Shown: piece after piece, positions 1 to 64,000 of the stretch | Layout of the letters: each line of letters begins with the position of its first letter | Numbering within the stretch: the stretch's first letter is position 1 | DNA from: Naegleria gruberi | Lineage: Eukaryota | Direction: 5' to 3' (one strand) | DNA length: 64,000 nucleotides | Assembly: GCA_000004985.1 (NCBI GenBank) | Contig: GG738885.1 | Notes under the pieces: model-generated | The model's input: the letters and a program-made list of their open reading frames with translations, nothing else | What the model was told of the DNA's origin: nothing | Databases searched by the model: none | Position numbers and translations under genes: made by a program

Positions 1-249
1 TTCAAATGTACTCGATGGAATTAATTCGAGTTGATTCAAGTCACCTTGAACATATTCTACATCAAGATTATTTACATAATTTACAAGTTCTTGTTTTGCC
101 TTTTCAACATTTCTCACCAAAACCTTCACTGATTGACCAAATGATTTCTGTTCTGAAAGGGCTTTCAATAAATGCTTTCCAATAGTTCCTGTTGCTCCAG
201 TAATAAGAATACTGCTCTTACTATTGGTTGCTGTGATTTCGCTTGACAT
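1..249 (-). CDS. Partial CDS (N-terminal 83 aa; remainder beyond the window edge) of an NAD(P)-binding Rossmann-fold protein, NmrA-like or atypical SDR.
   Basis: Minus-strand translation from ATG at 249-247 reads MSSEITATNSKSSILITGATGTIGKHLLKAL... The GxTGxIG motif is a dinucleotide-binding signature. The ORF runs off the window start, so it is absent from the ORF track. Confidence 0.5.
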   Translation of the reverse strand, partial: MSSEITATNSKSSILITGATGTIGKHLLKALSEQKSFGQSVKVLVRNVEKAKQELVNYVNNLDVEYVQGDLNQLELIPSSTFE

Positions 250-468
250 TTTGCTGTTTTTTTTTGTTTGTTTTATTTGCTGCAACTGTTTCAACTTTCC
301 CAATTAATAGCTTTGTCGCACTTGATTTGTACGTGCTGCGCAGATCAGCAAAAATATTCTGCTTCTGAAAAATAGTGCACTTTTAAGCAGCGAGTAAGCA
401 CAAAATTCCTATTCACGTTTCGAATAAAAAAAGGGGATATTCAGTATGCAGTAGAATAGTAAGAAAAA

Positions 469-951
469 ATGTCAACAAGAGCATTCGAAACTGTTAACGT
501 GTATGTGAGTGGAGTTATTCCAAATGTTAGTGCATCAACTGTTTGGTCACTGATTGGTTCTTTCAATGGTTTGCCAACTTGGTATGATACTGTTGCCAGC
601 AGTGAAATGGACAATAATCAATCGGATAATACTGTGGGAGGTATTCGAAAGCTCACCATGAAAAATGGTATTATTCAACGTGAAAGATTAATTGCTATGG
701 ATTTACGGAATTCTTCTTACACTTACTCCCTAGTTGATGGTATCCCATGGGAAGGATATAATAATGATTACTTTGCAACTATTTCAGTCAAGCCAATTAC
801 AACAAATGGAACTGATAAGGTAGATAACACATTATTGGAATGGGAGGCAGAATTTACATGTCCACATGGTGAAGGAAAGAAATGGCAACAAGTTATTGAG
901 GGAATATTTGAGTATGGAATTAAATGTTTACAAAATATTTACAACAAGTAA
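469..951 (+). CDS. SRPBCC (Bet v 1 / START / polyketide-cyclase-like) ligand-binding domain protein, 160 aa.
   Basis: Complete ORF in the track. Size and the TVWSLIGSFNGLPTW...GGIRKLTMKNG pattern resemble Bet v 1-like lipid-binding folds. Family assignment is from memory, not a search. Confidence 0.45.
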   Translation: MSTRAFETVNVYVSGVIPNVSASTVWSLIGSFNGLPTWYDTVASSEMDNNQSDNTVGGIRKLTMKNGIIQRERLIAMDLRNSSYTYSLVDGIPWEGYNNDYFATISVKPITTNGTDKVDNTLLEWEAEFTCPHGEGKKWQQVIEGIFEYGIKCLQNIYNK

Positions 952-1063
952 TAAGATTGAATAAAGGTCTTTCAAATGGACTCGATTTTGATTTCTGTCT
1001 TGGCTTGAAATTTTGTTTGAATTCAATACTACATTATTAAATATAAAGATATGTTTACACGGT

Positions 1064-1126
1064 TAACTACTAGGCCTCATCCCGTCAGACGTTGAGTCAC
1101 ATCTGATAACTTGGTGATGTAGTTAT
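1064..1126 (+). pseudogene. Degenerate, internally deleted 5S rRNA-like fragment ending in a T5 run.
   Basis: It shares an identical cctcatcccgtc block with the intact 5S copies, then patchy matches (tcacatc, acttgg, tgatgtagtt), then ttttt. It is about 65 nt against 118 nt for the intact genes. Confidence 0.4.
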
Positions 1127-1613
1127 TTTTCCATTTCTATTAAATGAAAATGCAATATCAATTACTGGTTGGCTAGTTAGCACTTGTTATCTACTTGCTC
1201 GTCTAAATATCAACCTAACAAAAAAAATCTCAGTTAGATTTGATACGTTTCACTTTGTGGATAATGTAATTATTATTATCAACAACAGTAAACATATTTC
1301 TATTTAAATATTTTATGGAAATATTCATCAATTTTAGATAAATTTATCAAAATTATTAAATTTTTTAATTCTTTGCTCATTTCCAATAAAAATTGATTTC
1401 AATAACATTATTTTCAAATAGTTGTAATCTTTCAAATCCAATGTTGTTATTATCAAAATAAGTATTTACGATAAAATTATATTTTCAGAAATATTTTCAG
1501 ATAACGAAATAAATAATTAGTATTATAATTTAAATTATTACTAAAAACATCTTTAAAATCATAAATAGTTTCAATATATTCAATCAGTCTATTGGGATTA
1601 TTCAAAAAAGAAG

Positions 1614-1617
1614 AAAA
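1614..1617 (-). terminator. Pol III T-run terminator of the minus-strand 5S gene (A4 on the plus strand, extended by aaaaaag further on).
   Basis: A T-run lies immediately 3' of the 5S 3' end on the minus strand. Confidence 0.5.
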
Positions 1618-1735
1618 GACTACAGCACCACAGGTTCCCAAGTTGTCTCCAACCTCAGTACTGATGTGGCTCGACGATGCTTAACTTCTCAAATCGGACG
1701 GGATGAGGTGCATTCATCGTGATATGGCCGTAGTC
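1618..1735 (-). rRNA. 5S: 5S ribosomal RNA gene, copy A, minus strand.
   Basis: The reverse complement reads gactacggccatatcacgatgaatgcacctcatcccgtccgatttgagaagttaagcatcgtcgagccacatcagtactgaggttggagacaacttgggaacctgtggtgctgtagtc. This matches the universal 5S consensus (GnnTACGGCCATAC...ATCCCGTCCGATnTGnGAAGTTAAGC...GTACTnnGnTGGGnGACnnCnTGGGAAnnCnGGTGCTGTAnnC). It is about 95% identical to copy B. Confidence 0.85.
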
Positions 1736-1799
1736 ATTTATCTCCTTAATTCTTAGTATACAAACAATCTCATACCACTACCTAATTAAGCAATTGGAC

Positions 1800-3050
1800 C
1801 TAATATTGTAGTTTTTCAAAAACTATCTTCATGTTTTGTGGTAAATCTAATTCAGGTTTGTTGAACCCCTTCGAATAAATTAGTTTTTCTAATTTTGGTA
1901 ATTTCAATAAAGATTCCAATCCAAACTGGTCTATTTCAGCATATTTGATGGAGAGTTCCTTAATGGACTCGAATTTAGAGAAATGTTCTGCTAATTCATT
2001 GGTAATACTAAACATTTTAAAGGTTTCCAATTGTTTAAACGTTTCAGGGTTCAACCTAGCGAGATTTTCCCCATATCCACCATCCTCAAATGAAAGCTCT
2101 TTCAATTGACTATTTTTGGAAATTGAATCCATCAAATAATCAGAAAAATCAGCATATGACAAGCTTAATCTCAATGTTTTGACATTCTCGCAAAATGGTA
2201 CTCCAAATCCTTCAATTCGTTCTCCATGCAAAGTAATCTTCTCTAAATGTTTCAACTTATTTATGGCTGCAAATGATTCAACAACTTGCTCACTTGTTGG
2301 ATCTTCTGTAATTTCACCTCTTATTAGATAAATAACGGAATATATCTCTTTAAGATTCTTCCAATTTTCAAATATTTCTGGCGCTGTAAAAATTGATGTT
2401 AATGACTTGTTTTTGAAATATTCTAATTGAGGAGTGTTTTTTGATATTTCAATAAAATGTTCAATTAATGAGCTTGAATCAATACAATCCAATGTCAATT
2501 TCTTCAAATTTCTACACTGTGCAATTAAAGAAGCCAAGCTGGAGAGACCATAATCACTATTAGAATAATAATCACATCTAATATAAATATTTTCCAAACT
2601 TGGAAATTTTTTCAATGCCCATTGAGAAACATATTCTGGAAGATAGTCACTAGATAACTGAATTGATTTAACCAAATCTGTATCCACATTTTTGAATGTT
2701 CTTTCCAAATTTTCAATTACTTTTTCTTTAGTATTATGTTTCTGGAGGTTTGGTTTCAAAATATTTGATTTTTCACCTTCTATCAAGTCAATTCTCTTTC
2801 CATCATTGGCACAAAGTTCAATATTTATCACTTGTCTTTCAAATGATTCTTCCACCCTCGTTTGGTCCCAACACAAATTCTTGAATAAGAAGCAAATATT
2901 TCCTGTTGGAAATCTTCCAAAATAATACTTGAAAAATGTTGAAGATTTTCTACTGCACAACTTGGCTTCAAATTCTAAATAGGACAAAATTTCCATTATG
3001 ATTTCTGATGGAAGCTGGTGATAGAGTTCACCACCATCATGTGTTGACAT
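1800..3050 (-). CDS. F-box-like / leucine-rich-repeat protein, 416 aa.
   Basis: Complete ORF. The N-terminal LPSEIIMEILSYLEFEAKL is an F-box-like motif. It is followed by irregular L-rich repeats (LKKLTLDCIDSSSLIEHFIEISKN...). Confidence 0.55.
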   Translation of the reverse strand: MSTHDGGELYHQLPSEIIMEILSYLEFEAKLCSRKSSTFFKYYFGRFPTGNICFLFKNLCWDQTRVEESFERQVINIELCANDGKRIDLIEGEKSNILKPNLQKHNTKEKVIENLERTFKNVDTDLVKSIQLSSDYLPEYVSQWALKKFPSLENIYIRCDYYSNSDYGLSSLASLIAQCRNLKKLTLDCIDSSSLIEHFIEISKNTPQLEYFKNKSLTSIFTAPEIFENWKNLKEIYSVIYLIRGEITEDPTSEQVVESFAAINKLKHLEKITLHGERIEGFGVPFCENVKTLRLSLSYADFSDYLMDSISKNSQLKELSFEDGGYGENLARLNPETFKQLETFKMFSITNELAEHFSKFESIKELSIKYAEIDQFGLESLLKLPKLEKLIYSKGFNKPELDLPQNMKIVFEKLQY

Positions 3051-3388
3051 TTTTTTTTAAAATTGGCTATTTTTCAAAGTTCATCTAAGCGCTATCCTGA
3101 AAGATTGAAATGTAAAATTCATTTAAATTGAGAATAGAGTGATGTTGCATTTGTAACAACTTTATTCCTGATACTGTAACCATGTAGTGTTGTTTGTTAC
3201 AATTGTTATTGCAAAATTCTAATGATTGTTAACAATTAGCTAATAGTTAATAAAGATGAGATGATCATAGACACAATAGTATCAATTTCATCAAGTGGAA
3301 ATGTTGATAATTAAATATTCTGATGAATAGTTTACTTTCTAAAACGTTCGGTAATCCTTTCCATGAACTTTAAGATCAACAAAAAAAA
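3051..3388. promoter_or_regulatory. Shared divergent promoter region between the minus-strand F-box/LRR gene and the plus-strand 352-aa gene.
   Basis: A 338-bp AT-rich spacer lies between two head-to-head start codons. This is inference from gene arrangement only. Confidence 0.3.
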
Positions 3389-4447
3389 ATGCAAAGATCA
3401 CAACAACAGCAAACCATCAAACTCACCAAAGCAAAACAAAAGAAAACAATTTCTTCAGAAAGATTGCCAACAGAAACATTTATATCCATTGTTAGAGATT
3501 GTGTAAAATTACAACTTGATATTAGACCTTTACAATTCAAAAAGAAAATCTCTAACGGAACCAGAGACTTTCTTTGTGATAAGGTAAAGAATTCGAAGGC
3601 AGTTTGTCGAGAAATCAATAGAGGAGATAATGTCATGATGAATATAATTTTCACATGTCAAGATTCTCAACCAATAATTCCAAATTATATTAAGGGAGTA
3701 ACGAGTTATATTGAAAAGCATAAAATTTCGTACCCAGACAAGATCATGTCAATTGACACTTTACGAATTGATATTGAATTTCCGTACCATAATTCAATAA
3801 CAGAGGTTGCTAAGAAGATTAATTTACATGAGGAAGAATCATTGATCAATTCTCTTATAACCATTATTGATAAGGATGATCATCAAGTGTATTTCAAAAT
3901 GAAAACTAATTATTGCAATGAGGATAAGGAACATTTGTATAGATACATTGTAATTGGAAAAATGGATCAAAGTGAGCATGCTTTCATCTTTGATGTGAGC
4001 GATTTTATAAATATTTGTGGTATCAATGGTGGTATTCCAAAAAATCTCAAAAAGATTTATGATTTGTGCATGCCAAAGGATTTAGTCCAATATTTTGAAA
4101 AGAATGGATGCAGCTCAACAAATTCAGATACAAGTGTCAGAAGAGTTGGATTTGGAATGTTCTTCAGATCAGATACCAGACCACGCAGAGAGCGTTTCGG
4201 ACAATACTACCGCCCATGTTGGGAATCAGATGGTTCAGTTGCAGCCTTAGTGAACTCGTACTCAAGGAATGGAGATTATGGTATTCAAATATTGGCACAG
4301 GGCGCAAGAGAATTCCATCCAACTGAGTATTCTGGTGAGATTGATGTAGGATATTACAAATTTAAAATGGGATGGTGTAGATTCACTTCATTCCAATCAG
4401 CCCAGCACTACACTTGCAAATTAATCCAGGAAGTTAAAAATTCATAA
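3389..4447 (+). CDS. Hypothetical protein, 352 aa, no recognisable domain.
   Basis: Long complete ORF with eukaryote-like codon usage and Q-rich, K-rich N-terminus (MQRSQQQQTIKLTKAKQKK...). No motif I recognise. Confidence 0.45.
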   Translation: MQRSQQQQTIKLTKAKQKKTISSERLPTETFISIVRDCVKLQLDIRPLQFKKKISNGTRDFLCDKVKNSKAVCREINRGDNVMMNIIFTCQDSQPIIPNYIKGVTSYIEKHKISYPDKIMSIDTLRIDIEFPYHNSITEVAKKINLHEEESLINSLITIIDKDDHQVYFKMKTNYCNEDKEHLYRYIVIGKMDQSEHAFIFDVSDFINICGINGGIPKNLKKIYDLCMPKDLVQYFEKNGCSSTNSDTSVRRVGFGMFFRSDTRPRRERFGQYYRPCWESDGSVAALVNSYSRNGDYGIQILAQGAREFHPTEYSGEIDVGYYKFKMGWCRFTSFQSAQHYTCKLIQEVKNS

Positions 4448-4640
4448 ATATTGAATTTTATTCTGCTACGATTTCTTTTTGAACTTCGATCATAAATTGG
4501 TAAAGGCAAAATGTGTCCAATAAATAGAAGATTGATCAACCGTTTCAAATTCTTCAACCAAACCTTGCTGAACTAAGAATCTTTACGTTTTGTTCCAAGT
4601 ATATATTGTTATTTAAATACCAGAAATTAAGGAGATAAAT

Positions 4641-4758
4641 GACTACGGTCATATCACGATTCATGCACCTCATCCCGTCCGATTTGAGAAGTTAAGCATC
4701 GTAGAGCCACATCAGTACTGAGGTTGGAGACAACTTGGGACCCTGTGGTGCTGTAGTC
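4641..4758 (+). rRNA. 5S: 5S ribosomal RNA gene, copy B, plus strand.
   Basis: gactacggtcatatcacgattcatgcacctcatcccgtccgatttgagaagttaagcatcgtagagccacatcagtactgaggttggagacaacttgggaccctgtggtgctgtagtc is followed by ttttt. It carries the canonical 5S blocks (TACGG..CATA, ATCCCGTCCGAT, GAAGTTAAGC, GTACT, CTGGGA, GGTGCTGTAG). Confidence 0.9.
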
Positions 4759-4763
4759 TTTTT
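4759..4763 (+). terminator. Pol III T5 terminator of 5S copy B.
   Basis: ttttt lies directly after the 5S 3' end. Confidence 0.6.
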
Positions 4764-5529
4764 ATTTTCAACCTTTTATCATGAGAGGAAATGATTGTTG
4801 GTTCGAATCAAGTGTTCCTTTATAGAAGTCCTTTCAAAATGAAATATTCTTTTGCAAACCATGTTAAGAGTTTTACAACTTTTTCAAAATTCCAAAATGT
4901 TTCTATTATTTAACAGAGCGAGAAATCATACCAGATGAATACTCACAGGACAAAATTGAGAAGGAACAACCACTTTGATTATTGACCAAATTCTAGCTAC
5001 TCATCCTCTGAGTGAAAGGAGGAGAGTTTCCAGATTCACATTTCAGTCTTCATGATCTCTGAAATGTCCTTCTAGGTAAGTATGAAGAAAGCAAAGAGTG
5101 CAAATTCAAACAAATCTTAAAAACCTTTCCAGATGTATTTATTTTTGAAAATTGAATTATTGTCATTGTTTGTTTTTTTATGATTTGAATTCTTTGAAAT
5201 TGTTGAACATGAAGTAAACACCGAGTTGACATAATTATATTGAAATTTATGTAGGATGTGAATTGAATCAGAAATTCAGACAGTTCAGAAGAGAATAACG
5301 AAAATTCAACTGTGCATAATTGAATATTTTGGTTTTATTTACAATGGTTGCCTAGGCTTACAAAATTTTATGGAGTTCACCACATTTTGAATTGTTTGTT
5401 TCTCATTTCAACAGTATTCTGTGATTGAGATTTGGAAGTTTTACTTGTTTCACTTCCAATAGAAGTAATGTTTGAAATAGATGAAGTTTCAATTTCGATT
5501 TGATTAAGAAAATATCAAACCAAAATTTG

Positions 5530-5957
5530 GATCAAGCAACTCAACATGGCAAATGTTCAATAAATACGAGGGTGATCAACCTTTTCAAATTCTTCAAACA
5601 AAACCTGAACCAACAAGATTCTGTCTTCGTTGCCTTCACTGTTCATACAGTCAAAGACTGTAGCGGGATAGTCGCCATATTCCTGGCAGGCTTCCCGTCC
5701 AAAATTACAAATGATAAACAAACAATAATTCTGAAAATTGCATCAGAACAACAGTGTGATATCATCACAGGAGGTGTACACCATGTACTACTTCATCTGG
5801 GAGTTGAGTATAACCACATCTGCTCTCGTAAAATGTTATTCCTTTGAGAACAGGAGTCAAGGCTTCCTTATTATCACCTCTCTTCAAGATGACCATATTC
5901 AATGGTCCCCCTCATGGCCGAATCATAAGCTAGGATATCTATATCTTCTTCAGTCAT
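5530..5957 (-). CDS. Possible small spliced minus-strand gene; exon structure unresolved; hypothetical.
   Basis: Minus strand has ATG at 5957 (MTEEDIDILAYDSAMRGTIEYGHLEE...) followed by gtgata. A GT..AG-bounded AT-rich stretch follows, then a 3' open frame ending ...GREACQEYGDYPATVFDCMNSEGNEDRILLVQVLFEEFEKVDHPRIY*. I could not find a phase-consistent join. The track instead lists a plus-strand ORF 5500..5847. Confidence 0.2.
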
Positions 5958-6398
5958 TTTTTTGGTTTCTTATTATTACCTGATTTCTGCATCTTGTGTT
6001 CTTGAAGTTTCTTCACTTCTGAGGTTTAAAAGCCCAATAAATATGATATTTAATATAATAATTAAATAAATAAGAAAATAATTTTTATTATTCAATTCAT
6101 TAAGGCAATAACTGGCATATCTTTTCAGAATAGTCCTAAACATTGACTTTTCATCATTTTCACTCGTCGTTGAGAAATGAATCAGCTGTACTCGCAACAG
6201 TTTACTCAAGATTCAAATTGAATTAAACATGAACCGAGTTTGTGTCCAGAAACAAAAATCGGTTCATTGACAGAATTTCTTTGCATAAGAACTACTTTCT
6301 AAAAATATACATCTCAAACAAGTATAAAAAACAAGGAAGTGCATGGTGTTTTGAATTCAAAAAAACAACAAAACAAGAAAAACATAACAACAAACATA

Positions 6399-6857
6399 AT
6401 GCAATTATTTGTCAAGACACTCACTGGAAGAACCATCACTTTGGAGGTTGAATCTAATGATTCGATTGAAAATGTGAAAAGAAAAGTGCAAGATAAGGAA
6501 GGAATTTCACCAGATCAACAAAGACTCATCTTTGCAGGAAAACAATTGGAAGATGGCAGAACTATTAATGATTACAACATTCAAAAAGATTCAACTCTTC
6601 ATTTGGTGTTGAGATTAAGAGGAGGAATGCAACTTTTTGTAAAAACCTTAACTGGAAAGACAATTACAATTGAAATGGAATCGATTGATACTGTTGAGAA
6701 TATGAAACAAAAGATATTTGATAAGGAAGGTATTCCATCAGATCAACAACGATTGATTTATGCCGGTAAGCAATTGGAAGATGGAAGAACTATAAGTGAT
6801 TACAATCTTCAAAAGGATTCAACTGTGCATTTAGTATTGAGATTGAGAGGAGGTTAA
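6399..6857 (+). CDS. Divergent di-ubiquitin-like protein: two tandem 76-aa ubiquitin-fold repeats, each ending in RLRGG.
   Basis: Repeat 1 is [76 protein letters not shown]. Repeat 2 is [76 protein letters not shown]. Both are roughly 80-85% identical to canonical ubiquitin. K48 and K63 are retained. Start is taken at the ATG at 6399, because the track ORF start at 6339 would add a 20-aa leader before MQLF. Confidence 0.75.
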
Positions 6858-6967
6858 GTTAGCAAAATATCATAGATTCTCTCAATTATTGCCAATAAAT
6901 TACACTGTAACTTTTTTTGGCTGTGTGTTCGATTCCATTCAACCTTTTAGCTTTAGAATAAGTAGAT

Positions 6968-8437
6968 TTGCTAGTCTTCATTTTCAGGTGGAACCAATTG
7001 AAAGTTCAAACTGTTAACTGGAAGAAACAATTTTACAAAAAAATGCCTCTAACAGATTTAAACTTTTTTAAACGCAGAAAGATGAATGCTAGTAAAGAAA
7101 CTAGTAGCATTCAACTCTCCGAAGGCTTTAAACAATTATTTTCTATTAAAGATATATTTCAATCAATTGTAATGGGAGGATTTATTTCTCTCCCTGATGC
7201 TATTCGAATGTCGCTAGTTTGTAAAGATTGGTTTCAAATGATCGAAAGTACGGAATCGTATAACATGTTTTTGAAATGTTTTATTCAATCATCCACTAAA
7301 CATCTCTCCAAATTGACTATCCAAAATTCTACCAATGGTACTGACATTAGTTTAACAAAAGATCATGCCAAAATAATATATGAAATGATCAGAGGATGGA
7401 GTTGTGTTAGATCATGCCAAAGTAATCGATCATTCTATTTCACAGAGAATAATAATTATCCCTATATTGGTGATCAACATGTGGTGTCAGCTCAGCAATT
7501 TTTCACTCCTCATCTAATTAACACTAATTTAACAATTGTACCAGATAACATCCCATCCAGAAAAAAAGAAATCTTTGGATTATTTTACAATATCGGAAAT
7601 GAGAACGAGGAGTTTAATTTTGAGAAAATCTATTGGGCACAGAAAGAGATAGTGTATAATTATGAAGAGTATTTTTTCCTACCCATGATTAAATTAACTA
7701 GAAAGAAAGGAAGCAATATTAATTGGAAAGATATTTATTTTGGCTCCTGTGCTGAATGGAGGGATGAGCATAAAGAGCTCATCAGAAATATAACCAAGGA
7801 TGGCAAAACATTTGTTGTGGATTCGAATTTGTCGTATGTTTTTGGATCATGTTTCGATGGTGAGGTGGAGCATAAAATTCTGAAAAACATTAGAAAGTGC
7901 TCAAGATTTACTCTTCGTCACCTACCATACGAATTTTTGCATGGAAATTTCAACGATGACGATGATGATACCAAGCCAAATAGTCATAAAGGAGGATTGA
8001 ATGACTTCTTCAATCTTACTTTGAAGAAGATGCTCTACCGATACTTGAAAATGAATTTGCTAAATATTCCAATATGTAGAGAGTATATTTTTACCTTTTT
8101 GATTTATCTTTCTAAGAAACTTCACTATGCTCACAGATTTTCGTTTTATCACGATTCTCAATTGGAGGGAAGTTCACTTATTCAATTAGGTGCAGATGAA
8201 CAGGTAATGGATTGGCTGAATGAATATAAGAAATGTGAATGTAAAAACTATGATGAGATCTTTCACACCATTGTGAGAGTTGAGTTGGATTATTATGGAT
8301 CTATTCAGGGAGAGGAGGTAAAATCTCATTTATATGTTCTCTCCTTAAAGAAAGATGATGAAAATGAAATATGCAATTTTGAGTTTGTGGACTATCATTA
8401 TTATAATTACAAAATTGTTGGAGAAATTCTGAGTTAA
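6968..8437 (+). CDS. Hypothetical protein with an F-box-like segment, up to 489 aa; likely start is the ATG at 7043.
   Basis: Complete ORF. LPDAIRMSLVCKDWFQMIE resembles an F-box. It has an acidic DDDDD tract and no other recognisable domain. Confidence 0.45.
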   Translation: MLVFIFRWNQLKVQTVNWKKQFYKKMPLTDLNFFKRRKMNASKETSSIQLSEGFKQLFSIKDIFQSIVMGGFISLPDAIRMSLVCKDWFQMIESTESYNMFLKCFIQSSTKHLSKLTIQNSTNGTDISLTKDHAKIIYEMIRGWSCVRSCQSNRSFYFTENNNYPYIGDQHVVSAQQFFTPHLINTNLTIVPDNIPSRKKEIFGLFYNIGNENEEFNFEKIYWAQKEIVYNYEEYFFLPMIKLTRKKGSNINWKDIYFGSCAEWRDEHKELIRNITKDGKTFVVDSNLSYVFGSCFDGEVEHKILKNIRKCSRFTLRHLPYEFLHGNFNDDDDDTKPNSHKGGLNDFFNLTLKKMLYRYLKMNLLNIPICREYIFTFLIYLSKKLHYAHRFSFYHDSQLEGSSLIQLGADEQVMDWLNEYKKCECKNYDEIFHTIVRVELDYYGSIQGEEVKSHLYVLSLKKDDENEICNFEFVDYHYYNYKIVGEILS

Positions 8438-8657
8438 TAAACCTTTCAATTATTATTTGGAAGATGTGACAATAAAGAATTATTTAATGTTTGGTTATAT
8501 ATCTATTGTTTTATCTCCTTAATGAAATTAATTGTTAATTACAAATAATTATTGGTTAGTATTTTTCACATTTCTCCACAATCACCAAATAGTAAAAAAT
8601 CATCACTATTGAATCGTCCTCCGAATTTAAAACCACACAGACAGACAACAGAAAAAA

Positions 8658-10473
8658 ATGGAAGAAGCAACATCATCACCAATGGTAGATTTATTCTCCT
8701 CTCAAAATTATTTCACTGTCGGATTGAGTGTGATCATTGTTTTGATTACTATTCTCTATATTAAATTAATACCAAAGAAACCAGCAAAATCTCCGCCAAT
8801 GGAAGGTAGATTTTTGTGGCCATTCATGGGAGTAGGAAAGAGATTCGGAACAGAGCCAGTTAAATTATTGAATGAATGCAAGAAAAAGTATGGTGATGTA
8901 TTTACTCTTCATGTTGCTGGTAAATGTTTCACATTCTTGACAGATGCTGAATTGTTTCAATATTTTTTTAATCCTGCAAAGGGTAATTCGATTCGTGTTA
9001 AAAATAAGAAACCAAGTGGTGAAGAACATAAATTGGCTATTAGTTTCGATCATGCTGTATTGGAATTTATTAGTAGAGTATTTGGAATTCCAGTTAATGA
9101 TTTCATGTCTCAACACATTACCATGGTTAATACTATGAGAGCTAAATTGAGTCCAAGCACAACTCTTCCATTCTATACCAAAGAAATTGCATCAAATTTA
9201 ATGGATGTTTTTGAAAAGACAACTGAAAATAATACAAATGTCATGGGTTATGTTTGGGATCCAAAGGGAACTGATGATCTTTTCAAAGCCATTACTGAAA
9301 CACTTTTTTGGAGTACTGTTAAGTCATTGTATGATAAGAAGGCATTCATTTCAAATGAACAAGATGCTTGTAAATCATTTCAAACCATTGATTCACAATT
9401 TGAAATTAGAGCCAGTGGTTATGTTCCAGAATCATGGATGAAGACATTCAAGGGATCTAAGGACTTTTTATTGAAGATGATTTCATCACTATCAACCAAT
9501 ATGGATGATACCACTCCTGATAATGAAAAGAGAATGTTCCAATTGCTTAGGGAAGCTCTCAAGGATGTTGTTGAGGATCAATCAACCATTGACCACTTTG
9601 GTTTGGCTATGCTTTGGGCCTCCCAAGCCAATTCTCTTCCATCATCTTTGTGGACTATTTGTTACGTTTGTAAGGAACCTGCAATTTATGAAAACCTTCA
9701 AAAGGAAGTTGATGAAGTTTTTGCCAATCATTTGGAAAATCCACGTGATTTAACATTTGAAAAGTTGAATTTATTCCCATATGTTAAAGCTTGTATTTAT
9801 GAAGGTAAGAATATGATTGAATATTTCCATTCTAATATTTAAACAATTATTATGATAATTATAATAATTACTATTCAATTAATTATTTAAATGAAACTTC
9901 AAATAGCTATTAGAATTATTCCACCAGGAATGTTAATTAGAAAGGTCATGCATCCAATTAAACTTCCAGATAGAGACATTATCATTCCAGAAGGACACAA
10001 TCTCTGTATTTCTCCATTCATTACTCATTTGGATGATTGTTATTATGATGAACCTCTCAAATATAGACCTGAAAGATGGTTAGAAAGTGGTGAAAATAGT
10101 TTGAGTGATAGAAGTAAGCAATTTATTGCTTGGGGAAGAGGTCCACATGGTAAGTACCTTCTTTACAATTTACCAATATTTTCACACATTACAAAAAAAA
10201 ATACCTCAAACCGTTTTAAATACTGAATCCTCCTAATAATTATAAATTATTTATCAACCCAATCAAATATCATGATAATTCCTCAACTTTATAATAGAAT
10301 GCCCAGGTAAAGCCTTCAGTATTGTAGAAATGGTTACATTCATTGCTCTATTCTTCTACAAATTTAGAAATGTAAAAATCAATGGTGAAATTCCATCTCC
10401 TGCTCTTCACCGTTTAATTGGTGTTCCTCATCCAAGTCAACCAATTTCAATTTCATTTGAGAAGAGAAATTAA
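8658..10473 (+). CDS. Cytochrome P450, clan 7-like (CYP7/CYP8/CYP39-type), 3 exons: 8658..9804, 9907..10149, 10298..10473; about 521 aa.
   Basis: The N-terminal TM helix is followed by PPMEGRFLWPFMGVGKRF and YGDVFTLHVAGKCFTFLTD, which resemble CYP7/CYP8 N-termini. The K-helix ExxR (ACIYEAIRI) spans intron 1 (GTAAGA...AATAG). PERW is present. The heme loop FIAWGRGPH|ECPGKAFSIVEM is split by intron 2 (GTAAGT...TAATAG). Both splices preserve frame across three track ORFs, with stop at 10471-10473. Confidence 0.8.
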
Positions 10474-11045
10474 ATTATGTAATACTAAATAATTCGAATA
10501 TAATTTTGATTGTTTTTTGTAATGAAGAAATGTTAATCAATTTTAATATTAGAAATGTTCATTGGTGTGTACATTGGTATTGTTGACTTTCGTTTACTTT
10601 AGTTTAATTGATTGAATGACAAGAGTGGATCTTCATCAGCACTTTTTTATCTCAACTATTGAACAGTTTTCTCTCGCGCTAATTTTAACGTTGAAAGTGT
10701 TGAACTTTTTGTAAACGCCCCACGTTTTTGTTTCGTCCAACTTCCCTTCAACTTCGATATTCAACCTGAAAATGCATGTATCATTCAATATTATTATCCA
10801 ATTTTTCATCGCACCAAACAATTTACTTTCAATCTTCCATGTAACCAGCCAGGTTCAACATTATCAAGAAGGATTCAAAAAATTCTCTTTACAACTTTCT
10901 CTTTCGTCGACTTTCGACCAGTTATTTCTGGAAAGGCAAACAAGTTCCTGCATATTCGTTCTAAAAAGCCAAGCAACCTAACCACCAATACGTGATTGTG
11001 GCATACTCTTTCCTGACAGTTGTCATTAAAAAAAAATCCCTAAAT

Positions 11046-13226
11046 ATGGAGCGTTTAAAATCCCTCTTTAAAAGCACACGAGAAGTAACTGATCTTCAAT
11101 CAAAACCAATAGAAGAATGGAGTGTAAAAGACTTTCAAGAATGGTTGAGAGAACATCAATATCAAAAGAAGGTTACACAGAGTAAGTGATTTTTAAAGTT
11201 TAATTATTCGAATATATAATGTTGTATGAAAGTTTTAAAAAAGGAAGAATGGAACGGAAAGTGTTTAATCGATTTTACAGAAGAAGATTTAAAAAAGCTA
11301 GGAATTCCAAGGTTTGTAATTTTATATAGCCTCCTTTCGAATAATTTTAATTTTTACTTTCTAATAACAATTTATTGATGTAATTTCTATTATTATCAAA
11401 ATTCGAATTGTACAATTATTATTATTATTAATATTATTTGGTGATGATGATTTTAATTTTGATGATTCTTTATTTCACATGTCAAAATTTCTTTTTAACA
11501 CTAAACACTTTTTACCAATTAATTGACAACATATATTAACACTTTTAATTGGTCTTTAAAACAGTGGTTCAGCTAAAGGTATAACCAATTCCATCAATCA
11601 ACTCAAACAAGAACAAATCAAAGCAGGACTTTTCCAACCATCAAGAGCATCCAATGCTTCACAACGTTTAGATAATAATTCCACATCAACTACAACCTCA
11701 ACAACAACAAACAATACTGATGATCCAAATAGTGCTGTTTCGAATAATCGTCAATCATCAGAATCGAATACTAGTACTGGTACAGCAACAACAGATTCAA
11801 CACAAAATGGTCATCAAGTGGTTCAATTGTTGGACAAATCAGAGGAGGAAGACAATTGTGAATCATCATCGGCAACAACAACTCAACAACGATCAAAGGG
11901 AGGTACTCTTTTTAATACATCATCTGGATCTGAAATGAATAGTACTTCTGGAGGATTAGCTAACGGAAGTGAAAGATATGTTGCTGCACCTCCATTTCTT
12001 GTTTCCTCTCTGACAGGTGAAGAAAAGAAGGATTATGACAAGTGTTTAAAGAAGGTTGAATTGGCTTGTCAAGATTATCCACCTTCTGTTCAAGCTACTA
12101 TTTGTCAAGATTGTATTTTCCCAGATAGATTTCAATATAGATATTTTAATCCACTGAGATTGTCAGATAAAGATAGACAAGTTAACAAAATGATGGAACC
12201 TTTCATTAAAGTTAAATTGGTCATTACTGAAATGGATACTGGTATGGCTCATAGATTATTGAGATTAATTGGTACAAGAATTCACAAAACTATCAAATCT
12301 ATGGATTACGGAATGTTTCACACTGCTCTCATTGTCGGTGTGTATTATGTTGAGGTATGTTGTTATTGTTTTTATTTTTATGGAACGTATTTGAATTTAC
12401 TTTCTAATTGAATGATAATATTATAATATCATCGTTACATAATATTTAATAATAATAATAATTATCTATCATCAATATGTTTGTGATGTGAATTCACATT
12501 TTGAAAAAGTGGGTCGATTCTTCACTGGTGACAGTTAGAAAGAAGAGTAGTAGCAAGGCAGTTTTTGCAACAGACATTGCAACAATTTCAGGACAAGAAA
12601 ATGTCGATAATGCTTTTAAAAATTTATCGGAATTGATTTGTACATGGAACAGAACACGTGACTATGATAACAAGTCATCAAATTGTCAACATTTTTGTAC
12701 TGAGGCAATTGAAAAACTTGGTTTAGCGTCAGCTTTTGATAAAATTGCAAATCAAGGACCACTGAAGGAATATCTCACAAGACTCAAAACCACAGGAGCA
12801 TGTGACATGTCATACAGAGTTAACGATGATGTTAAAGAAACATTATTGAATTCTGATAGTATAACTCCTGAATTGACTGAATTCTTGAAATCTTCTGGAA
12901 ATGCATTAACATTCCCTTCACACAAAATTCTCGATCAGTTCGTTCACATTTTACAAGAAGAAGATCCACTCTATTTTGAGAATGAACCATTCGATTATGT
13001 TTTACTGAAAGCTTACGACAGAGCTTTCTGGTTAAGAAGTCAATCAAAGGGAACCGGTGGCGTTGATACTTCACATTATTGGACAAATCCAAACACTGGT
13101 GCTTGCATGTGTCCATTCAACAAGAATGCAACCAATGTTGAAAATGAGGAAATTGTCAATTCAATCATTGGCAAAGATTTTGAACTTGGTTCTTATAGAC
13201 CTACTTATCCTGTGAGATTGGATTAA
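11046..13226 (+). CDS. SAM-domain protein with a C-terminal NlpC/P60-superfamily (LRAT/PPPDE-like) putative cysteine-peptidase/acyltransferase domain; 4 exons: 11046..11181, 11248..11311, 11565..12354, 12510..13226.
   Basis: Exons 1-2 give ...SVKDFQEWLREHQYQKKVTQ|KWNGKCLIDFTEEDLKKLGIPR, SAM-like. The donors are GTAAGT, GTTTGT and GTATGT. The acceptors are AAG, CAG and AAG. The joins link track ORFs 10992, 11818 and 12501 in frame. The C-terminal part has GMFHTALIVGVYYVEW...SSNCQHFCTEAIEKLG, the His...Cys (NCxHF) arrangement of permuted papain-like LRAT/PPPDE domains. Domain calls are from memory. Confidence 0.6.
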
Positions 13227-13398
13227 TATTTTGTTTCTTTCTAACTCTCTACATGTACAAAATAAATTTAAAAGCATTGTGTTCATAAATTTATTTATTT
13301 CTCTTCAATATTGACCAATACACATTCCAATACTTAATGTTCATAGTTCTTAAAGTTCTTAATATATTCCAGGAATATTGATTGTTAGATTGAAAAAA

Positions 13399-13632
13399 AT
13401 GTCCAACACTGATGATACTGATCATCATTACAAGCTTTTGATTGATAATATTCTTCATGATCGGAAGAAGTATCCATTCCTTGGTCATAATTTTGTTCGA
13501 TCTGCTCCGATTACAGAAGATGGAAGTGCCACTCATCATGATGATAAAAAGGATTTATCAATTCCTATTGGAGCATATGCTTTTCTATTGGATGAATTGG
13601 GTTCTTGGGAAGCAATTTATAAGAAATTGTAA
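13399..13632 (+). CDS. Small hypothetical ORF (77 aa from MSNTDD...).
   Basis: Short ORF in an otherwise empty 450-bp gap between genes. No motif recognised. Could be spurious. Confidence 0.2.
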   Translation: MSNTDDTDHHYKLLIDNILHDRKKYPFLGHNFVRSAPITEDGSATHHDDKKDLSIPIGAYAFLLDELGSWEAIYKKL

Positions 13633-13720
13633 ATATTTTAATATTTATTTAAATATTTATTTAATTAATCTTTAATTTAATTGATCAAGATTTTCAAATA
13701 TATTTGAAGATGTTTCAAAT

Positions 13721-16700
13721 ATGAATGAAGATGTTTGTCTTTTAAAGATTATTCCAACAGCAGAAGAAGTACAAAATGAAGATTGCATTGAAATTGGAGC
13801 TTCCAAATTTGGTGGTTGTCCTGATTTACCAGATTCTATCAATTGGCCACAAGGAATTGACTCAAATCCTGCCAAATTCATTGCTCAAATCAATTTGCAT
13901 GATTTGAGATTTTATCACAGTCCAAAAGGTGTTTTACCTCAAAAGGGATGGTTATTCTTTTTTGTTGGAGTGGACAATGCAAATCATTCACAAGATATGA
14001 AACAAGTATTTAGTTTTTATTGGAATGGATCAAGGGATGAAATGAAAAGAAGATTATCATCCACATTTGAAACTCCAACTCGATTGATTTTTGATGAAAA
14101 TTCTGAACAAGTGGAGAATGATTATCCAGATAGCTTTTCTTTTTATTCGAATCCAATTCAATTGTTTGGACATTCACTCTTTGTGACCTATCCAATCACT
14201 ACAATGCTATTGTATGCATCTGGTTATGTATTCTTTTTGGAAAGTGAAATTGAGGTAAGAAAGAGAAAGGGAATTCAATCCCTAATTAACAGATATGAAA
14301 GAAGGGGAACAACTGATTATATTTCACCAACGAATATTTCAATTCTATCACAAGAAGCATATGATAACAGTGGTCAAAGTAACACCTTCTTAACATTTGA
14401 TTCAACTGCGTTGATTTTTAAGAGATATAGCTCTGTATATCAGAGTAGAGTTACTGATTGGGATACAAATTCATTTCTGCCACCATTTGTTAAGAGGCAC
14501 GAACCAAGTAGAGAAAATGAACAGGAAACTGTTAAGTTTTGGAGAAGAAGTGAAATACTGACTCCTGGTCAAGTGATTTCACCTCCTAAAAAATTGATTA
14601 CTGCTAATTTTATAACAGAGGATCCGATCAAAACTTCAGTAGACGAATCTCTTCCTGATACAATTTTAAATAAGGACAAGTGTTTTAGAATTAGTTCTAT
14701 ACTAGCACCAGAAGAATGTGCAGCATTAAGAGTTGCATCTTTACCTTTCTATACTAATATCCAATCTGAATATCCGAAAGAATATAGAAATTGTGAGAGA
14801 GCTCTTTTAAAAAGTCAAAAGTTAGCCGACTTGTTGTGGGAACGAATTAAGCCATACCTCAATGAGAATGATTTTAAGAATGTGCTACCCTATGGTTTTG
14901 ATAATAATGGAGTGTGGAAACCAATGGAAATTAATCCGTGCTTTCGTTTTTCAGCTTACAAACCAGACACTTATTTCAAACCTCATAAGGATGCACAATT
15001 TGTTAGAAATGATAATGAAAAGAGCATTTTCACACTTCTTATTTATTTGAATGGAGTAAATCAAGGTGGTTCCACAACGTTCCTTCAAAAGATAAGAGAT
15101 CAAGAAGCTGAGGATGGATCTGGAATGACCTTTAGAGTTTTACATGATGAAAACCCTGAGGAAGGTTCTGTCATACTATTCAATCATGATCTCTATCATC
15201 AAGGTTCTGTTGTACGATATGAAAAGATTGTATTGAGAACTGAGATTATATTTAAGAGAGTTGATGCATTGAGTGTTCCTCGTTCTGACTATAGAAATAC
15301 AGAGGAATATGTCAAAGTTAGACAATTAATTGAGGAATCGAATGAACTGGAAAAGCAAGGAGATACCAAGCAATCTCTGTTGAAATACCTTCATGCATTG
15401 GATTTACAAACTAACATGTCTCCATCTCTTCAATGGTCAGATTTGAGTAAGAAGAGCAATGTAGAAAGATTACCTGAGGAAATTATTGGAATAATTTGCT
15501 CCTTCTTAACAAGTAGAGAAATTGCTAGACAAATGATTCCTCTCTCTATTTTATTGAACTCTTATTCTAGAAGTCCAATCATTTGGAAGGAGAAATATTA
15601 TCAAGAGTGGCATCATTCTTCGAATCCTGAAATTGAATACGAAGACAATAGTAATCTTGATGATTTGGTTGTTTACTTTAGTGATAATGGAATGCCAGTG
15701 GAATGTAATCGAAATGAAATAATTTACAATGAAAATTCTAAGGAATACAAGGATTGGTATGCAATGTTCATTTCAAGAAAGTATATGGATTTGTTCTGGT
15801 CTCCTGTTCTACTTGATCCAGGAACTTCTTCCTATCGTTATTCTCTACAAAATTCAGAGACTGCAGATAAGGATATTATGGTATGTGGTAAACCACATCA
15901 TCCACAGTAAGTTATTGAAATATTTTCCTAACTAAATTAATTAACAACTTTTCAGTTTCAATTTACCAGGATTTGGTATGTACGACATTCTTGCAGGGAG
16001 TAGAGCAGCAAACATTAGGAATTCACATTTGATATCTCGTCTTCCTCTTGTTGATGCTTGTGGAAGAATTGAAGATTATTTAAATTTCAAGACTTTCCTA
16101 TTTCAATTATATGAAAATGACTTGAACGTCAAATTTCAAACACATCCACTTGTGTTAGCTGTCCCATTTTCTTGGACAGAGAAAGATATTTTGATGGTTA
16201 AAAGAATAATTAATGAGCTTGGAATTCAGCTATCATGTCTAATAGACTCTTCCAAATTGATTGCTTACAATTATTCGAAACCTAATTGTATTTTATTGAA
16301 TATTTCAGCAAGTGGTACTGCTTGTGTACCAATCAGAAACTATGAGCCACTGAATGAAATGAAAATATTTGAGCCATTCAATGTTTCTTCCATTCCTCAT
16401 TCTATGAATTTTTGGGATAATATTTATGGAGCTCTCAGAGTAGTACTGATGGTGCCTCCAACCCCACTGGAACAATACGAAACAATGAAGGAAAAGTGGG
16501 AAGGTATCACTTATGGAACTAATTATGGAGTGGAGGTGAATTATAATCAACATGTATTTGAGGCAGAAACTTTACTTACTATTGGAAACCAATTGTTTGT
16601 TAATGCATTCAAAGTATTGAGAAAAACAATTAAATCTCTACAGATTAACAGTGATAGTATTGAGGATGTTTTAATTTGTGGCGGGTTTTCCTCAATACAC

Positions 16701-16880
16701 GGCATGAAAGATAGATTAACACGTGAAATTAGAGAAATCTATCCTAATCTCAATTTGGAATTCAAATCTGATGAAATGGAAGTTATTGGCGGTGCTAAAA
16801 TAATTTGTAACTTAGCAAAATTTAAACAACAACTTGAAGCGTTCCAATTAGACAACAATAAATTGCTTAATTTAAGTTGA
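13721..16880 (+). CDS. Large multidomain protein. N-terminal DUF1963-like region, then 2OG-Fe(II) oxygenase (prolyl-hydroxylase-like) domain, then F-box, joined through a proposed 49-nt intron (15907..15955) to a C-terminal actin/Hsp70-like (ASKHA) ATPase domain; about 1015 aa.
   Basis: Track ORFs 13721..15910 and 15978..16880 are in compatible frames. GTAAGT at 15907 and TTTTCAG at 15955 give an in-frame join ...GKPHHP-H-FNLPGFGMYDIL... with no stop. Only 67 bp separates the two ORFs, too little for an independent promoter. Motifs: GASKFGGCPDLPDSINWPQ (DUF1963-like), PHKD...LYHQGS...R (HxD...H...R oxygenase triad), LPEEIIGIICSFLTSREIARQM (F-box), RIINELGIQLSCLIDSSKLIAYNY / ISASGTACV / VLICGGFSSIHGMKDRLTREI (actin-Hsp70 fold phosphate and adenosine motifs). 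Confidence 0.5.
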
Positions 16881-16956
16881 AAGTTTGTTCCAAAAGTGTA
16901 AATTACAGTAATTCACGATAGAATTAAACGAAAGAATAGTTTACAATAAAATCCGT

Positions 16957-19071
16957 TTAAGGGTTTACATCTGTTATGTGTTTCGTGTAGGATTGAACTG
17001 ATTCCCATTTTTTGTAAGTAGAGGTTTCTTGTAATCTCTTAAATGTATCAGATAGGTTTAGCAATAAATCAGGTCCTAAACAATCCCACAGTCTTTCGTA
17101 TCCTATTTGCCCATCTTTATCACAATCTTTCATCAAAGCATAAAACTCCTTCTTACAAACTGATGGAATATTCACTTCAAACTTGGAATAAGGTTGTATA
17201 AACTGACTTTCAATATCTTTCATGTCTGTTAACCTTACAACATTACTCTCCTTCAATGATTTCAAAATAATATATAATTCATAATTCTCTGAGCTAAACT
17301 CCTTCTGACAATATTCCTTAAAAATCTTCAATATTTCAGAATTTTCCAATTCAATTTCTAAACTTTCATTCTTTTTCACATTTCTATTGGCTATCATTTT
17401 GTATATCTCAATAATTAGAACATTCCCACCACTCAATAACGTAAAACTAAAACAAGCCAGAGTGTTGAATATTCCTGCCAAAATTTGAACAATATACGTA
17501 TTTGATGAATCTACTAACAAATTTTCTAAACCTGATGTAATAGCAATGATGACAGGAAGGATTAAAGTGAGAAGATCGACTCTAAGATAAAAAGGATCGT
17601 CATAGAAAAAGAATTTTCTCAAACCATCTCGAATAATAGATTTTCTTTGAGTAATGACATCATATATTACGCTCACTAATCCAATAATCCAGAGCAGGAT
17701 AAGTAAAACCAATATTACAACTGGTCTATAAATATCAGCCAATGACTTATCTTCATTAATGAAGAAAAATGTACTGACACAATTTACAATAATGGACAAG
17801 AAAAAAGTCATGACGACTGTCATTAGGAAACCACCTTTCTTAGAAGCCATCATTTTCAATAATTTCTCTCTTTTTGGGAATCTAACTATCAGAGAATATA
17901 GATTCCTCAAAAAATAAAATTGTGCAATTGTTGTAATATATATAAAAAACCACCAGATCATTACCAATAAGGAAACACTATACCAGAATCCAACACATGT
18001 CCTAGATAAACCCGTGAATGTTATCATTAGAGAAAATCCTAATAGTGAACAGTATGGCAATCCAATTCTTCTGATCATTGCAGGCTTTTTGTAAAGTTTC
18101 AATCCAAAGAACAAAACAAAGTAAGAAAATACAATCAAGAATTGAGGTATAATCCAATAATCTAGAACTGGAGAGAAATCCTCACCAAAGCAGCCACTTG
18201 TCTCACACATATAGCATGTTGAAGGCAAAAGTAAAGAGGAAATTGAATAGTACGAAAGATCTGTAAAATTTGAAGAGAATTTTCCAACTTGTTGAGAAAT
18301 TATAGAATAATTAGCACTTATTTGAGTTCTTCCTGTAACCCCTTGTATTATTAGAAGATCTGTTTGTGAAAAGTTTGAATATCCAGAAAGCCATCTAAAA
18401 TTTTGAGCATCTGATACGTCTGGACCATCTAAACATGAAGTTTGTTCATAATCAAATAAAGAACTGTCAAGTGTTAATGATTTGATTGTAGAAAATGAAT
18501 AAACTTCGTATGGAATCAGTGGAAAGGCCACAAAATCACTAGTTTCCATAAATTTACCATCTGTCATTTGTACATCCCTGTAAAATCTCACATAGAAGGA
18601 GAAAATATAAGGATCCAGTAAAATAGAATCATACTTTCGCATGTAATTTCTTCTCTGGCACATGTCTACGTGTAAATAAATGTTCGAGAAGGTTGATGTT
18701 GTAGATGAATCTCCTTTTGTAATAGGTATTTGATAAATACCAAAGAATTTGGTTAGGTACTTGGTAAATTCAGGTCTTGTGCCAACTGTCAGTTTGTTGT
18801 TTTTCAACCAATTCATAATAAAATTTCGTGTTTCATCGTGATTATTCATAGATGCAATAACAGTCTGTTCATTGGATGTGAATTTGTTTTTCCACACAAA
18901 GAGTATTAGAAAAGTTCTTACACCAACAATTGTATCTCCATTCTTGATAGAAGAAAGCAGTGAAGAAGTTTGAGCGTGGGTCACACCATTCTTTCTTTCA
19001 CATTGAACTATTGAACAAAACGTGATTAGAAGTATGATGAAATACACTAGTGTTTGTGTTGTTTTTTTCAT
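16957..19071 (-). CDS. Seven-transmembrane receptor-like protein with a C-terminal RGS (regulator of G-protein signalling) domain, 704 aa.
   Basis: Signal peptide MKKTTQTLVYFIILLITFCSIVQC. A ~330-aa N/S/T-rich ectodomain follows, then seven hydrophobic helices (FLIVFSYFVLFFGLKLY ... IVQILAGIFNTLACFSFTLL). The C-terminal FKEYCQKEFSSENYELYIIL...IESQFIQPYSKFEVNIP fits the RGS core (EFSEENLxFW ... EVNL). Confidence 0.7.
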   Translation of the reverse strand: MKKTTQTLVYFIILLITFCSIVQCERKNGVTHAQTSSLLSSIKNGDTIVGVRTFLILFVWKNKFTSNEQTVIASMNNHDETRNFIMNWLKNNKLTVGTRPEFTKYLTKFFGIYQIPITKGDSSTTSTFSNIYLHVDMCQRRNYMRKYDSILLDPYIFSFYVRFYRDVQMTDGKFMETSDFVAFPLIPYEVYSFSTIKSLTLDSSLFDYEQTSCLDGPDVSDAQNFRWLSGYSNFSQTDLLIIQGVTGRTQISANYSIISQQVGKFSSNFTDLSYYSISSLLLPSTCYMCETSGCFGEDFSPVLDYWIIPQFLIVFSYFVLFFGLKLYKKPAMIRRIGLPYCSLLGFSLMITFTGLSRTCVGFWYSVSLLVMIWWFFIYITTIAQFYFLRNLYSLIVRFPKREKLLKMMASKKGGFLMTVVMTFFLSIIVNCVSTFFFINEDKSLADIYRPVVILVLLILLWIIGLVSVIYDVITQRKSIIRDGLRKFFFYDDPFYLRVDLLTLILPVIIAITSGLENLLVDSSNTYIVQILAGIFNTLACFSFTLLSGGNVLIIEIYKMIANRNVKKNESLEIELENSEILKIFKEYCQKEFSSENYELYIILKSLKESNVVRLTDMKDIESQFIQPYSKFEVNIPSVCKKEFYALMKDCDKDGQIGYERLWDCLGPDLLLNLSDTFKRLQETSTYKKWESVQSYTKHITDVNP

Positions 19072-19233
19072 ATTTACCCTTGTCTAGAATGTGACTGTTC
19101 GAACAACGTTAAGATATCAAATTTCACATTTAATTTAATTGTTGCACTTTAGGATATCACTACTAAAAAAACTTTGAACTTCTCCTTTTGAAATTGCTGT
19201 ACTAATTAAGCATTGTATTAAGACCTATTTTTC

Positions 19234-20713
19234 TTATTGATATTTAGCAAAAAGTAAACTCGAGTTTGTTCCGCCAAATCCAAACGAATTACATAAGGCA
19301 GCTCTCACATTAGTGTTGCATGATTGACCTTTAACAATTTGAATATTTGATTTTTCTATACCTGTCAAATCATCATCCAGAGTTTCAAAATTAAGAGTTG
19401 GTGGAATAGAGTTATTGTAAATTGAAAGAACAGTTCCCACAGATTCTACTGCACCTGCTGCTCCAAGCATGTGTCCAAGAGATCCTTTCATGCTATTCAC
19501 ATATACAGTTTGTCCACTTTCTGCGAACAGGGATTGGATAGCTTGCAACTCTACTTTATCACCTGCTGGGGTGCTTGTTGCATGACAATTTACATGGTCA
19601 ATATCATTCAAATTAATATCTACAATTGAATCATTCAAAGCATTCTTCATAGCTGTTATGGCTGCTCTACCATCTGGTGAAGGTGTAGTAGGGTGATAAG
19701 CATCAGCTGCTGTTCCATACCCAACAATTTCTGCGTAGATTCTTGCTCCTCTCTCTAAGGCGTGGTCCAATTCTTCCAAGACCAAACAACCTGCTCCTTC
19801 TGACATTACAAAACCATCTCTACTTTTATCAAATGGTCTACTCGATGTTTGTGGATCTGTAATACCAGACAATGCTCTTGCTCTTGCAAATCCAACATAG
19901 AATATTGGATAGTAAGAATTTTCACATCCTCCAGCAAGCATAATTTTACCTTGACCATATTTGATAAATTGGAATGCCTCTCCAATGCTATGAGCTCCTG
20001 TAGCACATGCAGTTGAGCAACTAACCATTGGACCTTGTAAATCGTGTTGCATAGCAATATAACCAGCTGCCATATTGTTCAAAATACGTGGATAAAATAC
20101 TGGGCTAACCTTTGTATGTTTCTGAATGATTTGCTTTCTAATGTTTTATATTACATTGGAAACTTACCAAGCTTTCAACCATTGTAAATGCTTCTCCAAT
20201 TTCAGCTGCAGCTCCAAGAGAAGAGCCCACAGAAACACCAATACTACTTCTATCTTTAATTGACTTGATATCCAATCCAGAATCGATAATAGCTTGATAA
20301 GCAGAAACCATACCAAATTGAATAAATTTTGATAATCTAGATTTTGTAATACTCTTATCTCTATTTGTTGATTCTGTAAATGCAAGACATTTTTCAATTG
20401 ATTGATCCAACTCTGATTGATCGATAAATCCACCAATACGATTTGAAATCTTACTCCAAATATTTTGTTCATTCTCAGTCATATTTTCGATTGGTACTGT
20501 TCTAATACCACACTTTAAAGAATTTAATTCACTCCACATCTTTTCAACAGAATTTCCGAGTGGAGAAACAACACCCAAGCCTGTAACAACAACTCTTTTA
20601 GGCTTTGGAATTTCCTTCTTTACATTAAATGAATACTTTCTATAGTGTGTATTATGAGCATTGATAAGTTTAAATGATATTGATTTTCTATTCATCATTT
20701 TACTATTGAACAT
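19234..20713 (-). CDS. Beta-ketoacyl-[acyl-carrier-protein] synthase (KAS I/II family, mitochondrial-type), 2 exons: 20168..20713 and 19234..20109 (minus strand); about 473 aa.
   Basis: Has KRVVVTGLGVVSPLG and ...AAAEIGEAFTMVESL|VSPVFYPRILNNMAAGYIAMQHDLQGPMVSCSTACATGAHSIGEAFQFIKYGQ... with the active-site Cys in CSTAC, plus HATSTPAGD, GHMLGAAGAVE and NSFGFGGTNSSL (His-His-Lys region). The intron 20110..20167 has GTAAGT and AAAG on the minus strand, with an in-frame join. The N-terminal basic leader MFNSKMMNRKSISFKLINAHNTHYRKYSF looks like a mitochondrial presequence. Confidence 0.85.
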
Positions 20714-20824
20714 GTTCCGGATTTAATTTGATCAAATTAAATATTATTAAAAATTCTGTGGTGTAAGCTTGATTATTCAAATTTTTTTTAAAATCTAAAA
20801 ATACAAAAATCAAATATTAAAAAA

Positions 20825-21214
20825 ATGAGTTATTATGGCAACTATCCAGCTCATCACGGCTATGGCGGATATCAACCAAACATGATGCAACCTCCACAAC
20901 AGCAACAACAACAATATGAAGATGAAGAGGATCATGGAAATAATGTTGCTGACGAATCCGATGTTATTCCAACTCATTTTAGACAATTGAGAGCTTGTTT
21001 GACTTGTGGTCTTGTTAAAACTACTGATCAATTTAAACAAAATGGATGCGAAAATTGTCCAAAGGATAATGATACGCTTTCTAATACAACAACATCATTT
21101 GAAGGATTAATTACATTGATGAATCCACAAAAGAGTTGGGTCGCTAGGTATCAAAACTTGCAAGACAAAGTTGAAGGAGTTTATGCAATCACTGTTCACG
21201 GACAACAAAATTAA
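20825..21214 (+). CDS. SPT4: Transcription elongation factor SPT4 (DSIF small subunit) with a Q/Y/G-rich N-terminal extension, 129 aa.
   Basis: LRACLTCGLVKTTDQFKQNGCENCP...TSFEGLITLMNPQKSWVARYQNLQDKVEGVYAITVHG aligns with the Spt4 zinc-ribbon and NGN-binding core (LRACLLCSLVKT..FE.DGFENC...SF.G.I..M.P..SWV.KWQR....GVYA..V.G). Confidence 0.8.
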   Translation: MSYYGNYPAHHGYGGYQPNMMQPPQQQQQQYEDEEDHGNNVADESDVIPTHFRQLRACLTCGLVKTTDQFKQNGCENCPKDNDTLSNTTTSFEGLITLMNPQKSWVARYQNLQDKVEGVYAITVHGQQN

Positions 21215-21887
21215 TACTAGGAAAAAATTTCATCAATTTGTAAATAAATCGTCATAATCATCATTTCCGAATCAATTATTATCATGGTGTAATCTTCAAT
21301 AATAATTAAATAATTAATGTTGAAGAACCGCCCAATTTATTGTTATTTAAAAATTTAAAATAATAAAATTTGGCTTTAAAAAATATTTGAAAGGCTCCCG
21401 TTGATTGTTGCCAAGGAAATAATTCATCATGTTGGTGGTTATTTCCTTTCTTCTTGTATGATTTGGCTTTCATACACATGTTGATGTGGAATAAATATTC
21501 TTATTCATTGCTCCCACGCTCGGTAGTTTTAGCTACCACCCAACCCTAAGGTGTTTTTGGCGTGTCGATTTTCATGTCGATACTGCTGATGAACAACAAT
21601 GTTTTCGAAGGTCATTAGAGTGGATTTTGCAGAACCTTCTACTCTAATTATGTGTTAGGTTCTGCTTGGTAATGGGTTGGAATATTTATTTCACTGATGT
21701 GATGTTTGCTGGTTTTTATCATTGATACAGCGACTCGTACGTATCTTCTCTATGGAGGATATGAAGGGTTAGCCCTGTTATTGTCACTTATCGGTAGTAG
21801 GACCTGTCAAGCATAGAAGGCAGTCGACAACACTTGAATATTTAAGAGAAAATTCACACACTTTACACAAGACACCTTATACACTAA

Positions 21888-22898
21888 TCACATTAATGAC
21901 CTTTTAGAACTAGTAGTACTTTTGGAAGATGGTGGTCTAACAAAATCAAAATCACTACCAATGTCTCTTCTATTCCTTGTTGAACTGGGAAGAGAATGAT
22001 TTTGTCTAAGTGGAGATTTTAATGAATCATGTAAAGCACTCCTCCATCCACTAAATGAGCTTCTCGTATCAATTCTTCTACTTGCTGCTGAATTGGAACT
22101 TTCCTCAGTTTTAGGCCTTCCTTGAGGACCTGCAGAGCTTGCTCTCTTCTGTTTTGAATAGAATAATTGAGGTCTCGAAATATTTACAGATCTAGTCATA
22201 CTTCCAAAAGTTGAAACATCGTGTAAGTTTTCATACACTTGGTCTCTATGTACACCCTTATCAAATTTTTGTTGTGGTCTTATTCTTGGAGTTGAAGGTG
22301 GATGCTGAATATTTACAACACTTTTTGGTCTCCTCAATTGAGCAGATTGTGATCTTTTTGTTGAAGGAATTCCTATTGAAGGAAGTGGAGGGACTGGTGG
22401 AGCTTGATCGAACTCATCTATTATTTTATAATCTTCCAAAACTGCATCCGGAATATTAATAGTGTCACCATCCTCTAATAAACTATCGTCATGTTCCTCA
22501 TGAGCTCTAATTCTTTCCTCCATCGACCTTAGTTGCTCTCTGACAAATTGATATTCTGCCTTATATCTATTCATGTTTACTTCATATCTAGGATTAATTT
22601 TCTGTTTTGGGAAAGCAAAACTTTCCTTCTTTTTCTTAAACTTTTTTTTATCATCATACATTATTTGGTCCGATTCCATATTTACAGTTTTTGAAAGGCT
22701 TGTCGATGTTATTGTTGTTGTATCTTGTCTTTTCAAATTTTGATGTTGGTCTGATCCTGTTGGTCTCCAAATAACTGATTCCAAAACTCTTCCTTTTTTC
22801 CTACTATATGCATGTTGTTCATTCTCTTCATCATTTCCTGTTGTGGTCGGAATAGTTCTCGGTTGTTTTACTTCCACTGACAAGTACAGAGGAGGCAT
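21888..22898 (-). CDS. Hypothetical S/P/R/K-rich low-complexity protein, 336 aa.
   Basis: Complete ORF. It has a basic stretch (KKKFKKKK), an acidic/coiled segment and a P-rich tail. No recognised domain. Confidence 0.4.
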   Translation of the reverse strand: MPPLYLSVEVKQPRTIPTTTGNDEENEQHAYSRKKGRVLESVIWRPTGSDQHQNLKRQDTTTITSTSLSKTVNMESDQIMYDDKKKFKKKKESFAFPKQKINPRYEVNMNRYKAEYQFVREQLRSMEERIRAHEEHDDSLLEDGDTINIPDAVLEDYKIIDEFDQAPPVPPLPSIGIPSTKRSQSAQLRRPKSVVNIQHPPSTPRIRPQQKFDKGVHRDQVYENLHDVSTFGSMTRSVNISRPQLFYSKQKRASSAGPQGRPKTEESSNSAASRRIDTRSSFSGWRSALHDSLKSPLRQNHSLPSSTRNRRDIGSDFDFVRPPSSKSTTSSKRSLM

Positions 22899-23275
22899 TT
22901 TTAAAGTAAGGTAAATTAAGAAGTTATTTTTCTAAAATGTTGGTTGATGACTGAGAACATTCAGTTAACGTTCAATCAAAGGGTTCTCGAGATAATCCAA
23001 ATAAGGATTTAGTATTGTCTCATTGAGGTTTGGATTTAAAAAGATAAATTAACCTGTCATTACTTTCATTCAATTTTGAATAATTCAATTTGCAATTTTG
23101 ATAATGGAGAACAATGCTATTAATTTCTAATACCAACAAATAAAAGATTATTTGAAATAAAGAATGATGAAGTTAGTGAATTTCTTTTTAATTCAGCTTG
23201 GATTCAATTTAGCGAACGACATTATTGATCATTCAACTCTCCACAAGAATAATTAATTTTATTCTCACAAAAAAA

Positions 23276-25709
23276 ATGTTGTATGTATTCATCAATCATC
23301 ATCACGAATTTTTTTTAACGCAAAATTAGATTTAAACTTGATGGCTTGGAGGTCTTCTTTCCATATGACAAAATATATCCTGAACAATATGATTATATGC
23401 GAGATCTTTATAGTTCTATCAGAAAGGGAGGTCATTGTCTTCTAGAAATGCCTTCGGGTACTGGTAAAACAATTTCTCTCTTATCTTTGATTACATCTTA
23501 TCAATTAACAGAGGAAGGAAAGAGTAGAAAATTAATTTATTGCACAAGAACTGTACCGGAAATGGAAAAAGTATTGGAGGAATTAGGTTCATTGATTGAA
23601 TACAGAAAAAAGTATACTGACAGTCCCATTATTGGGGTTGGCTTGAGCAGTAGAAAAAATCTTTGTATTCACCCAAAAAGTCAAAGTTTTCTTCATGATG
23701 GTGCCCAAGTTGACAGTGTTTGTAGAGGTTTAACAGCCAGTTGGCTTAGAGCTGAAGCTAAAGAAAAGGTAGAATCTAGTAATGGTACTATTCAACCAGT
23801 GATTTCAAATAATAATGCTACAGCAACAGTGGATGACATTGAATTATGTAATTATTTTGAAAGATTTATTGAAGCCAATCCTACTGACACAATATTACCA
23901 AATGGTGTTTATACTATGAGAGATTTGAAAGTTTTCGGAAAAAAGAAGGGGTGGTGTCCTTACTTTCTTTCAAGAAGAGCCATTGAATATGCAAATGTTG
24001 TTGTCTACAGTTATTCATACCTTTTGGATCCAAAAATTTCTTCAATTATTTCAAAGAATTTACCAGCTAACTCTATCGTAGTATTTGACGAAGCTCACAA
24101 CATTGATAACGTCTGTATTGAAGCATTATCAATTAATATCGACAGAGATATACTTGGTGTAGCTAAATCCAATCTTACAAAACTAGAAGAAAATATTGCT
24201 AACATGGAAAAAGTAAATAGTCAAAGATTACAGGAGGAATATAGAAGACTTGTGGATGGACTAGGTGCTGTTGGAGTTGGAAGAAGTTCTGATGTGATAA
24301 GATCTGATGATGAATTACTTTCTAATCCAGTATTGCCAGGTGATATTATGACAGAGGCTGTACCTGGTAATATCAGAAAAGCTCACCACTTTGTAAAATT
24401 TATGAAGAGATTTGCAACCCATGTAAACAAAAGATTACAAACACAAAAGTCTGTCAATGAGACACCTGAACAATTTTTGAACCATGTTCTTGAAAATATA
24501 GATATTGATTCAAGGTCTCTAAGATTTTGCTCTGAACGTTTATTATCACTTATGAATACTCTAGAAATCAAGAATATATACGAGTTTAATGGAATTAAGA
24601 TTATAATGGATTTTGCCACATTGATTGGTACTTATCAGGAAGGATTTGTAATTATTATAGAACCACACGATCCAAGAACACCAACAAATCCTGATCCAGT
24701 TCTCCAATTCAGTTGTATGGATGCATCTTTAGCTATTAGCAAACCTATTTTCGGTAGATTCAAAACTGTAGTATTAACAAGTGGTACACTCTCACCTTTG
24801 GATATGTATCCAAAATTATTGAAATTCAAACCAATCATTTCTAAATCTCTTGAAATGACTTTAACCAGAGAATGTATTTGCCCACTTGTATTGACCAGAG
24901 GTAGTGATCAAGTGGCAGTCACAACAAAATATAGATTCAGAAATGATGCCTCTGTTCAAAGAAACTATGGAAGCTTACTTTTGGAATTATCCAAATACAT
25001 CCCTGATGGCATCGTCTGCTTTTTCACATCATATCAATATATGGAGGATATTGTTTCCTTTTGGAACAGTGTTGGTTTATTGAGTTCTATCACCAACCAC
25101 AAACTTGTATTTATTGAAACTCCAAATACTGCTGAAACTGCAATTGCCTTGGAAAATTATAGAAAGGCATGTGATTGTGGTAGAGGAGCTATTTTCTTTA
25201 GTATTGCAAGAGGAAAGGTTGCAGAAGGTATTGACTTTGACGGTCATTACGGTAGATGTGTTGTAATGATTGGAGTTCCATTTCAAAATACTGAAAGTAA
25301 GATTCTTAAAGCCAGATTGAATTATTTGAGACAAAACTTTGCAATCAAAGAAGAAACATTCCTTACATTTGATGCTCTTAGACATGCTTCACAATGTATT
25401 GGGCGTGTTATCAGAAATAAGGCCGATTATGGTATCATGGTTTTGGCAGATAAAAGATATAATCAACCAGATAAGAGAAATAAGCTTCCAAAATGGATTG
25501 CTAAACAAATCAAGGATACCTATCTCAATTTATCAACTGATATGATTATTGGTATTGCCAGGAAATATTTGAAGGAAATGGCTCAACCATACACTGCTAC
25601 TAATCAATTATTGGGACCTGAGGAGATCGAACAACGATCAAAGAAGAGAAATTTCGAAGATGTTACAGATTTACCAACAGAAGATTCTCAACCTCCTCAA
25701 AAGAAATAA
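23276..25709 (+). CDS. XPD: DNA repair helicase XPD/ERCC2/Rad3 (TFIIH subunit); proposed 5-nt first exon (23276..23280, ATGTT) plus 23330..25709.
   Basis: EMPSGTGKT (Walker A), DEAHN (DEAH box) and four Fe-S Cys (NLCIH, VCRG, ELCNYFE, GWCPYF). C-terminal HD2 motifs are GAIFFSIARGKVAEGIDF and QCIGRVIR. The track ORF begins at a TTG (23346) with a stop just upstream. Splicing ATGTT|GTATGT...AATTAG|A gives MLFKLDGLEVFFPYD, matching the XPD N-terminus MKLNVDGLLVYFPYD with DGL at the same positions. Confidence 0.85.
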
Positions 25710-26411
25710 AGCTAACATTCATAACTTCCATTTCTGTTATTATCTCAAACTGTTAAGGGACCTTTTAAGTTTATTGAACATACTGCAGACTGTAGTTCAT
25801 GTAGTTCAATGTATTAACAGCATTGTAATAGACTTGTCAGTGCCCAACAGCTAATGCCCTTTTTCAAAAAGAAAGTATTTTACATAAAAGGTTATTGTGA
25901 ATCAAAATCTTTTGTTTCGTCGGTGATAACATATCCTGGTTGAATCAATCTACTTGTCATTGTCTTCCCTTTCAAAATCAACTTCTTGTTAACTCTTACT
26001 CATAGTATTATTGATTGAAACTTATTTGTACATTTTTGTATTTGGTTTTTTTTGTATTAGAGTTTTACAGCTGGTTGAAGTCGCTCACAATAATATGTTG
26101 AGAGAAAAATCTCCACCTATCCTTACTAAGCGCATGAAGCAAATATTTGTTCGTTAACCTTGTTATCCATTAGAAGGTTTAATATGAGTAACAATGGATC
26201 ATTTCATTGAACACTAGAAGCAACAAGACTTGAGTGCACTCACGTGTTCTTGCAATGATGATGAAATTGTCTGTAGTGAGAAGAAAAAAGTTTTGGCGGA
26301 AAACAACCACCGTCCTGAAACATCTAATCACCAATAAAATTAAAAAAAAATAATTGTTGTTGTATTCAACATTTATCTCTAATCAGACCACTTCTTTTCT
26401 CCAAAAACAAA

Positions 26412-28151
26412 ATGTCTGATACCACTATTACAACATCAACCGTTCCTTCTAGGAAAGTCTTTATGGATGATGATATCAGAGGTATTAACTTTCAAGAAAG
26501 AGTGATGAAGGATGTTCCAGCTCCTGTATGGAATTATATTCCTGCAAATGACCTTTTCGATAATGATGGACTTCCAAACATACAAAATTTAAAGAAACAT
26601 TTACTCAGAGAAGGCAGAATAAATCCAAAAGATGCCATCAGACTCATAAACAAGGCTGCAGAAATTTTGAGAGATGAACCAAACTTGTTGCAATTACAAG
26701 ATCCAATTACAGGTAGGTTTCTATTGTACAATAGAAAATAACAATAATTGATCCTCCCTATCTAACTATATAACAATTTTAAATTTTATACAACATTTTG
26801 TATCAAACACAATAGTATGCGGAGATGTTCACGGACAATACTATGACTTGGTTAAATTGTTTGAAATTGGTGGTGATCCTTCTGGAGATGTTAAATATCT
26901 TTTCTTGGGAGATTACGTTGATAGAGGTTATTTTGGTACAGAAGTTTGTTTCTTGTTATTGTCCTACAAAATCAGATATCCAAATTCCTTCTTCATGTTG
27001 AGAGGTAATCACGGTATGTATTTAATATTAATATTATTATTAATTATTTCTTTATAGAATGTCGCCACTTGTCTGCCTATTTCAACTTTAAACAAGAATG
27101 TCTTTTCAAATATAGTGATGAGATCTATGATTGTTTCATGAATTGTTTTGATTGCTTACCATTGGGAGCTTTATTGAACGGTAGATTTTTGTGTGTTCAT
27201 GGTGGTCTTTCACCTGATATTAAGACATTGGATGATATTAATGATATTGATAGATACCGAGAACCTCCAAGCAATGGTCCAATGTGTGATTTATTGTGGT
27301 CTGATCCTATGGATGATGAAGAAGAAGAGATTAATCCCGACAGTGAATACGTAAATAACGAATTAAGAGGATGTTCCTACGTTTTCAGCTTTGAGGCCGT
27401 TAATAGCTTCTTGAAGGAAAATAACTTGCTCTCTGTTATCAGAGCTCACGAAGCTCAAGATGAGGGCTATCGTTTATATAAGAAGGGTCCATCTACAGGT
27501 TTTCCAACTGTTATTTGCATTTTCTCTGCTCCAAACTATTGTGATGTTTATAATAACAAGGGTGCTATCATTAGATTCCAAAATAACTTGATGAACATTA
27601 GACAATTTAACTGTTCTGCTCACCCATACTTCTTACCTAACTTTATGAACACATTTAACTGGTCCTTACCATTTGTTGTTGAAAAGGTCATGGACATGTT
27701 CAATGTTATTTTGAACTTGTGTGATGAACAAGAAGATGCTGACTCTGATACTGAAGAACCAACTTTGGGTCAAACAAGTATTACTCCAGAAAGAGCTGAT
27801 CTTATTAAGACTAAGATTCGTAGTGTTGGTCGTCTTTGCAGAATGTATACCACTTTGAGAGAAGAACATGAATCGATAGTTATGCTTAAGGGTTTGGCTG
27901 GTGGTGTTTTACCAAGAGGATTACTGTCACAAGGTCCAAACGCTATTCGAAATGCTATTATTGATTTTGAAACAGCTAGAAAACTTGATGAAGTTAACGA
28001 AAAGATGCCAATGCAATACAAGAAGGAAAGAGAAACAAATCCACCAAGAAAGCTCAAGAGAACTGAATCAGAAATTGTCAGAGATTTATCTAACCCTTTT
28101 AAGAAGCCTGAAATTAAGGTTGAAAATGACAATATGGATTGCAAAAACTAA
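26412..28151 (+). CDS. canA: Serine/threonine protein phosphatase 2B catalytic subunit (calcineurin A), 3 exons: 26412..26712, 26816..27013, 27058..28151; about 530 aa.
   Basis: After splicing, the PPP signature reads ...DPIT|[12 protein letters not shown]...GDYVDRG...LRGNH|ECRHLSAYF... (GDxHG, GDxVDRG, GNHE). SAPNYC is present. A calcineurin-B-binding and autoinhibitory-type C-terminus follows. Introns are GTAGGT..ATAG and GTATGT..TATAG, and the joins are in frame. Confidence 0.9.
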
Positions 28152-28344
28152 ACCAACACTCACTTGTAACAATTATTAATTGTTGTTGCATTACAAAATT
28201 GTACTCAATAAATTTGTTAAATAGACTATTATCAATACCAAAGTTTTCGTGCTCAATTTGTTTTTAATGAAGAAAGTTTTTACAAACAAGAGATTAATAA
28301 TTCCAAGTTTATTCAACAAATTACATCAGATTGTTTTGTGACAT

Positions 28345-28848
28345 TTAGACATTTTCGAGTTCGACCAGCACACCTCCACAGTCCTTTGGATGTAAAAAGA
28401 TAACAGGCTTTCCGTGAGCTCCAATTTTTGGTTTCTTATCAAGAGATCTAATTCCTTTTTGTGTTACAACTTCCAATGCCTTATTGATATCTTCAACTTC
28501 AATACAAACATGATGAATACCACCAGATGGATTCTTTGTCAAAAAGTTTTCAATTGGTGACTTGTCTCCGAATGGATATAATAATTCAAATTTTGTATTT
28601 TCCAATTCAACAAAAACAACTGTAACACCATGTTCTGGCAATGTTTGTGGCTGACTGACGAGTTTAGCCTTTAAAATATCTCTGTAGAATGATGAAGCTT
28701 TTTCAAGATCCGGAACAGCAATTGCAACGTGGTTAAGTCTTCCTAATTTTAATTCGTCGACAATTGAAGTAGAATATTGTCTACGAGTAACGGAAGTCAT
28801 ATTACGTCCGAATGATTTGAGAAGGTTGGATGCTGATTGTCTGAACAT
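28345..28848 (-). CDS. MCEE: Methylmalonyl-CoA epimerase (VOC/glyoxalase-fold), 167 aa, with a mitochondrial-like leader.
   Basis: LGRLNHVAIAVPDLEKASSFYRDILKAK...HGVTVVFVELENTKFELLYPFG...GGIHHVCIEVEDI...IGAHGKPVIFLHPKDCGGVLVELE is nearly colinear with animal MCEE (LGRLNHVAIAVPDLEKA..FY...HGVSVVFV.LGNTKMELLHPLG...GGMHHICIEVDNI...GAHGKPVIFLHPKDCGGVLVELE). Confidence 0.85.
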   Translation of the reverse strand: MFRQSASNLLKSFGRNMTSVTRRQYSTSIVDELKLGRLNHVAIAVPDLEKASSFYRDILKAKLVSQPQTLPEHGVTVVFVELENTKFELLYPFGDKSPIENFLTKNPSGGIHHVCIEVEDINKALEVVTQKGIRSLDKKPKIGAHGKPVIFLHPKDCGGVLVELENV

Positions 28849-28979
28849 TTTTTTGAGAGTTGTTTATTTGGTTCTTTCTGCAATAGAATTAAAAATGGAT
28901 AATACGTACTGCTTTGTGGTATTATGCAAATGGAATAGTTTACAATAAAAATAAATTCATTTAAATATTATTTACATTT

Positions 28980-30131
28980 TTAATAATACAAATTAGAATT
29001 ATATCTTCCGTAATACCTTGGACTTTCTGACCCAACATTAAAATTACTGGAGCTACCATTTCTAGAAAAGGAAGGTGAAGATTTTGAATCATTATCAGAA
29101 CTGCTTCCACTAGTATAGGATGATGAAGATGTTTGCTTTAGAGATTTAACTTCTGATTGTAATCTTCGATTTTCCATTTCCAATATTTGAAATTTTTGCT
29201 TATATTCATGTTGAAGGAAAGATAATTGTTTTTCAGAATCTTCAAACTTAGATTTGTATGTACTGGTTTTTTCTTGTTCTCGTTTGATCATTTGTTTTAA
29301 TTGTTTAATTTCTTCAAGATGATCATTTTCAATATTCTTAATTTCTTCTCTATTTTCTGCCAAAATCTTTTCCTTTTCCTTTCTTGTTTGTACAAGTAAT
29401 TGTTGATATTTTTCACTATTCTGATGAATTGCCTTTTCTAGAGTTTGAATTTGCTTTTCTAATAATGTTTTTTCCTTTTCAATATTTTTAGTATTTCTCA
29501 AATGTTGTGCATTAGATGATTGTAATTTTTCAACATTCTTTTCTAAATCTTTAATTTGTATTGCTAGTTGTGTCTTTTCCTTTTCTAATCTTGATCTATT
29601 TAATTGTTCTTGATGTAATTCCATAGATTTCTTAACTGTAGTATAGACTGTTATATCAGATCCGCTAGAATTACGATCCGATGATGATGAAGGTGATGAA
29701 TAATTATTATTGGAAATTGATTGTTGTTGTTGCTGCTGTTGTTGTTGTTGAATTTTAGCTAATTTACTTTCATAGCCTTCAATAATATTAAATATTTTAC
29801 TTCGTGATTCTAGTATTTCATTCTGTAACTTTTCAATTAGTGGAACAAAATGACTATTAATTTGTAATTCTACTGATTCTACTAAATTTACAATTGGTGT
29901 TTCCGTCATCATTAATTGTTGTTGTTCCGATAAAAGAGAATTTGATGGTGTTGTGGGTGATGAAAGATATAGTCCTCCTCCTCCGCCTCCATTATTAATA
30001 ACTTGATCATCTCTACCACCACTATTATTTCTCTGATTAAGTGTAGATAATGATGAAGATAGAGGAGTGGAAGGTAAAGTTGAAAAAAGTTTTGATGACA
30101 TTTTTTTTGAATTTCCAATAAGGTTGCTCAA
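28980..30131 (-). CDS. Coiled-coil protein with a poly-Q tract (Q11) and S-rich termini, 383 aa; hypothetical.
   Basis: Complete ORF. Heptad-rich central region (LEKNVEKLQSSNAQHLRNTKNIEKEKTLLEKQIQTLEKAIHQ...). The poly-Q is encoded by a CAA/CAG run at ~29701-29750. Confidence 0.5.
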   Translation of the reverse strand: MSNLIGNSKKMSSKLFSTLPSTPLSSSLSTLNQRNNSGGRDDQVINNGGGGGGLYLSSPTTPSNSLLSEQQQLMMTETPIVNLVESVELQINSHFVPLIEKLQNEILESRSKIFNIIEGYESKLAKIQQQQQQQQQQSISNNNYSSPSSSSDRNSSGSDITVYTTVKKSMELHQEQLNRSRLEKEKTQLAIQIKDLEKNVEKLQSSNAQHLRNTKNIEKEKTLLEKQIQTLEKAIHQNSEKYQQLLVQTRKEKEKILAENREEIKNIENDHLEEIKQLKQMIKREQEKTSTYKSKFEDSEKQLSFLQHEYKQKFQILEMENRRLQSEVKSLKQTSSSSYTSGSSSDNDSKSSPSFSRNGSSSNFNVGSESPRYYGRYNSNLYY

Positions 30132-30391
30132 GTTGTTGTGTGTTATCTATTTTTTGTTGATTTGTTAGTATTTTATGATCATCTAGTGAGGATGTTGATC
30201 AAGAGTTTGTTGTAATTGTTTTTTTTGAAAATCACATGACATGTTTGGGTATTTCTATATTAGGAGTGATTTGATATTATTAATGACCAAAAATAAAAAA
30301 ATCTTCAAACGTGATCGAGCATTCCAAATATAAACCAGTTTATTTAACAAAGCCAGGATAGAGTTTTATTTAATAATTATAAATAAAAAAA

Positions 30392-31378
30392 ATGAGTCAA
30401 GATATAGAGCCTTCTGCCAATGATCTTTCTGTTTCGAATAGATTTGAAATAGTCTTTTCTGACGATGCACTTTTTGAAATTCTTTCTTTCCATGATGATT
30501 TTAAATTTATTGTAATGAATTGTGCACTTGTTTCAACACAGTGGATGAATGTCATTAGGGAAAGAGTAAAACTACTTTCACTAACATGTTCTAATGCAAA
30601 ATTGTGGAATTTCCAAACAAGGAAACTTGAATTTTTACCAAATATTACAACTCTAACCGTTAAGAGGACAGTAAAATATAGTTTTTATTATGAACCTCTC
30701 AAAACAATGAACCAATTAACTAGTCTCAATATTAATGGACATTTTTTTTGTAAACATGGAATTCCACAACTTTGGAGAATTATTGATGAATTTAAACAAT
30801 TAACTAATTTGAATATTGGAAACAATATTATTGGAGATATAGGAGTTGCTCGTATTAGTGAAATGAAACAATTGACTAGTCTGAATGTTTGTAATAATGA
30901 TTTTAGTCAAGAAGGTGTTAAATCTATTAGTGGATTGAACCAATTAACACAACTAAATATAGTAAACAATAGAATTGGCTCAGAAGGAGTCAACCTTATT
31001 TGTGGGATGGTTCAATTGACCTCCCTTAATATTGCAACCAATTATATTGGTTTTGAGGGAGCTAAATTAATTAGTACTAGAATGAAACAATTGACAATTC
31101 TCGATATTTACAATAATAATATTGGACAAGAAGGAGCAGAATTCATTAGTAAAATGAATCAATTAACAAAACTAAATATTGGAAAGAATAATATAGGTCA
31201 GCAGGGAGCCAAGTATATAAGTGAAATGAAACAATTAACCACTCTCAACATTAGTCGTAGTCATATTGGTAGAAAGGGAGAAAAATACATTAGAGAAATG
31301 AGACATTTAACTTTTCTTGATTTGGGAATTCCCAAAAAGATTTCATCCAAATCAAAAAACTACCAAACCATGTTGTGA
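30392..31378 (+). CDS. Leucine-rich-repeat protein (RNI-like 24-28-aa repeats) with an F-box-like N-terminus, 328 aa.
   Basis: At least nine repeats of the form MKQLTSLNIxNNNIGxEGAKxIS, plus an N-terminal FEILSFHDDFKFIVMNCALVSTQWMNVIRERV. Confidence 0.6.
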   Translation: MSQDIEPSANDLSVSNRFEIVFSDDALFEILSFHDDFKFIVMNCALVSTQWMNVIRERVKLLSLTCSNAKLWNFQTRKLEFLPNITTLTVKRTVKYSFYYEPLKTMNQLTSLNINGHFFCKHGIPQLWRIIDEFKQLTNLNIGNNIIGDIGVARISEMKQLTSLNVCNNDFSQEGVKSISGLNQLTQLNIVNNRIGSEGVNLICGMVQLTSLNIATNYIGFEGAKLISTRMKQLTILDIYNNNIGQEGAEFISKMNQLTKLNIGKNNIGQQGAKYISEMKQLTTLNISRSHIGRKGEKYIREMRHLTFLDLGIPKKISSKSKNYQTML

Positions 31379-31516
31379 ACTTTTTTCCGTTCAGCTTCAA
31401 GACCTTAGCTGGGATACAAATCAAAGCCACAGGTGTGAGAAAAAACAATTATTCTTTTTTGATTTGTCTTTATATAAATATTTCAATGTTAGGATTGAAT
31501 TTGTTTTTTATAAAAA

Positions 31517-34500
31517 ATGTTTTCTTGTTTCTTTCATGATATTTGCATCAAACTAGTTGTTGATCAACAAGATAATAGTTTGACTGAAGAAACATCATCT
31601 TCAATAATGGTTGTTGATTGTTTCTCTCTATTACAAGATCATTATCGGAATGTTATTTCAAAACTACTAGAAAGAAATGAATATATTCATGTTCATCATT
31701 TAAATCAATTATTCGCTTTTGAACGATACAGTGTTAGAAAAATTAATTCCTTCCTCTCTCCAACTGAACATCCATTCCTCGATAATGATTCAACTCTTGT
31801 TTTTATAAAGGTTTTGAAATTTAGGGGAGATTTATTGACATTTGCATCGGAAAGAATTAAAAGTGATGAAACAATGGTTATGATGGCAATAAAGAATAGA
31901 TTGTCATCATTGGAATGTATTGGTGAAAAATTGAAACAAGATAGAAAATTTGTAAAGAAGGCAATTAAATTGGCAAAACGTGTTGTCAATCCTTTACAAT
32001 ATTTTAAAGATTTTCAAGATGATGAAGAAATTTGCAAAATGGCAGTCAAGTGTAAAGGAAGTTCTTATGAGAGTGTATCTGATAGATTAAAGAATGATGA
32101 AACTATTATACAAGATGCACTTTCATCTGCTGGATCTAGTATTCAACATGTTCCACATCATTTAATTAATAGAGAGCTAGTTTTGTTGGCACTTAAATCA
32201 GCTCCATTTTGTTTCCAATTCATTCCACCAGAATATAAGAATGATAATGAATTGATATTAATTACTGCTAAAAATAATCCATATATATTGAAACAATTAC
32301 CAAATCTGTTGAATGAAAGATCATTTGTATTGGAGTTGGTTAAATTAAATGGAGTTTGTATTCAATTTTTATCAGAGGAATTAAAGAATGACAGAGAAAT
32401 TGCTATAGAGGCCACAAAAGAAAAATTCAACTCAGGATTTAGGTTTTTAAGTGATGAATTTAGAAAAGAAAGAGAGTTGGCTTTGATGGCTGTAAAATCA
32501 GATTTTTATAATCTGAAGCACGTTTCCAATGAATTGCAACAAGATAAGGAATTTGTGAGAATTTGTATTAAATCCAAGACAGATTTAACAAGTTACATGG
32601 CTAATGATACTTATGATTCAATTAGAATTAATGATAGGGAATTTTTATTTGAAATTATAGAAAAATTTTATAATTATTCAGAATATAAGTTGTATTTGAG
32701 TAGCGGTAAGGAGATTGTTGAGAGATTTTTAAAAGTGGATCCAAATTGCTTTCAGTGTTTTGATTTACTTCATAATGAAAGAAGTATTGTAATGGAGCTG
32801 ATACCACACAGTATTGATATTTTGAAACTTTCATCAGTGGAATTAAGGAATGATAGAGAAATTATTAGAAAGGCCATTTGTTTTCATGATGGAGCTTTGG
32901 AATTTGCATCAAATGTTTTGCAAAACGAAAGAGAAATTGTATTAGAGGCAATTTATTACAATTCAACAAATTACAAATATGCTTCCGAAGAATTGAGGAA
33001 TGATAGAGAAATATTAGAATACGTTCTTGTAAGAAACGGTAATTTGATTGCCTATGCATCCGAAACTTTACGAAACGATAAGAATTTGGTAATGCTAGCC
33101 CTTAAAAATTCCACGCAAAATATCTCAAAATATATCGGATACAAACTAAAGCGAGATAGAGAAGTAGTTTTAGAATGTGCTAAGAGATATCCATGCCTTG
33201 ATGTAATTTCCTTAGATTTCAGATTTGATAGAGAAATAGTTTCACAAGTTATTCAAAAATATGGAGAGGAATTTAAATTTGCTTGCGAATCTATTCGCAA
33301 TGACAAGAATTTGGAATTAATTGCCCTTACTAATGGATTATCTCTGAAATATATCAAATCTCAACAAGATAGAGAACTAGTAATGTACTCTGTAAAATAT
33401 TCTGGAGAAAATCTTCAATATGTAAATGAAGAATTCAAAAATGATGAAGATATTACTTTAATAGCTATGGAAACATCCAATGGAAATGCGTTAGAATTTG
33501 CGAGTGAAAGATTTAAATCTGATAAGGATTTAATTAGGAAATACATCAAAACAAATGAACATGTACTCAAATATGTTTCACAGAATTTACTTTCTGGTAG
33601 GAAGTTTATTAAGGAAATGTTATCAATTAATGGACTTGCATTACAATTTCTTCCCAATAGGATGAGAAGAGACAGAGAGATTGTGTTGCACGCCATTAAA
33701 TCAAATGGAGATGCCCTTCCATTTGCACTTGGGGGTTTAACTAAGGATTGCGAATTACGCACAATTGCATTTTCAAATGGATTGAAATTTAAAGCACGTT
33801 TTGGCTTCGATGATCTAAACAAGGAATTGATATTGGATATTGTAAAAACAAATCCAAAAATGCTGAATATAATTTTAGCTATGAAAAAAGAATTTAGGAA
33901 CGATCCAGATATTATTCAAAGTGCTGTAAAAATAGATTTGGAATATTTGGACTATTGTGCAACTTATGGAAAATTGAAAACGGATCGAAATTTTATTTTA
34001 CAACTCGAAACAAATGAATTTAATTTGATGAAAATTCCATACAAATTTAGAAGTGATAGAGAAATTGTTTTAAAGTCATTGAAAAGTTATGGAAAATCAA
34101 TCATGTACATTTCTAGTGATGAATTGAAAAAGGAAATTTCACAAGATCGAAATATTTTATTGGAATCCATTCAAAGTTGTGATGGTTTCATATTTTTATT
34201 TGCAAGTAATGAATTACAACAAGATGAAACATTTATTGAAGAATGTATTTCCAAAAATGGAATGGTTTTAAGATTTTTATCTGAAAAATATAGAAATAAT
34301 ATATCACTACTCATGAAAGCAGTTGAAAATAATGAAAATTCGTTGAAATTTGCTTCCAATAATTTATTAACAAATAAGGAATTGATATTACATGCTGTGA
34401 AACATTTTCCAAATTCTTTAAAATATGCCAGTTATGAATTGAGGGACGATAAAGATATAGTGATGGAAGCTATTCGAATAGATCCTAAATCAATCAAGCA

Positions 34501-34534
34501 TGCTTCTATTGAATTACAACAGACTTTACAATAA
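31517..34534 (+). CDS. Large repeat protein built from ~25 tandem DUF4116-like ~36-aa repeats, about 1005 aa; start uncertain.
   Basis: The periodic motif xLKNDREIVLEAIKxNGxALEFASEELRNDKEIxL recurs through the ORF. Every repeat unit has [LF]xxD[RK][ED] then a hydrophobic core. This matches my memory of the DUF4116 repeat family of protists and bacteria. The track ORF begins with a TTG-type start, so the real N-terminus may differ. Confidence 0.55.
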   Translation: MFSCFFHDICIKLVVDQQDNSLTEETSSSIMVVDCFSLLQDHYRNVISKLLERNEYIHVHHLNQLFAFERYSVRKINSFLSPTEHPFLDNDSTLVFIKVLKFRGDLLTFASERIKSDETMVMMAIKNRLSSLECIGEKLKQDRKFVKKAIKLAKRVVNPLQYFKDFQDDEEICKMAVKCKGSSYESVSDRLKNDETIIQDALSSAGSSIQHVPHHLINRELVLLALKSAPFCFQFIPPEYKNDNELILITAKNNPYILKQLPNLLNERSFVLELVKLNGVCIQFLSEELKNDREIAIEATKEKFNSGFRFLSDEFRKERELALMAVKSDFYNLKHVSNELQQDKEFVRICIKSKTDLTSYMANDTYDSIRINDREFLFEIIEKFYNYSEYKLYLSSGKEIVERFLKVDPNCFQCFDLLHNERSIVMELIPHSIDILKLSSVELRNDREIIRKAICFHDGALEFASNVLQNEREIVLEAIYYNSTNYKYASEELRNDREILEYVLVRNGNLIAYASETLRNDKNLVMLALKNSTQNISKYIGYKLKRDREVVLECAKRYPCLDVISLDFRFDREIVSQVIQKYGEEFKFACESIRNDKNLELIALTNGLSLKYIKSQQDRELVMYSVKYSGENLQYVNEEFKNDEDITLIAMETSNGNALEFASERFKSDKDLIRKYIKTNEHVLKYVSQNLLSGRKFIKEMLSINGLALQFLPNRMRRDREIVLHAIKSNGDALPFALGGLTKDCELRTIAFSNGLKFKARFGFDDLNKELILDIVKTNPKMLNIILAMKKEFRNDPDIIQSAVKIDLEYLDYCATYGKLKTDRNFILQLETNEFNLMKIPYKFRSDREIVLKSLKSYGKSIMYISSDELKKEISQDRNILLESIQSCDGFIFLFASNELQQDETFIEECISKNGMVLRFLSEKYRNNISLLMKAVENNENSLKFASNNLLTNKELILHAVKHFPNSLKYASYELRDDKDIVMEAIRIDPKSIKHASIELQQTLQ

Positions 34535-34935
34535 AATTGGCGCCAAAAATACCACAACAAAATAAACAATGAAAGTGAATGCATACACACAACTTAAAAA
34601 GAAGATCAAGCCTTCTTCTCAAGATGGATTAAATCTTCCGAATGAAATGATTAGTATTTCTGATGAATTCAATGCAAGAAAATACAAAAATAACTTGGAA
34701 ATCGACTATTTTAGAATAAACAAGACTAAACTTTTCAACTGAGTTCATACAAGAAAACAAGATGTTACCCATTCAAATTTGTAATCTTTATTCCAAACTT
34801 CATTCGAATCTTTCAAGTCAACCCACTTAAACAGTTCAAAAAATAAACCACATTTTAAATAATTCCATTTTTAGACCTTAATCTCAGCACCTAAACAGAT
34901 CGATCCAAAACAGTTAAAAAAAAAGCGAAGCAATT

Positions 34936-37409
34936 TTGTCGCTATCTAGTTTTTCAAGCGAAAACAAAAACAACAACAACAACAATTTAAAATCAACACT
35001 CAATACAATGAAGTTACCTCTGAGATTGGCTAATAAGAGCAAGACTGCGCTCAAGAAGAGTTTCATTCCTAATAGCTTTGTGAATACAATGAAGAGAAAT
35101 TATGCTTGTGGAGGAGGTGTTTGTGATGGAAGTGGAGGATGTGGAGGAAAAGGAGGACACCACCATCATAACCATCCTGAAGAAATTGCTACTTTAAATT
35201 CTAATCAACCAACCCATTCCCATGCTTTTGGTCAATATACATCAAATGTTAACGATCCAAAGAATAGTGGTAGGTTTTATTCCGAAGTTGTTTTTTAATT
35301 ATCATCATGATTGTAATCTATTAATCCCTTTCATTATCTCGTTTCATTATCTTCATCATCTTGAAAATTATACAACATTACTTGATAATCATCTTATAAT
35401 AATAACTCATAGATACTGTAAATATTTTCCTCAATGGTCTTCCTATTCGTGTTCCAAAGAATTTGACAATCTTGGAAGCACAATTGTTTTACAACAAGTT
35501 TGTTGCTAAGAATATGGATATTATGGGAGAGAAATCCCAAGTTGATATTCCAACATTGTGTTATCATCCACGTTTGAAGGAACACTCACCTGCTAACTGT
35601 AGAATTTGCCTCGTTGAAGAGGAAATTAACCCACTCGATGTAGAACAACAAATGAGTTATGCCATTCGTCGTCCATATCCAAAACCAGAAGAACGTCTTA
35701 CTAAACTTGTGCCATCATGCACTAATCATGTTAAGGAAGGAGGATGTTATTGGACTCGTACTCAAACCACCCACGAAAATACCAGATCCATTCTTAAATT
35801 CCTTCTCTCTCACCACAATTTGGATTGTCCATCATGTTCTGCAAACGGAATGTGTGAACTTCAAGATTTATTGGAAAAGTATCACATCTCAAAGAAGGAT
35901 CTCCCACCTTCATTGCGTGACAACTTTACTAACACTTCATCAGAAGAAGTTTTAGTTTCCAACATTGGAACACCAGAGTATATGACAATTGGTGATATTC
36001 AAATTGATCCAGACAAATGTATTAGATGTACTCGTTGTATCAGAACTTGTACTTTTATTCAAGAACGTGATGCCCTCTCCATGTCAGGACGTGGTCACAA
36101 TGAATCAGTTCAACAATTGAACCTCGTTTTGAGTGAAGTCAGTAATGGAACTGAAGAAAGATCTCCATGTATTTCATGTGGTCAATGCAGTCAAATTTGT
36201 CCAGTTGGTGCCATCTCCATTAAGGCTCAACTTGATGAAGTTTCCGAACTTTTATTACAAAAGAGTGTAATGAACGCTTTTGATAATAAGGAAAAGGATT
36301 ATATTATGGTTGCATCAACTGCTCCAGCTGTTCGTGTTGCCATTTCTGAAGAATTTGGTAAGGAACCAGGTCACTATACTGCCTCTCAAATGGTTCAAGG
36401 TTTGAGAAAGCTTGGTTTTGACTATGTTTTCGATACTCTCTTCTCTGCTGACTTGACCATTATGGAAGAAGGTACTGAACTTATCAAGAGACTTACAAGT
36501 GAAACTCCAGGCCCATTCCCTATGTACACTTCATGCTGTCCTGGTTGGGTTAACTTGGTTGAAAGTGATTTCCCTGAAATTATTCCAAACGTCAGTTCTT
36601 GTAAATCACCACAACAAATGTTGGGATCTGTTATTAGAAATTACTGGACACCAAAGATGCAACAACACATTAAGGGTAAGAAGGTTATTCACGTTTCTAT
36701 CATGCCTTGTACAGCTAAGAAGGGTGAAGCTCAAAGACCAGAAATGGGTGTTCCAGATAAGGATGGTAACATTGTTCCAGATATTGACTATGTTTTGACC
36801 ACTCGTGAATTGGGTAAACTTTTCAAGATGCATCAAGTCCATGATTTGGAAACCAAGAGTGTTGGCAATGAAGTTGGAGATTATGACTCTCCAATTGCTG
36901 AAGGTACTGGTGCTGCTGTCATTTTCGGTGTTACTGGTGGTGTCATGGAAGCTGCTTTGAGAACTGCTTATGAAATTCTTGAAAAGAAGCCATTGGAAAG
37001 ATTAAACTTGCAAGAAGTTAGAGGTTTGGATGGTATTCGTTCTGCCACTATCAACATTGCAGGTGTGGATGTTAAGGTTGGTGTTGCTCACGGTTCTGGT
37101 AACTTGAAGAGGTTGGTAAATTATACCAAGACTTTGGATCCAAAGGATCAATTCCACTTTATTGAAATGATGGCCTGCCCAAGTGGTTGTGTAGGTGGTG
37201 GTGGTGAACCAAAGATTGTTGAAAAATTGGAACACCAAGATAGAGTCAAGAGAAGATTACAAGCCATCTACAAGTTGGACGAAGCTGCAATCACAAGAAA
37301 GAGTCACGACAATAGAGAAATCCAACAATTATACAACGAATATTATAAGGAACCATGCGGTCATAAGGCTCACCACGAATTACACACTCACTACACCAAC
37401 AAGAAATAA
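34936..37409 (+). CDS. HydA: [FeFe]-hydrogenase, M3-type (CpI-like full architecture), 2 exons: 34936..35269 and 35413..37409; about 776 aa. It has an unusual Cys/Gly/His-rich N-terminal extension.
   Basis: All three H-cluster signatures are present: TSCCPGW (L1), MPCTAKKGE (L2) and EMMACPSGCVGGGGEP (L3). Upstream are two ferredoxin-type 4Fe-4S motifs (CIRCTRCIRTC, CISCGQCSQICP), a His-ligated cluster motif (HHNLDCPSCSANGMC) and a plant-ferredoxin-like 2Fe-2S domain (INGLPIRVPKNLTILEAQ...LCYHPRL...CRICLVE). The intron GTAGGT(35270)...CATAG(35412) joins ...PKNS|DTVNIFLNGLPIRV in frame. Exon 1 encodes MKLPLRLANKSKTALKK... then CGGGVCDGSGGCGGKGGHHHHNHPEE. Confidence 0.85.
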
Positions 37410-37495
37410 AATTGCCATTTTTGAGGATTTTGCTCCAAATATTAATTTCTCGAAGGAGAATTTCAATCTTACTGAGGAAACAAGTAATAAAATTT

Positions 37496-40213
37496 TTATT
37501 GATTTGAAGCCTGGCTTCTTGTTATTGTAATTGTTGTCTCTGGTTGATCCGTCGACTGTGCTTCCACTTTTCTTGCAGAAGACAGTGAAGATTGTTGATT
37601 GTGAGCTGTGTTTCTCAAGAAATTCTTGATATCATTTTCATTAGCTCTTACCGACATTGTACTAAATCTTGAGGAGACATTGTCGTTTTTCAGACCAACA
37701 AATCCATGAGCACTTGTATGCTTTCTTAGATCCGCTGAATGAGTTCTTGTCTTTCTGACTTCTGTTTGAGCAGATTCTGGCTCGTCGTCTTGTTTCCAAA
37801 CTTCTATTGATTCAGTTGCCTCACTTAATACACTTTCATTTGGTGGTGAAATTGAAATATCAATTGGAGCTCCAGAAATCTTTGGAGGAGCAAGTCTATC
37901 ATCACGGAATTTACCATATATTGAACCATCTTTGGTAGATCTTGTAGAATAATTTGTGTGTGAAGATGTAGGTCTCGAACTTAATTGTCTTAATGATCGC
38001 TTTGTACTCAATGTACGATAAATTGGATTATTACTGTATAAATCCTCATCGTCAGAATCATCTGAAAAGTACTTATTTGGATAATCATCAAAAGTAAATC
38101 CATCATCTTCAAAATATTCTTCCTCTTCATCATCACCTTTTTTACTTCTTGTTGTATATTCGTGAGGTGTTCTCGGTGTAATATTAACAGATACTTGTGA
38201 GAATGTACTCAAAGCTTCTACTAAATCTATTGTAATAAATGGATGTTGTAAAAGTTGTTTAGCAGTTGGACGTTTTGATGGATCACGTTGTAAACAGCTT
38301 CTAATAAAGTCTTTTGCTACTTGTGAAGAATTTGATGGAATTTCAACAGAATCATCTTCTGTTGTCATGATATAGTGCATTAATTGAATGGGATGTACTG
38401 GTTGTTCAAATTTAGATAAAACATGAGACCAAGGAGGATTTTGAGAAAACATTTCACAAATTGTACAACCAAACGACCAAATATCAGCAGCTTGTGTATA
38501 TGATCTATCTCTAATAACTTCAGGAGCAATATAATTTGGTGTACCTCTAATAATATTTGAATTAATAGTTTGAGTTGTTTCATCTCCCAGTGCTAAAGAG
38601 CTCAACTTTTTAGAGCATCCAAAATCTGTCAAGTAAACATTACTCCTTTCATCAACAAGAATATTACCACTCTTGATATCACAATGAACAATTCCATTTT
38701 CATGTAAATAGCTCAACCCTTCTAGAATTTGTTTTGAATACTTTCTAATTAAATTTTCAGGCAATGAAAATTCTAGTAATAAAGTTTCCATAGATCCACC
38801 TGGAATATAATCCAAAAATATATTCAAATGGTTATTAGCAACAAAACTTCCCAAGTATCGTACAATGTGTGGATGATCAAATTGAGACATGAGTTCAACT
38901 TCTTCCATGATTTTCTTTACTTCTTCTCTATTTGTCTTTCCTTTGATTTCAATTTCTTTAATTGCCATCATTTGTCCAGTTTCAGAATTTATACCTAAAT
39001 AAACTTTACCATTTGCACCTGCACCAATCATATTACCTTTTATCCAAGTTTTAATTTTAGATACTCTCCTAGATGGGAATTTTTTAGTAGTTGTAAGTGG
39101 ACTAGAAGGTAGACCATCATTTCTAAGTTTGTTTGCAGAATCTTCAATAATAAGTTTAGGTTTTTTATAAACATTTGCTGAAACAGAATTTTGAAAATTT
39201 AGAAATTTTTCAACAGAACTTTCAACAAAATGATCCAAATCTGTTTGAGTTCTTATTGATATTAATTCATTTTTATCCTCATCATCCGCATATTTAATAT
39301 TAATTTTATCATGTAAATTATCACAAGCTAAAAAGTTATTATAATGACTAGAAATAATTTCAAATAAACCATCCATAGACATTCCTAAAAATACAGATAC
39401 AATAGTTGTTTCCTCTTTGTAAGAGAGTTTTACCTTTATCCTTTTTCCAGATAAAGAATTTGATGAATTTGATTTTGTTATACTTGATGTATTACTCTTT
39501 TTTGATGATCCTGATGATGAAGTTCTCTTCATTGTAGAAATAGAAGTATCAAAACTCCTAACAAGATTTTCTTGTGCTGAATGAATTTGATCATCACCAC
39601 ATTTTACAAGTTGAAATTTGTAGGCTGGCTTTTGCCAAAACCTAGCACGATTAATAAGTCTTAATTCTACATTTGAATTACCATTCTCCTCCGATATTGA
39701 AAATGTATTATTAAATTCTCCTTTTTGACCTCTCCCATATAGAATTCCATCAGCTAGGAATATTTCTTGTCCTTGAGAAGATGTTACTTTAAATATAAAT
39801 TGAAATTTTGAATTTCCTGCTGATTCTATTATTATACTATATTCACCTGGTGATAACTGTTTGGGAATTTAATTAAAATCTTATTATGTTTTTTGCTTGA
39901 AGACACTTACCTCGTTTTGAATAATTCTTTCCTTCTCCGGGAGTGTATCTTCTTCTTGTAATTCAAATCGTGAAGATCCCTTTACCATTGCTGTTATGAT
40001 GCAATATTAATAATAATAAACAACAATAGAAAAACAATAAACCGAAATTTTAAAGTTTGGTTATATATATTGTTGTGATATTAATCACACTACAATAAAC
40101 TCACTTTTAAAAGAGGCAATATCTTCAATAGCACTCTCAGCAAAACTAGTAATAAAAGGATTACTATTCCTTTTTCCTTGTCCGTTTGATGAGAACATTT
40201 TTTTTAATGTCAT
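37496..40213 (-). CDS. Ser/Thr protein kinase of the STE11/MEKK type with an N-terminal PB1-like domain. Core ORF 37496..39532, plus two proposed upstream exons, giving complement(join(37496..39856, 39911..39990, 40105..40213)); about 849 aa.
   Basis: Kinase subdomains are GAGANGKVYLG, AIKEI, HENGIVHCDIKSGNILVD, DFGCSK, GTPNYIAPE and DIWSFGCT. The PB1-like segment is KRIKVKLSYKEETTIVSVFLGMSMDGLFEIISS...IKYADDEDKNELISIRTQTDL. The frame stays open upstream of the track Met. GTAAGT and GTGAGT donors with CAG acceptors connect MVKGSSRFELQEEDTLPEKERIIQNE and MTLKKMFSSNGQGKRNSNPFITSFAESAIEDIASFK in phase. Kinase call confidence 0.8; upstream exons 0.45. Confidence 0.7.
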
Positions 40214-41882
40214 AAGGAAAACAATTTCAAATTTCTCTTCGTTGCTTGTTGAGATACTATTGAGAGAACTCGACTGGATGAACTCATTGACTTTTGATTG
40301 GTTAATTCTTCCAAAGAAGACAATTTAATCAAATATTTTTATTTGAGCATTTTGTCTTTATTGAACCAGTTTGAAATTTAATTTACATTCCTCAGATATG
40401 AGTATAATTTGCGTGAAAAGTGTTTGTGAAATTCACAATGTAAAAACAGTGTGAGTTCTAGTTCATAGTGAAAACAAGCAGTGAGCACAAATCTCGATAA
40501 TATAGAATTGCTGAATAAATATTAGTGTCTAAAAACCAGCAAGCTATAAACTAATCAAAATTTTAGAACAAAAATGAAACGAAAACTAGAAAACAGCACA
40601 GAAGCCTCAAACAAATTAAGCAAACAAAACACAACTGATACCGCAACGTATGGATCATTGATACCAACAATAGAACAACTTCCCACAGGGAACCACAGTG
40701 AGGTTATTGCTCTATTAAAAGAAGATGCTTGTTGATAGAACCAACTGGATTGACTTTTTTAAAATAATTCCCAAGATTTATGTTACAAACCAAGATTTCT
40801 AACATCACCACCAAGAGAAAAGAGTGCATCGGAACAGTATATTTCAGAAATGGATTTATAAAACATTGAATTTGCCAAATAATAAAATTTGCCAATAAAT
40901 CATTTGAATTCTTTGGTAGAGTTCAGTAATTTTCAAAATTATTCTCAAATAATTCTCAAATAATCAATGCGAAGTGTACATCCTCAATATCATTTCCAAA
41001 TAGGTGTAAATTGGGATCCCAATTTCTTTTCTAACATTTTTTGTTGTTTTTTGGAATATCTCATAATTGTTGGTAATTTGGCAGTGAATTCTTTAACCAT
41101 TTGTAAACTATCAACAAAATTACAGTTTGTAAATTGATTCATACTATATACTTTTACAACAATTACACGTGATACTACTGATTTCACAATAGTTGCATAA
41201 TCAGCTCCTCTCAAAGCTTAATAAATCTATCCTCTTTGATTAGATTGTAAAGTTCGCATAGTCTCCATTGAAAAGTAAATTGGTTTTTTGCTTTCCTCCA
41301 CAGTATTTAAGCCCATTTCATATACTATTGGATCGTGATCTGATGATTTATAAGCATTTCTTATTATGTTGTTGATAAATTTGTAGAAGAAGTGGTTGAT
41401 GCTTTGATTCTTGATTCTTTTTCAGCAAAGTTCTTTCACAACTTTCGTAATTTAAACAATTTTGCACATGAAGAACAGATTTGGAATGTGTCTTCAAGTG
41501 ATCATTATTTTCTTTCCAATTAGATTGCCAATTTCACGTCCTATTTTGTTTAAATTAATTCCGAGACAAACATCACAATGTTCTGAAGCATCACTTATAA
41601 AACTATTATCTTTTGTGGTGTTTTGACATTTTTTAATTCCATCAAACAATCACGAAGAGAATTACTAGTAATTTTCTTGTTGTGTGGCACAACTTTATCT
41701 TCCCATCAAGTAAAACGTTTCCGATTCTGAAGCAGATTGAATGATTTATGACTTTCAAAGTAGTTGTTCAATTAACAATCAAACCATGTTACATAGAATA
41801 GAACCAAAGAAAAAAAGAAACCTTTATTAGCTTAAGAAGAATATTCAACGTTCTTGTTCGTAAAGTTGTCTTTTTAAACAAA

Positions 41883-43397
41883 ATGCCTTCCCTAACGAAT
41901 ATAATATCACCCCCAGCAAGTCCTTTGCTTTCTCTGATAGGTTTTTCTAAAAAGCCTTCATCTTCAACAACCACTATCAACAACTCTAATCATCAACCAA
42001 CGAATAATAATACACCTACGAATAATACCAACAACAACAACAACACTAACAATACAACATCATCATGTACTAAATTAGCACCAAACCTAGAGTTGTCTGA
42101 TATTGCTGATCATGATGGATTTGTATCAATATCACCAACTTCAGTCGAGTCAATACCTTCATCATCGGATTCACCATCATCAATATTAAGTTCTAATTCT
42201 TCTCTGATAGGATCAGGATGGTTATCGAGTGGAGGATCTAATCTAATGACTCCCCTTACAAATTGGTTTCAATTAAGTAATATAACAACTCCTCTTACTG
42301 ACAATATTAAAAATGTTAGTGATAATATTAAAACATCAACATCTAATATCCGAACATTTGTAACATCTACTTTGAAAGGTGCTTTGTCACTTACAAGTTC
42401 TAGTGGATCCATGAAAGGAAAAGAAGGATTAGGTGATTTTGTTTTTGTGGAACATGATGATACAATTACTCAAAAACCAACAACACAAGAAAGCTTAATT
42501 CAAATTTCATTGAATCTTTATAATCTAACTGAATATTCGAGTACTTTATCACCATTATTTTATAATGATGAACTATTGCCTATTGACGAATATAAGCAAT
42601 TTTTAATTGACTATTCCGAGAAAATTAATACTTTCTTATTAAAATACTTTAAAATGGAGCCAAATATTGGCATTAATTCAAAGAATTTATTAGAATTATA
42701 TGACCTTTGTTCTCTAATAACAAAAGATCAACAATCTAAATATTCACAAAATATTGAAAAGTGTATTCAAAAACTGATATTTGAAATAATAGCTGTTGAT
42801 GGTACATTTAATGTTCATTATGAAAAAGATACAAAATTATACAAAAAGCTTAAACTATTCCAAAATGTGCTGGAACCAAAACATATTAGTTTACCAAATG
42901 ATTTCTATAAAAATGAAGAAGCAGCTTGGAATGAGTGTATTCACTTGTTAAGAAAACTCAATCAGTACAAGACACCATATGGTAAAATTTATATTGTAGA
43001 AAAGGTTTTTAAACGAGTATCTGAAATTTGTACACAAGTAGATCGAGCATTCTCATCAGATCATTTATTAAGTTGTTTAATTTATCTAGTTTTGAAAGCT
43101 TGTCCTCATAATCTTAATAGTGATATGTGGTTTCTAGTTACTTTCTGTTTGGATGGAATTTATAGAAATGAAGGAAGTGAATTGGACTTTTTATTAACAA
43201 CCATGTATTGTGCCTTAGAGTTTTGGGAAAATGTTCCAGCTTTTGACCAAACTGAACAATCAGACGAAAAGATATTTAAATCTTTTATTGTTGATGAACA
43301 AGAAAAGACCAAATTCAGGAAGGCATTCAAATTAGCGAGAAGGAAAACACAAACACTCGAAAAGATTATTATTGAGAATTTCACGAGTAAAAATTAA
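41883..43397 (+). CDS. VPS9-domain protein (putative Rab5-family GEF) with an N/T/S-rich N-terminus, 504 aa.
   Basis: YKTPYGKIYIVEKVFKRVSEICTQ...SSDHLLSCLIYLVLKACPHNLNSDMWFLVTF matches the VPS9 catalytic core (...[28 protein letters not shown]..F). Confidence 0.65.
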   Translation: MPSLTNIISPPASPLLSLIGFSKKPSSSTTTINNSNHQPTNNNTPTNNTNNNNNTNNTTSSCTKLAPNLELSDIADHDGFVSISPTSVESIPSSSDSPSSILSSNSSLIGSGWLSSGGSNLMTPLTNWFQLSNITTPLTDNIKNVSDNIKTSTSNIRTFVTSTLKGALSLTSSSGSMKGKEGLGDFVFVEHDDTITQKPTTQESLIQISLNLYNLTEYSSTLSPLFYNDELLPIDEYKQFLIDYSEKINTFLLKYFKMEPNIGINSKNLLELYDLCSLITKDQQSKYSQNIEKCIQKLIFEIIAVDGTFNVHYEKDTKLYKKLKLFQNVLEPKHISLPNDFYKNEEAAWNECIHLLRKLNQYKTPYGKIYIVEKVFKRVSEICTQVDRAFSSDHLLSCLIYLVLKACPHNLNSDMWFLVTFCLDGIYRNEGSELDFLLTTMYCALEFWENVPAFDQTEQSDEKIFKSFIVDEQEKTKFRKAFKLARRKTQTLEKIIIENFTSKN

Positions 43398-43487
43398 GTA
43401 TGTTGTTTTTCAATAGCTATTGTACTAATTTCTTTTGAAGATTTCAATCTGAAATTGCTTTAGACAATATCATACTGTAGGTTTTGT

Positions 43488-46400
43488 ATGGTAAAATGTT
43501 GGCGCCAAAATTTTGCAGACTTGGTAAAACTAAACTACAAAAAAATGTTCCAACAACCAAATCACCTACAAGAGGATAATAGACATTTGTTGGCGGACCA
43601 ACAGAGTATTACTTGGATGAAAGGAGTCATTCAAGACAAATTAACAAAACACAAAGACACATCAGTACAATGGCCACCCGAAGCACAAAGGGTTGTTGCA
43701 GAATTTCTGATTCATGATGAAAATCTCTTGTTGTTCGCTTTCATTAATAATAATCAATACATAGTATCTGGCACTTATGAGCTTGCTAAGAAGAATGTTT
43801 GGGATCGTTTGCTCTTTATACTTAAGGATAAGCCTAGTGAAGAAGTGATATCATTGGATAATATTTCGACAATCATGTCATATGGTATCCTCACTCACGA
43901 ATTACTCGGAGATTTCTTAAACTTGATGAAAAATTACTTTACACCAGATCTTATGGAAGCAAAATCTAATTGGCCAGAAAGTAGGTTCTTTTAATAATAA
44001 TTAACTAACATTTCTTAAGGTCTTCAAAAGGATTTCCTATCTCAACTTCACAAATTTATGGCATATTTAACAGAAACATATTATAGATCAAAAGGATCAA
44101 CAGTACTTTACGTACCAAATGAGGATATTGATTTAGAAAATGCTAAAAACCAAAAGGATTTAATTCAAAGATTAGAAATCGCTTTGATGCACTGGACTTC
44201 CCAAATTAGAGAAGTTGTTAGCGAAAAGGATTCATATGGAGAACATGGTGATAATGCTAGACCATTGTCGGAAATTGAATATTGGAGATCCAGAGCAGAT
44301 GACCTTATTAACATTAAAAAGCAAATCCAAAGAGAAGATGTACAGAAGATAGTTACAGTTCTATCTAATTCGATATATTTAAGTACTTTTGAGAAATTAT
44401 CGACTGATATTCAAAAAGGTTCAGATGAAGCCTTGGATAATCTTAAATACTTGAAAACTTTGCAAGAACCTTGCGAAAAACTTGCGCAAGCAAGTCCACA
44501 AATGATTTCAGACATTTTACCAGAAATATTATTCATGGTTCAATTAATTAATTCTAATTCTAACAGCTATAATACATCTGAAAGAATATCTGGATTGCTT
44601 AAAAAGATCAGTAATGAAATTATTCACATTTGTACAGCCAAGATTTCTTTGACAGATATTTTCAATGGAAATGTTGAGCAATGCATGGAAATTTTAAACC
44701 AAAGTATCAAGGCTGGTGACTACTGGAAAAATTTATCATTAGAAGAGAACGAAAGTGATGCATTTAATTATGATAAGAGTAGTGTTTTCTCTGAAATTGA
44801 TGCTTTTGTAGTAAGATGTGGAGAATTACTTGAGGTTTGTGAAGCCCAGTTACAATTTGGAAGTTTCACAGCATCAATAGATAATACAAAGAATGGTTTA
44901 CCAAAGTTTGGAGGTACTAAAGGACCTGAGGTGACAAAGAGTTTTGTTGATATCAGAATATCTTTCCAAAAATTAATTAACGACTTGAGTAATCTCAAAT
45001 ATCCAATTTTGGATGTTAAATCAACTAATTGGAATGATGACTACAAGAAATTCAAGAATGGAATTAAGGATTTGGAGACTATGATGCAAACGGTTATTAC
45101 TAACGCTTTTGAAACTGTAACTGACTTGCAAAATGGTATTGAATTGTTGGAAGCTTTTTCTTATTTAGCAAAACGAGAATCAATTAAGAGAAGTATTGAA
45201 ACCAAGACTCAATTCATATGTTTGAAATTTATCAAAGAGCTGGAGGATGTTCAAAAATCTTTTGAATTACATAGAAAAAACCCTCCTGTTCCATTTATTT
45301 ATCCAACCTATTCTGGTTCGGCTTTATGGGCTAAAAGACTTCAAGACAGAATTAAAAGAGATAAGGATTACTTGAATAAGGCTCACTTTTTACCAAGAAC
45401 AAAGGAACATCAGGAAGTTGAAAAGAAATATCAACAAGTATATTCAAATTTAGAGAAACATGTGTTGTCTATGTTTGAATCTTGGAACCACTCTTTTTCA
45501 GGGCCAGAGCTTCATTATAAGTTAGAAATTCCTTTGCTTGTTAAATTTGAAAAGATGTTGAAACTCAACTTTGACACAAGCTTGTTAAACATTTTTGAAG
45601 AAGTTAAATATTGGCAAAGATTTTCTAATTTTGATATTAATGAACAGGCTTTAGAAATGTATTGCTATGCCGAGCAAATGCGTTTGTACAGAGAAAATGT
45701 TGCATTAGTCGCTAGGGATTATAATAGTATTATTACCAGTTTATCCGAGCAAGAATCTAGGTTGTTTGTCAAATATATCAAAGAAATTGATAAGCAAATT
45801 CTTCCAGGGTTACATACTCTGGGTTGGACATTGAAAATGCATAACGAGCATTATCTTACTGAATCAAGGAAGAAGTGCAAAGATGTTAAGGAAATTATTT
45901 GCGATTTTAAGCACAATGTTACACAAATTTTTTTGAATTGTAAGAAAATGGCAGATACATTACTGATTAAAATTGAAAATAAGAAAGTATATGATGGTGA
46001 AACAAATGAGTTTGAAAGAGAACAAGAATCATACAGAAAGCTGGTAAAGGATGAACTTGTTAAGTGTCATGAAAATATTGTAAATATGATGGTTAAGCTT
46101 TATGGATATTTTGCAAATGGAGGTCCAGAGATATTCGAGGAATGGTGGGCCTTTGTTGACAATGTTGAACTTAAGATTGATCAGTCCTTGAGAATGACAG
46201 TCAAAAAATCCCTCCAAAAGCTTCTTAACTCTATTAATGGAGTTGATTCTGAAAAAAATAATGAAGGAGGTGGAATCAATAGAAATCCATTGTTCCTTGT
46301 TAGAGTTGATTTGAAAGAAGAAAATGAAGATGAAATCAATCCTGGTTTAAATCCAAATATCAAGGAAATGATGACAATGGTAACAAACGTAAACGGTGAA

Positions 46401-49400
46401 ACAACCAAGATTGTTACTGTCGTGCCTCGTTTGAAGAGGGTTCTTAAGGAGAAAATCCTAGTACATATAAGAGAGGACAAACCAGAGATAGAAGAGGATA
46501 AAATTGATCCTAACTTGTTTATTCCTGAGGAAGGATCTACAAATTACTATGAAAAGAATATTGAACTTGATCCTGATATTATCAAATCAATTGTTTCTAT
46601 TATGGAAGGAATGGATGCTATCACCACAAGAGTTTCAGAAAATCTTAATGAATGGAAAGAATCATTCAAATCTATTTGGAGTGTGGATAAGGACAATTTT
46701 ATCAGAAGATTTGGTATTCCTCATAACCGTAATGCAGGCTCTTTCGAGAAAGAAATCAACAAATATAGAGATGCTCACCAAGAAATTCAAAATAAGGATC
46801 CAACAATGTACATTGGTTATTTGCAACTTGATTTTGCTCCACTTAAACAAACACTTTTCATGGAATGTAATCAATGGCAATCTAAACTTCTTGATCTCTT
46901 GCATAGTAACACCAAGAAAGAGCTTGATAAGAATTATGAACTTTTCGAAAAGAATGGAAAGGGATTACGAGAGGAACCAAGAAATCTTGAAGCTTTGGAA
47001 AAGAAAATCGAACTTGTTGCAAGAATGGACGCTGATTATCCAAAGAAGAAGGCTGGTTTCACTCCTCTATATGAGCAATATGAGTTGTTGAGAAATTACG
47101 ATGTCAAAATTGATGACCGTGAACAAGACAATCTCGATAATTTGGCTGATAACAGCGCCAAGTTTGAAGAACTAATTGAAAAGGCAAGAGGTGAATTAGA
47201 AAATCAAAAAGAAACTTTCCGTATGAAGTTGAGGGCAAATATCGACATTTTTGCAAATTCACTTATTCAACTCAAAGGAGAGTTCGAAAATACAGCACCT
47301 TTCTCTTCTCAATACAGCTTTAAAGAAGCAAAAGCAGTTCTTGATTCTTTCCGTGATAAAGTTGAAGCTAAGAAGAAAGAAGAAGAAAAGCTTAAGAATG
47401 GTTTGAAGATATTCAACATGCAACCACAACAATACAAAGAAATCAAAGATGTTGCTAAGAGCATTGAATCACTTGAAAAAGTTTGGGTGCTCAAGAGTGA
47501 ATGGGACAAAACTTATGATGAATGGAAGTATACGCTCTTTGGAAAGCTAAACATTGAGGAAATGGAAGGAACTTCCACAAGAATATCATCAAAGCTCACA
47601 GCAATGGGAAGAGAGGTCAGAGATTGGGGAGTTTTCAATGGGTTAATTGACAAACTTAATCTTGTAGCTAAAGTTTTGCCATTAATTCAACAGCTTAAGA
47701 ATCAAGCCATGAGAAAGAGACACTGGTCTGAACTCAAGGATATTATAAAACAAGACTTTGAGGAGAATTCTAAAGAGTTTAACTTGGAAAAGATTTTCAA
47801 GCTCAACTTGGAAAATTATGTAGATGATATTACAAACATTTCTAATAGAGCAAGTCAAGAATTAATTTTAGAAAAAGAAATTAAGAAGATTAGTGATATT
47901 TGGTCTAATACTTTCTTAGACATTGTCCCATATAAGGATAATTATTTCAAATTACAATCCACAGAACCTATTTACATTAATTTGGATGATAATGTTGCTT
48001 CACTTGGTGGTATGAAGTTAAATCCATTTATAACATCATTCCAAAGTGATGTCAAGTTCTGGGAAGAAACTTTGGCAAAAATTAACGAAGTTATCGATTT
48101 GCTATTGCTTGTTCAAAGACAGTGGATCTATTTACTTAACATTTTTGATGTTGAAGATATTCAAAAACAATTACATAATGAATTTGGTGTATTTAAATCC
48201 GTAAACTCTAGTTGGAAGAATTTAATGAAATCTTTGAGTGATAATAGAGGAATACTCGCTATTGCTAAGAGAGATAACATTAATATCTTACTTTCTGAAA
48301 TGAATTCCAAACTTGAGTTAATCCAAAAGCAGTTAGATGGCTATCTAGAATTGAAGAGACAAGAATTCCCAAGATTCTATTTCTTGTCTGATGATGATTT
48401 GCTTCAAATTTTGGGTCAAAGCAAAGATCCTAATGCCATGCAACGTCACTTATCTAACTTATTTGAAGGAATTAAGATGTTGAAGATTGAAAAGTCCAGT
48501 GATTCTCGTCAATTTGGATTCTTTGCCAAGAGTTTTATTAGTAAAGAGGGAGAACAAATGGAATTCAATCACCCAGTCCCACTTGAAGGAAATGTTGAAA
48601 AATGGCTTTCACAAGTTGAATTATCTATGAAAGCATCTATTAAGAGAGGTATTTTGAAATGTTTTTCAGCTCTTAAGAATTACTCACAAGAGTCCTCAAG
48701 AGAGTCTTGGATCAAGGAATGGCCTGGTCAATTAGTGCTTTTGTCTTCCCAATTATATTGGACTAAGAAGATTGTTAACGTCCTTTCAAAGCAAAAAGAA
48801 CCATCAAAGATTTTGAAGGAACTCAAACTTAGACTGAAACCAGAATGGATGGACTATCTTACAAGTTATAGTTCTATGGGTAAGGATATGAAGTCACTTG
48901 ACAGACTCAAAGTTATTGCTCTTATTACTCTCGAAGTTCATGCAAGAGATGTTATTGATAGATTGATCAAATGTAAGGTAACATCTTGTGATGACTTTGA
49001 ATGGCAAAAACAAATGAGACTTGAGTGGGATGAAGAAAAGGATGGATGCATTGTCAAGCAAGGAACTAATGAAATTGATTATGGTTATGAGTACATTGGT
49101 AACTGTAGTAGACTTGTTGTTACACCATTAACAGAAAAATGTTTCCTGGCTCTTACAACAGCTTTACAACTGAAGAAAGGTGGTTGCACACAAGGTCCAG
49201 CAGGTACTGGTAAAAGTGAAACTGTCAAAGACCTTGCCAAGGCTGTAGGTAAACATACCTTAATCCTCAACTGCTCTGACAGATTTGATTATCAATCAAT
49301 TGCAAAAACATTCTCAGGTATTGTTCAAACAGGTTCTTGGTCATGTTTTGATGAATTTAACAGACTTGAACTCGATGTTCTTTCAATTGTTGCACAACAA

Positions 49401-52400
49401 ATTCTTCAAATTTTGAACGCTGTTTCAATTGGTGTTGAGAGCTTCATTTTTGAAGGGAATGATATCAAGATCAATCCTACCTGTGGTATTTTCGTTACCA
49501 TGAATCCTAACTATGTCGGAAGAACAGATTTACCAGATAATTTGAAGGTTCTTCTCAGACCAGTTGCAATGATGGTTCCAGATTCTTCTTTGATTTGTGA
49601 AATCAAACTTTACTCACAAGGATTTAAGGATACTCAAACATTATCAAAGAAAATTACAACTATTTATGGTCTTCTTAATGACCAACTCTCCAAACAACCT
49701 CACTATGATTTTGGTCTTAGAAACATATGTTCTTTATTAAGTACTGCCGGTGAATATAGAAAGAATCAATTAACAGAGGATGAAGATTTAATTATTATGA
49801 TGGCTTGTAGAAGTATGAATCTTCCAAAATTGAAACCAGAAGACATTCCAATCTTCAACTCCATCATGAGAGATATGTTCCCTAACAAAGAGTTTATTGA
49901 CAATGTTAATCAAGCATTATCAGATGCCATTACTCAGGTCTTAGTTGAGCAAAATTATCAAGTTTCAAATTATATCATTTCAAAATGTGTTCAACTTGAA
50001 GAAATTTTGGCTGAAAGACATGGTGTCATGTTGATTGGTGATACAATGTCTGGTAAATCAACTACTTGGAAGATTCTACAACACTCTATTAGTAAGGCTT
50101 TCAGAACTGATATCAAGGAATATGTTATCAATCCAAAATCTTTGAATCATGATGAACTTTATGGTAATTATGATAAGAGTAGAGATTGGAAAGATGGTGT
50201 ATTCTCATCTATCCTTAGAGAAGCTGTTAAAGACTCAAAAGAAAACAAACATCATTGGATTGTTTTTGATGGTCCAATAGATACACTTTGGGTTGAATCA
50301 ATGAATACTCTGTTGGATGATACCAAAATGTTAACTTTAATTAGTGGTGATAGAATTCCATTAACACCAAATATTAATCTCTTATTTGAAGTATCAGATG
50401 TGAAATCTGCTTCCCCTGGTACAATCAGTAGATGTGGTATGGTTTACTTTAACTCTAATGAGTTGGGATGGAAACCAATATTGAAGAGTTGGTTTAATCA
50501 AAGAAGGAAGTACGAAGAAAAGATTGGTTATCCTACACCTGATACTATCATTGAATTCTTGAGCCAACTTCTCTTGGAAAAGAACTATATCCAAAGAGTT
50601 CTTGATGAAAAGAATCAACAACACGAATTAGTTCATTTAGTTGATGCACATGCTGTAAAGTCTTTCTGTGCTATGTTTGATGCTTTGGCAACAGTTGAAA
50701 ATGGACTTGATCCTTCTGATTTGGAAGTTTACCAAGATTTAATTAAGAAGTATCTTGTTTTCTGTTTAATTTGGACTATTGGTGCATCTGTTGATGAAGA
50801 GGGAAGAAAGAAGATGGATATTTTATTCAGAGAATATGATCCTCAATTCCCAAGTTCTGATACTGTTTATGAGTACTATATTGATTCAAAGAGCAAATTG
50901 TGGAGACCTTGGAATGAAAGGGTTAACACATCTTGGAAGATGCAAAATGGCGCTCCATTCCACAAACAAATCGTACCAACAATTGATACAGTTAGATCTT
51001 CTTTCATTATCCAAGCTTTACTTAAATCTAATCAACAAGTTTTGCTTACTGGTAATTATGGTGTCGGTAAAACAGCAATCATTCACTCCACATTATCACA
51101 ATTTGATGAAAGACATTACACCACATGTGCTATGTCTTTATGTGCTAAGACTGAATCTGCTGCTGTGCAAAAGTTAGTTGAATCAAAGGTTGAAAAGTCA
51201 TTAGACACATACACACCATATGCAGGAAAACAAATGATTATATTTGCTGATGACTTTAATATGCCTGAAAAGGATGAATTTGGTTCTCAAGCACCTCTTG
51301 AATTGATTAGACAATACATTGACTATGGACTTTGGTATGATAGAAACAAATGTACAGTCAAAAAGTTAAAGAAAGTTCAATTACTTGCTGCTATGGGTCC
51401 AGAAGGACAAGTTTCTAACCGTTTAATTACTAGATTTAACGTTATTAACATTACCGCACCAACAGACGCTCAAATCAGTAGAATTTATGGTACTTTAATC
51501 AGTCAAAGATTGGAGAAATTAGAAGAAGCCAAATCCATTACTGAAGAATTAACAAGTGCAACATTAAGATTATTCAAATCTGTTGTTTCTTACCTTTTAC
51601 CAACACCAAAGAAGAGTCACTATACATTCAACTTGAAAGATTTATCAAGAGTTTTCCAAGGAATTGTTTTTGCTGACCATGAATCTCTTGACAGCAAGGA
51701 TCAAACCTTGAGATTATGGGTTCATGAATGTTATAGAGTATTCCACGACAGACTTTCGAATGAAGAAGATAGAAAGTGGTTTAGAGATAAGATTGGAGAA
51801 CATTTATCAGATGTTTTTGGATATAAGTGGAGACGTTTGTATAGTGCTGTTTATGATGAAGTCCAAAACACAGCCCCATCCCAATCACCTTCACCAGGTG
51901 CCGAAGCTCCGACTGTCTCAACCACTGATTTTATGGATTCAGATGGTATTTACAAACCAACTCTTTTTGGTGATTTAATAATGTTCCATGACAAGAGAAG
52001 TTATGTAGAAATGCCATCAGTTGAAATGGTAAGACAAGAATTAGATACCAGAATTAGAGAATATAATGATAAGTCTGGAAAACCTCCTCTTAAAATTGTT
52101 CTCTTCCATGAAGCTATTGAACACATTTGTAGAATTTATAGAATTCTCAAACAAAGTAGAGGTAATGCACTTTTAATTGGTGTAGGTGGAAGTGGTCGTC
52201 AAAGTCTCTCAAGATTGGTTACACACATGATTGGATACAAACTTGTTGAGTTCCAAATTTCTTCAACATTCTCTCTTAAAGAATTCCAAGAAACAATCAA
52301 GGAGATATATTGGGATGCTGGATTTAAGGGTAAAGAAATTGCTTTAATGTTTTCTGACTCTTCAGTTACTGAGGACATTATGTTTGAAAATGTTAACAGC

Positions 52401-55400
52401 TTATTAAGTACTGGAGAAATTCCAAATCTATTCAGTGGTGAAGAAATACAAACAATTTATGACACTTGTAAGAGAGAAGCTATCATTAGTGGTTGTAATG
52501 ATTTGGTGGAAGAAGTCTATCAATACTTTATTGAAAAAGTCAGAAACAATATTCATGTCATCACTTGTCTCAATCCTACTGGTAAATTATTCAAGATGAG
52601 AATGAGAATGTTCCCAGCAATTGCCAAATATTCAACCATTGATTGGTTTAATGAATGGCCAGAACCAGCTCTTAGAGAGGTTTCTGGATCTTTCTTGACT
52701 GATATCAGTAATGTAGAATACTTCCTCCAAAAGGATGAAGCATCTGAAAAATCCAGACCAACTTCTCCTTCTTCAAATAAGCCTCATGAACAACAAAAGG
52801 CATTTAGAGACACAATTTCTGATGTTTTTGTCAAAGTACATAAGCACGTCAAACAAATGTCTGAGAAGATGAAAGCAGAGACTCAAAGAGTCAATTTTAT
52901 TACTCCATCAAATTACTTGAACTTGGTTAAAGACTTTGTATTCTTGTTGGAAAAGAAGAAATCAGAGTTTACTAAGGCTGTTGAAGACAATGAATTGGGT
53001 GTTAGGACACTTGAAAACACCAATATTGCTATAAAGAAGATGACTGTCCAATTAGATAAACAACATAAAGAAGTTGATGAAAAGAAGAAGAAATGCGACA
53101 ACTTGATGGATCACATTGTAGGAAGACAAACTGAAAGTAACAATATTAGAGGTCAAATTAGTGTTGAAAAATCTCAAATTGAAAGTGAAAAAGAAAAGGC
53201 AAACAAGTTACAAGAACAAAGTAGAAAACAACTTAGTGAGGTTGAACCACTGCTTGAAGCAGCAGAAGAACAAATCAAGAATATTGATCCAAATGATATT
53301 TATGAAATCAAAAAGTATACCAACCCATCCCAAGAAGTTATCAATGTTTTCAACGTAATTTTGATTATCCTTAAGAAGGCAGAAACAAATTGGGAAGGTA
53401 TTAAGAATCAAATGTCAAATCCAATGAAATTCTTGAACTCATTGATTGAATATCCAAAATCAGAAATGACAGAAAGATTGGTGAACACTATTCATAATGC
53501 TATCGAAAGGTACGAGCTTAATAATTTGGAAAAGATTGAAGCTGCCTCTGGAGCTGTTATTGGACTTGCTAAATGGGCTATTGCTATTGAAAAGTATGGA
53601 AGAGTCTACCAAAGTGTGAAACCAAAGAGAGAAGCTCTTGAAAAGGCCGAAAGAGCAGCAACTGAATATCAAATTAAGCTTGAAAAGACAACTCTGTCTC
53701 TAAAAGAATTTGAAAAAGAATTGCAAGAGTTAGGTAAACAATATGAAGTTACAAATGCTGACAAGAAACTCATTGAAAAGCAACTCNNNNNNNNNNNNNN
53801 NNNNNNNNNNNNNNNNNNNNNNNNNNNNNNNNNNNNTGAGGATCCCCGTAAACATATGAAGTTACAAATGCTGACAAGAAACTCATTGAAAAGCAACTCT
53901 ATGAAACAGAAAGAAAGTTGACAAGAGCCAAAGAAATGACAAGCGCATTGGAAAGAGAGAAGGGAAGATGGCTCCTTACTATTCAACGTTATAAGAGTGC
54001 ACTCAAGAATCTTGTTGGTGATATTTTACTCACAGCTTCCTTCATCAGTTATGCTGGTCCATTTACTCCAACCTATAGAAAGGAACTCATCAACTTCTGG
54101 ATTAAGGAAATTTCAGATCATGGATTTGCTGTTAGTCCAGACTATAGCATTGACAAGGTGTTATCCAAAGCCACTACCATTAGGGATTGGACAGGAAATG
54201 GATTACCATTTGATAACTTCTCAGTTGAAAATGGTGTTTTGGTCATGAACGATAACAAGAAATGGCCATTGATGATTGACCCTCAAGGACAGGCAAAGAA
54301 TTGGATTAAGAAATTCTTTGGATATGATAAGAGTACATCATTGGAGAATGCAAAAATATATGTTACATCACTCAAAGATCCTAAACTTATGAAAGTTATG
54401 GAGCTAGCCATCAAGAATGGTGTCCCTGTACTTTTGGAAGATATTCTAGAATCTCTTGACCCATGTCTTACTCCTATTATTAAGAAATCAATTGAAACCA
54501 TATCTGGTAGAGATGTATTAAGACTAGGAGACAAAGTACTAGACTATAATCACAACTTTAAACTGTTTTTGACAACTAAATTGTCTAACCCAAGATACTC
54601 TCCAGAAGTTGTCTCAAATATTTCAATTATCAACTTTACTGTTACTGCCCAAGGATTAGAAGATCAATTATTGGCTATTTTGGTAAAGAAGGAAAAACCT
54701 GAACTAGAAGACCAAAAGACAAGTACTGCATTAGCTGTAGCAGCTGCCAACAAACAATTAGAAATCTTACAAGCAGATATTCTTCGTGCATTATTGAGTG
54801 ACCAAAGTGAGGAATTGTTAGAGAATGAAGTATTGATTACCAAACTCCAACAATCAAAGAAGACAAGTGAAGAAGTTACTGTTAAACTTGAATTATCTCA
54901 AGAAACAGAAAAGAAGATTGATAACGCAAGAAATCAATATAGAGAAGCTGCTAGAAGAGCATCTATTTTATACTTTGCTCTTTACGACATTGGTCAAATT
55001 GATGTTATGTATCAACATTCTTTAGATTCATATATTGAACTCTACAAGAAGAGTATTGATAACAGTCCAAAACCAAAGAGATCTGATCAACAAATTCAAC
55101 AAAGAATTGAAATGTTGAACGAATACCATACTTATGAGTTCTATAAGAAGGTATGTCAAGGATTGTTTGAAAAGCACAAACTTCTCTTCATTTTCCATCT
55201 CTGTGCCAAGATTCTTCAAAGTGATGGATTACTTAATTCTGAAGAATATGACTTTTTCTTGAAGGGAGCTCAATCTCTTGAAAAGGAGACATCAAATCCT
55301 CTAAAGAGTTGGTTACCTCAACAAGCATGGGAAGCAATATCAGATATGGATAGAATTGTACCATTCTTCCATGGCATTGCTAGATCATTTGAAGAAGATG

Positions 55401-57604
55401 GTGATGACTGGAGAGTGTGGTTCCTTTCAGATCAACCAGAAAATGATCATCTTCCTTCAGAATGGCAAACAAAGGTTGATGATTGGACAAAGATGTTAAT
55501 TGTTAGATGTGCTAGACCAGATAGATTAATTAATATGATCAAATCATTTATTGTTTCAAGAATGGGATCTGATAAGTATATCAAACCTCCACAACTTGAT
55601 ATTACATCTGTTTATGAGAATGATTCTGATTGCTTGACTCCAATTATTTTCACATTGGCCCAAAATGTAAATCCACAAGAGCAAATTATCAAGATTGCAA
55701 CAGAAAAGGGTATCAAGATCAATATTTTCTCACTCGGTAGAGGACAAGAGCATTGCATTGAAGATGCTTTGAATAAGGCTGCAAGAAATGGTGAGTGGGT
55801 ATTCCTTGCCAATTGTCATTTGATTGTAAATTGGCTTCCTAAGCTAGATGAAAAACTTGAAACACTTCTAAAGAGAGATGAGGATGGTACTAATTCTAAG
55901 ATTCATCCAAACTTTAGACTTTGGTTATCAAGCAAACCACATCCAAAATTCCCAATAAGCTTATTGCATAGATCAACAAAGGTAGCAGCAGAGTCACCAA
56001 CAGGTCTTGTTGCAAATATGACCAGATTATTCAAATCTATTTCTCCTCAACAATTCCAACTTGAGGGTTCAGCTAAACCAGTAGAGTATAGAAGATTATT
56101 ATTTGCGTTGGCCTATTTCCACAGTGTTGTAGTTGAAAGAGGTAAATTTGGAAGTATGGGATGGTCATCAAACTATGACTTTAATGATTCTGATTTTGAA
56201 TCAGCTTTGAGAGTGATGAATAACTTACTTCATAAGCATCCAAGAATTCATTTCGATGCCCTTAGATATATGATTGTTAACATTTGTTATGGAGGTAGAG
56301 TAACTGATGAAGTGGACAAGAAGATTTTAGATACTTACTCTAGACAATTCTTCAATGATTTGTTGCTTGATATGAATGATTTCCCATTATCTTTGAATGA
56401 TGAAAGATATTTTGTTCCTGGAAAGAATGTACTTTCAAAGTTTGTTGTAAACTCTAGTAATATTCCAAACACAACAACTGATCCAACTCTTGATCATGCT
56501 GTGTTCATGAAGTTTATTAGGGAAGGAATGCCCCAAAATGATACACCAGGTGCATTTGGTCAAACTGCTAATGCTTTTGTCACAAGCCAAATTGAAATTG
56601 CCAATAATTTGTTGAATGGTTTATTGAAGATTACACCACAAACAGTTCAAGTTGGATCAAACAATATTTATCTCAAGATACAACAAGATATTCAGAATCT
56701 TGTTTCAATCTTGAAGGAAATCCCTGAAGAAATTAATTCTTCCAAGATTCCAGAGTTTGATTATCATCATCCTCTTTTAGTTGTACTTGCTCAAGAGTGT
56801 GAAAGATACAATGCTTTGATTCAATTGGTTAGAAAGACTGTTGAACAATTGCTTAAAGCTGCTAGAGGCTTTAGTGCCATGGATTTAGTATTGGAGGATT
56901 TATTCCATGATATCAAGTCGAATAAGGTCCCAGCCAAGTGGCTCACTGCTTATCCATCAACAAAATCACTTTCTTCTTGGATTGTTGATTTGAATAAGAG
57001 GGTTACTTTCTTCAGAGAATGGGCCACAACAAATGTTGAACCAGCTGTTTTTTGGTTGTCTGCCTTTACCCATCCTCAAGGTTTCTTGACTGCAGTCAAA
57101 CAAATTTCTGCCAGAAGATTCAACGATGTTGATAAATCAGTTGAGAAATTAGATTTTGAATTCCAATTTACTGGCAAAGATGTCTCACAAATCTCAGAAG
57201 GTGCCAAAGAAGGTGTTTATATTTACGGCCTTATTTTAGAAGGAGCTGGATGGGAAGCCTCATCTCAAAGTTTGACAGAACCTCGACCTTTACAATTGAG
57301 AATTGATTTACCTGTTGTACATATTAGACCAGTTCCACAAGAAGAGTTGAAGAAGTACTCTAATTCTAATAATTACTTCAAAGCTCCTGTTTACATGTCA
57401 CCAATGAGATCTGGAATAAGTACTATGGTCTGCTATTTCGATTTGAAGATTAAGCAACAATCAATTCCAACAACCTCAGCAATGTTCATTAATGCTCAAC
57501 TCCCAGATGATAAGCAAATTGATAGATCCAATCCATTAGGAGGAGTAATTACATATTCTGATCATTTTGTGAAGAGAGGTACAGCCTTGTTATTACAAGA
57601 TTAA
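43488..57604 (+). CDS. Axonemal-type dynein heavy chain, about 4470 aa. Probable 5' exon 43488..43980 is joined by a 39-nt intron (43981..44019) to the main ORF from 44020. The gene is interrupted by a 50-N assembly gap at 53787..53836, and the flanking sequence is duplicated, so track ORFs 44058..53921 and 53918..57604 are one gene.
   Basis: The AAA1 P-loop region GPAGTGKSETVKDLAKAVGKHTLILNCSDRFDYQSIAKTFSGIVQTGSWSCFDEFNRLELDVLSIVAQQIL matches axonemal DHCs (GPAGTGKTETTKDLAKAL..NCSD.LDY...GK.F.G....GAW.CFDEFNRI...VLSV.AQQ). It does not match cytoplasmic dynein-1/2 (TESVKALG...FNCDE). Further P-loops are GDTMSGKST (AAA2), GNYGVGKT (AAA3) and GVGGSGRQS (AAA4). Coiled-coil stalk and C-terminal domains are present. 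A GTAGGT/TTAAG intron keeps frame from ORF 43488. Confidence 0.85.
53787..53836. other. Assembly gap (50 Ns) with unmerged overlapping contig ends.
   Basis: About 50 bp before the gap (gtaaacaatatgaagttacaaatgctgacaagaaactcattgaaaagcaactc) is repeated after it with a 1-nt deletion. The repeat after the gap is preceded by tgaggatccccg, a likely low-quality or vector-like read end containing a BamHI site. Confidence 0.8.
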
Positions 57605-57639
57605 AAATATTTATTTACAAATAAATAATAAGTTTACAA

Positions 57640-59079
57640 TTAATGTTTTCTTGGTGATTGTCTTATAAAAGATAATTGAGATGAAGATCCAAGTCTTGGT
57701 GAAGTTCCTAATCTTGTTGTTGCGTATGGATCAGTAATGGTTGGATTTACTTGACTCAATCTCTCTGCAAAACTTGAACCCATCAAATTTGAATGAGTTG
57801 GAAGAGAAGATGATAAACCATCATCTAATTGACGTGGACTTGGAATTGGAATACATGTTGGTTTTGGTGAAAAGCTTGACTTTCTCTGTGGTGAAGTATA
57901 ATCAGTTGTTCCTCTCGGAGTTGTAGATCCTCTGAGTGGGCTTGATGAAGGATTCAAATTGTTAACAGCAACTCCTGGAATATTAACTGGTGGTTGAGAT
58001 GAAGGTGGAAGAGAGTGAGATCTTCTACTTCTTTCAATTAAATCTTCAGCTGATCCTGTTGGTATCAACTTTGATTTAATATTTTGATTAAATTCTCTTT
58101 CAGATGAAATTTCCAAATCAAATTCATCTTGCATCTTTTGTGAATCCATTTCTTTTCTCTTTTCCATTTCACGTTTAATCTTTTGTTCTAAAATAAAGTT
58201 TTCACTTTCCAATCTTGAGTATTCCTTTAATAATTTCAAATTCTTTTGTCTATAATTATCACCATCAGAAGCTAATCTCTTTTGTTCCTTGTTAAGAATT
58301 TCAACTTGTTCACTCAATTTTTGTACAATATCAGTCTTATTTTCATTGTTGAGATTTTGTAAAATATTTTGAACTCCTTGCAAAACTTCACTTCTTTCCT
58401 TTTCAATTTGTTTTTCAATTTCACTATTATAATAATAATATATTAAATAATATTTTAAATCATTTAATATTTAAATAATAATAACAACTTACTATTTTTC
58501 ACTCAAAACAGATTCTAATTGTTTTCTCAATTGAGTAACAATATATTCCTTATCTTGTTTTAATTTACTTTCAATAAAAATTTTTTCTTGTTGAACCTTT
58601 TCAAGTTTCTTTTGTAAAGTATTTGTTAACAATTCTTCTTCTTCTTCAACTTGTTTAACAAGTGTTTCTTTTTCCTTCTTTAATCGATTTAATTTCTTCA
58701 TCAATTTATTTGTTATTAATTCTTCTTCCTCTTCAACTTGTAATTGCTTTTAATATTTGTTATTATTATTATGATGATGATGATTATTGTTATTGTAATA
58801 TATAAGAGTAATAATAATAATAATAATACGGAATATATTATCATCATGTTAAGAAAATAAATAACAATATAAAATACATACAAGGTTAGTATTTGCATTT
58901 TGTAATTTTTCAATCTTTGATTTTAATTTAATATTATCATTTTCTAAATCTTTAATACGTTGTTTATATTGTTCAATCTCCGATAGTGGTATTGTTATAT
59001 TAACAACACTACTACTAGTAGTAGTAGTAGAAGTAGTAGCAGTATGCATATTATTACTTGTTTCTTGTTGTTGTTGCAT
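57640..59079 (-). CDS. CCDC6-like coiled-coil protein, 3 exons: complement(join(57640..58423, 58493..58746, 58882..59079)); about 411 aa.
   Basis: Exon 2 encodes ...QVEEEEELITNKLMKKLNRLKKEKETLVKQVEEEEELLTNTLQKKLEKVQQEKIFIESKLKQDKEYIVTQLRKQLESVLSEK. Exon 3 encodes ...ENFILEQKIKREMEKRKEMDSQKMQDEFDLEISSEREFNQ then an S/P-rich tail. This parallels CCDC6 (..EEEFLTNELSRKL.QL..EK..LE..LEQEQEF.VNKL.KK...; ENLRLQRKLQREMERRE..ESSLEMDDERYFNE; P/S-rich C-terminus). Introns: GTATGT...AAAAG and GTAAGT...TAATAG, joins in frame. Confidence 0.55.
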
Positions 59080-59426
59080 TTTTTAATAGGTTAGGTCCTA
59101 ACCTTTAAAATCAACAAAGCCTAATGAGAGGAGTAATCAAAGAGAGAATCTCTCTTTTGTTAATCGATGTGTTGTAATATTACAATACATCATGTACACA
59201 GTTAAAGTGTGTTAGATCAGAGGTCATAACATCAAGCTTGTTATATTATTATATAATTTAACAAGTGTGAAAGGGTCTTTTAATGGTAAAAAAACAATTA
59301 TTAATTTTAAAAATAATATTTCAAGTCAATCGGAAGTGCATAAGCGAATGATCGTGTTGATAATTACAAAATCGGATTTAGGAACGATTAAAAAATCTAT
59401 TTTCAACGTCTATGTTGTCGTGTTAT

Positions 59427-60821
59427 TTATTGATCTTGTTCATTCATTTCATCACACACTTGAGTGGATGATATGATAATTTCTTCTACTTCATATTGTT
59501 GTGATGATGATTGTTGTTGATTATCATTGAAATTTGAAATTGTTGTTGTACAACACTGTGTATCTAGTGGGGAGATAGAGGTATTATTATTATTAGTATT
59601 ATTGGTATTATTAATATCACTATCATTAGATTGATGAGTTGTATTATAATGATATTGATCTGTTATTAGTATATTCTTATTAATGGAATGAATTAAAAAG
59701 TGGAGAAGTGTTTTGTATTGTCTTTCATTGGTTGGATCCAAGCTTGCAACTTCCAAATAAGGTAAAATTTCATATTGAATAAATTCCTGATAAAAAGATC
59801 TATCTAATTTACATCTATTTAATAAATCATCATATCTTAATAAAGTTTGTTGTGATGTTTTAATAACATGTTGATATTCATTCTTTAATAAATTATATGA
59901 TTTAATCATGTTATTATATTTCATTTCAATTAATTCAATTTCAGATTTAATATTTGATTGAACTTGTAATAAATTATCTTGTCCATTTAATAAATAATCT
60001 AATCTTAATGTTAAATGCTTATTTGTATTATAAAGTGTCCATGATTCAATTTGTGATTTTTCATTTTGTATTTTATAATTATTTACTTGTTCTTGTAATG
60101 AACTATTTACATTCTTAATTTGATTTAATTGATTAAAATAATCTTGTCTTGTTAATCTTAATCTTTTTAATTGTTCAATAGATTCTGTTTGAATTTGTTC
60201 ATATTTACATCTTAGGTGATTAATATTTTCATCATATTGTAATATTAAATGTTGATATTGTTGAATATTTGAATTTAAATCTTCAATTTCTTTACAATAT
60301 TTAGAAATATCTTCTTGATATTTTAATTCTAAATTTTCATATTCTGTTTGTAAACTTTGATATTCAATCTTGGCTATTTGAATTAATTTATCACTATTAT
60401 TATTAGTAGTAGAAGTATTATTAGTATTATTGTTAATAGTATTATTATTAATAGTATTAGTATTATTAATAAAATATTGTTGGTTATTTTCCTTCTTATA
60501 AATAGTCATCAGCTCTTTCATATCTCTTTGATGTTTAAGTTGTAATTGTTGATATTGAGATTGTAAAACATTTAATTCTACTTGATGGAATTCAAGTAAT
60601 TCCTTATATCTAGTTTCCATATCTTGTAATTTAACATTTAAATGTGAAATTGTTTGTTGATACATTGGTATATCAATTTCCATAATAGGTGTTACTTGTT
60701 CTTTCATTGATTCTAATTGTTTTTCATTGTGTGAATGAATAACACGATCCACACAACCTTGTACAAATAATGAAATATAATCTCTATTAGTATTTTGTAT
60801 TGTATTATCCATATTATTCAT
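59427..60821 (-). CDS. Coiled-coil protein with N-rich and poly-N/T segments, 464 aa; hypothetical.
   Basis: Complete ORF. Extended heptad-rich helix (LQSQYQQLQLKHQRDMKELMTIYKK..., ELKYQEDISKYCKEIEDLNSNIQQYQHL...). Confidence 0.5.
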   Translation of the reverse strand: MNNMDNTIQNTNRDYISLFVQGCVDRVIHSHNEKQLESMKEQVTPIMEIDIPMYQQTISHLNVKLQDMETRYKELLEFHQVELNVLQSQYQQLQLKHQRDMKELMTIYKKENNQQYFINNTNTINNNTINNNTNNTSTTNNNSDKLIQIAKIEYQSLQTEYENLELKYQEDISKYCKEIEDLNSNIQQYQHLILQYDENINHLRCKYEQIQTESIEQLKRLRLTRQDYFNQLNQIKNVNSSLQEQVNNYKIQNEKSQIESWTLYNTNKHLTLRLDYLLNGQDNLLQVQSNIKSEIELIEMKYNNMIKSYNLLKNEYQHVIKTSQQTLLRYDDLLNRCKLDRSFYQEFIQYEILPYLEVASLDPTNERQYKTLLHFLIHSINKNILITDQYHYNTTHQSNDSDINNTNNTNNNNTSISPLDTQCCTTTISNFNDNQQQSSSQQYEVEEIIISSTQVCDEMNEQDQ

Positions 60822-60928
60822 TGTAATAACTGTTTGTCTTAATAAATTACTAATCTTGACATTGGTATTTTCAATATGTGTTTGATATTGTACAGTTTTA
60901 GAAAGTAAATGTGGATTAACATCAATAC

Positions 60929-61825
60929 TTATACCATTATTATTATTATGGTATTACTGGAATTGATTGTAGTTGGTGAAGATATTGTAGTACTAGTAGT
61001 AGTAACAGTAGTTGTTGTTGTATTATTACTATTGTTATTAGTAGTATTACTCTGAGAAAGCTTTTGAACTTGACTTTGAAGGAATTGATTTCTATTCTTT
61101 AAACTTTCACACTTATTTTCATTTTCCTTGATAATTTTCTTAGCTTCTTCATGCAATCGTTTAAATTCATCTTTATCCATTTCACTATTTTGTAAATCAA
61201 TTCTTAACTTTCTAACTTGTTCTTCTAATTGTTGATTCTTTTCTGTTACTTGTTGATATTCTTGATTGGTAAATAAATGTTGTTGGACAATTGAACTATT
61301 AAGAGAGTTATTAGTGTTGGTAGTAGTACTAGTGGTAGTTGTAGTACCATTAATTGTAGTATTCAATTTAGAAGTATCTAAAAGGCTATTAGTATCATTA
61401 ACTCCTAAACGTTTTCTCTTATTACTTTTAATCAATTCAGAATCACCCTGTGTAAATATATATCCAGTAGATGCACCATTTGTACTTGTAATAGTGGAGA
61501 GAGGTAATCTATTTGATGATGTATTGATAATAGATTTGTATGATTTAATTGGTGTATAGGAAGGTGTTGAAGTGGTAGTAGTATTACTGTTGTTGGCCAT
61601 CTTTAAACGGTCAGAGATTAGGCTTGTTGAAAGTGATGATGCTGATGATTTATAATTTAATAGGGAGGCAAACGGTGAAGGGGTGGTTGATGTGGTAGTG
61701 TTGTTGTTTGATATTGTTGTTGTTGGTCCTCTACCAACAAGGTATTGATGTTGTTGTTGTGGTTGATGATGATGATCAGAGTTTGTTGCTCCTTGTTGTG
61801 AATGATAGTGGTATCGATGACTCAT
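60929..61825 (-). CDS. N/T/S-rich protein with a C-terminal coiled coil, 298 aa; possibly the 5' part of the same gene as 59427..60821.
   Basis: Complete ORF (MSHRYHYHSQQGATNSDHHHQ...). The frame downstream of its stop stays open into the next ORF's Met. A GTATAAGT donor at its last codons and a CAAG acceptor could join the two in phase. This join is weakly supported. Confidence 0.4.
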   Translation of the reverse strand: MSHRYHYHSQQGATNSDHHHQPQQQHQYLVGRGPTTTISNNNTTTSTTPSPFASLLNYKSSASSLSTSLISDRLKMANNSNTTTTSTPSYTPIKSYKSIINTSSNRLPLSTITSTNGASTGYIFTQGDSELIKSNKRKRLGVNDTNSLLDTSKLNTTINGTTTTTSTTTNTNNSLNSSIVQQHLFTNQEYQQVTEKNQQLEEQVRKLRIDLQNSEMDKDEFKRLHEEAKKIIKENENKCESLKNRNQFLQSQVQKLSQSNTTNNNSNNTTTTTVTTTSTTISSPTTINSSNTIIIIMV

Positions 61826-62048
61826 TTTTTTTCACCTTTAAATATTTAACGTTTAGATTTGAAAATTTTGGCGGCAAACAATTTGGAGGGAAAGTTGTGG
61901 ATCTAATTCTATTGCATACCTCTGCTGTATGATAAATTCAACAATGGTTCCTTTGAGGCTTTCTATGATTTAATGAAGTTGAACTATTCGTTCATCCTGC
62001 AGTGGGTGTTATTGTTGAATGATAATGATAATGAAATTGATTTAAAAT

Positions 62049-63062
62049 ATGAAAAATAAGAAACAACAACGAAATGATGGTGCAGTGATCACTGTCAAGC
62101 CTTTGGAAAAATCTTCTCCATCCTCATCATTAACAACAACACTTGGCAATGCAAATACTAATAATAATAACAAATCAGAAAAGTTACAAACAAATATCAA
62201 TGAACAACAACAACATAGTGTAAATAATCAATCAACATCATCACCTACATCAACAACAAAATCATCTACATCAACATCAACATCAACATCAACATCAACA
62301 TCATTAAATAATTTAAATATAATAATACAAGCAATATTATTAAGTATATTAATATTATTTATAATAATATTCATTCCATATTATTATTCATTAGATATAA
62401 TATATATAATATTACCAATTGTATTAATAATATTACCATTACTATTATTTGAAATTTATATTAAAATTAAATCCATCTATTTAGAACATGTACTTTCTGA
62501 ATCTTCTAATTTTATTTATGTATTTTTATTTACATTTACATGTCTTGTATTAATATCAAGTGTTTTATTCTTTACATTTGAAACATTGGAACATTCATAT
62601 TATGATCAATTTGAAGAATTTAATACAATTTCAATATTAGAAAATGATTTACAAAATGAAATATTATATCATTGTTATAATCAAAAGATTTGTTGTGAAA
62701 ATGAATTAATACCATATATATCTGATCATTTAAATTCAATTACAAAATTTAGAAATCAAGAGAAATTTAAAAGAAAACATGCTTTGGAAAATATATTGGA
62801 TTCTATTAGAAGAAATAAATCATTTGAAAAATTAAATGAAACTGAAATTATTCATAATAATAATTCTAATAATAATAATAATAATAATAATAATTCTAAT
62901 AATAATGGTAATAATAATAATAATGGTAATATTTGTTATGAATATAAATATAAATTAAAACCAATGAATATTAAGAAATATATTAAATCACATACTTGGC
63001 ATGATCATGTTCAAACTTTCTTTAAAAGATTAACAAGAGGTTTTGGTTTAACACATGATTAA
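62049..63062 (+). CDS. Hypothetical multi-pass membrane protein with N/S/T-rich low-complexity ends, 337 aa.
   Basis: Complete ORF. Hydrophobic segments IIIQAILLSILILFIIIFIPYYY, IIYIILPIVLIILPLLLFEIYI and FIYVFLFTFTCLVLISSVLFFTF. A (TCAACA)n microsatellite encodes (ST)n at ~62268-62305. Confidence 0.4.
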   Translation: MKNKKQQRNDGAVITVKPLEKSSPSSSLTTTLGNANTNNNNKSEKLQTNINEQQQHSVNNQSTSSPTSTTKSSTSTSTSTSTSTSLNNLNIIIQAILLSILILFIIIFIPYYYSLDIIYIILPIVLIILPLLLFEIYIKIKSIYLEHVLSESSNFIYVFLFTFTCLVLISSVLFFTFETLEHSYYDQFEEFNTISILENDLQNEILYHCYNQKICCENELIPYISDHLNSITKFRNQEKFKRKHALENILDSIRRNKSFEKLNETEIIHNNNSNNNNNNNNNSNNNGNNNNNGNICYEYKYKLKPMNIKKYIKSHTWHDHVQTFFKRLTRGFGLTHD

Positions 63063-63666
63063 TTATTCATTTCTTTTCAATAATAAATAAATATATATTA
63101 AAATGGTAATATATTGTAACCGTTCTTATTTGATTGATAATATCCACAAATATCCATAAACACACAATCATCACATAACACTATTATTAGAAAATTGAGT
63201 ATTATCAATCAAATCAATGAAATTTTCTTATTGTCGGCCATAGAAAATCTCTCAACTAAATTAAAAAAGGCTTCAAATCTCAACAGAGGTTAGCTCTCAG
63301 TTCATCTTCAGCATCACTCCTTGGAGAGAGATCTAAAAAAATCTAAAACCTCTCTTAAATATGTGTATGTAACCTAATAGTAATTTAATAAGAGTAGACA
63401 ATTATAATTATGTTTTAATATATTAAAACGCCCCTTCCTTTGCATCATTTATTTTCATCATCAAATATGGTCCTTTAAAATCAACAATAATTCTCTTCTC
63501 ATGATCGGACAATGTAATTAAATTCGTACTGTACATTATAATTCTCATTATTATTATTCAACCAACATCATATGATCATCATAATTATAAAATAGCCTTC
63601 TTTTCAAATTTATTATTCGGAGGAGGTAATACTTCCAATGCTAACAATGATGTAACTAGTCAAAAT

Positions 63667-64000
63667 ATGATTTCATCATCATCACCTAAACAAGGCTTTT
63701 TATTTGGTTCATCACCTCCAATAGCAAGTTTAATATCTAGTATTCAGGGTCAATTTTCTTCTTCTAATCATCATACAAGTAATAATAATACTCATCAAAA
63801 TAATAATAACAACAATAACAATAATAACAACAATATACTATTAAACATGTTAAGTAATTATGCTATTCAACAACAACAACAACATCAATGGATTGGAAGA
63901 GAGAATGAAATGATACAATATATATTAAAATTATCACATAATCCACTTTCATTTAGGCTTGATGATCATTTCATACAACAAGAAGAAATAGATTCACATA
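63667..64000 (+). CDS. Partial CDS running off the window end; S/N/Q-rich with FG-type dipeptides (LFGGG, GFLFGSS); hypothetical.
   Basis: The frame is open from ~63510 to the window end. The first ATG is at 63667. Low-complexity composition resembles FG-repeat or prion-like regions. The true start may be upstream via splicing. Confidence 0.3.
   Translation, partial: MISSSSPKQGFLFGSSPPIASLISSIQGQFSSSNHHTSNNNTHQNNNNNNNNNNNNILLNMLSNYAIQQQQQHQWIGRENEMIQYILKLSHNPLSFRLDDHFIQQEEIDSH

What the first reader, a model, noticed from the sequence alone, without database searches (positions are those of the whole stretch)
1618..4763. Two outward-facing 5S rRNA genes form an inverted repeat bracketing a 2.9-kb two-gene cassette
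The 118-nt 5S gene occurs twice: 1618-1735 on the minus strand and 4641-4758 on the plus strand. The copies are about 95% identical, each has a T-run terminator, and their 5' ends face inward. The inverted repeat extends ~16 nt beyond the 5S 5' end (atttatctccttaatt), so it is not limited to the mature RNA. Between them lie exactly two divergently transcribed protein genes sharing one promoter region: an F-box/LRR protein and an unannotatable 352-aa protein. Possible explanations: (a) a composite or TIR-type mobile element built from 5S units; (b) a local inverted duplication of a dispersed 5S locus; (c) Pol III/TFIIIC-bound 5S units acting as insulators around a co-regulated gene pair. I know of no described element with this arrangement.
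Basis: seen in the sequence. Interest (0 to 1): 0.65.

Follow-up and report, generated by a model that had tools for sequence, protein, structure and literature searches.

The report
Dispersed 5S rRNA genes in Naegleria
The two inverted 5S rRNA genes are real, but they are ordinary members of the roughly 279-copy 5S gene family scattered through the Naegleria gruberi genome and sit in a small cluster of small-RNA genes, so they are not the ends of a mobile element.

Summary
Two full-length 5S rRNA genes lie 2.9 kb apart with their 5' ends facing inward: 1618-1735 on the minus strand (106 bits) and 4641-4758 on the plus strand (95 bits). They differ at 5 of 118 positions. They share 16 identical upstream bases, and each is followed by a T-run.

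The window is the last 64 kb of Naegleria gruberi scaffold_41. A 2012 paper already lists both genes among 279 putative 5S genes spread over 117 scaffolds. A third copy lies about 0.8 kb left of the window. A previously unflagged U1 snRNA gene (4919-5083, minus strand) sits 160 nt beyond copy B.

By that published table, 207 of 241 5S loci are solitary. Close pairs and triplets are nevertheless far commoner than chance (38 gaps of 6 kb or less, against about 15 expected). This locus is one of 34 such clusters.

I found no target-site duplications, no similarity outside the transcription unit, and no transposase-like fold in the 352-aa orphan protein. No 5S gene lies near five homologues of that protein in other Naegleria. 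The upstream block is partly conserved in other Naegleria 5S genes, which fits a promoter.

Verdict: an ordinary dispersed 5S gene family, and the mobile-element reading is not supported. Why close pairs are over-represented remains unexplained.

The parts
1604..1617 (-). T-run (TTTTCTTCTTTTTT on the RNA strand) directly after 5S-A; Pol III terminator
   Evidence: Read from the sequence. Its first four T's fall within the inverted repeat.
1618..1735 (-). 5S rRNA gene, copy A (canonical sequence)
   Evidence: Rfam RF00001, 106.2 bits, full-length match. Folds into the three-way junction at -40.9 kcal/mol. Corresponds to scaffold_41:300171-300287 in Table S1 of PMC3369914. An orthologous copy is present at the same position in the 97%-identical contig L021.
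1736..1767 (-). Upstream region of 5S-A: the 16-nt proximal block AATTAAGGAGATAAAT (-16 to -1) and the A/T-rich TATA-like GTATAC (about -26 to -21). Inferred external promoter.
   Evidence: Alignments of A, B, L021 and L005. PMC3369914 reports a TATA box upstream of N. gruberi 5S genes and no recognisable TFIIIA.
1800..3050 (-). Protein gene NAEGRDRAFT_51121, 416 aa, F-box/LRR-like. Same orientation as 5S-A and immediately upstream of it.
   Evidence: ORF. Sub-threshold F-box and LRR hits. NCBI/UniProt identity. A 90% paralog, NAEGRDRAFT_65056, lies on another scaffold.
3051..3388 (.). Divergent intergenic region. Positions 3066-3380 are absent from the close relative L021.
   Evidence: BLAST and junction sequences.
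3389..4447 (+). Protein gene NAEGRDRAFT_51122, 352 aa. Naegleria-restricted orphan family of unknown function.
   Evidence: 100% match to the N. gruberi predicted protein. Ten relatives; all six with a named source are Naegleria and four are unnamed environmental sequences. No Pfam or PDB sequence hit. No fold match.
4505..4579 (-). Relic of the 3' end of the minus-strand gene whose intact 3' end is at 5548-5616.
   Evidence: blastn, 79% over 75 nt, E = 2.5e-12. The translated relic RFLVQQGLVEEFETVDQSSIY matches RILLVQVLFEEFEKVDHPRIY*.
4609..4640 (+). Upstream region of 5S-B: the same 16-nt block and a TATA-like TTTAAATAC.
4641..4758 (+). 5S rRNA gene, copy B (divergent variant).
   Evidence: Rfam, 94.9 bits, with three non-canonical pairs flagged. 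Five substitutions relative to A. Folds 6 kcal/mol weaker. Corresponds to scaffold_41:303199-303315 and is the most divergent full-length entry in Table S1 (similarity 0.708 against a modal 0.75).
4759..4768 (+). T-run (TTTTTATTTT) after 5S-B; Pol III terminator.
   Evidence: Sequence.
4919..5083 (-). U1 spliceosomal snRNA gene candidate, convergent with 5S-B.
   Evidence: Rfam RF00003, 38.5 bits (below the gathering score of 69.5), E = 3.5e-6 over the whole window, model positions 1-166. It has an exact AUACUUACCU 5' end, a GAUCAUGAAG loop in stem-loop I, and an AAUUUUG Sm site.

Best explanation
These are two ordinary members of the dispersed 5S rRNA multigene family of Naegleria gruberi, which has about 279 copies. 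They lie in a loose cluster of small-RNA genes: three 5S genes plus a U1 snRNA gene within about 6 kb. The small-RNA genes are interleaved with unrelated Pol II genes.

Each copy is a self-contained RNA polymerase III unit of about 140-155 bp. It consists of an upstream A/T-rich TATA-like element, a conserved block abutting the start site, the gene with its internal control region, and a T-run terminator.

The 'inverted repeat' exists only because two family members happen to lie in opposite orientation. That is one of four equally likely arrangements for two neighbouring genes. Similarity stops at the edges of the transcription unit because only that unit is held constant across the family, by purifying selection and/or gene conversion. 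The flanks are unrelated.

Copy A is canonical, and its position is conserved in a close relative. Copy B is the most divergent full-length copy in the genome and may be decaying.

Shown: identity of the genes, dispersal, local clustering, and absence of transposon hallmarks. Inferred: the promoter role of the upstream block, the homogenisation mechanism, and the functional state of copy B.
For: - Both genes are full-length RF00001 matches, and nothing else in 64 kb reaches threshold.
- The organism is N. gruberi. The 352-aa ORF is 100% identical to a protein on a 362,555-bp scaffold.
- The window maps to scaffold_41:298556-362555. The table coordinates 300171 and 303199 differ from the window positions by -3 and +3 nt, as expected for hits on opposite strands.
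- Table S1 of PMC3369914 lists 279 5S hits on 117 scaffolds. Chaining at 6 kb or less gives 207 singletons, 30 pairs and 4 triplets. Scaffold_41 carries a triplet at 297689, 300171 and 303199.
- Similarity between A and B ends at -16 (clean) or -32 (weak) upstream, and at +4 downstream.
- No direct repeats flank either unit or the whole interval.
- The upstream block recurs in modified form in other Naegleria-type 5S genes. L021, the ortholog of A, has AGAATTA---AGATAAAT. L005, from another Naegleria, keeps AGAATTAA at -19 to -12 plus an A/T-rich stretch around -25.
- PMC3369914 reports a TATA box upstream and no recognisable TFIIIA in N. gruberi.
- Dispersed 5S families are documented in Acanthamoeba (about 100 copies, PMC9528979) and in Yarrowia (108 copies, PMC2566860).
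Against: - The published table gives no strands. I therefore could not show that orientation among close pairs is random.
- Close pairs are about 2.5-3 times commoner than a conservative within-scaffold null predicts. Pure random scatter is therefore not the whole story.
- The 16-nt block is identical in A and B, yet it carries a 3-nt deletion in A's own ortholog. This hints at exchange or shared descent between A and B beyond simple promoter constraint.
- I could compare upstream sequences for only four Naegleria-type copies, not all 279.
Confidence: 0.82

Rival explanations
1. Local small-scale duplication. Copy B, or copy A, arose from its neighbour, or from the third copy just outside the window. 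The event was a DNA-level duplication or ectopic insertion of only the ~140-155-bp 5S unit, landing one or two genes away in inverted orientation. This would be a specific origin story within the dispersed-family picture.
For: - There is a genome-wide excess of 5S neighbours at 1.5-3.5 kb: 22 gaps of 3 kb or less against 7.6 expected, reached in 0 of 5000 simulations.
- The 16-nt block is identical in A and B, whereas A's ortholog in L021 has a 3-nt deletion.
- A relic of a neighbouring gene next to B shows that this interval has undergone local duplication or rearrangement.
Against: - B is the most divergent full-length copy in the genome.
- No flank similarity survives even though the genes differ by only 4%.
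- There are no junction repeats.
- Gene conversion between family members would equally explain the shared block.
Confidence: 0.25
2. Composite or TIR-type mobile element. The two 5S units would act as terminal inverted repeats that mobilise the two enclosed genes.
For: Only the geometry supports this: inverted 138-154-nt repeats bracketing a compact 2.9-kb segment. Both cargo genes also have their nearest paralogs on one other scaffold.
Against: - No target-site duplication.
- Neither cargo protein resembles a transposase, integrase or nuclease by Pfam, by PDB sequence, or (for the 352-aa protein) by fold.
- The paralogs are about 106 locus tags apart, so they are not a pair.
- No 5S gene lies within 10 kb of five homologues in N. 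lovaniensis, N. fowleri and an environmental Naegleria.
- The 'terminal repeats' are members of a 279-copy family that is mostly solitary.
- A third 5S gene and a U1 gene continue the cluster outside the supposed ends.
Confidence: 0.03
3. Chromatin boundary function. Pol III/TFIIIC-bound 5S units would insulate the enclosed gene pair from its neighbours.
For: - By general knowledge, not tested here, TFIIIC-bound Pol III genes can act as boundaries in yeasts and mammals.
- N. gruberi encodes TFIIIC subunits (PMC3369914).
- 5S genes here sit in short intergenic gaps directly behind Pol II genes.
Against: - Nothing singles out this gene pair, since the cluster extends to a third 5S gene and a U1 gene.
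- 315 nt of the supposed shared promoter is missing in a 97%-identical relative. That argues against a conserved co-regulated cassette.
- Most 5S genes are solitary.
- No expression or chromatin data are available.
Confidence: 0.08

Closest known systems
Dispersed 5S rRNA gene families of other microbial eukaryotes: Acanthamoeba castellanii (~100 copies, PMC9528979), Yarrowia lipolytica (108 copies, PMC2566860), and Neurospora crassa and Schizosaccharomyces pombe (the last two from my own knowledge)
   Same: There are tens to hundreds of near-identical 5S genes scattered singly among Pol II genes and unlinked to the large rDNA. Each has its own promoter and T-run terminator. Sequence conservation stops at the borders of the transcription unit.
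   Different: N. gruberi shows a marked excess of loose pairs and triplets spaced 1.5-5 kb apart. As far as I could find, this has not been described. There are no tRNA-5S fusions like those in Yarrowia, and no tRNA gene occurs anywhere in this window.
Cassandra (plants) and Ajax (ribbon worms) TRIM retrotransposons and 5S-derived SINEs (reviewed in PMC10946416)
   Same: 5S-related sequence is present at both ends of a short segment, and 5S promoters are associated with mobile DNA.
   Different: Those elements carry 5S-derived promoter fragments inside direct long terminal repeats. They have primer-binding and polypurine sites, generate target-site duplications and occur in many copies. Here the copies are complete, canonical 5S genes in inverted orientation, with no LTR structure, no target-site duplication and single-copy cargo.
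5S rDNA linked to other small-RNA or multigene families (5S-U1/U2/U5 snRNA, 5S-histone and 5S-spliced-leader repeats; Drouin and de Sa 1995 as cited in PMC10946416; the animal 5S-U1 linkages are from my own knowledge)
   Same: A 5S gene and a U1 snRNA gene lie within 160 nt of each other.
   Different: In those cases the linkage is part of a tandemly repeated unit. Here it is a single juxtaposition in unique DNA, and I could not test whether it recurs in the genome.

Membership tests
Eukaryotic 5S rRNA gene (Rfam RF00001) | Sequence and secondary structure match the covariance model above the gathering score over its full length. | tested here: met
   106.2 and 94.9 bits against a gathering score of 38, model positions 1-120.
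Eukaryotic 5S rRNA gene (Rfam RF00001) | Pol III termination signal (a run of four or more T's) directly after the 3' end. | tested here: met
   TTTT CTTCTTTTTT after A and TTTTT ATTTT after B.
Eukaryotic 5S rRNA gene (Rfam RF00001) | Transcribed and incorporated into ribosomes. | not testable with these tools
   No RNA data. Copy B has five private substitutions, including a broken helix II pair and a changed bulge base at position 63.
Dispersed 5S multigene family | Many copies at unlinked sites. | tested here: met
   279 hits on 117 scaffolds, and 207 of 241 loci are solitary (Table S1 of PMC3369914).
Dispersed 5S multigene family | Flanks of different copies are unrelated outside the gene and proximal promoter. 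| tested here: met
   The A/B alignment shows no similarity beyond -32 and +4. L005 and L021 share only the proximal block. Only four copies could be compared.
TIR DNA transposon / composite transposon | Target-site duplication flanking the terminal inverted repeats. | tested here: not met
   The longest shared direct word in the 30-nt outer flanks is 5 nt, and it is not at the junctions.
TIR DNA transposon / composite transposon | Encoded transposase, or multiple non-autonomous copies with the same ends and cargo. | tested here: not met
   No transposase family or fold was found. The cargo paralogs are not adjacent to each other. There is no 5S gene near homologues in other Naegleria. The N. 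gruberi paralog loci themselves could not be fetched.
Cassandra-type TRIM retrotransposon | Direct LTRs containing 5S-derived sequence, with a primer-binding site and polypurine tract inside. | tested here: not met
   The repeats are inverted, not direct. The interior is two intact protein genes.
U1 spliceosomal snRNA (Rfam RF00003) | Covariance-model score above the gathering threshold. | tested here: not met
   38.5 bits against a gathering score of 69.5.
U1 spliceosomal snRNA (Rfam RF00003) | Conserved functional motifs: AUACUUACCU at the 5' end, the stem-loop I loop, and the Sm site, in order over the full length. | tested here: met
   The alignment spans model positions 1-166, with an exact 5' decamer, a GAUCAUGAAG loop and an AAUUUUG Sm site. 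E = 3.5e-6 for the whole window.

The most novel reading that the evidence does not exclude
In Naegleria, the minimal 5S unit of ~140-155 bp (proximal promoter block, gene and terminator) may itself proliferate at the DNA level. New copies would preferentially land one or two genes (1.5-3.5 kb) away from an existing copy, in the short gaps behind Pol II genes. The inverted pair here would be a footprint of such 'local hopping'. That would be an undescribed mode of Pol III gene dispersal, and it would explain the genome-wide excess of close pairs.
Probability: 0.12. Interest if true: 0.5.

Novelty: already known. Interest (0 to 1): 0.18.

Why it matters
As found, it matters little. Both genes are in a published catalogue of N. 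gruberi 5S genes, and a dispersed 5S family is a known type of organisation. Showing this prevents a false mobile-element call.

Two modest by-products may be useful.
- The published coordinates show that N. gruberi 5S genes are dispersed with a significant excess of loose pairs and triplets. They are not tandemly arrayed, as the source paper's summary table states. This poses a small, tractable question about how Pol III genes spread in a compact protist genome that apparently lacks TFIIIA.
- A convincing U1 snRNA gene scores below Rfam's threshold and sits beside copy B. This is useful for annotating a divergent lineage.

Tried and rejected
- **Fetching the N. gruberi paralog loci.** The look-up of encoding contigs has no record for P0001 or P0002. 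I therefore could not see whether the paralogs NAEGRDRAFT_64950 and NAEGRDRAFT_65056 are flanked by 5S genes.
- **Scanning public collections for Naegleria-type 5S.**
  - The metagenome scan gave 13 contigs, but only L005 is Naegleria-like. The other 12 come from a different organism, and each contig carries a single 5S gene in unrelated flanks.
  - The prokaryotic genome and viral collections gave nothing.
[quoted passage not shown] However, homology does not resume on the other side of 5S-B. No clean insertion site can be shown.
- **Looking for other copies of the 5S unit or its upstream block in the window.** The only find was a 14-nt exact match at 8510-8523 with no gene after it. I treat it as chance or a relic.
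- **Structure of the 352-aa protein.**
  - The two-sequence alignment gave pLDDT 28, which is useless.
  - The 12-sequence alignment gave pTM 0.66.
- **Synteny with N. lovaniensis.** Only a weak NmrA-like coincidence was found. I do not interpret it as synteny.
- **Recovering the ortholog of 5S-B and U1 in the close relative.** Contig L022 starts about 0.9 kb to the right of the U1 gene, and L021 ends 240 nt short of 5S-B.
- **Inferring strands from the RNA_ID numbering in Table S1.** The numbering is not decodable.
- **The original genome paper** (PMID 20211133) is not held in the library.
Full report

Yes. An Rfam scan of the whole window returns exactly two matches above threshold, both to 5S rRNA (RF00001) and both full length. 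One is at 1617-1735 on the minus strand (106.2 bits). The other is at 4641-4759 on the plus strand (94.9 bits).

The repeat finder reports a single long inverted repeat, 1614-1767 against 4609-4762, 154 nt at 93% complementarity. BLAST defines the clean core as 138 nt at 96.4% identity, E = 2e-62. That core comprises 16 nt upstream of +1, the 118-nt gene and the first four T's of the terminator.

The two genes differ at positions 9, 21, 22, 63 and 101. Both are followed by T-runs. The 5' ends face inward, so transcription runs outward.

Between the two genes are two divergent ORFs of 416 and 352 aa. The F-box and LRR matches are below Pfam's thresholds. A 75-nt gene relic lies at 4505-4579. 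The pair is not isolated (see section 3).

**2. Where does the window come from?**

The 352-aa ORF is 100% identical to a predicted protein of Naegleria gruberi on a 362,555-bp scaffold. The two enclosed genes are NAEGRDRAFT_51121 and NAEGRDRAFT_51122.

A 2012 paper (PMC3369914) searched the N. gruberi assembly for 5S genes and lists 279 putative copies with coordinates in its Table S1. Scaffold_41 carries hits at 297689, 300171 and 303199, among others.

If the window is the last 64 kb of scaffold_41 (298556-362555), copies A and B fall 3 nt to either side of the tabulated positions. That is the symmetric offset expected for BLAST hits on opposite strands. Both genes are therefore already catalogued. 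A third 5S gene lies 2.5 kb left of copy A, about 0.8 kb outside the window.

**3. What else is at the locus?**

A relaxed Rfam scan finds a full-length match to U1 snRNA at 4919-5083 on the minus strand. It scores 38.5 bits, below the gathering score of 69.5, with E = 3.5e-6 for the whole window.

The alignment shows the exact AUACUUACCU 5' end that pairs with 5' splice sites. It also shows a GAUCAUGAAG loop on stem-loop I, the second stem-loop, an AAUUUUG Sm site and a 3' hairpin. I regard this as a genuine, divergent U1 gene. It lies 160 nt beyond the 3' end of 5S-B, in convergent orientation.

No other small-RNA match, and no tRNA, occurs in the remaining 59 kb. The locus is therefore better described as a small cluster of small-RNA genes interleaved with Pol II genes. 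The order is:
- 5S (outside the window)
- NmrA-like gene
- SRPBCC gene
- 5S-A
- F-box/LRR gene
- 352-aa gene
- gene relic
- 5S-B
- U1

This follows. Each of the two in-window 5S genes lies just downstream of a protein gene and in the same orientation as it.

**4. How are 5S genes arranged genome-wide?**

I parsed Table S1. The 279 hits lie on 117 scaffolds. Chaining neighbours at 6 kb or less gives 207 solitary genes, 30 pairs and 4 triplets. The family is therefore dispersed, not tandemly arrayed in the classical sense, even though the source paper's summary table scores 'tandem arrangement' as present.

Close neighbours are nevertheless over-represented. I used a conservative null model that keeps the number of genes per scaffold and uses minimal scaffold lengths. 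Under it, 22 gaps of 3 kb or less are observed against 7.6 expected. For 6 kb or less the figures are 38 observed against 14.8 expected. None of 5000 simulations reached the observed values.

The spacing mode is 1.5-2.5 kb, roughly one gene, and almost nothing lies below 1.1 kb. The window's arrangement is thus one of 34 similar clusters. The table gives no strands, so I cannot say whether inverted orientation is typical. For two independent neighbours, head-to-head is one of four equally likely arrangements.

**5. Is the 16-nt extension a terminal-repeat feature or a promoter?**

Beyond the 16 identical bases, A and B share only an A/T-rich TATA-like stretch at about -28 to -21. Two other Naegleria-type copies could be compared.
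- L021 is a metagenome contig about 97% identical to window 4400-1614. It carries the orthologous 352-aa gene, F-box gene and 5S-A in the same order. Its block reads AGAATTA---AGATAAAT, which is the same element with a 3-nt deletion.
- L005 comes from a more distant Naegleria whose 5S differs at 2 of 118 positions. It keeps AGAATTAA at -19 to -12 and an A/T-rich -25 region, within otherwise unrelated flanks.

PMC3369914 reports a TATA box upstream of N. gruberi 5S genes, an internal control region, TFIIIB and TFIIIC subunits, and no recognisable TFIIIA. Conservation of a start-site-proximal element across species, in unrelated surroundings, is what an external promoter element would show.

With TFIIIA apparently missing, reliance on upstream elements is plausible. 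This step is inferred, not shown. The sample is only four copies.

**6. Tests of the mobile-element reading**

- **Target-site duplications.** None flank the whole interval or either single unit.
- **Cargo, F-box/LRR protein.** It has only sub-threshold F-box and LRR matches.
- **Cargo, 352-aa protein.**
  - It has no Pfam family and no PDB sequence relative, even using a 12-member profile.
  - Its family has ten detectable relatives. All six that carry a source name are Naegleria: two more in N. gruberi, two in N. lovaniensis, one in N. fowleri and the paralog P0002. The other four are unnamed environmental sequences.
- **Recurrence.** I fetched about 100 kb around five homologues in N. lovaniensis, N. 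fowleri and an environmental Naegleria. They contain tRNA genes but no 5S gene.
- **Paralogs within N. gruberi.** The nearest paralog of the F-box gene has 90% aa identity, and that of the 352-aa gene has 59%. Both lie on one other scaffold of 602,266 bp, but about 106 locus tags apart, so they are not a pair. I could not fetch that scaffold. Whether 5S genes flank those paralogs is unknown.

**7. State of the two copies**

Copy A has the similarity value shared by the bulk of Table S1 (0.75). Its ortholog in L021 differs at one position.

Copy B is the most divergent full-length entry in the table, at 0.708. Its five private changes include loss of the terminal pair of helix II and a change of the bulged base at position 63. 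Three non-canonical pairs are flagged by Infernal, and the predicted fold is 6 kcal/mol weaker, although the same three-way junction forms.

B may be a decaying copy or a tolerated variant. RNA data are needed to decide.

**8. Local history**

A 75-nt relic at 4505-4579 matches the 3' end of the minus-strand gene ending at about 5557 (79% nt identity, E = 2.5e-12). The translated relic RFLVQQGLVEEFETVDQSSIY aligns with RILLVQVLFEEFEKVDHPRIY*. It sits between the 352-aa gene and 5S-B.

Homology does not resume beyond 5S-B. This shows local rearrangement, but not a clean 5S insertion.

The close relative L021 lacks 315 nt of the divergent intergenic region (window 3066-3380), leaving 24 nt between the two start codons. 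It also has 120 extra nt between the F-box stop codon and the 5S upstream region. The spacers around these genes are thus fluid. That argues against a conserved, co-regulated, insulated cassette.

**9. Comparison with what is known**

Dispersed 5S families are documented in Acanthamoeba castellanii (about 100 copies across most chromosomes; PMC9528979) and Yarrowia lipolytica (108 copies; PMC2566860). From my own knowledge, they also occur in Neurospora crassa and S. pombe.

A review notes that dispersal is an unusual but recognised arrangement. It lists elements carrying 5S-derived sequence: SINEs, Cassandra and Ajax TRIMs, and some DNA transposons (PMC10946416). The present locus fails the defining features of those elements (direct LTRs or TIRs with target-site duplications, and multiple copies). 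It fits the dispersed-family pattern.

Within the searchable library, only PMC3369914 deals with nuclear 5S genes of Naegleria.

**10. Verdict**

The mobile-element interpretation is not supported. The locus is an ordinary part of a known, already catalogued dispersed 5S gene family.

What remains open is why 5S genes in this genome so often have a neighbour one or two genes away. Strand-aware annotation of the full assembly would settle this in an afternoon. Interest is low.

Noticed in passing
window 4919-5083 (minus strand): A full-length U1 snRNA gene candidate scoring below Rfam's gathering threshold (38.5 against 69.5 bits, E = 3.5e-6). It has an exact AUACUUACCU 5' end, a GAUCAUGAAG loop and an AAUUUUG Sm site. 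It lies 160 nt from 5S-B in convergent orientation. A 2008 survey needed unfiltered Infernal searches to look for U1 in N. gruberi (PMC2396436).
   Followed up: partly
N. gruberi genome (Table S1 of PMC3369914); scaffold_41:297689-297805 is about 0.8 kb left of the window: 5S genes are dispersed (207 solitary loci). They nevertheless show a significant excess of neighbours 1.5-5 kb apart: 30 pairs and 4 triplets, with 22 gaps of 3 kb or less against 7.6 expected. The source paper's summary table calls the arrangement tandem. Strand information is missing.
   Followed up: partly
window 3066-3380: 315 nt of the divergent intergenic region between the F-box and 352-aa genes is absent from the 97%-identical metagenome contig L021. 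That leaves only 24 nt between the two start codons there. The segment is single-copy in the window and has only a 9-nt inverted repeat near its ends.
   Followed up: partly
window 4505-4579 (minus strand) versus 5548-5616: A relic of the last ~25 codons of the neighbouring minus-strand gene (79% nt identity) lies between the 352-aa gene and 5S-B. This is evidence of local duplication or rearrangement.
   Followed up: yes
window 8510-8523 (minus strand): A 14-nt exact copy of the 5S upstream block (ATTAAGGAGATAAA) lies in the intergenic gap between the 464-aa gene and the P450 gene, with no 5S or other Rfam hit after it. It could be chance (BLAST E = 0.07) or a promoter relic.
   Followed up: partly
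proteins NAEGRDRAFT_65056 and NAEGRDRAFT_64950 (602,266-bp scaffold, not in the window): The closest paralogs of both enclosed genes (90% and 59% aa identity) lie on the same other scaffold, about 106 locus tags apart. This may be the trace of an old segmental duplication. That scaffold could not be fetched.
   Followed up: no
L001-L004 and L006-L012 (metagenome contigs VFQM/VFQO): Eleven full or nearly full 5S genes from one unidentified protist share the central 27-mer with Naegleria. A twelfth locus, L009, holds only a contig-end fragment. Each contig carries a single copy in unrelated flanks, preceded by a short pyrimidine-rich TTTC/TTATC motif. This looks like another dispersed 5S family.
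   Followed up: no
window 58000-64000: G+C drops to 23-27% at the scaffold end, against about 31-34% elsewhere, with short simple repeats at 60395-60465, 62231-62303 and 62854-62924.
   Followed up: no
window 6399-6857 (plus strand): A di-ubiquitin-like gene with two ubiquitin-family domains whose two halves are 76% identical at the DNA level (228-nt direct repeat). It is conserved in the related metagenome contig L022.
   Followed up: no

What the first reader, a model, noticed from the sequence alone, without database searches (positions are those of the whole stretch)
13721..16880. Predicted fusion protein: DUF1963-like + 2OG-Fe(II) oxygenase + F-box + actin/Hsp70-fold ATPase, linked by a 49-nt intron
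Two adjacent long ORFs are separated by 67 bp and joined in frame by consensus GTAAGT...TTTTCAG splice sites. The resulting architecture combines a prolyl-hydroxylase-like oxygenase (HxD...H triad), an SCF-adaptor F-box, and a divergent ASKHA ATPase domain. I do not recognise this combination. It could link oxygen-dependent hydroxylation to SCF-type ubiquitin ligases, which fits alongside other F-box genes in this window.
Basis: inference. Interest (0 to 1): 0.55.

Follow-up and report, generated by a model that had tools for sequence, protein, structure and literature searches.

The report
Prolyl-hydroxylase, F-box, actin-like fusion gene
The two reading frames are one real spliced gene from an unidentified AT-rich protist, encoding an oxygen-dependent prolyl-hydroxylase-type enzyme joined to an F-box and a complete but probably non-hydrolysing actin-like domain. 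It belongs to a widespread, unstudied eukaryotic protein family and has an extra DUF1963/TYPP-like head seen only in this lineage.

Summary
ORF 13721-15910 and ORF 15978-16880 are joined in frame by a 49-nt GTAAGT...TTTTCAG intron (15907-15955), giving a 1036-aa protein.

**Evidence for the splice**
- It rebuilds an invariant HPHF motif.
- The actin-fold domain starts in exon 1 and ends in exon 2.
- A related metagenome contig (L005, 74% nt identity) has an unrelated 47-nt GT...AG intron at the same codon and phase.

**Domains**
- N-terminal half of DUF1963/TYPP: Pfam 1e-13.
- F-box: weak in this protein alone, clear for the family.
- Full actin fold: family profile against actin gives 1e-33. 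The catalytic residues are substituted.

**Distribution**
The P4H, F-box and actin-like core is not unique. It occurs in Naegleria (at least 5 paralogues in N. lovaniensis), Willaertia, dictyostelids, Physarum, testate and other amoebae, chytrid fungi and a centrohelid. All are annotated as hypothetical. Only the window lineage adds the DUF1963-like head.

**Likely function (inferred)**
A Skp1-docked, O2-dependent protein hydroxylase. Its closest studied analogue is Dictyostelium JcdI/Fbxo13.

**Verdict**
New variant of a known kind, moderate interest.

The parts
13721..15906 (+). Exon 1: start codon to the last two bases (CA) of the His729 codon. Encodes residues 1-728 plus 2/3 of a codon.
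   Evidence: Continuous ORF. Spliced translation. 88-nt AT-rich spacer to the upstream ORF's stop.
15907..15955 (+). 49-nt phase-2 spliceosomal intron, GTAAGT...TTTTCAG, GC 20%. Read through, it gives a stop at 15908-15910.
   Evidence: L005 has an intron at the same position and phase with unrelated sequence (47 nt). L004 has the identical intron.
15928..15932 (+). CTAAC branch-point-like motif inside the intron (CCTAACTAAAT). The N. fowleri orthologue's nearby intron has GTTAACTAAAT.
   Evidence: Read directly from the sequences. This is an inference.
15956..16880 (+). Exon 2: third base of His729 through the stop codon (16878-16880). Encodes residues 729-1036.
   Evidence: tblastn of the spliced protein back to the window.
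13802..14068 (+). DUF1963 / TYPP (YwqG-family)-like region, residues 28-116. Has the first-repeat GGxP motif (SKFGGCPDLP..WP) and FIAQINL...GWLFFF. The second repeat was not detected.
   Evidence: Pfam PF09234 at 1.3e-13 / 8.3e-15, profile positions 1-94 of 216. Motif shared with P0159. dN/dS 0.38 against L005. Domain definition from PMC4275035.
14537..15304 (+). Prolyl-4-hydroxylase-type 2OG/Fe(II) dioxygenase domain, residues 273-528 (N-terminal beta extension plus DSBH core). The Pfam core is residues 409-503 = 14945-15229.
14984..14992 (+). Fe(II)-binding His422-x-Asp424.
   Evidence: Invariant in alignments of 5, 48 and 62 sequences.
15197..15226 (+). Distal Fe(II) ligand His493 (15197-15199) and the basic residue Lys502 (15224-15226), placed +9 like the 2OG C5-carboxylate binder of P4Hs/PHDs.
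   Evidence: Invariant. The role of K502 is inferred from its position relative to known P4Hs (own knowledge).
15305..15460 (+). Conserved two-helix linker (residues 529-580, ...ESNELEKQGD...YL.A..LQ...) between the oxygenase and the F-box.
   Evidence: Helices 528-545 and 549-566 at high pLDDT. Lowest dN/dS, 0.08. Present in many family members.
15461..15616 (+). F-box, residues 581-632 (LPEEIIGIICSFLTSREIARQMIPLSILLNSYSRSPIIWKEKY).
   Evidence: Family profile against the PDB: FBXL5 9.7e-4, Cdc4 1.7e-3, and further F-box proteins including KDM2B and FBXO3 at E 0.18-1.6, individually non-significant. Pfam F-box-like in 5 of 5 close relatives; the window alone scores 0.02 / 15.1 bits. 47 of 62 distant members match. 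Helices 586-633 at pLDDT 83-93.
15800..15904 (+). Start of the actin-fold domain (residues 694-728: first strands and phosphate-1 loop VLLDPGTS), encoded in exon 1.
   Evidence: Pfam Actin match starts at residue 695. Motif alignment.
15957..16844 (+). Remainder of the actin-fold domain (residues 730-1025), encoded in exon 2.
   Evidence: Pfam Actin 1e-9. Family profile aligns to actin residues 4-365 at 1.2e-33. GG adenosine motif is kept. D154->N, Q137->S, H161->C.

Best explanation
**Shown.** The locus is one two-exon gene for a 1036-aa cytosolic multidomain protein. It has a DUF1963/TYPP-like N-terminal module, a prolyl-4-hydroxylase-type Fe(II)/2-oxoglutarate dioxygenase with a complete and invariant active site, a conserved helical linker, an F-box, and a full actin-fold domain whose hydrolysis residues are substituted. 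It belongs to a conserved but uncharacterised eukaryotic family with the core architecture P4H, F-box, actin-like. The DUF1963-like head is a lineage-specific addition.

**Inferred mechanism.**
- The F-box docks the protein on Skp1, and so potentially into an SCF ubiquitin ligase.
- The oxygenase uses O2 and 2OG to hydroxylate a protein side chain, most likely proline.
- The actin-like domain, and in this lineage the TYPP-like domain, act as non-enzymatic partner- or substrate-binding modules.

Oxygen-dependent hydroxylation would then be physically coupled to a Skp1/SCF platform. That coupling could mark substrates for ubiquitination, or it could place the enzyme's own abundance under SCF control, as described for the JmjC F-box protein JcdI/Fbxo13.
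For: **Gene structure.**. Homologues are uninterrupted across the junction. L005 has an orthologous intron at the same codon and phase with diverged sequence. Against L005, all segments are under purifying selection, dN/dS 0.08-0.41.

**Domains.**
- Pfam.
- PDB profile hits.
- AF2 model with pLDDT above 90 over residues 273-632.
- Foldseek top 50 dominated by P4Hs and PHDs, including Dictyostelium PhyA 6T8M.

**Active site.** H422, D424, H493 and K502 are invariant in 48-62 sequences drawn from distinct 50%-identity clusters.

**Family breadth.**
- 263 representatives at E<=1e-30.
- Of 62 long members, 62 have 2OG-FeII_Oxy_3, 47 F-box-like and 32 Actin.
- Named sources are Naegleria, Willaertia, Tieghemostelium, Dictyostelium purpureum, Cavenderia, Physarum, Arcella, Pyxidicula, Dracoamoeba, Nowakowskiella, Rhizophlyctis and Pterocystis.

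**Precedents.**
- JcdI/Fbxo13 binds Skp1 through its F-box and is an O2-limited dioxygenase (PMC9485057).
- The TYPP domain is proposed to mediate protein-protein interactions or act as a chaperone (PMC4275035).
Against: - There is no transcript evidence and no biochemical evidence.
- The window protein's own F-box scores below Pfam's gathering threshold (15.1 against 24.3 bits). Skp1 binding is assumed from family-level similarity.
- The substrate is unknown. P4H-fold enzymes also hydroxylate other residues.
- The actin-like domain may still bind nucleotide: the D.G and GG motifs are kept.
- Only half of the DUF1963 profile is matched, and that part of the model has low confidence.
- The L005 copy carries a 7-nt deletion removing the R506 region. 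This is either an assembly error or a sign that a copy can decay.
- F-box proteins do not always act in SCF complexes.
Confidence: 0.6

Rival explanations
1. There are two independent genes. ORF1 encodes a DUF1963, oxygenase and F-box protein ending at 15910. ORF2 is translated from ATG 15978 as a separate 300-aa actin-like protein. The GT...AG pair is coincidental.
For: A metagenome gene caller did call ORF2 alone, as P0015. The motif pair by itself occurs by chance in 19 of 100 shuffles. No RNA data are available.
Against: - The actin fold would be cut after its first about 35 residues, with the phosphate-1 loop left in ORF1.
- All homologues are continuous through HPHF.
- Conserved residues FNLPGFG lie upstream of the ATG.
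- L005 keeps a GT...AG intron at the same codon and phase while its sequence diverged.
Confidence: 0.03
2. The protein is a free-standing O2-sensing hydroxylase. Its F-box serves mainly to regulate the enzyme itself through Skp1-dependent solubility or turnover, as reported for JcdI. It does not deliver substrates to an SCF ligase.
For: In JcdI/Fbxo13 the biological effect of overexpression needed the dioxygenase activity but not the F-box, and Skp1 association correlated with lower JcdI levels (PMC9485057). Some F-box proteins without a classical receptor domain may themselves be substrates (same paper).
Against: The family keeps a large, conserved C-terminal actin-fold domain in the position where substrate-receptor domains sit in F-box proteins. 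Nothing tested here discriminates between the two readings.
Confidence: 0.25
3. The actin-like domain targets the enzyme to actin or Arp-containing assemblies (cytoskeleton or nuclear remodellers), and actin-family proteins are the hydroxylation substrates.
For: The complete actin fold is retained. PHD3 was reported to hydroxylate non-muscle actin prolines (PMC4161513). The family is concentrated in amoeboid or flagellate protists and zoosporic fungi with dynamic actin.
Against: The PHD3-actin claim is contested: recombinant PHDs were inactive on reported non-HIF substrates (PMC6739866). No interface conservation was tested here. Polymerisation competence is unknown.
Confidence: 0.12
4. The oxygenase is a catalytically dead scaffold (pseudoenzyme), and the protein is simply an F-box adaptor.
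For: The actin-like domain has clearly lost hydrolysis residues, so domain decay does occur in this protein.
Against: HxD...H...K is invariant across 48-62 divergent members. The oxygenase has nearly the lowest dN/dS in the gene, 0.12.
Confidence: 0.04

Closest known systems
Dictyostelium JcdI/Fbxo13 (and JcdH): F-box plus JmjC non-haem dioxygenase (PMC9485057)
   Same: Protist F-box protein carrying an Fe(II)/2OG dioxygenase. Conserved across many protists. [quoted passage not shown] It is the best functional analogy.
   Different: The dioxygenase is JmjC/JMJD6-type, not P4H-type. The F-box lies N-terminal to the catalytic domain. It has no actin-fold or TYPP domain. There is no sequence relationship beyond the F-box and the general DSBH fold.
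Animal KDM2A/KDM2B (FBXL11/FBXL10): JmjC demethylase plus F-box plus LRR
   Same: 2OG oxygenase and F-box in one polypeptide. The KDM2B F-box appears among the PDB matches of the family F-box profile, but only weakly (E 0.2, individually non-significant).
   Different: JmjC chemistry on histone lysines. CXXC/PHD/LRR partner domains. Chromatin role. (Own knowledge for the architecture.)
Cytoplasmic prolyl 4-hydroxylases PhyA (Skp1 hydroxylase of Dictyostelium/Toxoplasma), PHD2/EGLN, bacterial PPHD, algal and viral P4Hs
   Different: These are single-domain or differently extended enzymes without an F-box or actin domain. Sequence identity is only 13-23%. The substrate of the present family is unknown.
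Arabidopsis ARP8, an actin-related protein with an N-terminal F-box (Kandasamy et al. 2008, cited as ref. 20 in PMC8066076; paper not held)
   Same: F-box directly followed by an actin-fold domain.
   Different: No oxygenase domain. Plant-specific, nucleolar. Homology between its F-box and Arp module and this family was not tested here.
YwqG/DUF1963 family of the TYPP superfamily (TSR4, PDCD2, PDCD2L) (PMC4275035)
   Same: The N-terminal residues 28-116 match the first repeat, including the GGxP motif.
   Different: The second repeat and its conserved Gln were not detected. No close homologue was found. Fusion to an oxygenase, F-box and actin core was not seen in any of 152 family representatives.

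Membership tests
Fe(II)/2OG dioxygenase, prolyl-4-hydroxylase-like (Pfam 2OG-FeII_Oxy_3) | Profile match above the curated threshold | tested here: met
   PF13640, 30.0 bits against a cut-off of 27, E 1.1e-6. 62 of 62 family members match.
Fe(II)/2OG dioxygenase, prolyl-4-hydroxylase-like (Pfam 2OG-FeII_Oxy_3) | HxD...H facial triad plus a basic 2OG-binding residue | tested here: met
   H422, D424, H493 and K502 are invariant in 48- and 62-sequence alignments.
Fe(II)/2OG dioxygenase, prolyl-4-hydroxylase-like (Pfam 2OG-FeII_Oxy_3) | Double-stranded beta-helix fold closest to P4H/PHD enzymes | tested here: met
Fe(II)/2OG dioxygenase, prolyl-4-hydroxylase-like (Pfam 2OG-FeII_Oxy_3) | O2- and 2OG-dependent hydroxylation of a peptidyl proline | not testable with these tools
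   Needs an enzyme assay and substrate identification.
F-box protein (SCF substrate receptor) | F-box motif recognised by curated profiles | tested here: inconclusive
   The window protein alone scores 15.1 bits against a cut-off of 24.3, E 0.02. All 5 close homologues match (best 5.9e-8). 47 of 62 distant members match. The family profile hits the FBXL5 and Cdc4 F-boxes at about 1e-3. So the test is met for the family and sub-threshold for this member.
F-box protein (SCF substrate receptor) | Three-helix F-box fold | tested here: met
   Helices 586-594, 598-605, 610-616 and 619-633 at pLDDT 83-93.
F-box protein (SCF substrate receptor) | Direct binding to Skp1, assembly with Cul1 | not testable with these tools
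   Needs co-expression and pull-down, or complex prediction with the organism's Skp1 (not in the window).
Actin / actin-related protein family | Profile match above threshold and alignment over all four subdomains | tested here: met
   PF00022, 38 bits against a cut-off of 27. The family profile aligns to actin residues 4-365, E 1.2e-33.
Actin / actin-related protein family | Nucleotide-binding and hydrolysis residues (D11/G13, Q137, D154/G156/D157, H161, G301-G302) | tested here: not met
   D.G and GG are kept, but D154->N, Q137->S and H161->C. The phosphate-2 loop is degenerate and varies across the family. The fold is actin-like, but an actin-type ATPase is not supported.
DUF1963 / TYPP (YwqG family) | Profile match above threshold | tested here: met
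   PF09234, 52-56 bits against a cut-off of 23.
DUF1963 / TYPP (YwqG family) | Two tandem beta repeats, each with a GGxP-like motif, and the conserved pocket Gln of repeat 2 (PMC4275035) | tested here: not met
   Only profile positions 1-94 of 216 align. The first GGxP (GGCP) is present. The second repeat and Gln are not detectable. There is no PDB hit, and the model is low-confidence there.
Spliceosomal intron | GT-AG boundaries, frame restoration, conserved flanking exons with diverged intron in an orthologue | tested here: met
Spliceosomal intron | Junction observed in RNA | not testable with these tools
   No transcript data. The organism is absent from the searchable collections.

The most novel reading that the evidence does not exclude
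The family is a single-polypeptide oxygen-sensing degradation device. The P4H domain writes a hydroxyproline mark on a client held by the actin-like domain (and, in this lineage, the TYPP domain). The covalently linked F-box brings Skp1/Cul1 to ubiquitinate that client. This would merge the roles that animals split between PHD and VHL. It would represent an ancient eukaryotic O2-to-proteolysis pathway, present in Discoba, Amoebozoa, chytrid fungi and centrohelids, that is independent of HIF and of Skp1 glycosylation.
Probability: 0.15. Interest if true: 0.8.

Novelty: new variant of a known kind. Interest (0 to 1): 0.5.

Why it matters
F-box proteins carrying a dioxygenase are rare. The one studied in protists, JcdI, behaves as an oxygen sensor. 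The only known link between prolyl hydroxylation and SCF ligases in protists acts on Skp1 itself. This locus belongs to a broadly conserved family that hard-wires a prolyl-hydroxylase-type enzyme to an F-box and an actin-fold module. The family has multiplied in Naegleria, yet no description of it turned up in the literature searches made here.

If the inferred mechanism holds, it is a second, direct route from O2/2OG availability to ubiquitin-dependent proteolysis. It occurs in free-living and pathogenic amoebae (including N. fowleri), slime moulds and zoosporic fungi. It could be tested genetically in Dictyostelium-group species or N. gruberi.

The result also corrects an annotation. The N. 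fowleri gene model skips the F-box because of a frameshift.

Tried and rejected
- I used ORF1 and the exon-2 frame as separate alignment rows instead.
- **First AF2 run.** N. lovaniensis P0001 with a 6-sequence alignment gave pLDDT 48.7 and was not used for fold searches.
- **Wasted homologue search.** The search for homologous proteins with the 62-sequence alignment returned only the first sequence, because of the word-index cap.
- **Tool failures.**
  - A 98-sequence alignment failed internally.
  - The afdb50 fold library was unavailable.
- **DUF1963 head.** It gave no PDB sequence hit and only one weak homologue. Its completeness and origin stay unresolved.
- **Organism identity.** Exact-product look-ups for two window ORFs found nothing. 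The N. gruberi product was also not on record.
- **Scripts.** My first exon-mapping script failed. I replaced it with ungapped tblastn.
- **DUF1963 in the orthologues.** I looked for a DUF1963 coding region upstream of the Naegleria and Willaertia orthologues and found none.
- **Paralogues in the window.** None were found.
- **Alternative acceptors.** In-frame acceptors at 16003 and 16018 were considered. I rejected them because they would delete conserved residues.
- **Literature.**
  - Searches for a described P4H, F-box and actin family found nothing relevant.
  - The Dictyostelium actinome paper does not mention such a protein.
  - The JcdI paper's text and its held supplement do not list one.
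Full report
**1. The observation**

The window is AT-rich (about 31% GC) and eukaryotic. It has compact intergenic spacers and short introns. ORF1 (13721-15910, 729 aa) and ORF2 (15978-16880, 300 aa) lie 67 bp apart on the + strand.

GTAAGT starts at 15907 and TTTTCAG ends at 15955. Removing these 49 nt (20% GC against 33-34% in the flanks) joins CA|T into a His codon and yields a 1036-aa protein. The motif pair alone is not statistically remarkable: one or more occur in 19 of 100 shuffles. The case for the splice rests on context:

- The spliced junction reads KPHHPH|FNLPGFGMYD. The four homologues first found have uninterrupted ...P-x-HPHF(Y)L..YG.DD... there. P725, H727, P728, H729 and F730 are invariant, and H729 is the split codon.
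- The Pfam Actin match begins at residue 695, inside exon 1. Without splicing, the actin fold would be cut after its phosphate-1 loop.
- Conserved residues precede ORF2's first ATG.
- A beta-ketoacyl-ACP synthase gene in the same window is split by a 46-nt GTAAGT...CAG intron (20167..20122, minus strand), and splicing it restores a continuous enzyme.
- Two contigs from one ENA metagenome assembly (ERZ929261) provide a comparative test:
  - L004 is 99% identical to window 15592-16852 and has the identical intron.
  - L005 is 74% identical over window 13810-16834.
  - In L005 the flanks are conserved (CATCCACA / TTTCAATTTACCAGG) around a 47-nt GTATGT...ATATAG intron of unrelated sequence, at the same codon and phase.

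This pattern is what a real intron leaves. Alternative in-frame acceptors at 16003 and 16018 would delete conserved residues.

**2. What the protein is**

*DUF1963-like head.* Pfam on the spliced product gives DUF1963 at residues 28-116, E 1.3e-13. Only profile positions 1-94 of 216 are matched, and this holds when the N-terminus is scanned alone. The first GGxP motif (SKFGGCPDLP...WP) and the FIAQINL...GWLFFF strand pair are present. The second repeat and its conserved Gln, which define the TYPP domain in PMC4275035, were not found. There is no PDB sequence hit and only one weak database relative. That part of the model has low confidence because the alignment has no depth there. 'DUF1963-like' is the right description.

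*Oxygenase.* Pfam gives 2OG-FeII_Oxy_3 at residues 409-503 (1.1e-6, above the gathering score). An AlphaFold2 model of ORF1 built on a 48-sequence family alignment has pLDDT about 90-97 over residues 273-632.
- Foldseek against the PDB returns mainly prolyl 4-hydroxylases and PHDs. These include PBCV-1 vCPH (1.7e-9), Pseudomonas PPHD, Chlamydomonas P4H, B. anthracis P4H, Dictyostelium PhyA (6T8M, 1.5e-7) and PHD2.
- H422-x-D424, H493 and K502 are invariant in alignments of 48 and 62 sequences drawn from distinct 50%-identity clusters.

*F-box.* The window protein alone scores only 15.1 bits on Pfam F-box-like, against a cut-off of 24.3. All five close relatives match, the best at 5.9e-8. A five-sequence profile hits the F-boxes of FBXL5 (9.7e-4) and Cdc4 (1.7e-3). 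Several further F-box proteins (FBXW12, KDM2B, FBXO3, FBXL2) follow at E 0.18-1.6, which is individually non-significant. 47 of 62 distant members match F-box-like. The modelled helices are confident.

*Actin-like domain.* Pfam gives Actin at 1e-9. The family profile aligns to actin residues 4-365 at E about 1e-33, so the whole fold is present. The D.G phosphate-1 and GG adenosine motifs are kept. The D154, Q137 and H161 equivalents are N, S and C, and the phosphate-2 loop varies across the family. It is an Arp-like domain that is unlikely to hydrolyse ATP as actin does.

**3. It is a family, not a one-off**

The first word-indexed search found only four homologues: Naegleria lovaniensis, N. 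gruberi, N. fowleri and Willaertia magna. They are 33-36% identical and lack the DUF1963 part.

A full HMMER scan of 1.84 billion cluster representatives found 5166 hits at E<=1e-3 and 263 at E<=1e-30. The weaker hits probably include ordinary oxygenases and actins. Many of the best 150 are 600-1100 aa.

Of 62 long ones, all have 2OG-FeII_Oxy_3, 47 have F-box-like, 39 have F-box and 32 have Actin at E<=0.01. N-terminal extras vary: Rhodanese, NADAR, Macro, ankyrin, FYVE and RanBP zinc finger.

Named sources:
- Heterolobosea: N. lovaniensis, with P0005, P0006, P0007 and P0011 as paralogues in addition to P0001.
- Dictyostelids: Tieghemostelium lacteum, Dictyostelium purpureum, Cavenderia fasciculata.
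- Other Amoebozoa: Physarum polycephalum, Arcella, Pyxidicula, Dracoamoeba.
- Chytrid fungi: Nowakowskiella, Rhizophlyctis rosea.
- Centrohelid: Pterocystis.

All are labelled hypothetical, 'F-box domain-containing' or 'Fe2OG dioxygenase domain-containing'.

None of the 152 representatives carries DUF1963, and no DUF1963 coding sequence lies upstream of the Naegleria or Willaertia genes. L005 does carry the DUF1963-like head.

Comparing the window with L005 gives dN/dS as follows:

| Segment | dN/dS |
|---|---|
| DUF1963-like | 0.38 |
| Linker | 0.31 |
| Oxygenase | 0.12 |
| Helical linker | 0.08 |
| F-box | 0.24 |
| Actin-like | 0.24 |

The head is therefore a conserved, lineage-specific addition to a conserved core.

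**4. Source organism**

The source organism is not in the searchable collections. Three things point to an amoeboflagellate, probably a heterolobosean outside Naegleria and Willaertia. This is an inference.
- The closest homologues are heterolobosean.
- The window encodes an [FeFe]-hydrogenase, a 20-repeat DUF4116 protein, an RGS-domain protein with apparent membrane-spanning segments, and an axonemal-type dynein heavy chain.
- The genome is compact, with short introns.

**5. How it most likely works**

*Shown:* the gene structure, the domain identities, the intact oxygenase active site, the degenerate actin catalytic residues, family conservation and purifying selection.

*Inferred:* the F-box docks on Skp1. 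The P4H-type domain hydroxylates a protein residue using O2 and 2OG. The actin-like domain, and here the TYPP-like domain, bind partners or substrates. The TYPP superfamily has been proposed to be a peptide-binding, chaperone-like module (PMC4275035).

The closest studied analogue is Dictyostelium JcdI/Fbxo13. It is an F-box protein with a JmjC dioxygenase that binds Skp1 through its F-box. It has a Km(O2) near 22%. Its level is tied to Skp1 modification by the prolyl hydroxylase PhyA (PMC9485057).

Two readings remain open. The enzyme may mark clients for SCF-dependent ubiquitination, or the F-box may mainly regulate the enzyme itself. A third possibility is that actin-family proteins are the clients. 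It rests on a contested precedent: PMC4161513 reported PHD3 acting on actin, while PMC6739866 found recombinant PHDs inactive on reported non-HIF substrates. A catalytically dead scaffold is unlikely, given the invariant ligands and low dN/dS.

**6. Comparison with known systems**
- 2OG oxygenase plus F-box is known, but with JmjC enzymes: JcdI/JcdH, and KDM2A/B (own knowledge for the latter).
- F-box plus Arp is known from plant ARP8. I know this only from its title, cited in PMC8066076. The paper itself was not held, and homology to this family was not tested.
- P4H acting on the SCF system is known from PhyA acting on Skp1.
- A P4H-type oxygenase, an F-box and a full actin fold in one chain did not turn up as a described family in four literature searches, the actinome paper or the JcdI paper.

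**7. Verdict**

The protein is a new member of a conserved but uncharacterised family, with a lineage-specific TYPP-like addition. Overall it is a new variant of a known kind, namely F-box proteins carrying a dioxygenase. Interest is moderate, 0.5. The architecture is already visible in databases, but it is functionally unexplored. It suggests a direct and testable coupling of oxygen-dependent hydroxylation to Skp1/SCF in several protist and fungal lineages.

Noticed in passing
L003 7131-7284 (N. fowleri locus of P0004): The public N. fowleri gene model removes the F-box through a 154-nt 'intron'. The DNA still encodes ...LPEEIFATIFSYLTVQDVVK... in another frame. A frameshift (assembly error or real) was annotated around, so the deposited protein lacks its F-box.
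   Followed up: partly
L001 7708-7789; L002 about 7781; L003 7726-7787; window 15907-15955: Orthologues each have one intron within the same 13-codon stretch, but at three different positions. Willaertia has T|PNHPHF (phase 0, 82 nt). The window and L005 have HPH(CA|T)F (phase 2). Naegleria has QYG|F/YDD. This suggests intron sliding or repeated gain at the start of the actin domain.
   Followed up: partly
L005 about 1441-1444 (equivalent to window about 15230-15245): The related metagenome copy has a 7-nt deletion that shifts frame exactly at LRTEIIF and removes the invariant R506 region. The rest of the gene remains open and conserved. Assembly error and recent pseudogenisation cannot be told apart.
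   Followed up: partly
window 19234-20713 (-): Beta-ketoacyl-ACP synthase gene split by a 46-nt GTAAGT...CAG intron (20167..20122). I used it as an internal example of this genome's introns.
   Followed up: yes
window 44058-57604 (+): Dynein heavy chain (DHC_N1/N2, AAA modules, stalk, Dynein_C), read as two ORFs of 3287 and 1228 aa that overlap by 4 nt at 53918-53921. The cause is a frameshift, a tiny intron or a sequencing error. The gene implies a flagellate stage.
   Followed up: partly
window 35463-37409 (+): [FeFe]-hydrogenase with N-terminal ferredoxin-type clusters (Fe_hyd_lg_C, 7.9e-84), sitting in the locally GC-richest segment (38.6%).
   Followed up: no
window 31517-34534 (+): 1005-aa protein made of about 20 tandem DUF4116 repeats (E 2e-186). 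It is preceded by an LRR protein at 30392-31378.
   Followed up: no
window 1800-3050 (-): The only other F-box candidate found in the window.
   Followed up: partly
window 16957-19071 (-): Convergent neighbour: a 704-aa protein with a C-terminal RGS domain (3e-6) and apparent membrane-spanning segments. Its stop codon lies only 77 nt from the stop of the gene under study.
   Followed up: no
window 11818-13632 (+): Three consecutive ORF pieces (11818-12411, 12501-13226, 13378-13632) with no Pfam match. They are probably one multi-exon gene of unknown function, ending 88 nt upstream of the start codon at 13721.
   Followed up: no
window 58001-64000: GC falls to 23-27% with strong AT and GC skew swings, unlike the rest of the window. 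The ORFs there have no convincing domain matches.
   Followed up: no
P0059 (Dictyostelium purpureum, 2127 aa): A family member extended at its C-terminus by more than 1300 residues. By eye this looks like a lipase-like region followed by a P-loop/TPR-like region. It was not analysed. Accessory domains also vary widely at the N-terminus across the family (Rhodanese, NADAR, Macro, Ank, FYVE).
   Followed up: no

What the first reader, a model, noticed from the sequence alone, without database searches (positions are those of the whole stretch)
34936..37409. Complete M3-type [FeFe]-hydrogenase in an organism that also encodes axonemal dynein
The protein has all three H-cluster signatures plus the four accessory Fe-S domains of clostridial CpI-type enzymes. 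It is therefore a bona fide H2-evolving or H2-oxidising hydrogenase, not a NARF/Nar1 CIA-pathway protein. Its presence beside typical aerobic mitochondrial genes (KAS, methylmalonyl-CoA epimerase) and a flagellar motor points to a facultatively anaerobic amoeboflagellate lifestyle.
Basis: partly seen in the sequence, partly recalled or inferred. Interest (0 to 1): 0.65.

Follow-up and report, generated by a model that had tools for sequence, protein, structure and literature searches.

The report
Known Naegleria gruberi cytosolic [FeFe]-hydrogenase gene
This is the already published and experimentally studied hydrogen-producing [FeFe]-hydrogenase gene of the amoeboflagellate Naegleria gruberi, so the sequence observation is correct but nothing about it is new.

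Summary
Window 35008-37409 (+) is a two-exon gene with one 143-nt GT..AG intron. Its 752-aa, 83.8-kDa product is 100% identical over its full length to XP_002674266.1, "iron hydrogenase [Naegleria gruberi NEG-M]". All three H-cluster motifs are present. So are all 20 Fe-S ligands of Clostridium pasteurianum CpI, the proton-path residues and the 2Fe-pocket residues. It passes the curated group A [FeFe]-hydrogenase model, and its predicted fold matches HydA/CpI structures. It is not a NARF/Nar1 protein.

This exact protein was predicted in the 2010 genome paper and characterised by Tsaousis et al. 2014. They verified the 5' end by RACE, found the enzyme and HydE only in the cytosol, and measured about 6 nmol H2/min/10^7 cells in aerobic culture.

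N. gruberi, both lab strain and field isolate, does not grow without oxygen (Bexkens 2018). The enzyme's physiological role and electron donor remain unknown.

One small residue of novelty remains. The N-terminal extension carries a motif of three Cys and two His that is conserved in five heterolobosean orthologues and matches no known domain. It may be an extra metal site.

Verdict: already known, low interest.

The parts
35008..35269 (+). Exon 1 of hydA (aa 1-87 plus the first base of codon 88). It encodes the heterolobosean-specific N-terminal extension.
   Evidence: ATG at 35008 with an in-frame stop upstream. Splicing to exon 2 reproduces XP_002674266.1 exactly. Tsaousis 2014 verified the 5' end by RACE.
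35008..35100 (+). Basic leader that resembles a mitochondrial presequence (aa 1-31; 8 K+R, 0 D+E).
   Evidence: Composition. The leader diverges among orthologues. Experiments showed it does not target yeast mitochondria, and the protein is cytosolic in Naegleria (PMC4007538).
35095..35247 (+). Conserved Cys3/His2 module (aa 30-80): RNYAC34-GGGV-C39-DGSGG-C45 ... QPTH70-S-H72-AFGQYTSN.
   Evidence: The three Cys, the two His and the F..YT.N positions are invariant in five heterolobosean orthologues. There is no Pfam hit. Only one hit was found among 1.84 billion representative proteins, and it is another Naegleria exon 1. AF2 predicts this region as disordered.
35270..35412 (+). Spliceosomal intron: 143 nt, GTAGGT...CATAG, phase 1, 24% GC.
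   Evidence: The same intron position occurs in N. fowleri (L003) and in an uncultured relative (L001). The Willaertia gene is intronless.
35413..37409 (+). Exon 2 of hydA (last two bases of codon 88, aa 89-752, then the stop codon at 37407-37409).
35415..35762 (+). FS2 domain, a plant-ferredoxin-like [2Fe-2S] domain (aa 89-204). Ligands are C137, C150, C153 and C190. It has lineage-specific insertions at aa 112-126 and 161-183.
   Evidence: Alignment to CpI C34/C46/C49/C62. These positions are invariant across 60 homologues.
35784..35894 (+). FS4C domain, a His-ligated [4Fe-4S] domain (aa 212-248). Ligands are H222, C226, C229 and C235.
   Evidence: Pfam NADH-G_4Fe-4S_3 at 2e-14. Ligand mapping.
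36015..36212 (+). 2x[4Fe-4S] ferredoxin domain (aa 289-354). FS4B ligands are C290, C293, C296 and C350. FS4A ligands are C300, C340, C343 and C346.
   Evidence: Pfam Fer4 families. Ligand mapping.
36306..37202 (+). H-domain (aa 386-684). It contains L1 (nt 36528-36548), L2 (nt 36702-36728) and L3 (nt 37164-37211). The [4Fe-4S]H ligands are C463, C520, C676 and C680. The proton-relay Cys is C462.
   Evidence: Pfam Fe_hyd_lg_C at 8e-84. Motifs. Ligands, K523, M518, M674, E440, E443, S482 and R447 are all conserved.
37239..37403 (+). Fused C-terminal small-subunit-like segment (aa 697-751).
   Evidence: Pfam Fe_hyd_SSU at 3e-20.

Best explanation
The locus is the single-copy hydA gene of Naegleria gruberi NEG-M (XP_002674266.1 / EFC41522.1 / D2VP17). 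It has two exons and encodes an 83.8-kDa group A, M3-architecture [FeFe]-hydrogenase.

Mechanism, inferred from residue-for-residue conservation with CpI. Electrons enter at the surface clusters, either FS2 ([2Fe-2S]) or the His-ligated FS4C. They pass through FS4B and FS4A to the [4Fe-4S] part of the H-cluster, and then to the [2Fe] subcluster attached through C680. Protons arrive along the R447-E443-S482-E440-C462 relay and are reduced to H2.

The [2Fe] subcluster has to be installed by HydE, HydF and HydG, which are encoded elsewhere in the genome.

Shown by published experiments, not by me: the enzyme and HydE are cytosolic, methyl-viologen hydrogenase activity is found only in the cytosol, and aerobically grown cells release about 6 nmol H2/min/10^7 cells.

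The physiological electron donor and the role of the enzyme are unknown. The likeliest reading is a dispensable cytosolic redox valve, because the N. fowleri orthologue and its maturases are switched off when iron is scarce.
For: - The product is 100% identical at 100% coverage to XP_002674266.1. Its computed mass of 83,846 Da matches the 83.8-kDa band reported by Tsaousis 2014.
- L1, L2 and L3 are present, along with all 20 cluster ligands, the proton relay and the 2Fe-pocket residues.
- TIGR02512 '[FeFe] hydrogenase, group A' scores 447 bits against a cut-off of 406.
- PDB sequence matches: 4e-123 to HydA of T. kivui HydABC and 1e-98 to CpI.
- The AF2 model (pLDDT 78.8, pTM 0.80) superposes on 8a6t_A, 7q4w_A and CpI with target TM-scores of 0.88-0.89.
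- The gene is eukaryotic, not contamination. It has a spliceosomal intron shared with N. fowleri, host-like low GC, and flanking genes that are a DUF4116 repeat protein, a Ser/Thr kinase and an axonemal dynein.
- Experimental characterisation: PMC4007538.
- In N. fowleri under iron limitation, hydrogenase protein falls 3.7-fold, activity falls 95%, and HydE and HydG fall too; the authors state the 'function ... is unknown' (PMC7326272).
Against: Nothing contradicts the identification.

Open points:
- No PFO is reported in the genome, so the classical ferredoxin-linked donor pathway is missing.
- How an H-cluster survives in an aerobic cytosol is unexplained. The residues that give CbA5H its oxygen protection are not present here: Y459, V481 and F670 resemble CpI's F296, L318 and F493, not CbA5H's L364, P386 and A561.
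Confidence: 0.97

Rival explanations
1. It is a mitochondrial hydrogenase that supports facultative anaerobic ATP generation. This was the 2010 genome-paper prediction and is the first reader's reading. The basic N-terminal leader would act as a presequence, perhaps only under hypoxia or in another life stage.
For: The first 31 residues are presequence-like, with 8 K+R and no D/E, and orthologues have similar basic leaders. The genome paper predicted targeting signals for HydA and all three maturases (as cited).
Against: Immunofluorescence, cell fractionation, enzyme assays and GFP fusions in yeast all place HydA and HydE in the cytosol, with zero activity in mitochondria. N. gruberi NEG-M and a field isolate do not grow anaerobically, and no anaerobic energy metabolism was seen. 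No PFO is reported. All of this was tested only in aerobic trophozoites.
Confidence: 0.04
2. It is the catalytic HydA subunit of an NAD(P)H-linked or electron-bifurcating multimeric hydrogenase (HydABC-like), not a stand-alone ferredoxin-dependent enzyme. That would explain H2 production without PFO.
For: The best sequence and fold matches are the HydA subunits of bifurcating HydABC complexes (8a6t, 7q4v/7q4w), ahead of CpI. The best-scoring NCBIfam model is 'NADH-dependent [FeFe] hydrogenase, group A6' at 614 bits, against 437 bits for the clostridial ferredoxin hydrogenase model. The nearest non-eukaryotic relatives are Thermotogae A6-type enzymes at about 43% identity.
Against: The A6 score is below its curated cut-off of 765. 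No NuoE/NuoF-like partner gene lies in the window. Closeness of eukaryotic HydA to Thermotogae enzymes is a general feature of eukaryotic hydrogenases, including ferredoxin-dependent hydrogenosomal ones; the crude NJ tree groups this protein with chytrid enzymes. No biochemical data exist.
Confidence: 0.15
3. It is a NARF/Nar1-type cytosolic Fe-S assembly factor that only looks like a hydrogenase.
For: It is cytosolic, and it shares the Pfam families Fe_hyd_lg_C and Fe_hyd_SSU with NARF proteins.
Against: It has the full M3 accessory-cluster set, an intact TSCCP motif with the proton-relay Cys, and K523, M518 and M674 lining the 2Fe pocket. It passes the group A hydrogenase model. Cells have hydrogenase activity, H2 output and the maturases.
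Confidence: 0.01
4. It is bacterial contamination or an assembly artefact in the eukaryotic window.
For: The closest non-heterolobosean homologues are bacterial. Local GC is slightly raised, 0.39 against about 0.31.
Against: It has a spliceosomal intron at a position shared with N. fowleri. Eukaryotic genes flank it on both sides. Orthologues exist in three heterolobosean genera. The cDNA was cloned from Naegleria.
Confidence: 0.005

Closest known systems
Naegleria gruberi NEG-M [FeFe]-hydrogenase XP_002674266.1 (Fritz-Laylin 2010; Tsaousis et al. 2014, PMC4007538)
   Same: It is the identical protein: 752 aa, 100% identity, 83.8 kDa.
   Different: Nothing differs. The window is this gene.
Orthologues in Naegleria fowleri (P0002 / NF0008540), Willaertia magna (P0004), an uncultured relative (P0003 / L001) and a Naegleria fragment (P0121)
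   Same: They are 67-79% identical. They share the same insertions, the same N-terminal Cys3/His2 module and, within Naegleria, the same intron position.
   Different: The leaders diverge. The Willaertia gene is intronless. The 1012-aa N. fowleri model reads through the true stop codon, which is an annotation artefact.
Clostridium pasteurianum CpI (1FEH), the archetypal M3 ferredoxin-dependent [FeFe]-hydrogenase
   Same: The domain order is the same, all 20 cluster ligands match, the proton relay is the same, and the fold matches with target TM-score 0.88-0.89.
   Different: Identity is only 33%. Naegleria adds an 87-aa N-terminal extension and insertions at aa 112-126, 161-183, 265-281, 319-325 and 369-379. 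It has Y459 in place of CpI F296. It scores below the clostridial NCBIfam cut-off, 437 bits against 900.
HydA of electron-bifurcating HydABC (T. kivui 8a6t, A. woodii 7q4v) and Thermotogae 'group A6' enzymes
   Same: These are the best-scoring solved and bacterial relatives, at 36-43% identity with the same cluster set.
   Different: No HydB or HydC partners are known for Naegleria. The protein scores below the A6 cut-off. It carries heterolobosean-specific insertions and the N-terminal extension.
Organellar eukaryotic HydA (Trichomonas and Neocallimastix hydrogenosomes; Acanthamoeba mitochondria, PMC13632651)
   Same: They belong to the same enzyme family and have maturases. The crude NJ tree groups this protein with chytrid enzymes.
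   Different: Those enzymes are imported into organelles and fed by PFO and ferredoxin. The Naegleria enzyme is cytosolic, and no PFO is reported.
NARF / Nar1 / IOP1
   Same: They share a distantly related H-domain scaffold and a cytosolic location.
   Different: NARF proteins have no catalytic [2Fe] site and no FS2 or FS4C domains. This protein has all of them.

Membership tests
[FeFe]-hydrogenase, group A (HydA) | H-cluster signatures L1 TSCCPxW, L2 MPCxxKxxE and L3 ExMACxxGCxxGGGxP | tested here: met
   Found at aa 460, 518 and 672. Invariant across 60 homologues.
[FeFe]-hydrogenase, group A (HydA) | Four Cys ligands of [4Fe-4S]H including the bridging Cys, plus the proton-relay and 2Fe-pocket residues (CpI C299, E279, S319, E282, R286, K358, M353, M497, P231, Q325) | tested here: met
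   All align to identical residues: C463, C520, C676, C680; C462, E440, S482, E443, R447, K523, M518, M674, P392, Q488.
[FeFe]-hydrogenase, group A (HydA) | Passes the curated family HMM (TIGR02512) | tested here: met
   446.9 bits against a cut-off of 405.95.
[FeFe]-hydrogenase, group A (HydA) | HydE/HydF/HydG maturases are present and H2 turnover is measured | not testable with these tools
   No maturase was found among the window ORFs scanned. Both features are reported in the literature for this organism (PMC4007538).
M3 (CpI-type) architecture | N-terminal [2Fe-2S] FS2, His-ligated [4Fe-4S] FS4C, a 2x[4Fe-4S] ferredoxin domain, and a fused small-subunit-like C-terminus | tested here: met
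   All 16 accessory-cluster ligands are conserved. Pfam finds NADH-G_4Fe-4S_3, Fer4 and Fe_hyd_SSU. The predicted fold superposes on CpI with target TM-score 0.88-0.89. An extra 87-aa extension lies outside the M3 definition.
Clostridial ferredoxin hydrogenase (NCBIfam NF040762) | Score above the curated cut-off | tested here: not met
   437 bits against a cut-off of 900. The model was built for prokaryotes.
NADH-dependent [FeFe] hydrogenase, group A6 (NCBIfam NF040763) / HydABC catalytic subunit | Score above the curated cut-off, and HydB/HydC flavoprotein partners | tested here: inconclusive
   It is the best-scoring model but falls below its cut-off, 614 bits against 765. There are no partner genes in the window. 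The rest of the genome was not searchable here.
NARF / Nar1 (CIA pathway) | H-domain scaffold that lacks the catalytic 2Fe-pocket and proton-relay residues and lacks FS2 and FS4C | tested here: not met
   The catalytic residues and the FS2 and FS4C domains are all present, so this is not a NARF. No explicit tree with NARF sequences was built.
Organellar (mitochondrial or hydrogenosomal) hydrogenase | Functional N-terminal presequence and organellar location | not testable with these tools
   The leader composition is presequence-like. Published experiments show cytosolic location and no import into yeast mitochondria.
CbA5H-type O2-protected [FeFe]-hydrogenase | Small residues at CbA5H positions L364, P386 and A561 that let the TSC loop cap the distal Fe; SLBB and Zn domains | tested here: not met
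   N. gruberi has Y459, V481 and F670, like CpI's F296, L318 and F493. It has no SLBB or Zn four-helix domain. CbA5H-like PDB chains score lower than CpI. The A561-to-F493 equivalence rests on a constant offset of 68, which is my inference.

The most novel reading that the evidence does not exclude
The heterolobosean-specific N-terminal extension may not be a decayed transit peptide. Its conserved core, C-x4-5-C-x2-5-C followed by P-x-H-x-H-x-F-x-x-Y-T-x-N, may form a fifth metal site, either Zn or an Fe-S cluster. That site could dock the unknown cytosolic electron donor, drive oligomerisation, or help the enzyme cope with an aerobic cytosol.
Probability: 0.2. Interest if true: 0.4.

Novelty: already known. 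Interest (0 to 1): 0.1.

Why it matters
The gene mattered in 2010-2014. A hydrogenase in a mitochondriate aerobe was first taken as support for a metabolically mixed ancestral mitochondrion. It was then shown to be cytosolic and active in air. Re-finding it adds nothing.

Two known gaps remain: what feeds electrons to it without PFO, and how an H-cluster works in an aerobic cytosol. The sequence here gives only one new handle on those questions, the conserved Cys3/His2 N-terminal module and the lineage-specific insertions in the electron-entry domains. That is a modest lead for enzymologists, not a discovery.

Tried and rejected
- Locating the N. gruberi contig by exact protein look-up returned no record. 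Provenance therefore rests on the 100% protein identity.
- The N-terminal 87 aa were searched against 1.84 billion representative proteins. Only one hit came back, another Naegleria exon-1 fragment. Pfam found nothing for the extension. It belongs to no known domain, and no similarity to other proteins was detected.
- AF2 with a 60-sequence alignment leaves residues 1-83 disordered (pLDDT about 30), so it gives no structural clue to a metal site. Only three sequences in that alignment (four rows minus P0003, whose model lacks exon 1) carry the extension, so this is uninformative rather than negative.
- CbA5H-like oxygen protection was considered and rejected on the three determinant positions.
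- Alternative initiation at M28 (MKRNYAC) as a way to skip the leader was considered. The Met is shared only with P0121 and is absent in N. fowleri, L001 and Willaertia, so I dropped it.
- The NJ tree of the 120 best hits plus CpI is crude. It has no support values and no NARF outgroup. I use it only to say that the heterolobosean sequences form one clade among eukaryotic and Thermotogae-like group A enzymes, far from CpI.
- The supplementary figures of Tsaousis 2014 are not held. I could not check whether the authors had already remarked on the Cys/His motif.
Full report
**What is there**

The region holds two open frames on the + strand, 34936-35298 and 35463-37409, in different phases. Reading the DNA shows a canonical intron, GTAGGT...CATAG, at 35270-35412. 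It is 143 nt long, 24% GC and phase 1.

The first ATG is at 35008. Splicing 35008-35269 to 35413-37409 gives a 752-aa protein. That protein is 100% identical over 100% of its length to P0001, "iron hydrogenase [Naegleria gruberi]", with accessions XP_002674266.1, EFC41522.1 and UniRef100_D2VP17, on a 362,555-bp scaffold. The gene model and the organism are therefore settled.

**Is it a real hydrogenase?**

Pfam finds four families:
- Fe_hyd_lg_C, 8e-84
- Fe_hyd_SSU, 3e-20
- the His-ligated-cluster domain NADH-G_4Fe-4S_3, 2e-14
- a 2x[4Fe-4S] ferredoxin domain

L1 TSCCPGW, L2 MPCTAKKGE and L3 EMMACPSGCVGGGGEP are all present.

I aligned the protein with CpI. I recalled the CpI sequence from memory, then checked and corrected it against PDB 1FEH. 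I also included seven homologues. Every ligand is conserved:
- FS2: CpI C34, C46, C49, C62
- FS4C: H94, C98, C101, C107
- FS4B: C147, C150, C153, C200
- FS4A: C157, C190, C193, C196
- H-cluster: C300, C355, C499, C503
- Proton-relay and 2Fe-pocket residues: C299, E279, S319, E282, R286, K358, M353, M497, P231, Q325

The same positions are invariant in a 60-sequence alignment.

The curated model TIGR02512, "[FeFe] hydrogenase, group A", is passed at 447 bits against a cut-off of 406. An AlphaFold2 model (pLDDT 78.8, pTM 0.80) superposes on HydA of T. kivui and A. woodii HydABC and on CpI, with target-normalised TM-scores of 0.88-0.89.

So the architecture is M3: four accessory clusters in three domains, plus a fused small-subunit-like tail. 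A NARF/Nar1 assignment is excluded by the catalytic residues and the accessory domains.

**It is eukaryotic, not contamination**

The gene has a spliceosomal intron. N. fowleri and an uncultured relative have an intron at the same position. The window has a uniform low GC of about 0.31. The neighbours are eukaryotic:
- a 20-repeat DUF4116 protein upstream, 31517-34534
- a convergent PB1 + Ser/Thr kinase gene, 37496-39532
- an axonemal dynein heavy chain, 44058-57604, whose best PDB matches are the Chlamydomonas inner-arm I1 beta chain and human DNAH2

**It is already known and characterised**

Tsaousis et al. 2014 (PMC4007538) cloned exactly XP_002674266. Their findings:
- They confirmed the long 5' coding end by RACE.
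- They detected an 83.8-kDa protein. My computed mass is 83,846 Da.
- Immunofluorescence, fractionation and GFP fusions in yeast showed that the hydrogenase and HydE are cytosolic.
- Methyl-viologen hydrogenase activity was found only in the cytosol.
- They measured about 5.8 nmol H2/min/10^7 cells in aerobic culture.
- They noted the conserved H-cluster and accessory-cluster cysteines, the three maturase genes, and the absence of PFO.

Later work on N. fowleri shows that the hydrogenase, HydE and HydG are down-regulated under iron limitation, with activity falling 95%. That paper states that the function of the cytosolic hydrogenase is unknown (PMC7326272). HydE now serves as a routine cytosolic marker (PMC9540462). 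A 2026 Acanthamoeba study cites the Naegleria enzyme as "reported cytosolic HydA".

**The lifestyle inference**

Bexkens et al. 2018 (PMC6205838) tested it. Both NEG-M and a field isolate never grown in rich media stop growing without oxygen. They contain only ubiquinone and show no evidence of anaerobic energy metabolism. Tsaousis et al. also failed to maintain cells anaerobically. Proximity of the gene to mitochondrial-enzyme genes and a dynein gene carries no functional weight in a eukaryotic genome.

**What kind of group A enzyme is it?**

The closest non-heterolobosean relatives are Thermotogae enzymes named "NADH-dependent [FeFe] hydrogenase, group A6", at about 43% identity. The best solved relatives are the HydA subunits of bifurcating HydABC complexes.

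The A6 NCBIfam model scores highest, 614 bits, but falls below its cut-off of 765. The clostridial ferredoxin hydrogenase model scores 437 bits against a cut-off of 900. A crude NJ tree places the four heterolobosean sequences as one clade next to chytrid hydrogenosomal enzymes, among eukaryotic and Thermotogae-like sequences and far from CpI.

This fits the published picture of eukaryotic HydA. An NAD(P)H-linked partner system remains possible but untested.

**Features not obviously covered by the literature I could read**

The N-terminal extension. Relative to CpI and Thermosipho, the heterolobosean enzymes share an 87-aa N-terminal extension. In five orthologues the basic leader diverges, but a core is invariant: three Cys (C34, C39, C45), then P-x-H70-x-H72-x-F-x-x-Y-T-x-N. 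The five are:
- N. gruberi
- N. fowleri (L003)
- Willaertia (P0004)
- an uncultured relative, whose exon 1 the gene caller missed (L001)
- a Naegleria fragment (P0121)

The module has no Pfam match. It has no detectable relatives outside Naegleria among 1.84 billion representative proteins. AF2 predicts it as disordered. A Cys3His-type Zn site stabilises the CbA5H dimer and is reported to be retained in bifurcating [FeFe]-hydrogenases (PMC11760498), so an extra structural or redox metal site is conceivable. This is inference only.

Insertions. The heterolobosean enzymes also share insertions at aa 112-126 and 161-183 (both inside the FS2 domain), 265-281, 319-325 and 369-379.

Oxygen protection. 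The CbA5H "safety-cap" determinants are absent. N. gruberi has Y459, V481 and F670 where CpI has F296, L318 and F493. Aerobic activity therefore remains unexplained by sequence.

**Verdict**

The ecological interpretation is contradicted by published experiments. The finding is already known. Interest is low, at 0.1. The one untested lead is the conserved N-terminal Cys3/His2 module.

Noticed in passing
window 35095-35247 (aa 30-80 of HydA); L001 nt 41-316; L003 6001-6300; P0121: A conserved Cys3/His2 motif lies in the otherwise divergent N-terminal extension of heterolobosean HydA. It has no known domain and no relatives outside the group.
   Followed up: partly
L003 6001-9308 (N. fowleri, VFQX01000028.1): The 1012-aa N. 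fowleri gene model P0002 skips the genuine stop codon (...HTHYHSRK*) through a predicted intron and fuses an unrelated downstream ORF. This is probably an annotation artefact. The true HydA is about 757 aa.
   Followed up: partly
L001 2-349 and 325-2367 (ENA ERZ27315067 k141_791943): A metagenome contig from an uncultured Naegleria-like organism carries a hydA orthologue at 79% identity. Its exon 1 was called as a separate 115-aa gene, and the intron position matches N. gruberi.
   Followed up: partly
window 31517-34534 (+): A 1005-aa protein immediately upstream of hydA is made almost entirely of about 20 DUF4116 repeats (Pfam 2e-186). Its function is unknown.
   Followed up: no
window 44058-57604 (+): The axonemal dynein heavy chain (inner-arm I1 beta / DNAH2 type) reads as two ORFs that overlap by 4 nt at 53918-53921. 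This implies a short intron or a frame change there.
   Followed up: no
window 23346-25709 (+): An XPD/Rad3-type helicase (DEAD_2, HBB, Helicase_C_2). Members of this family are known (from general knowledge, not tested here) to be cytosolic or nuclear [4Fe-4S] proteins.
   Followed up: no
window 8658-10226 (+); 6339-6857 (+); 20825-21214 (+); 469-951 (+): Other genes seen: a cytochrome P450 split into two ORFs (probably by an intron), a polyubiquitin, Spt4, and a Polyketide_cyc2/START-like protein.
   Followed up: no
window 58001-64000: GC drops to 0.23-0.27 with strong AT skew swings. The ORFs here (57640-58383, 59427-60821, 60929-61825, 62049-63062) have no significant Pfam match.
   Followed up: no
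window 37410-37495: Only 86 bp separate the stop codons of hydA and the convergent kinase gene, so the 3' UTRs must be very short or overlap.
   Followed up: no
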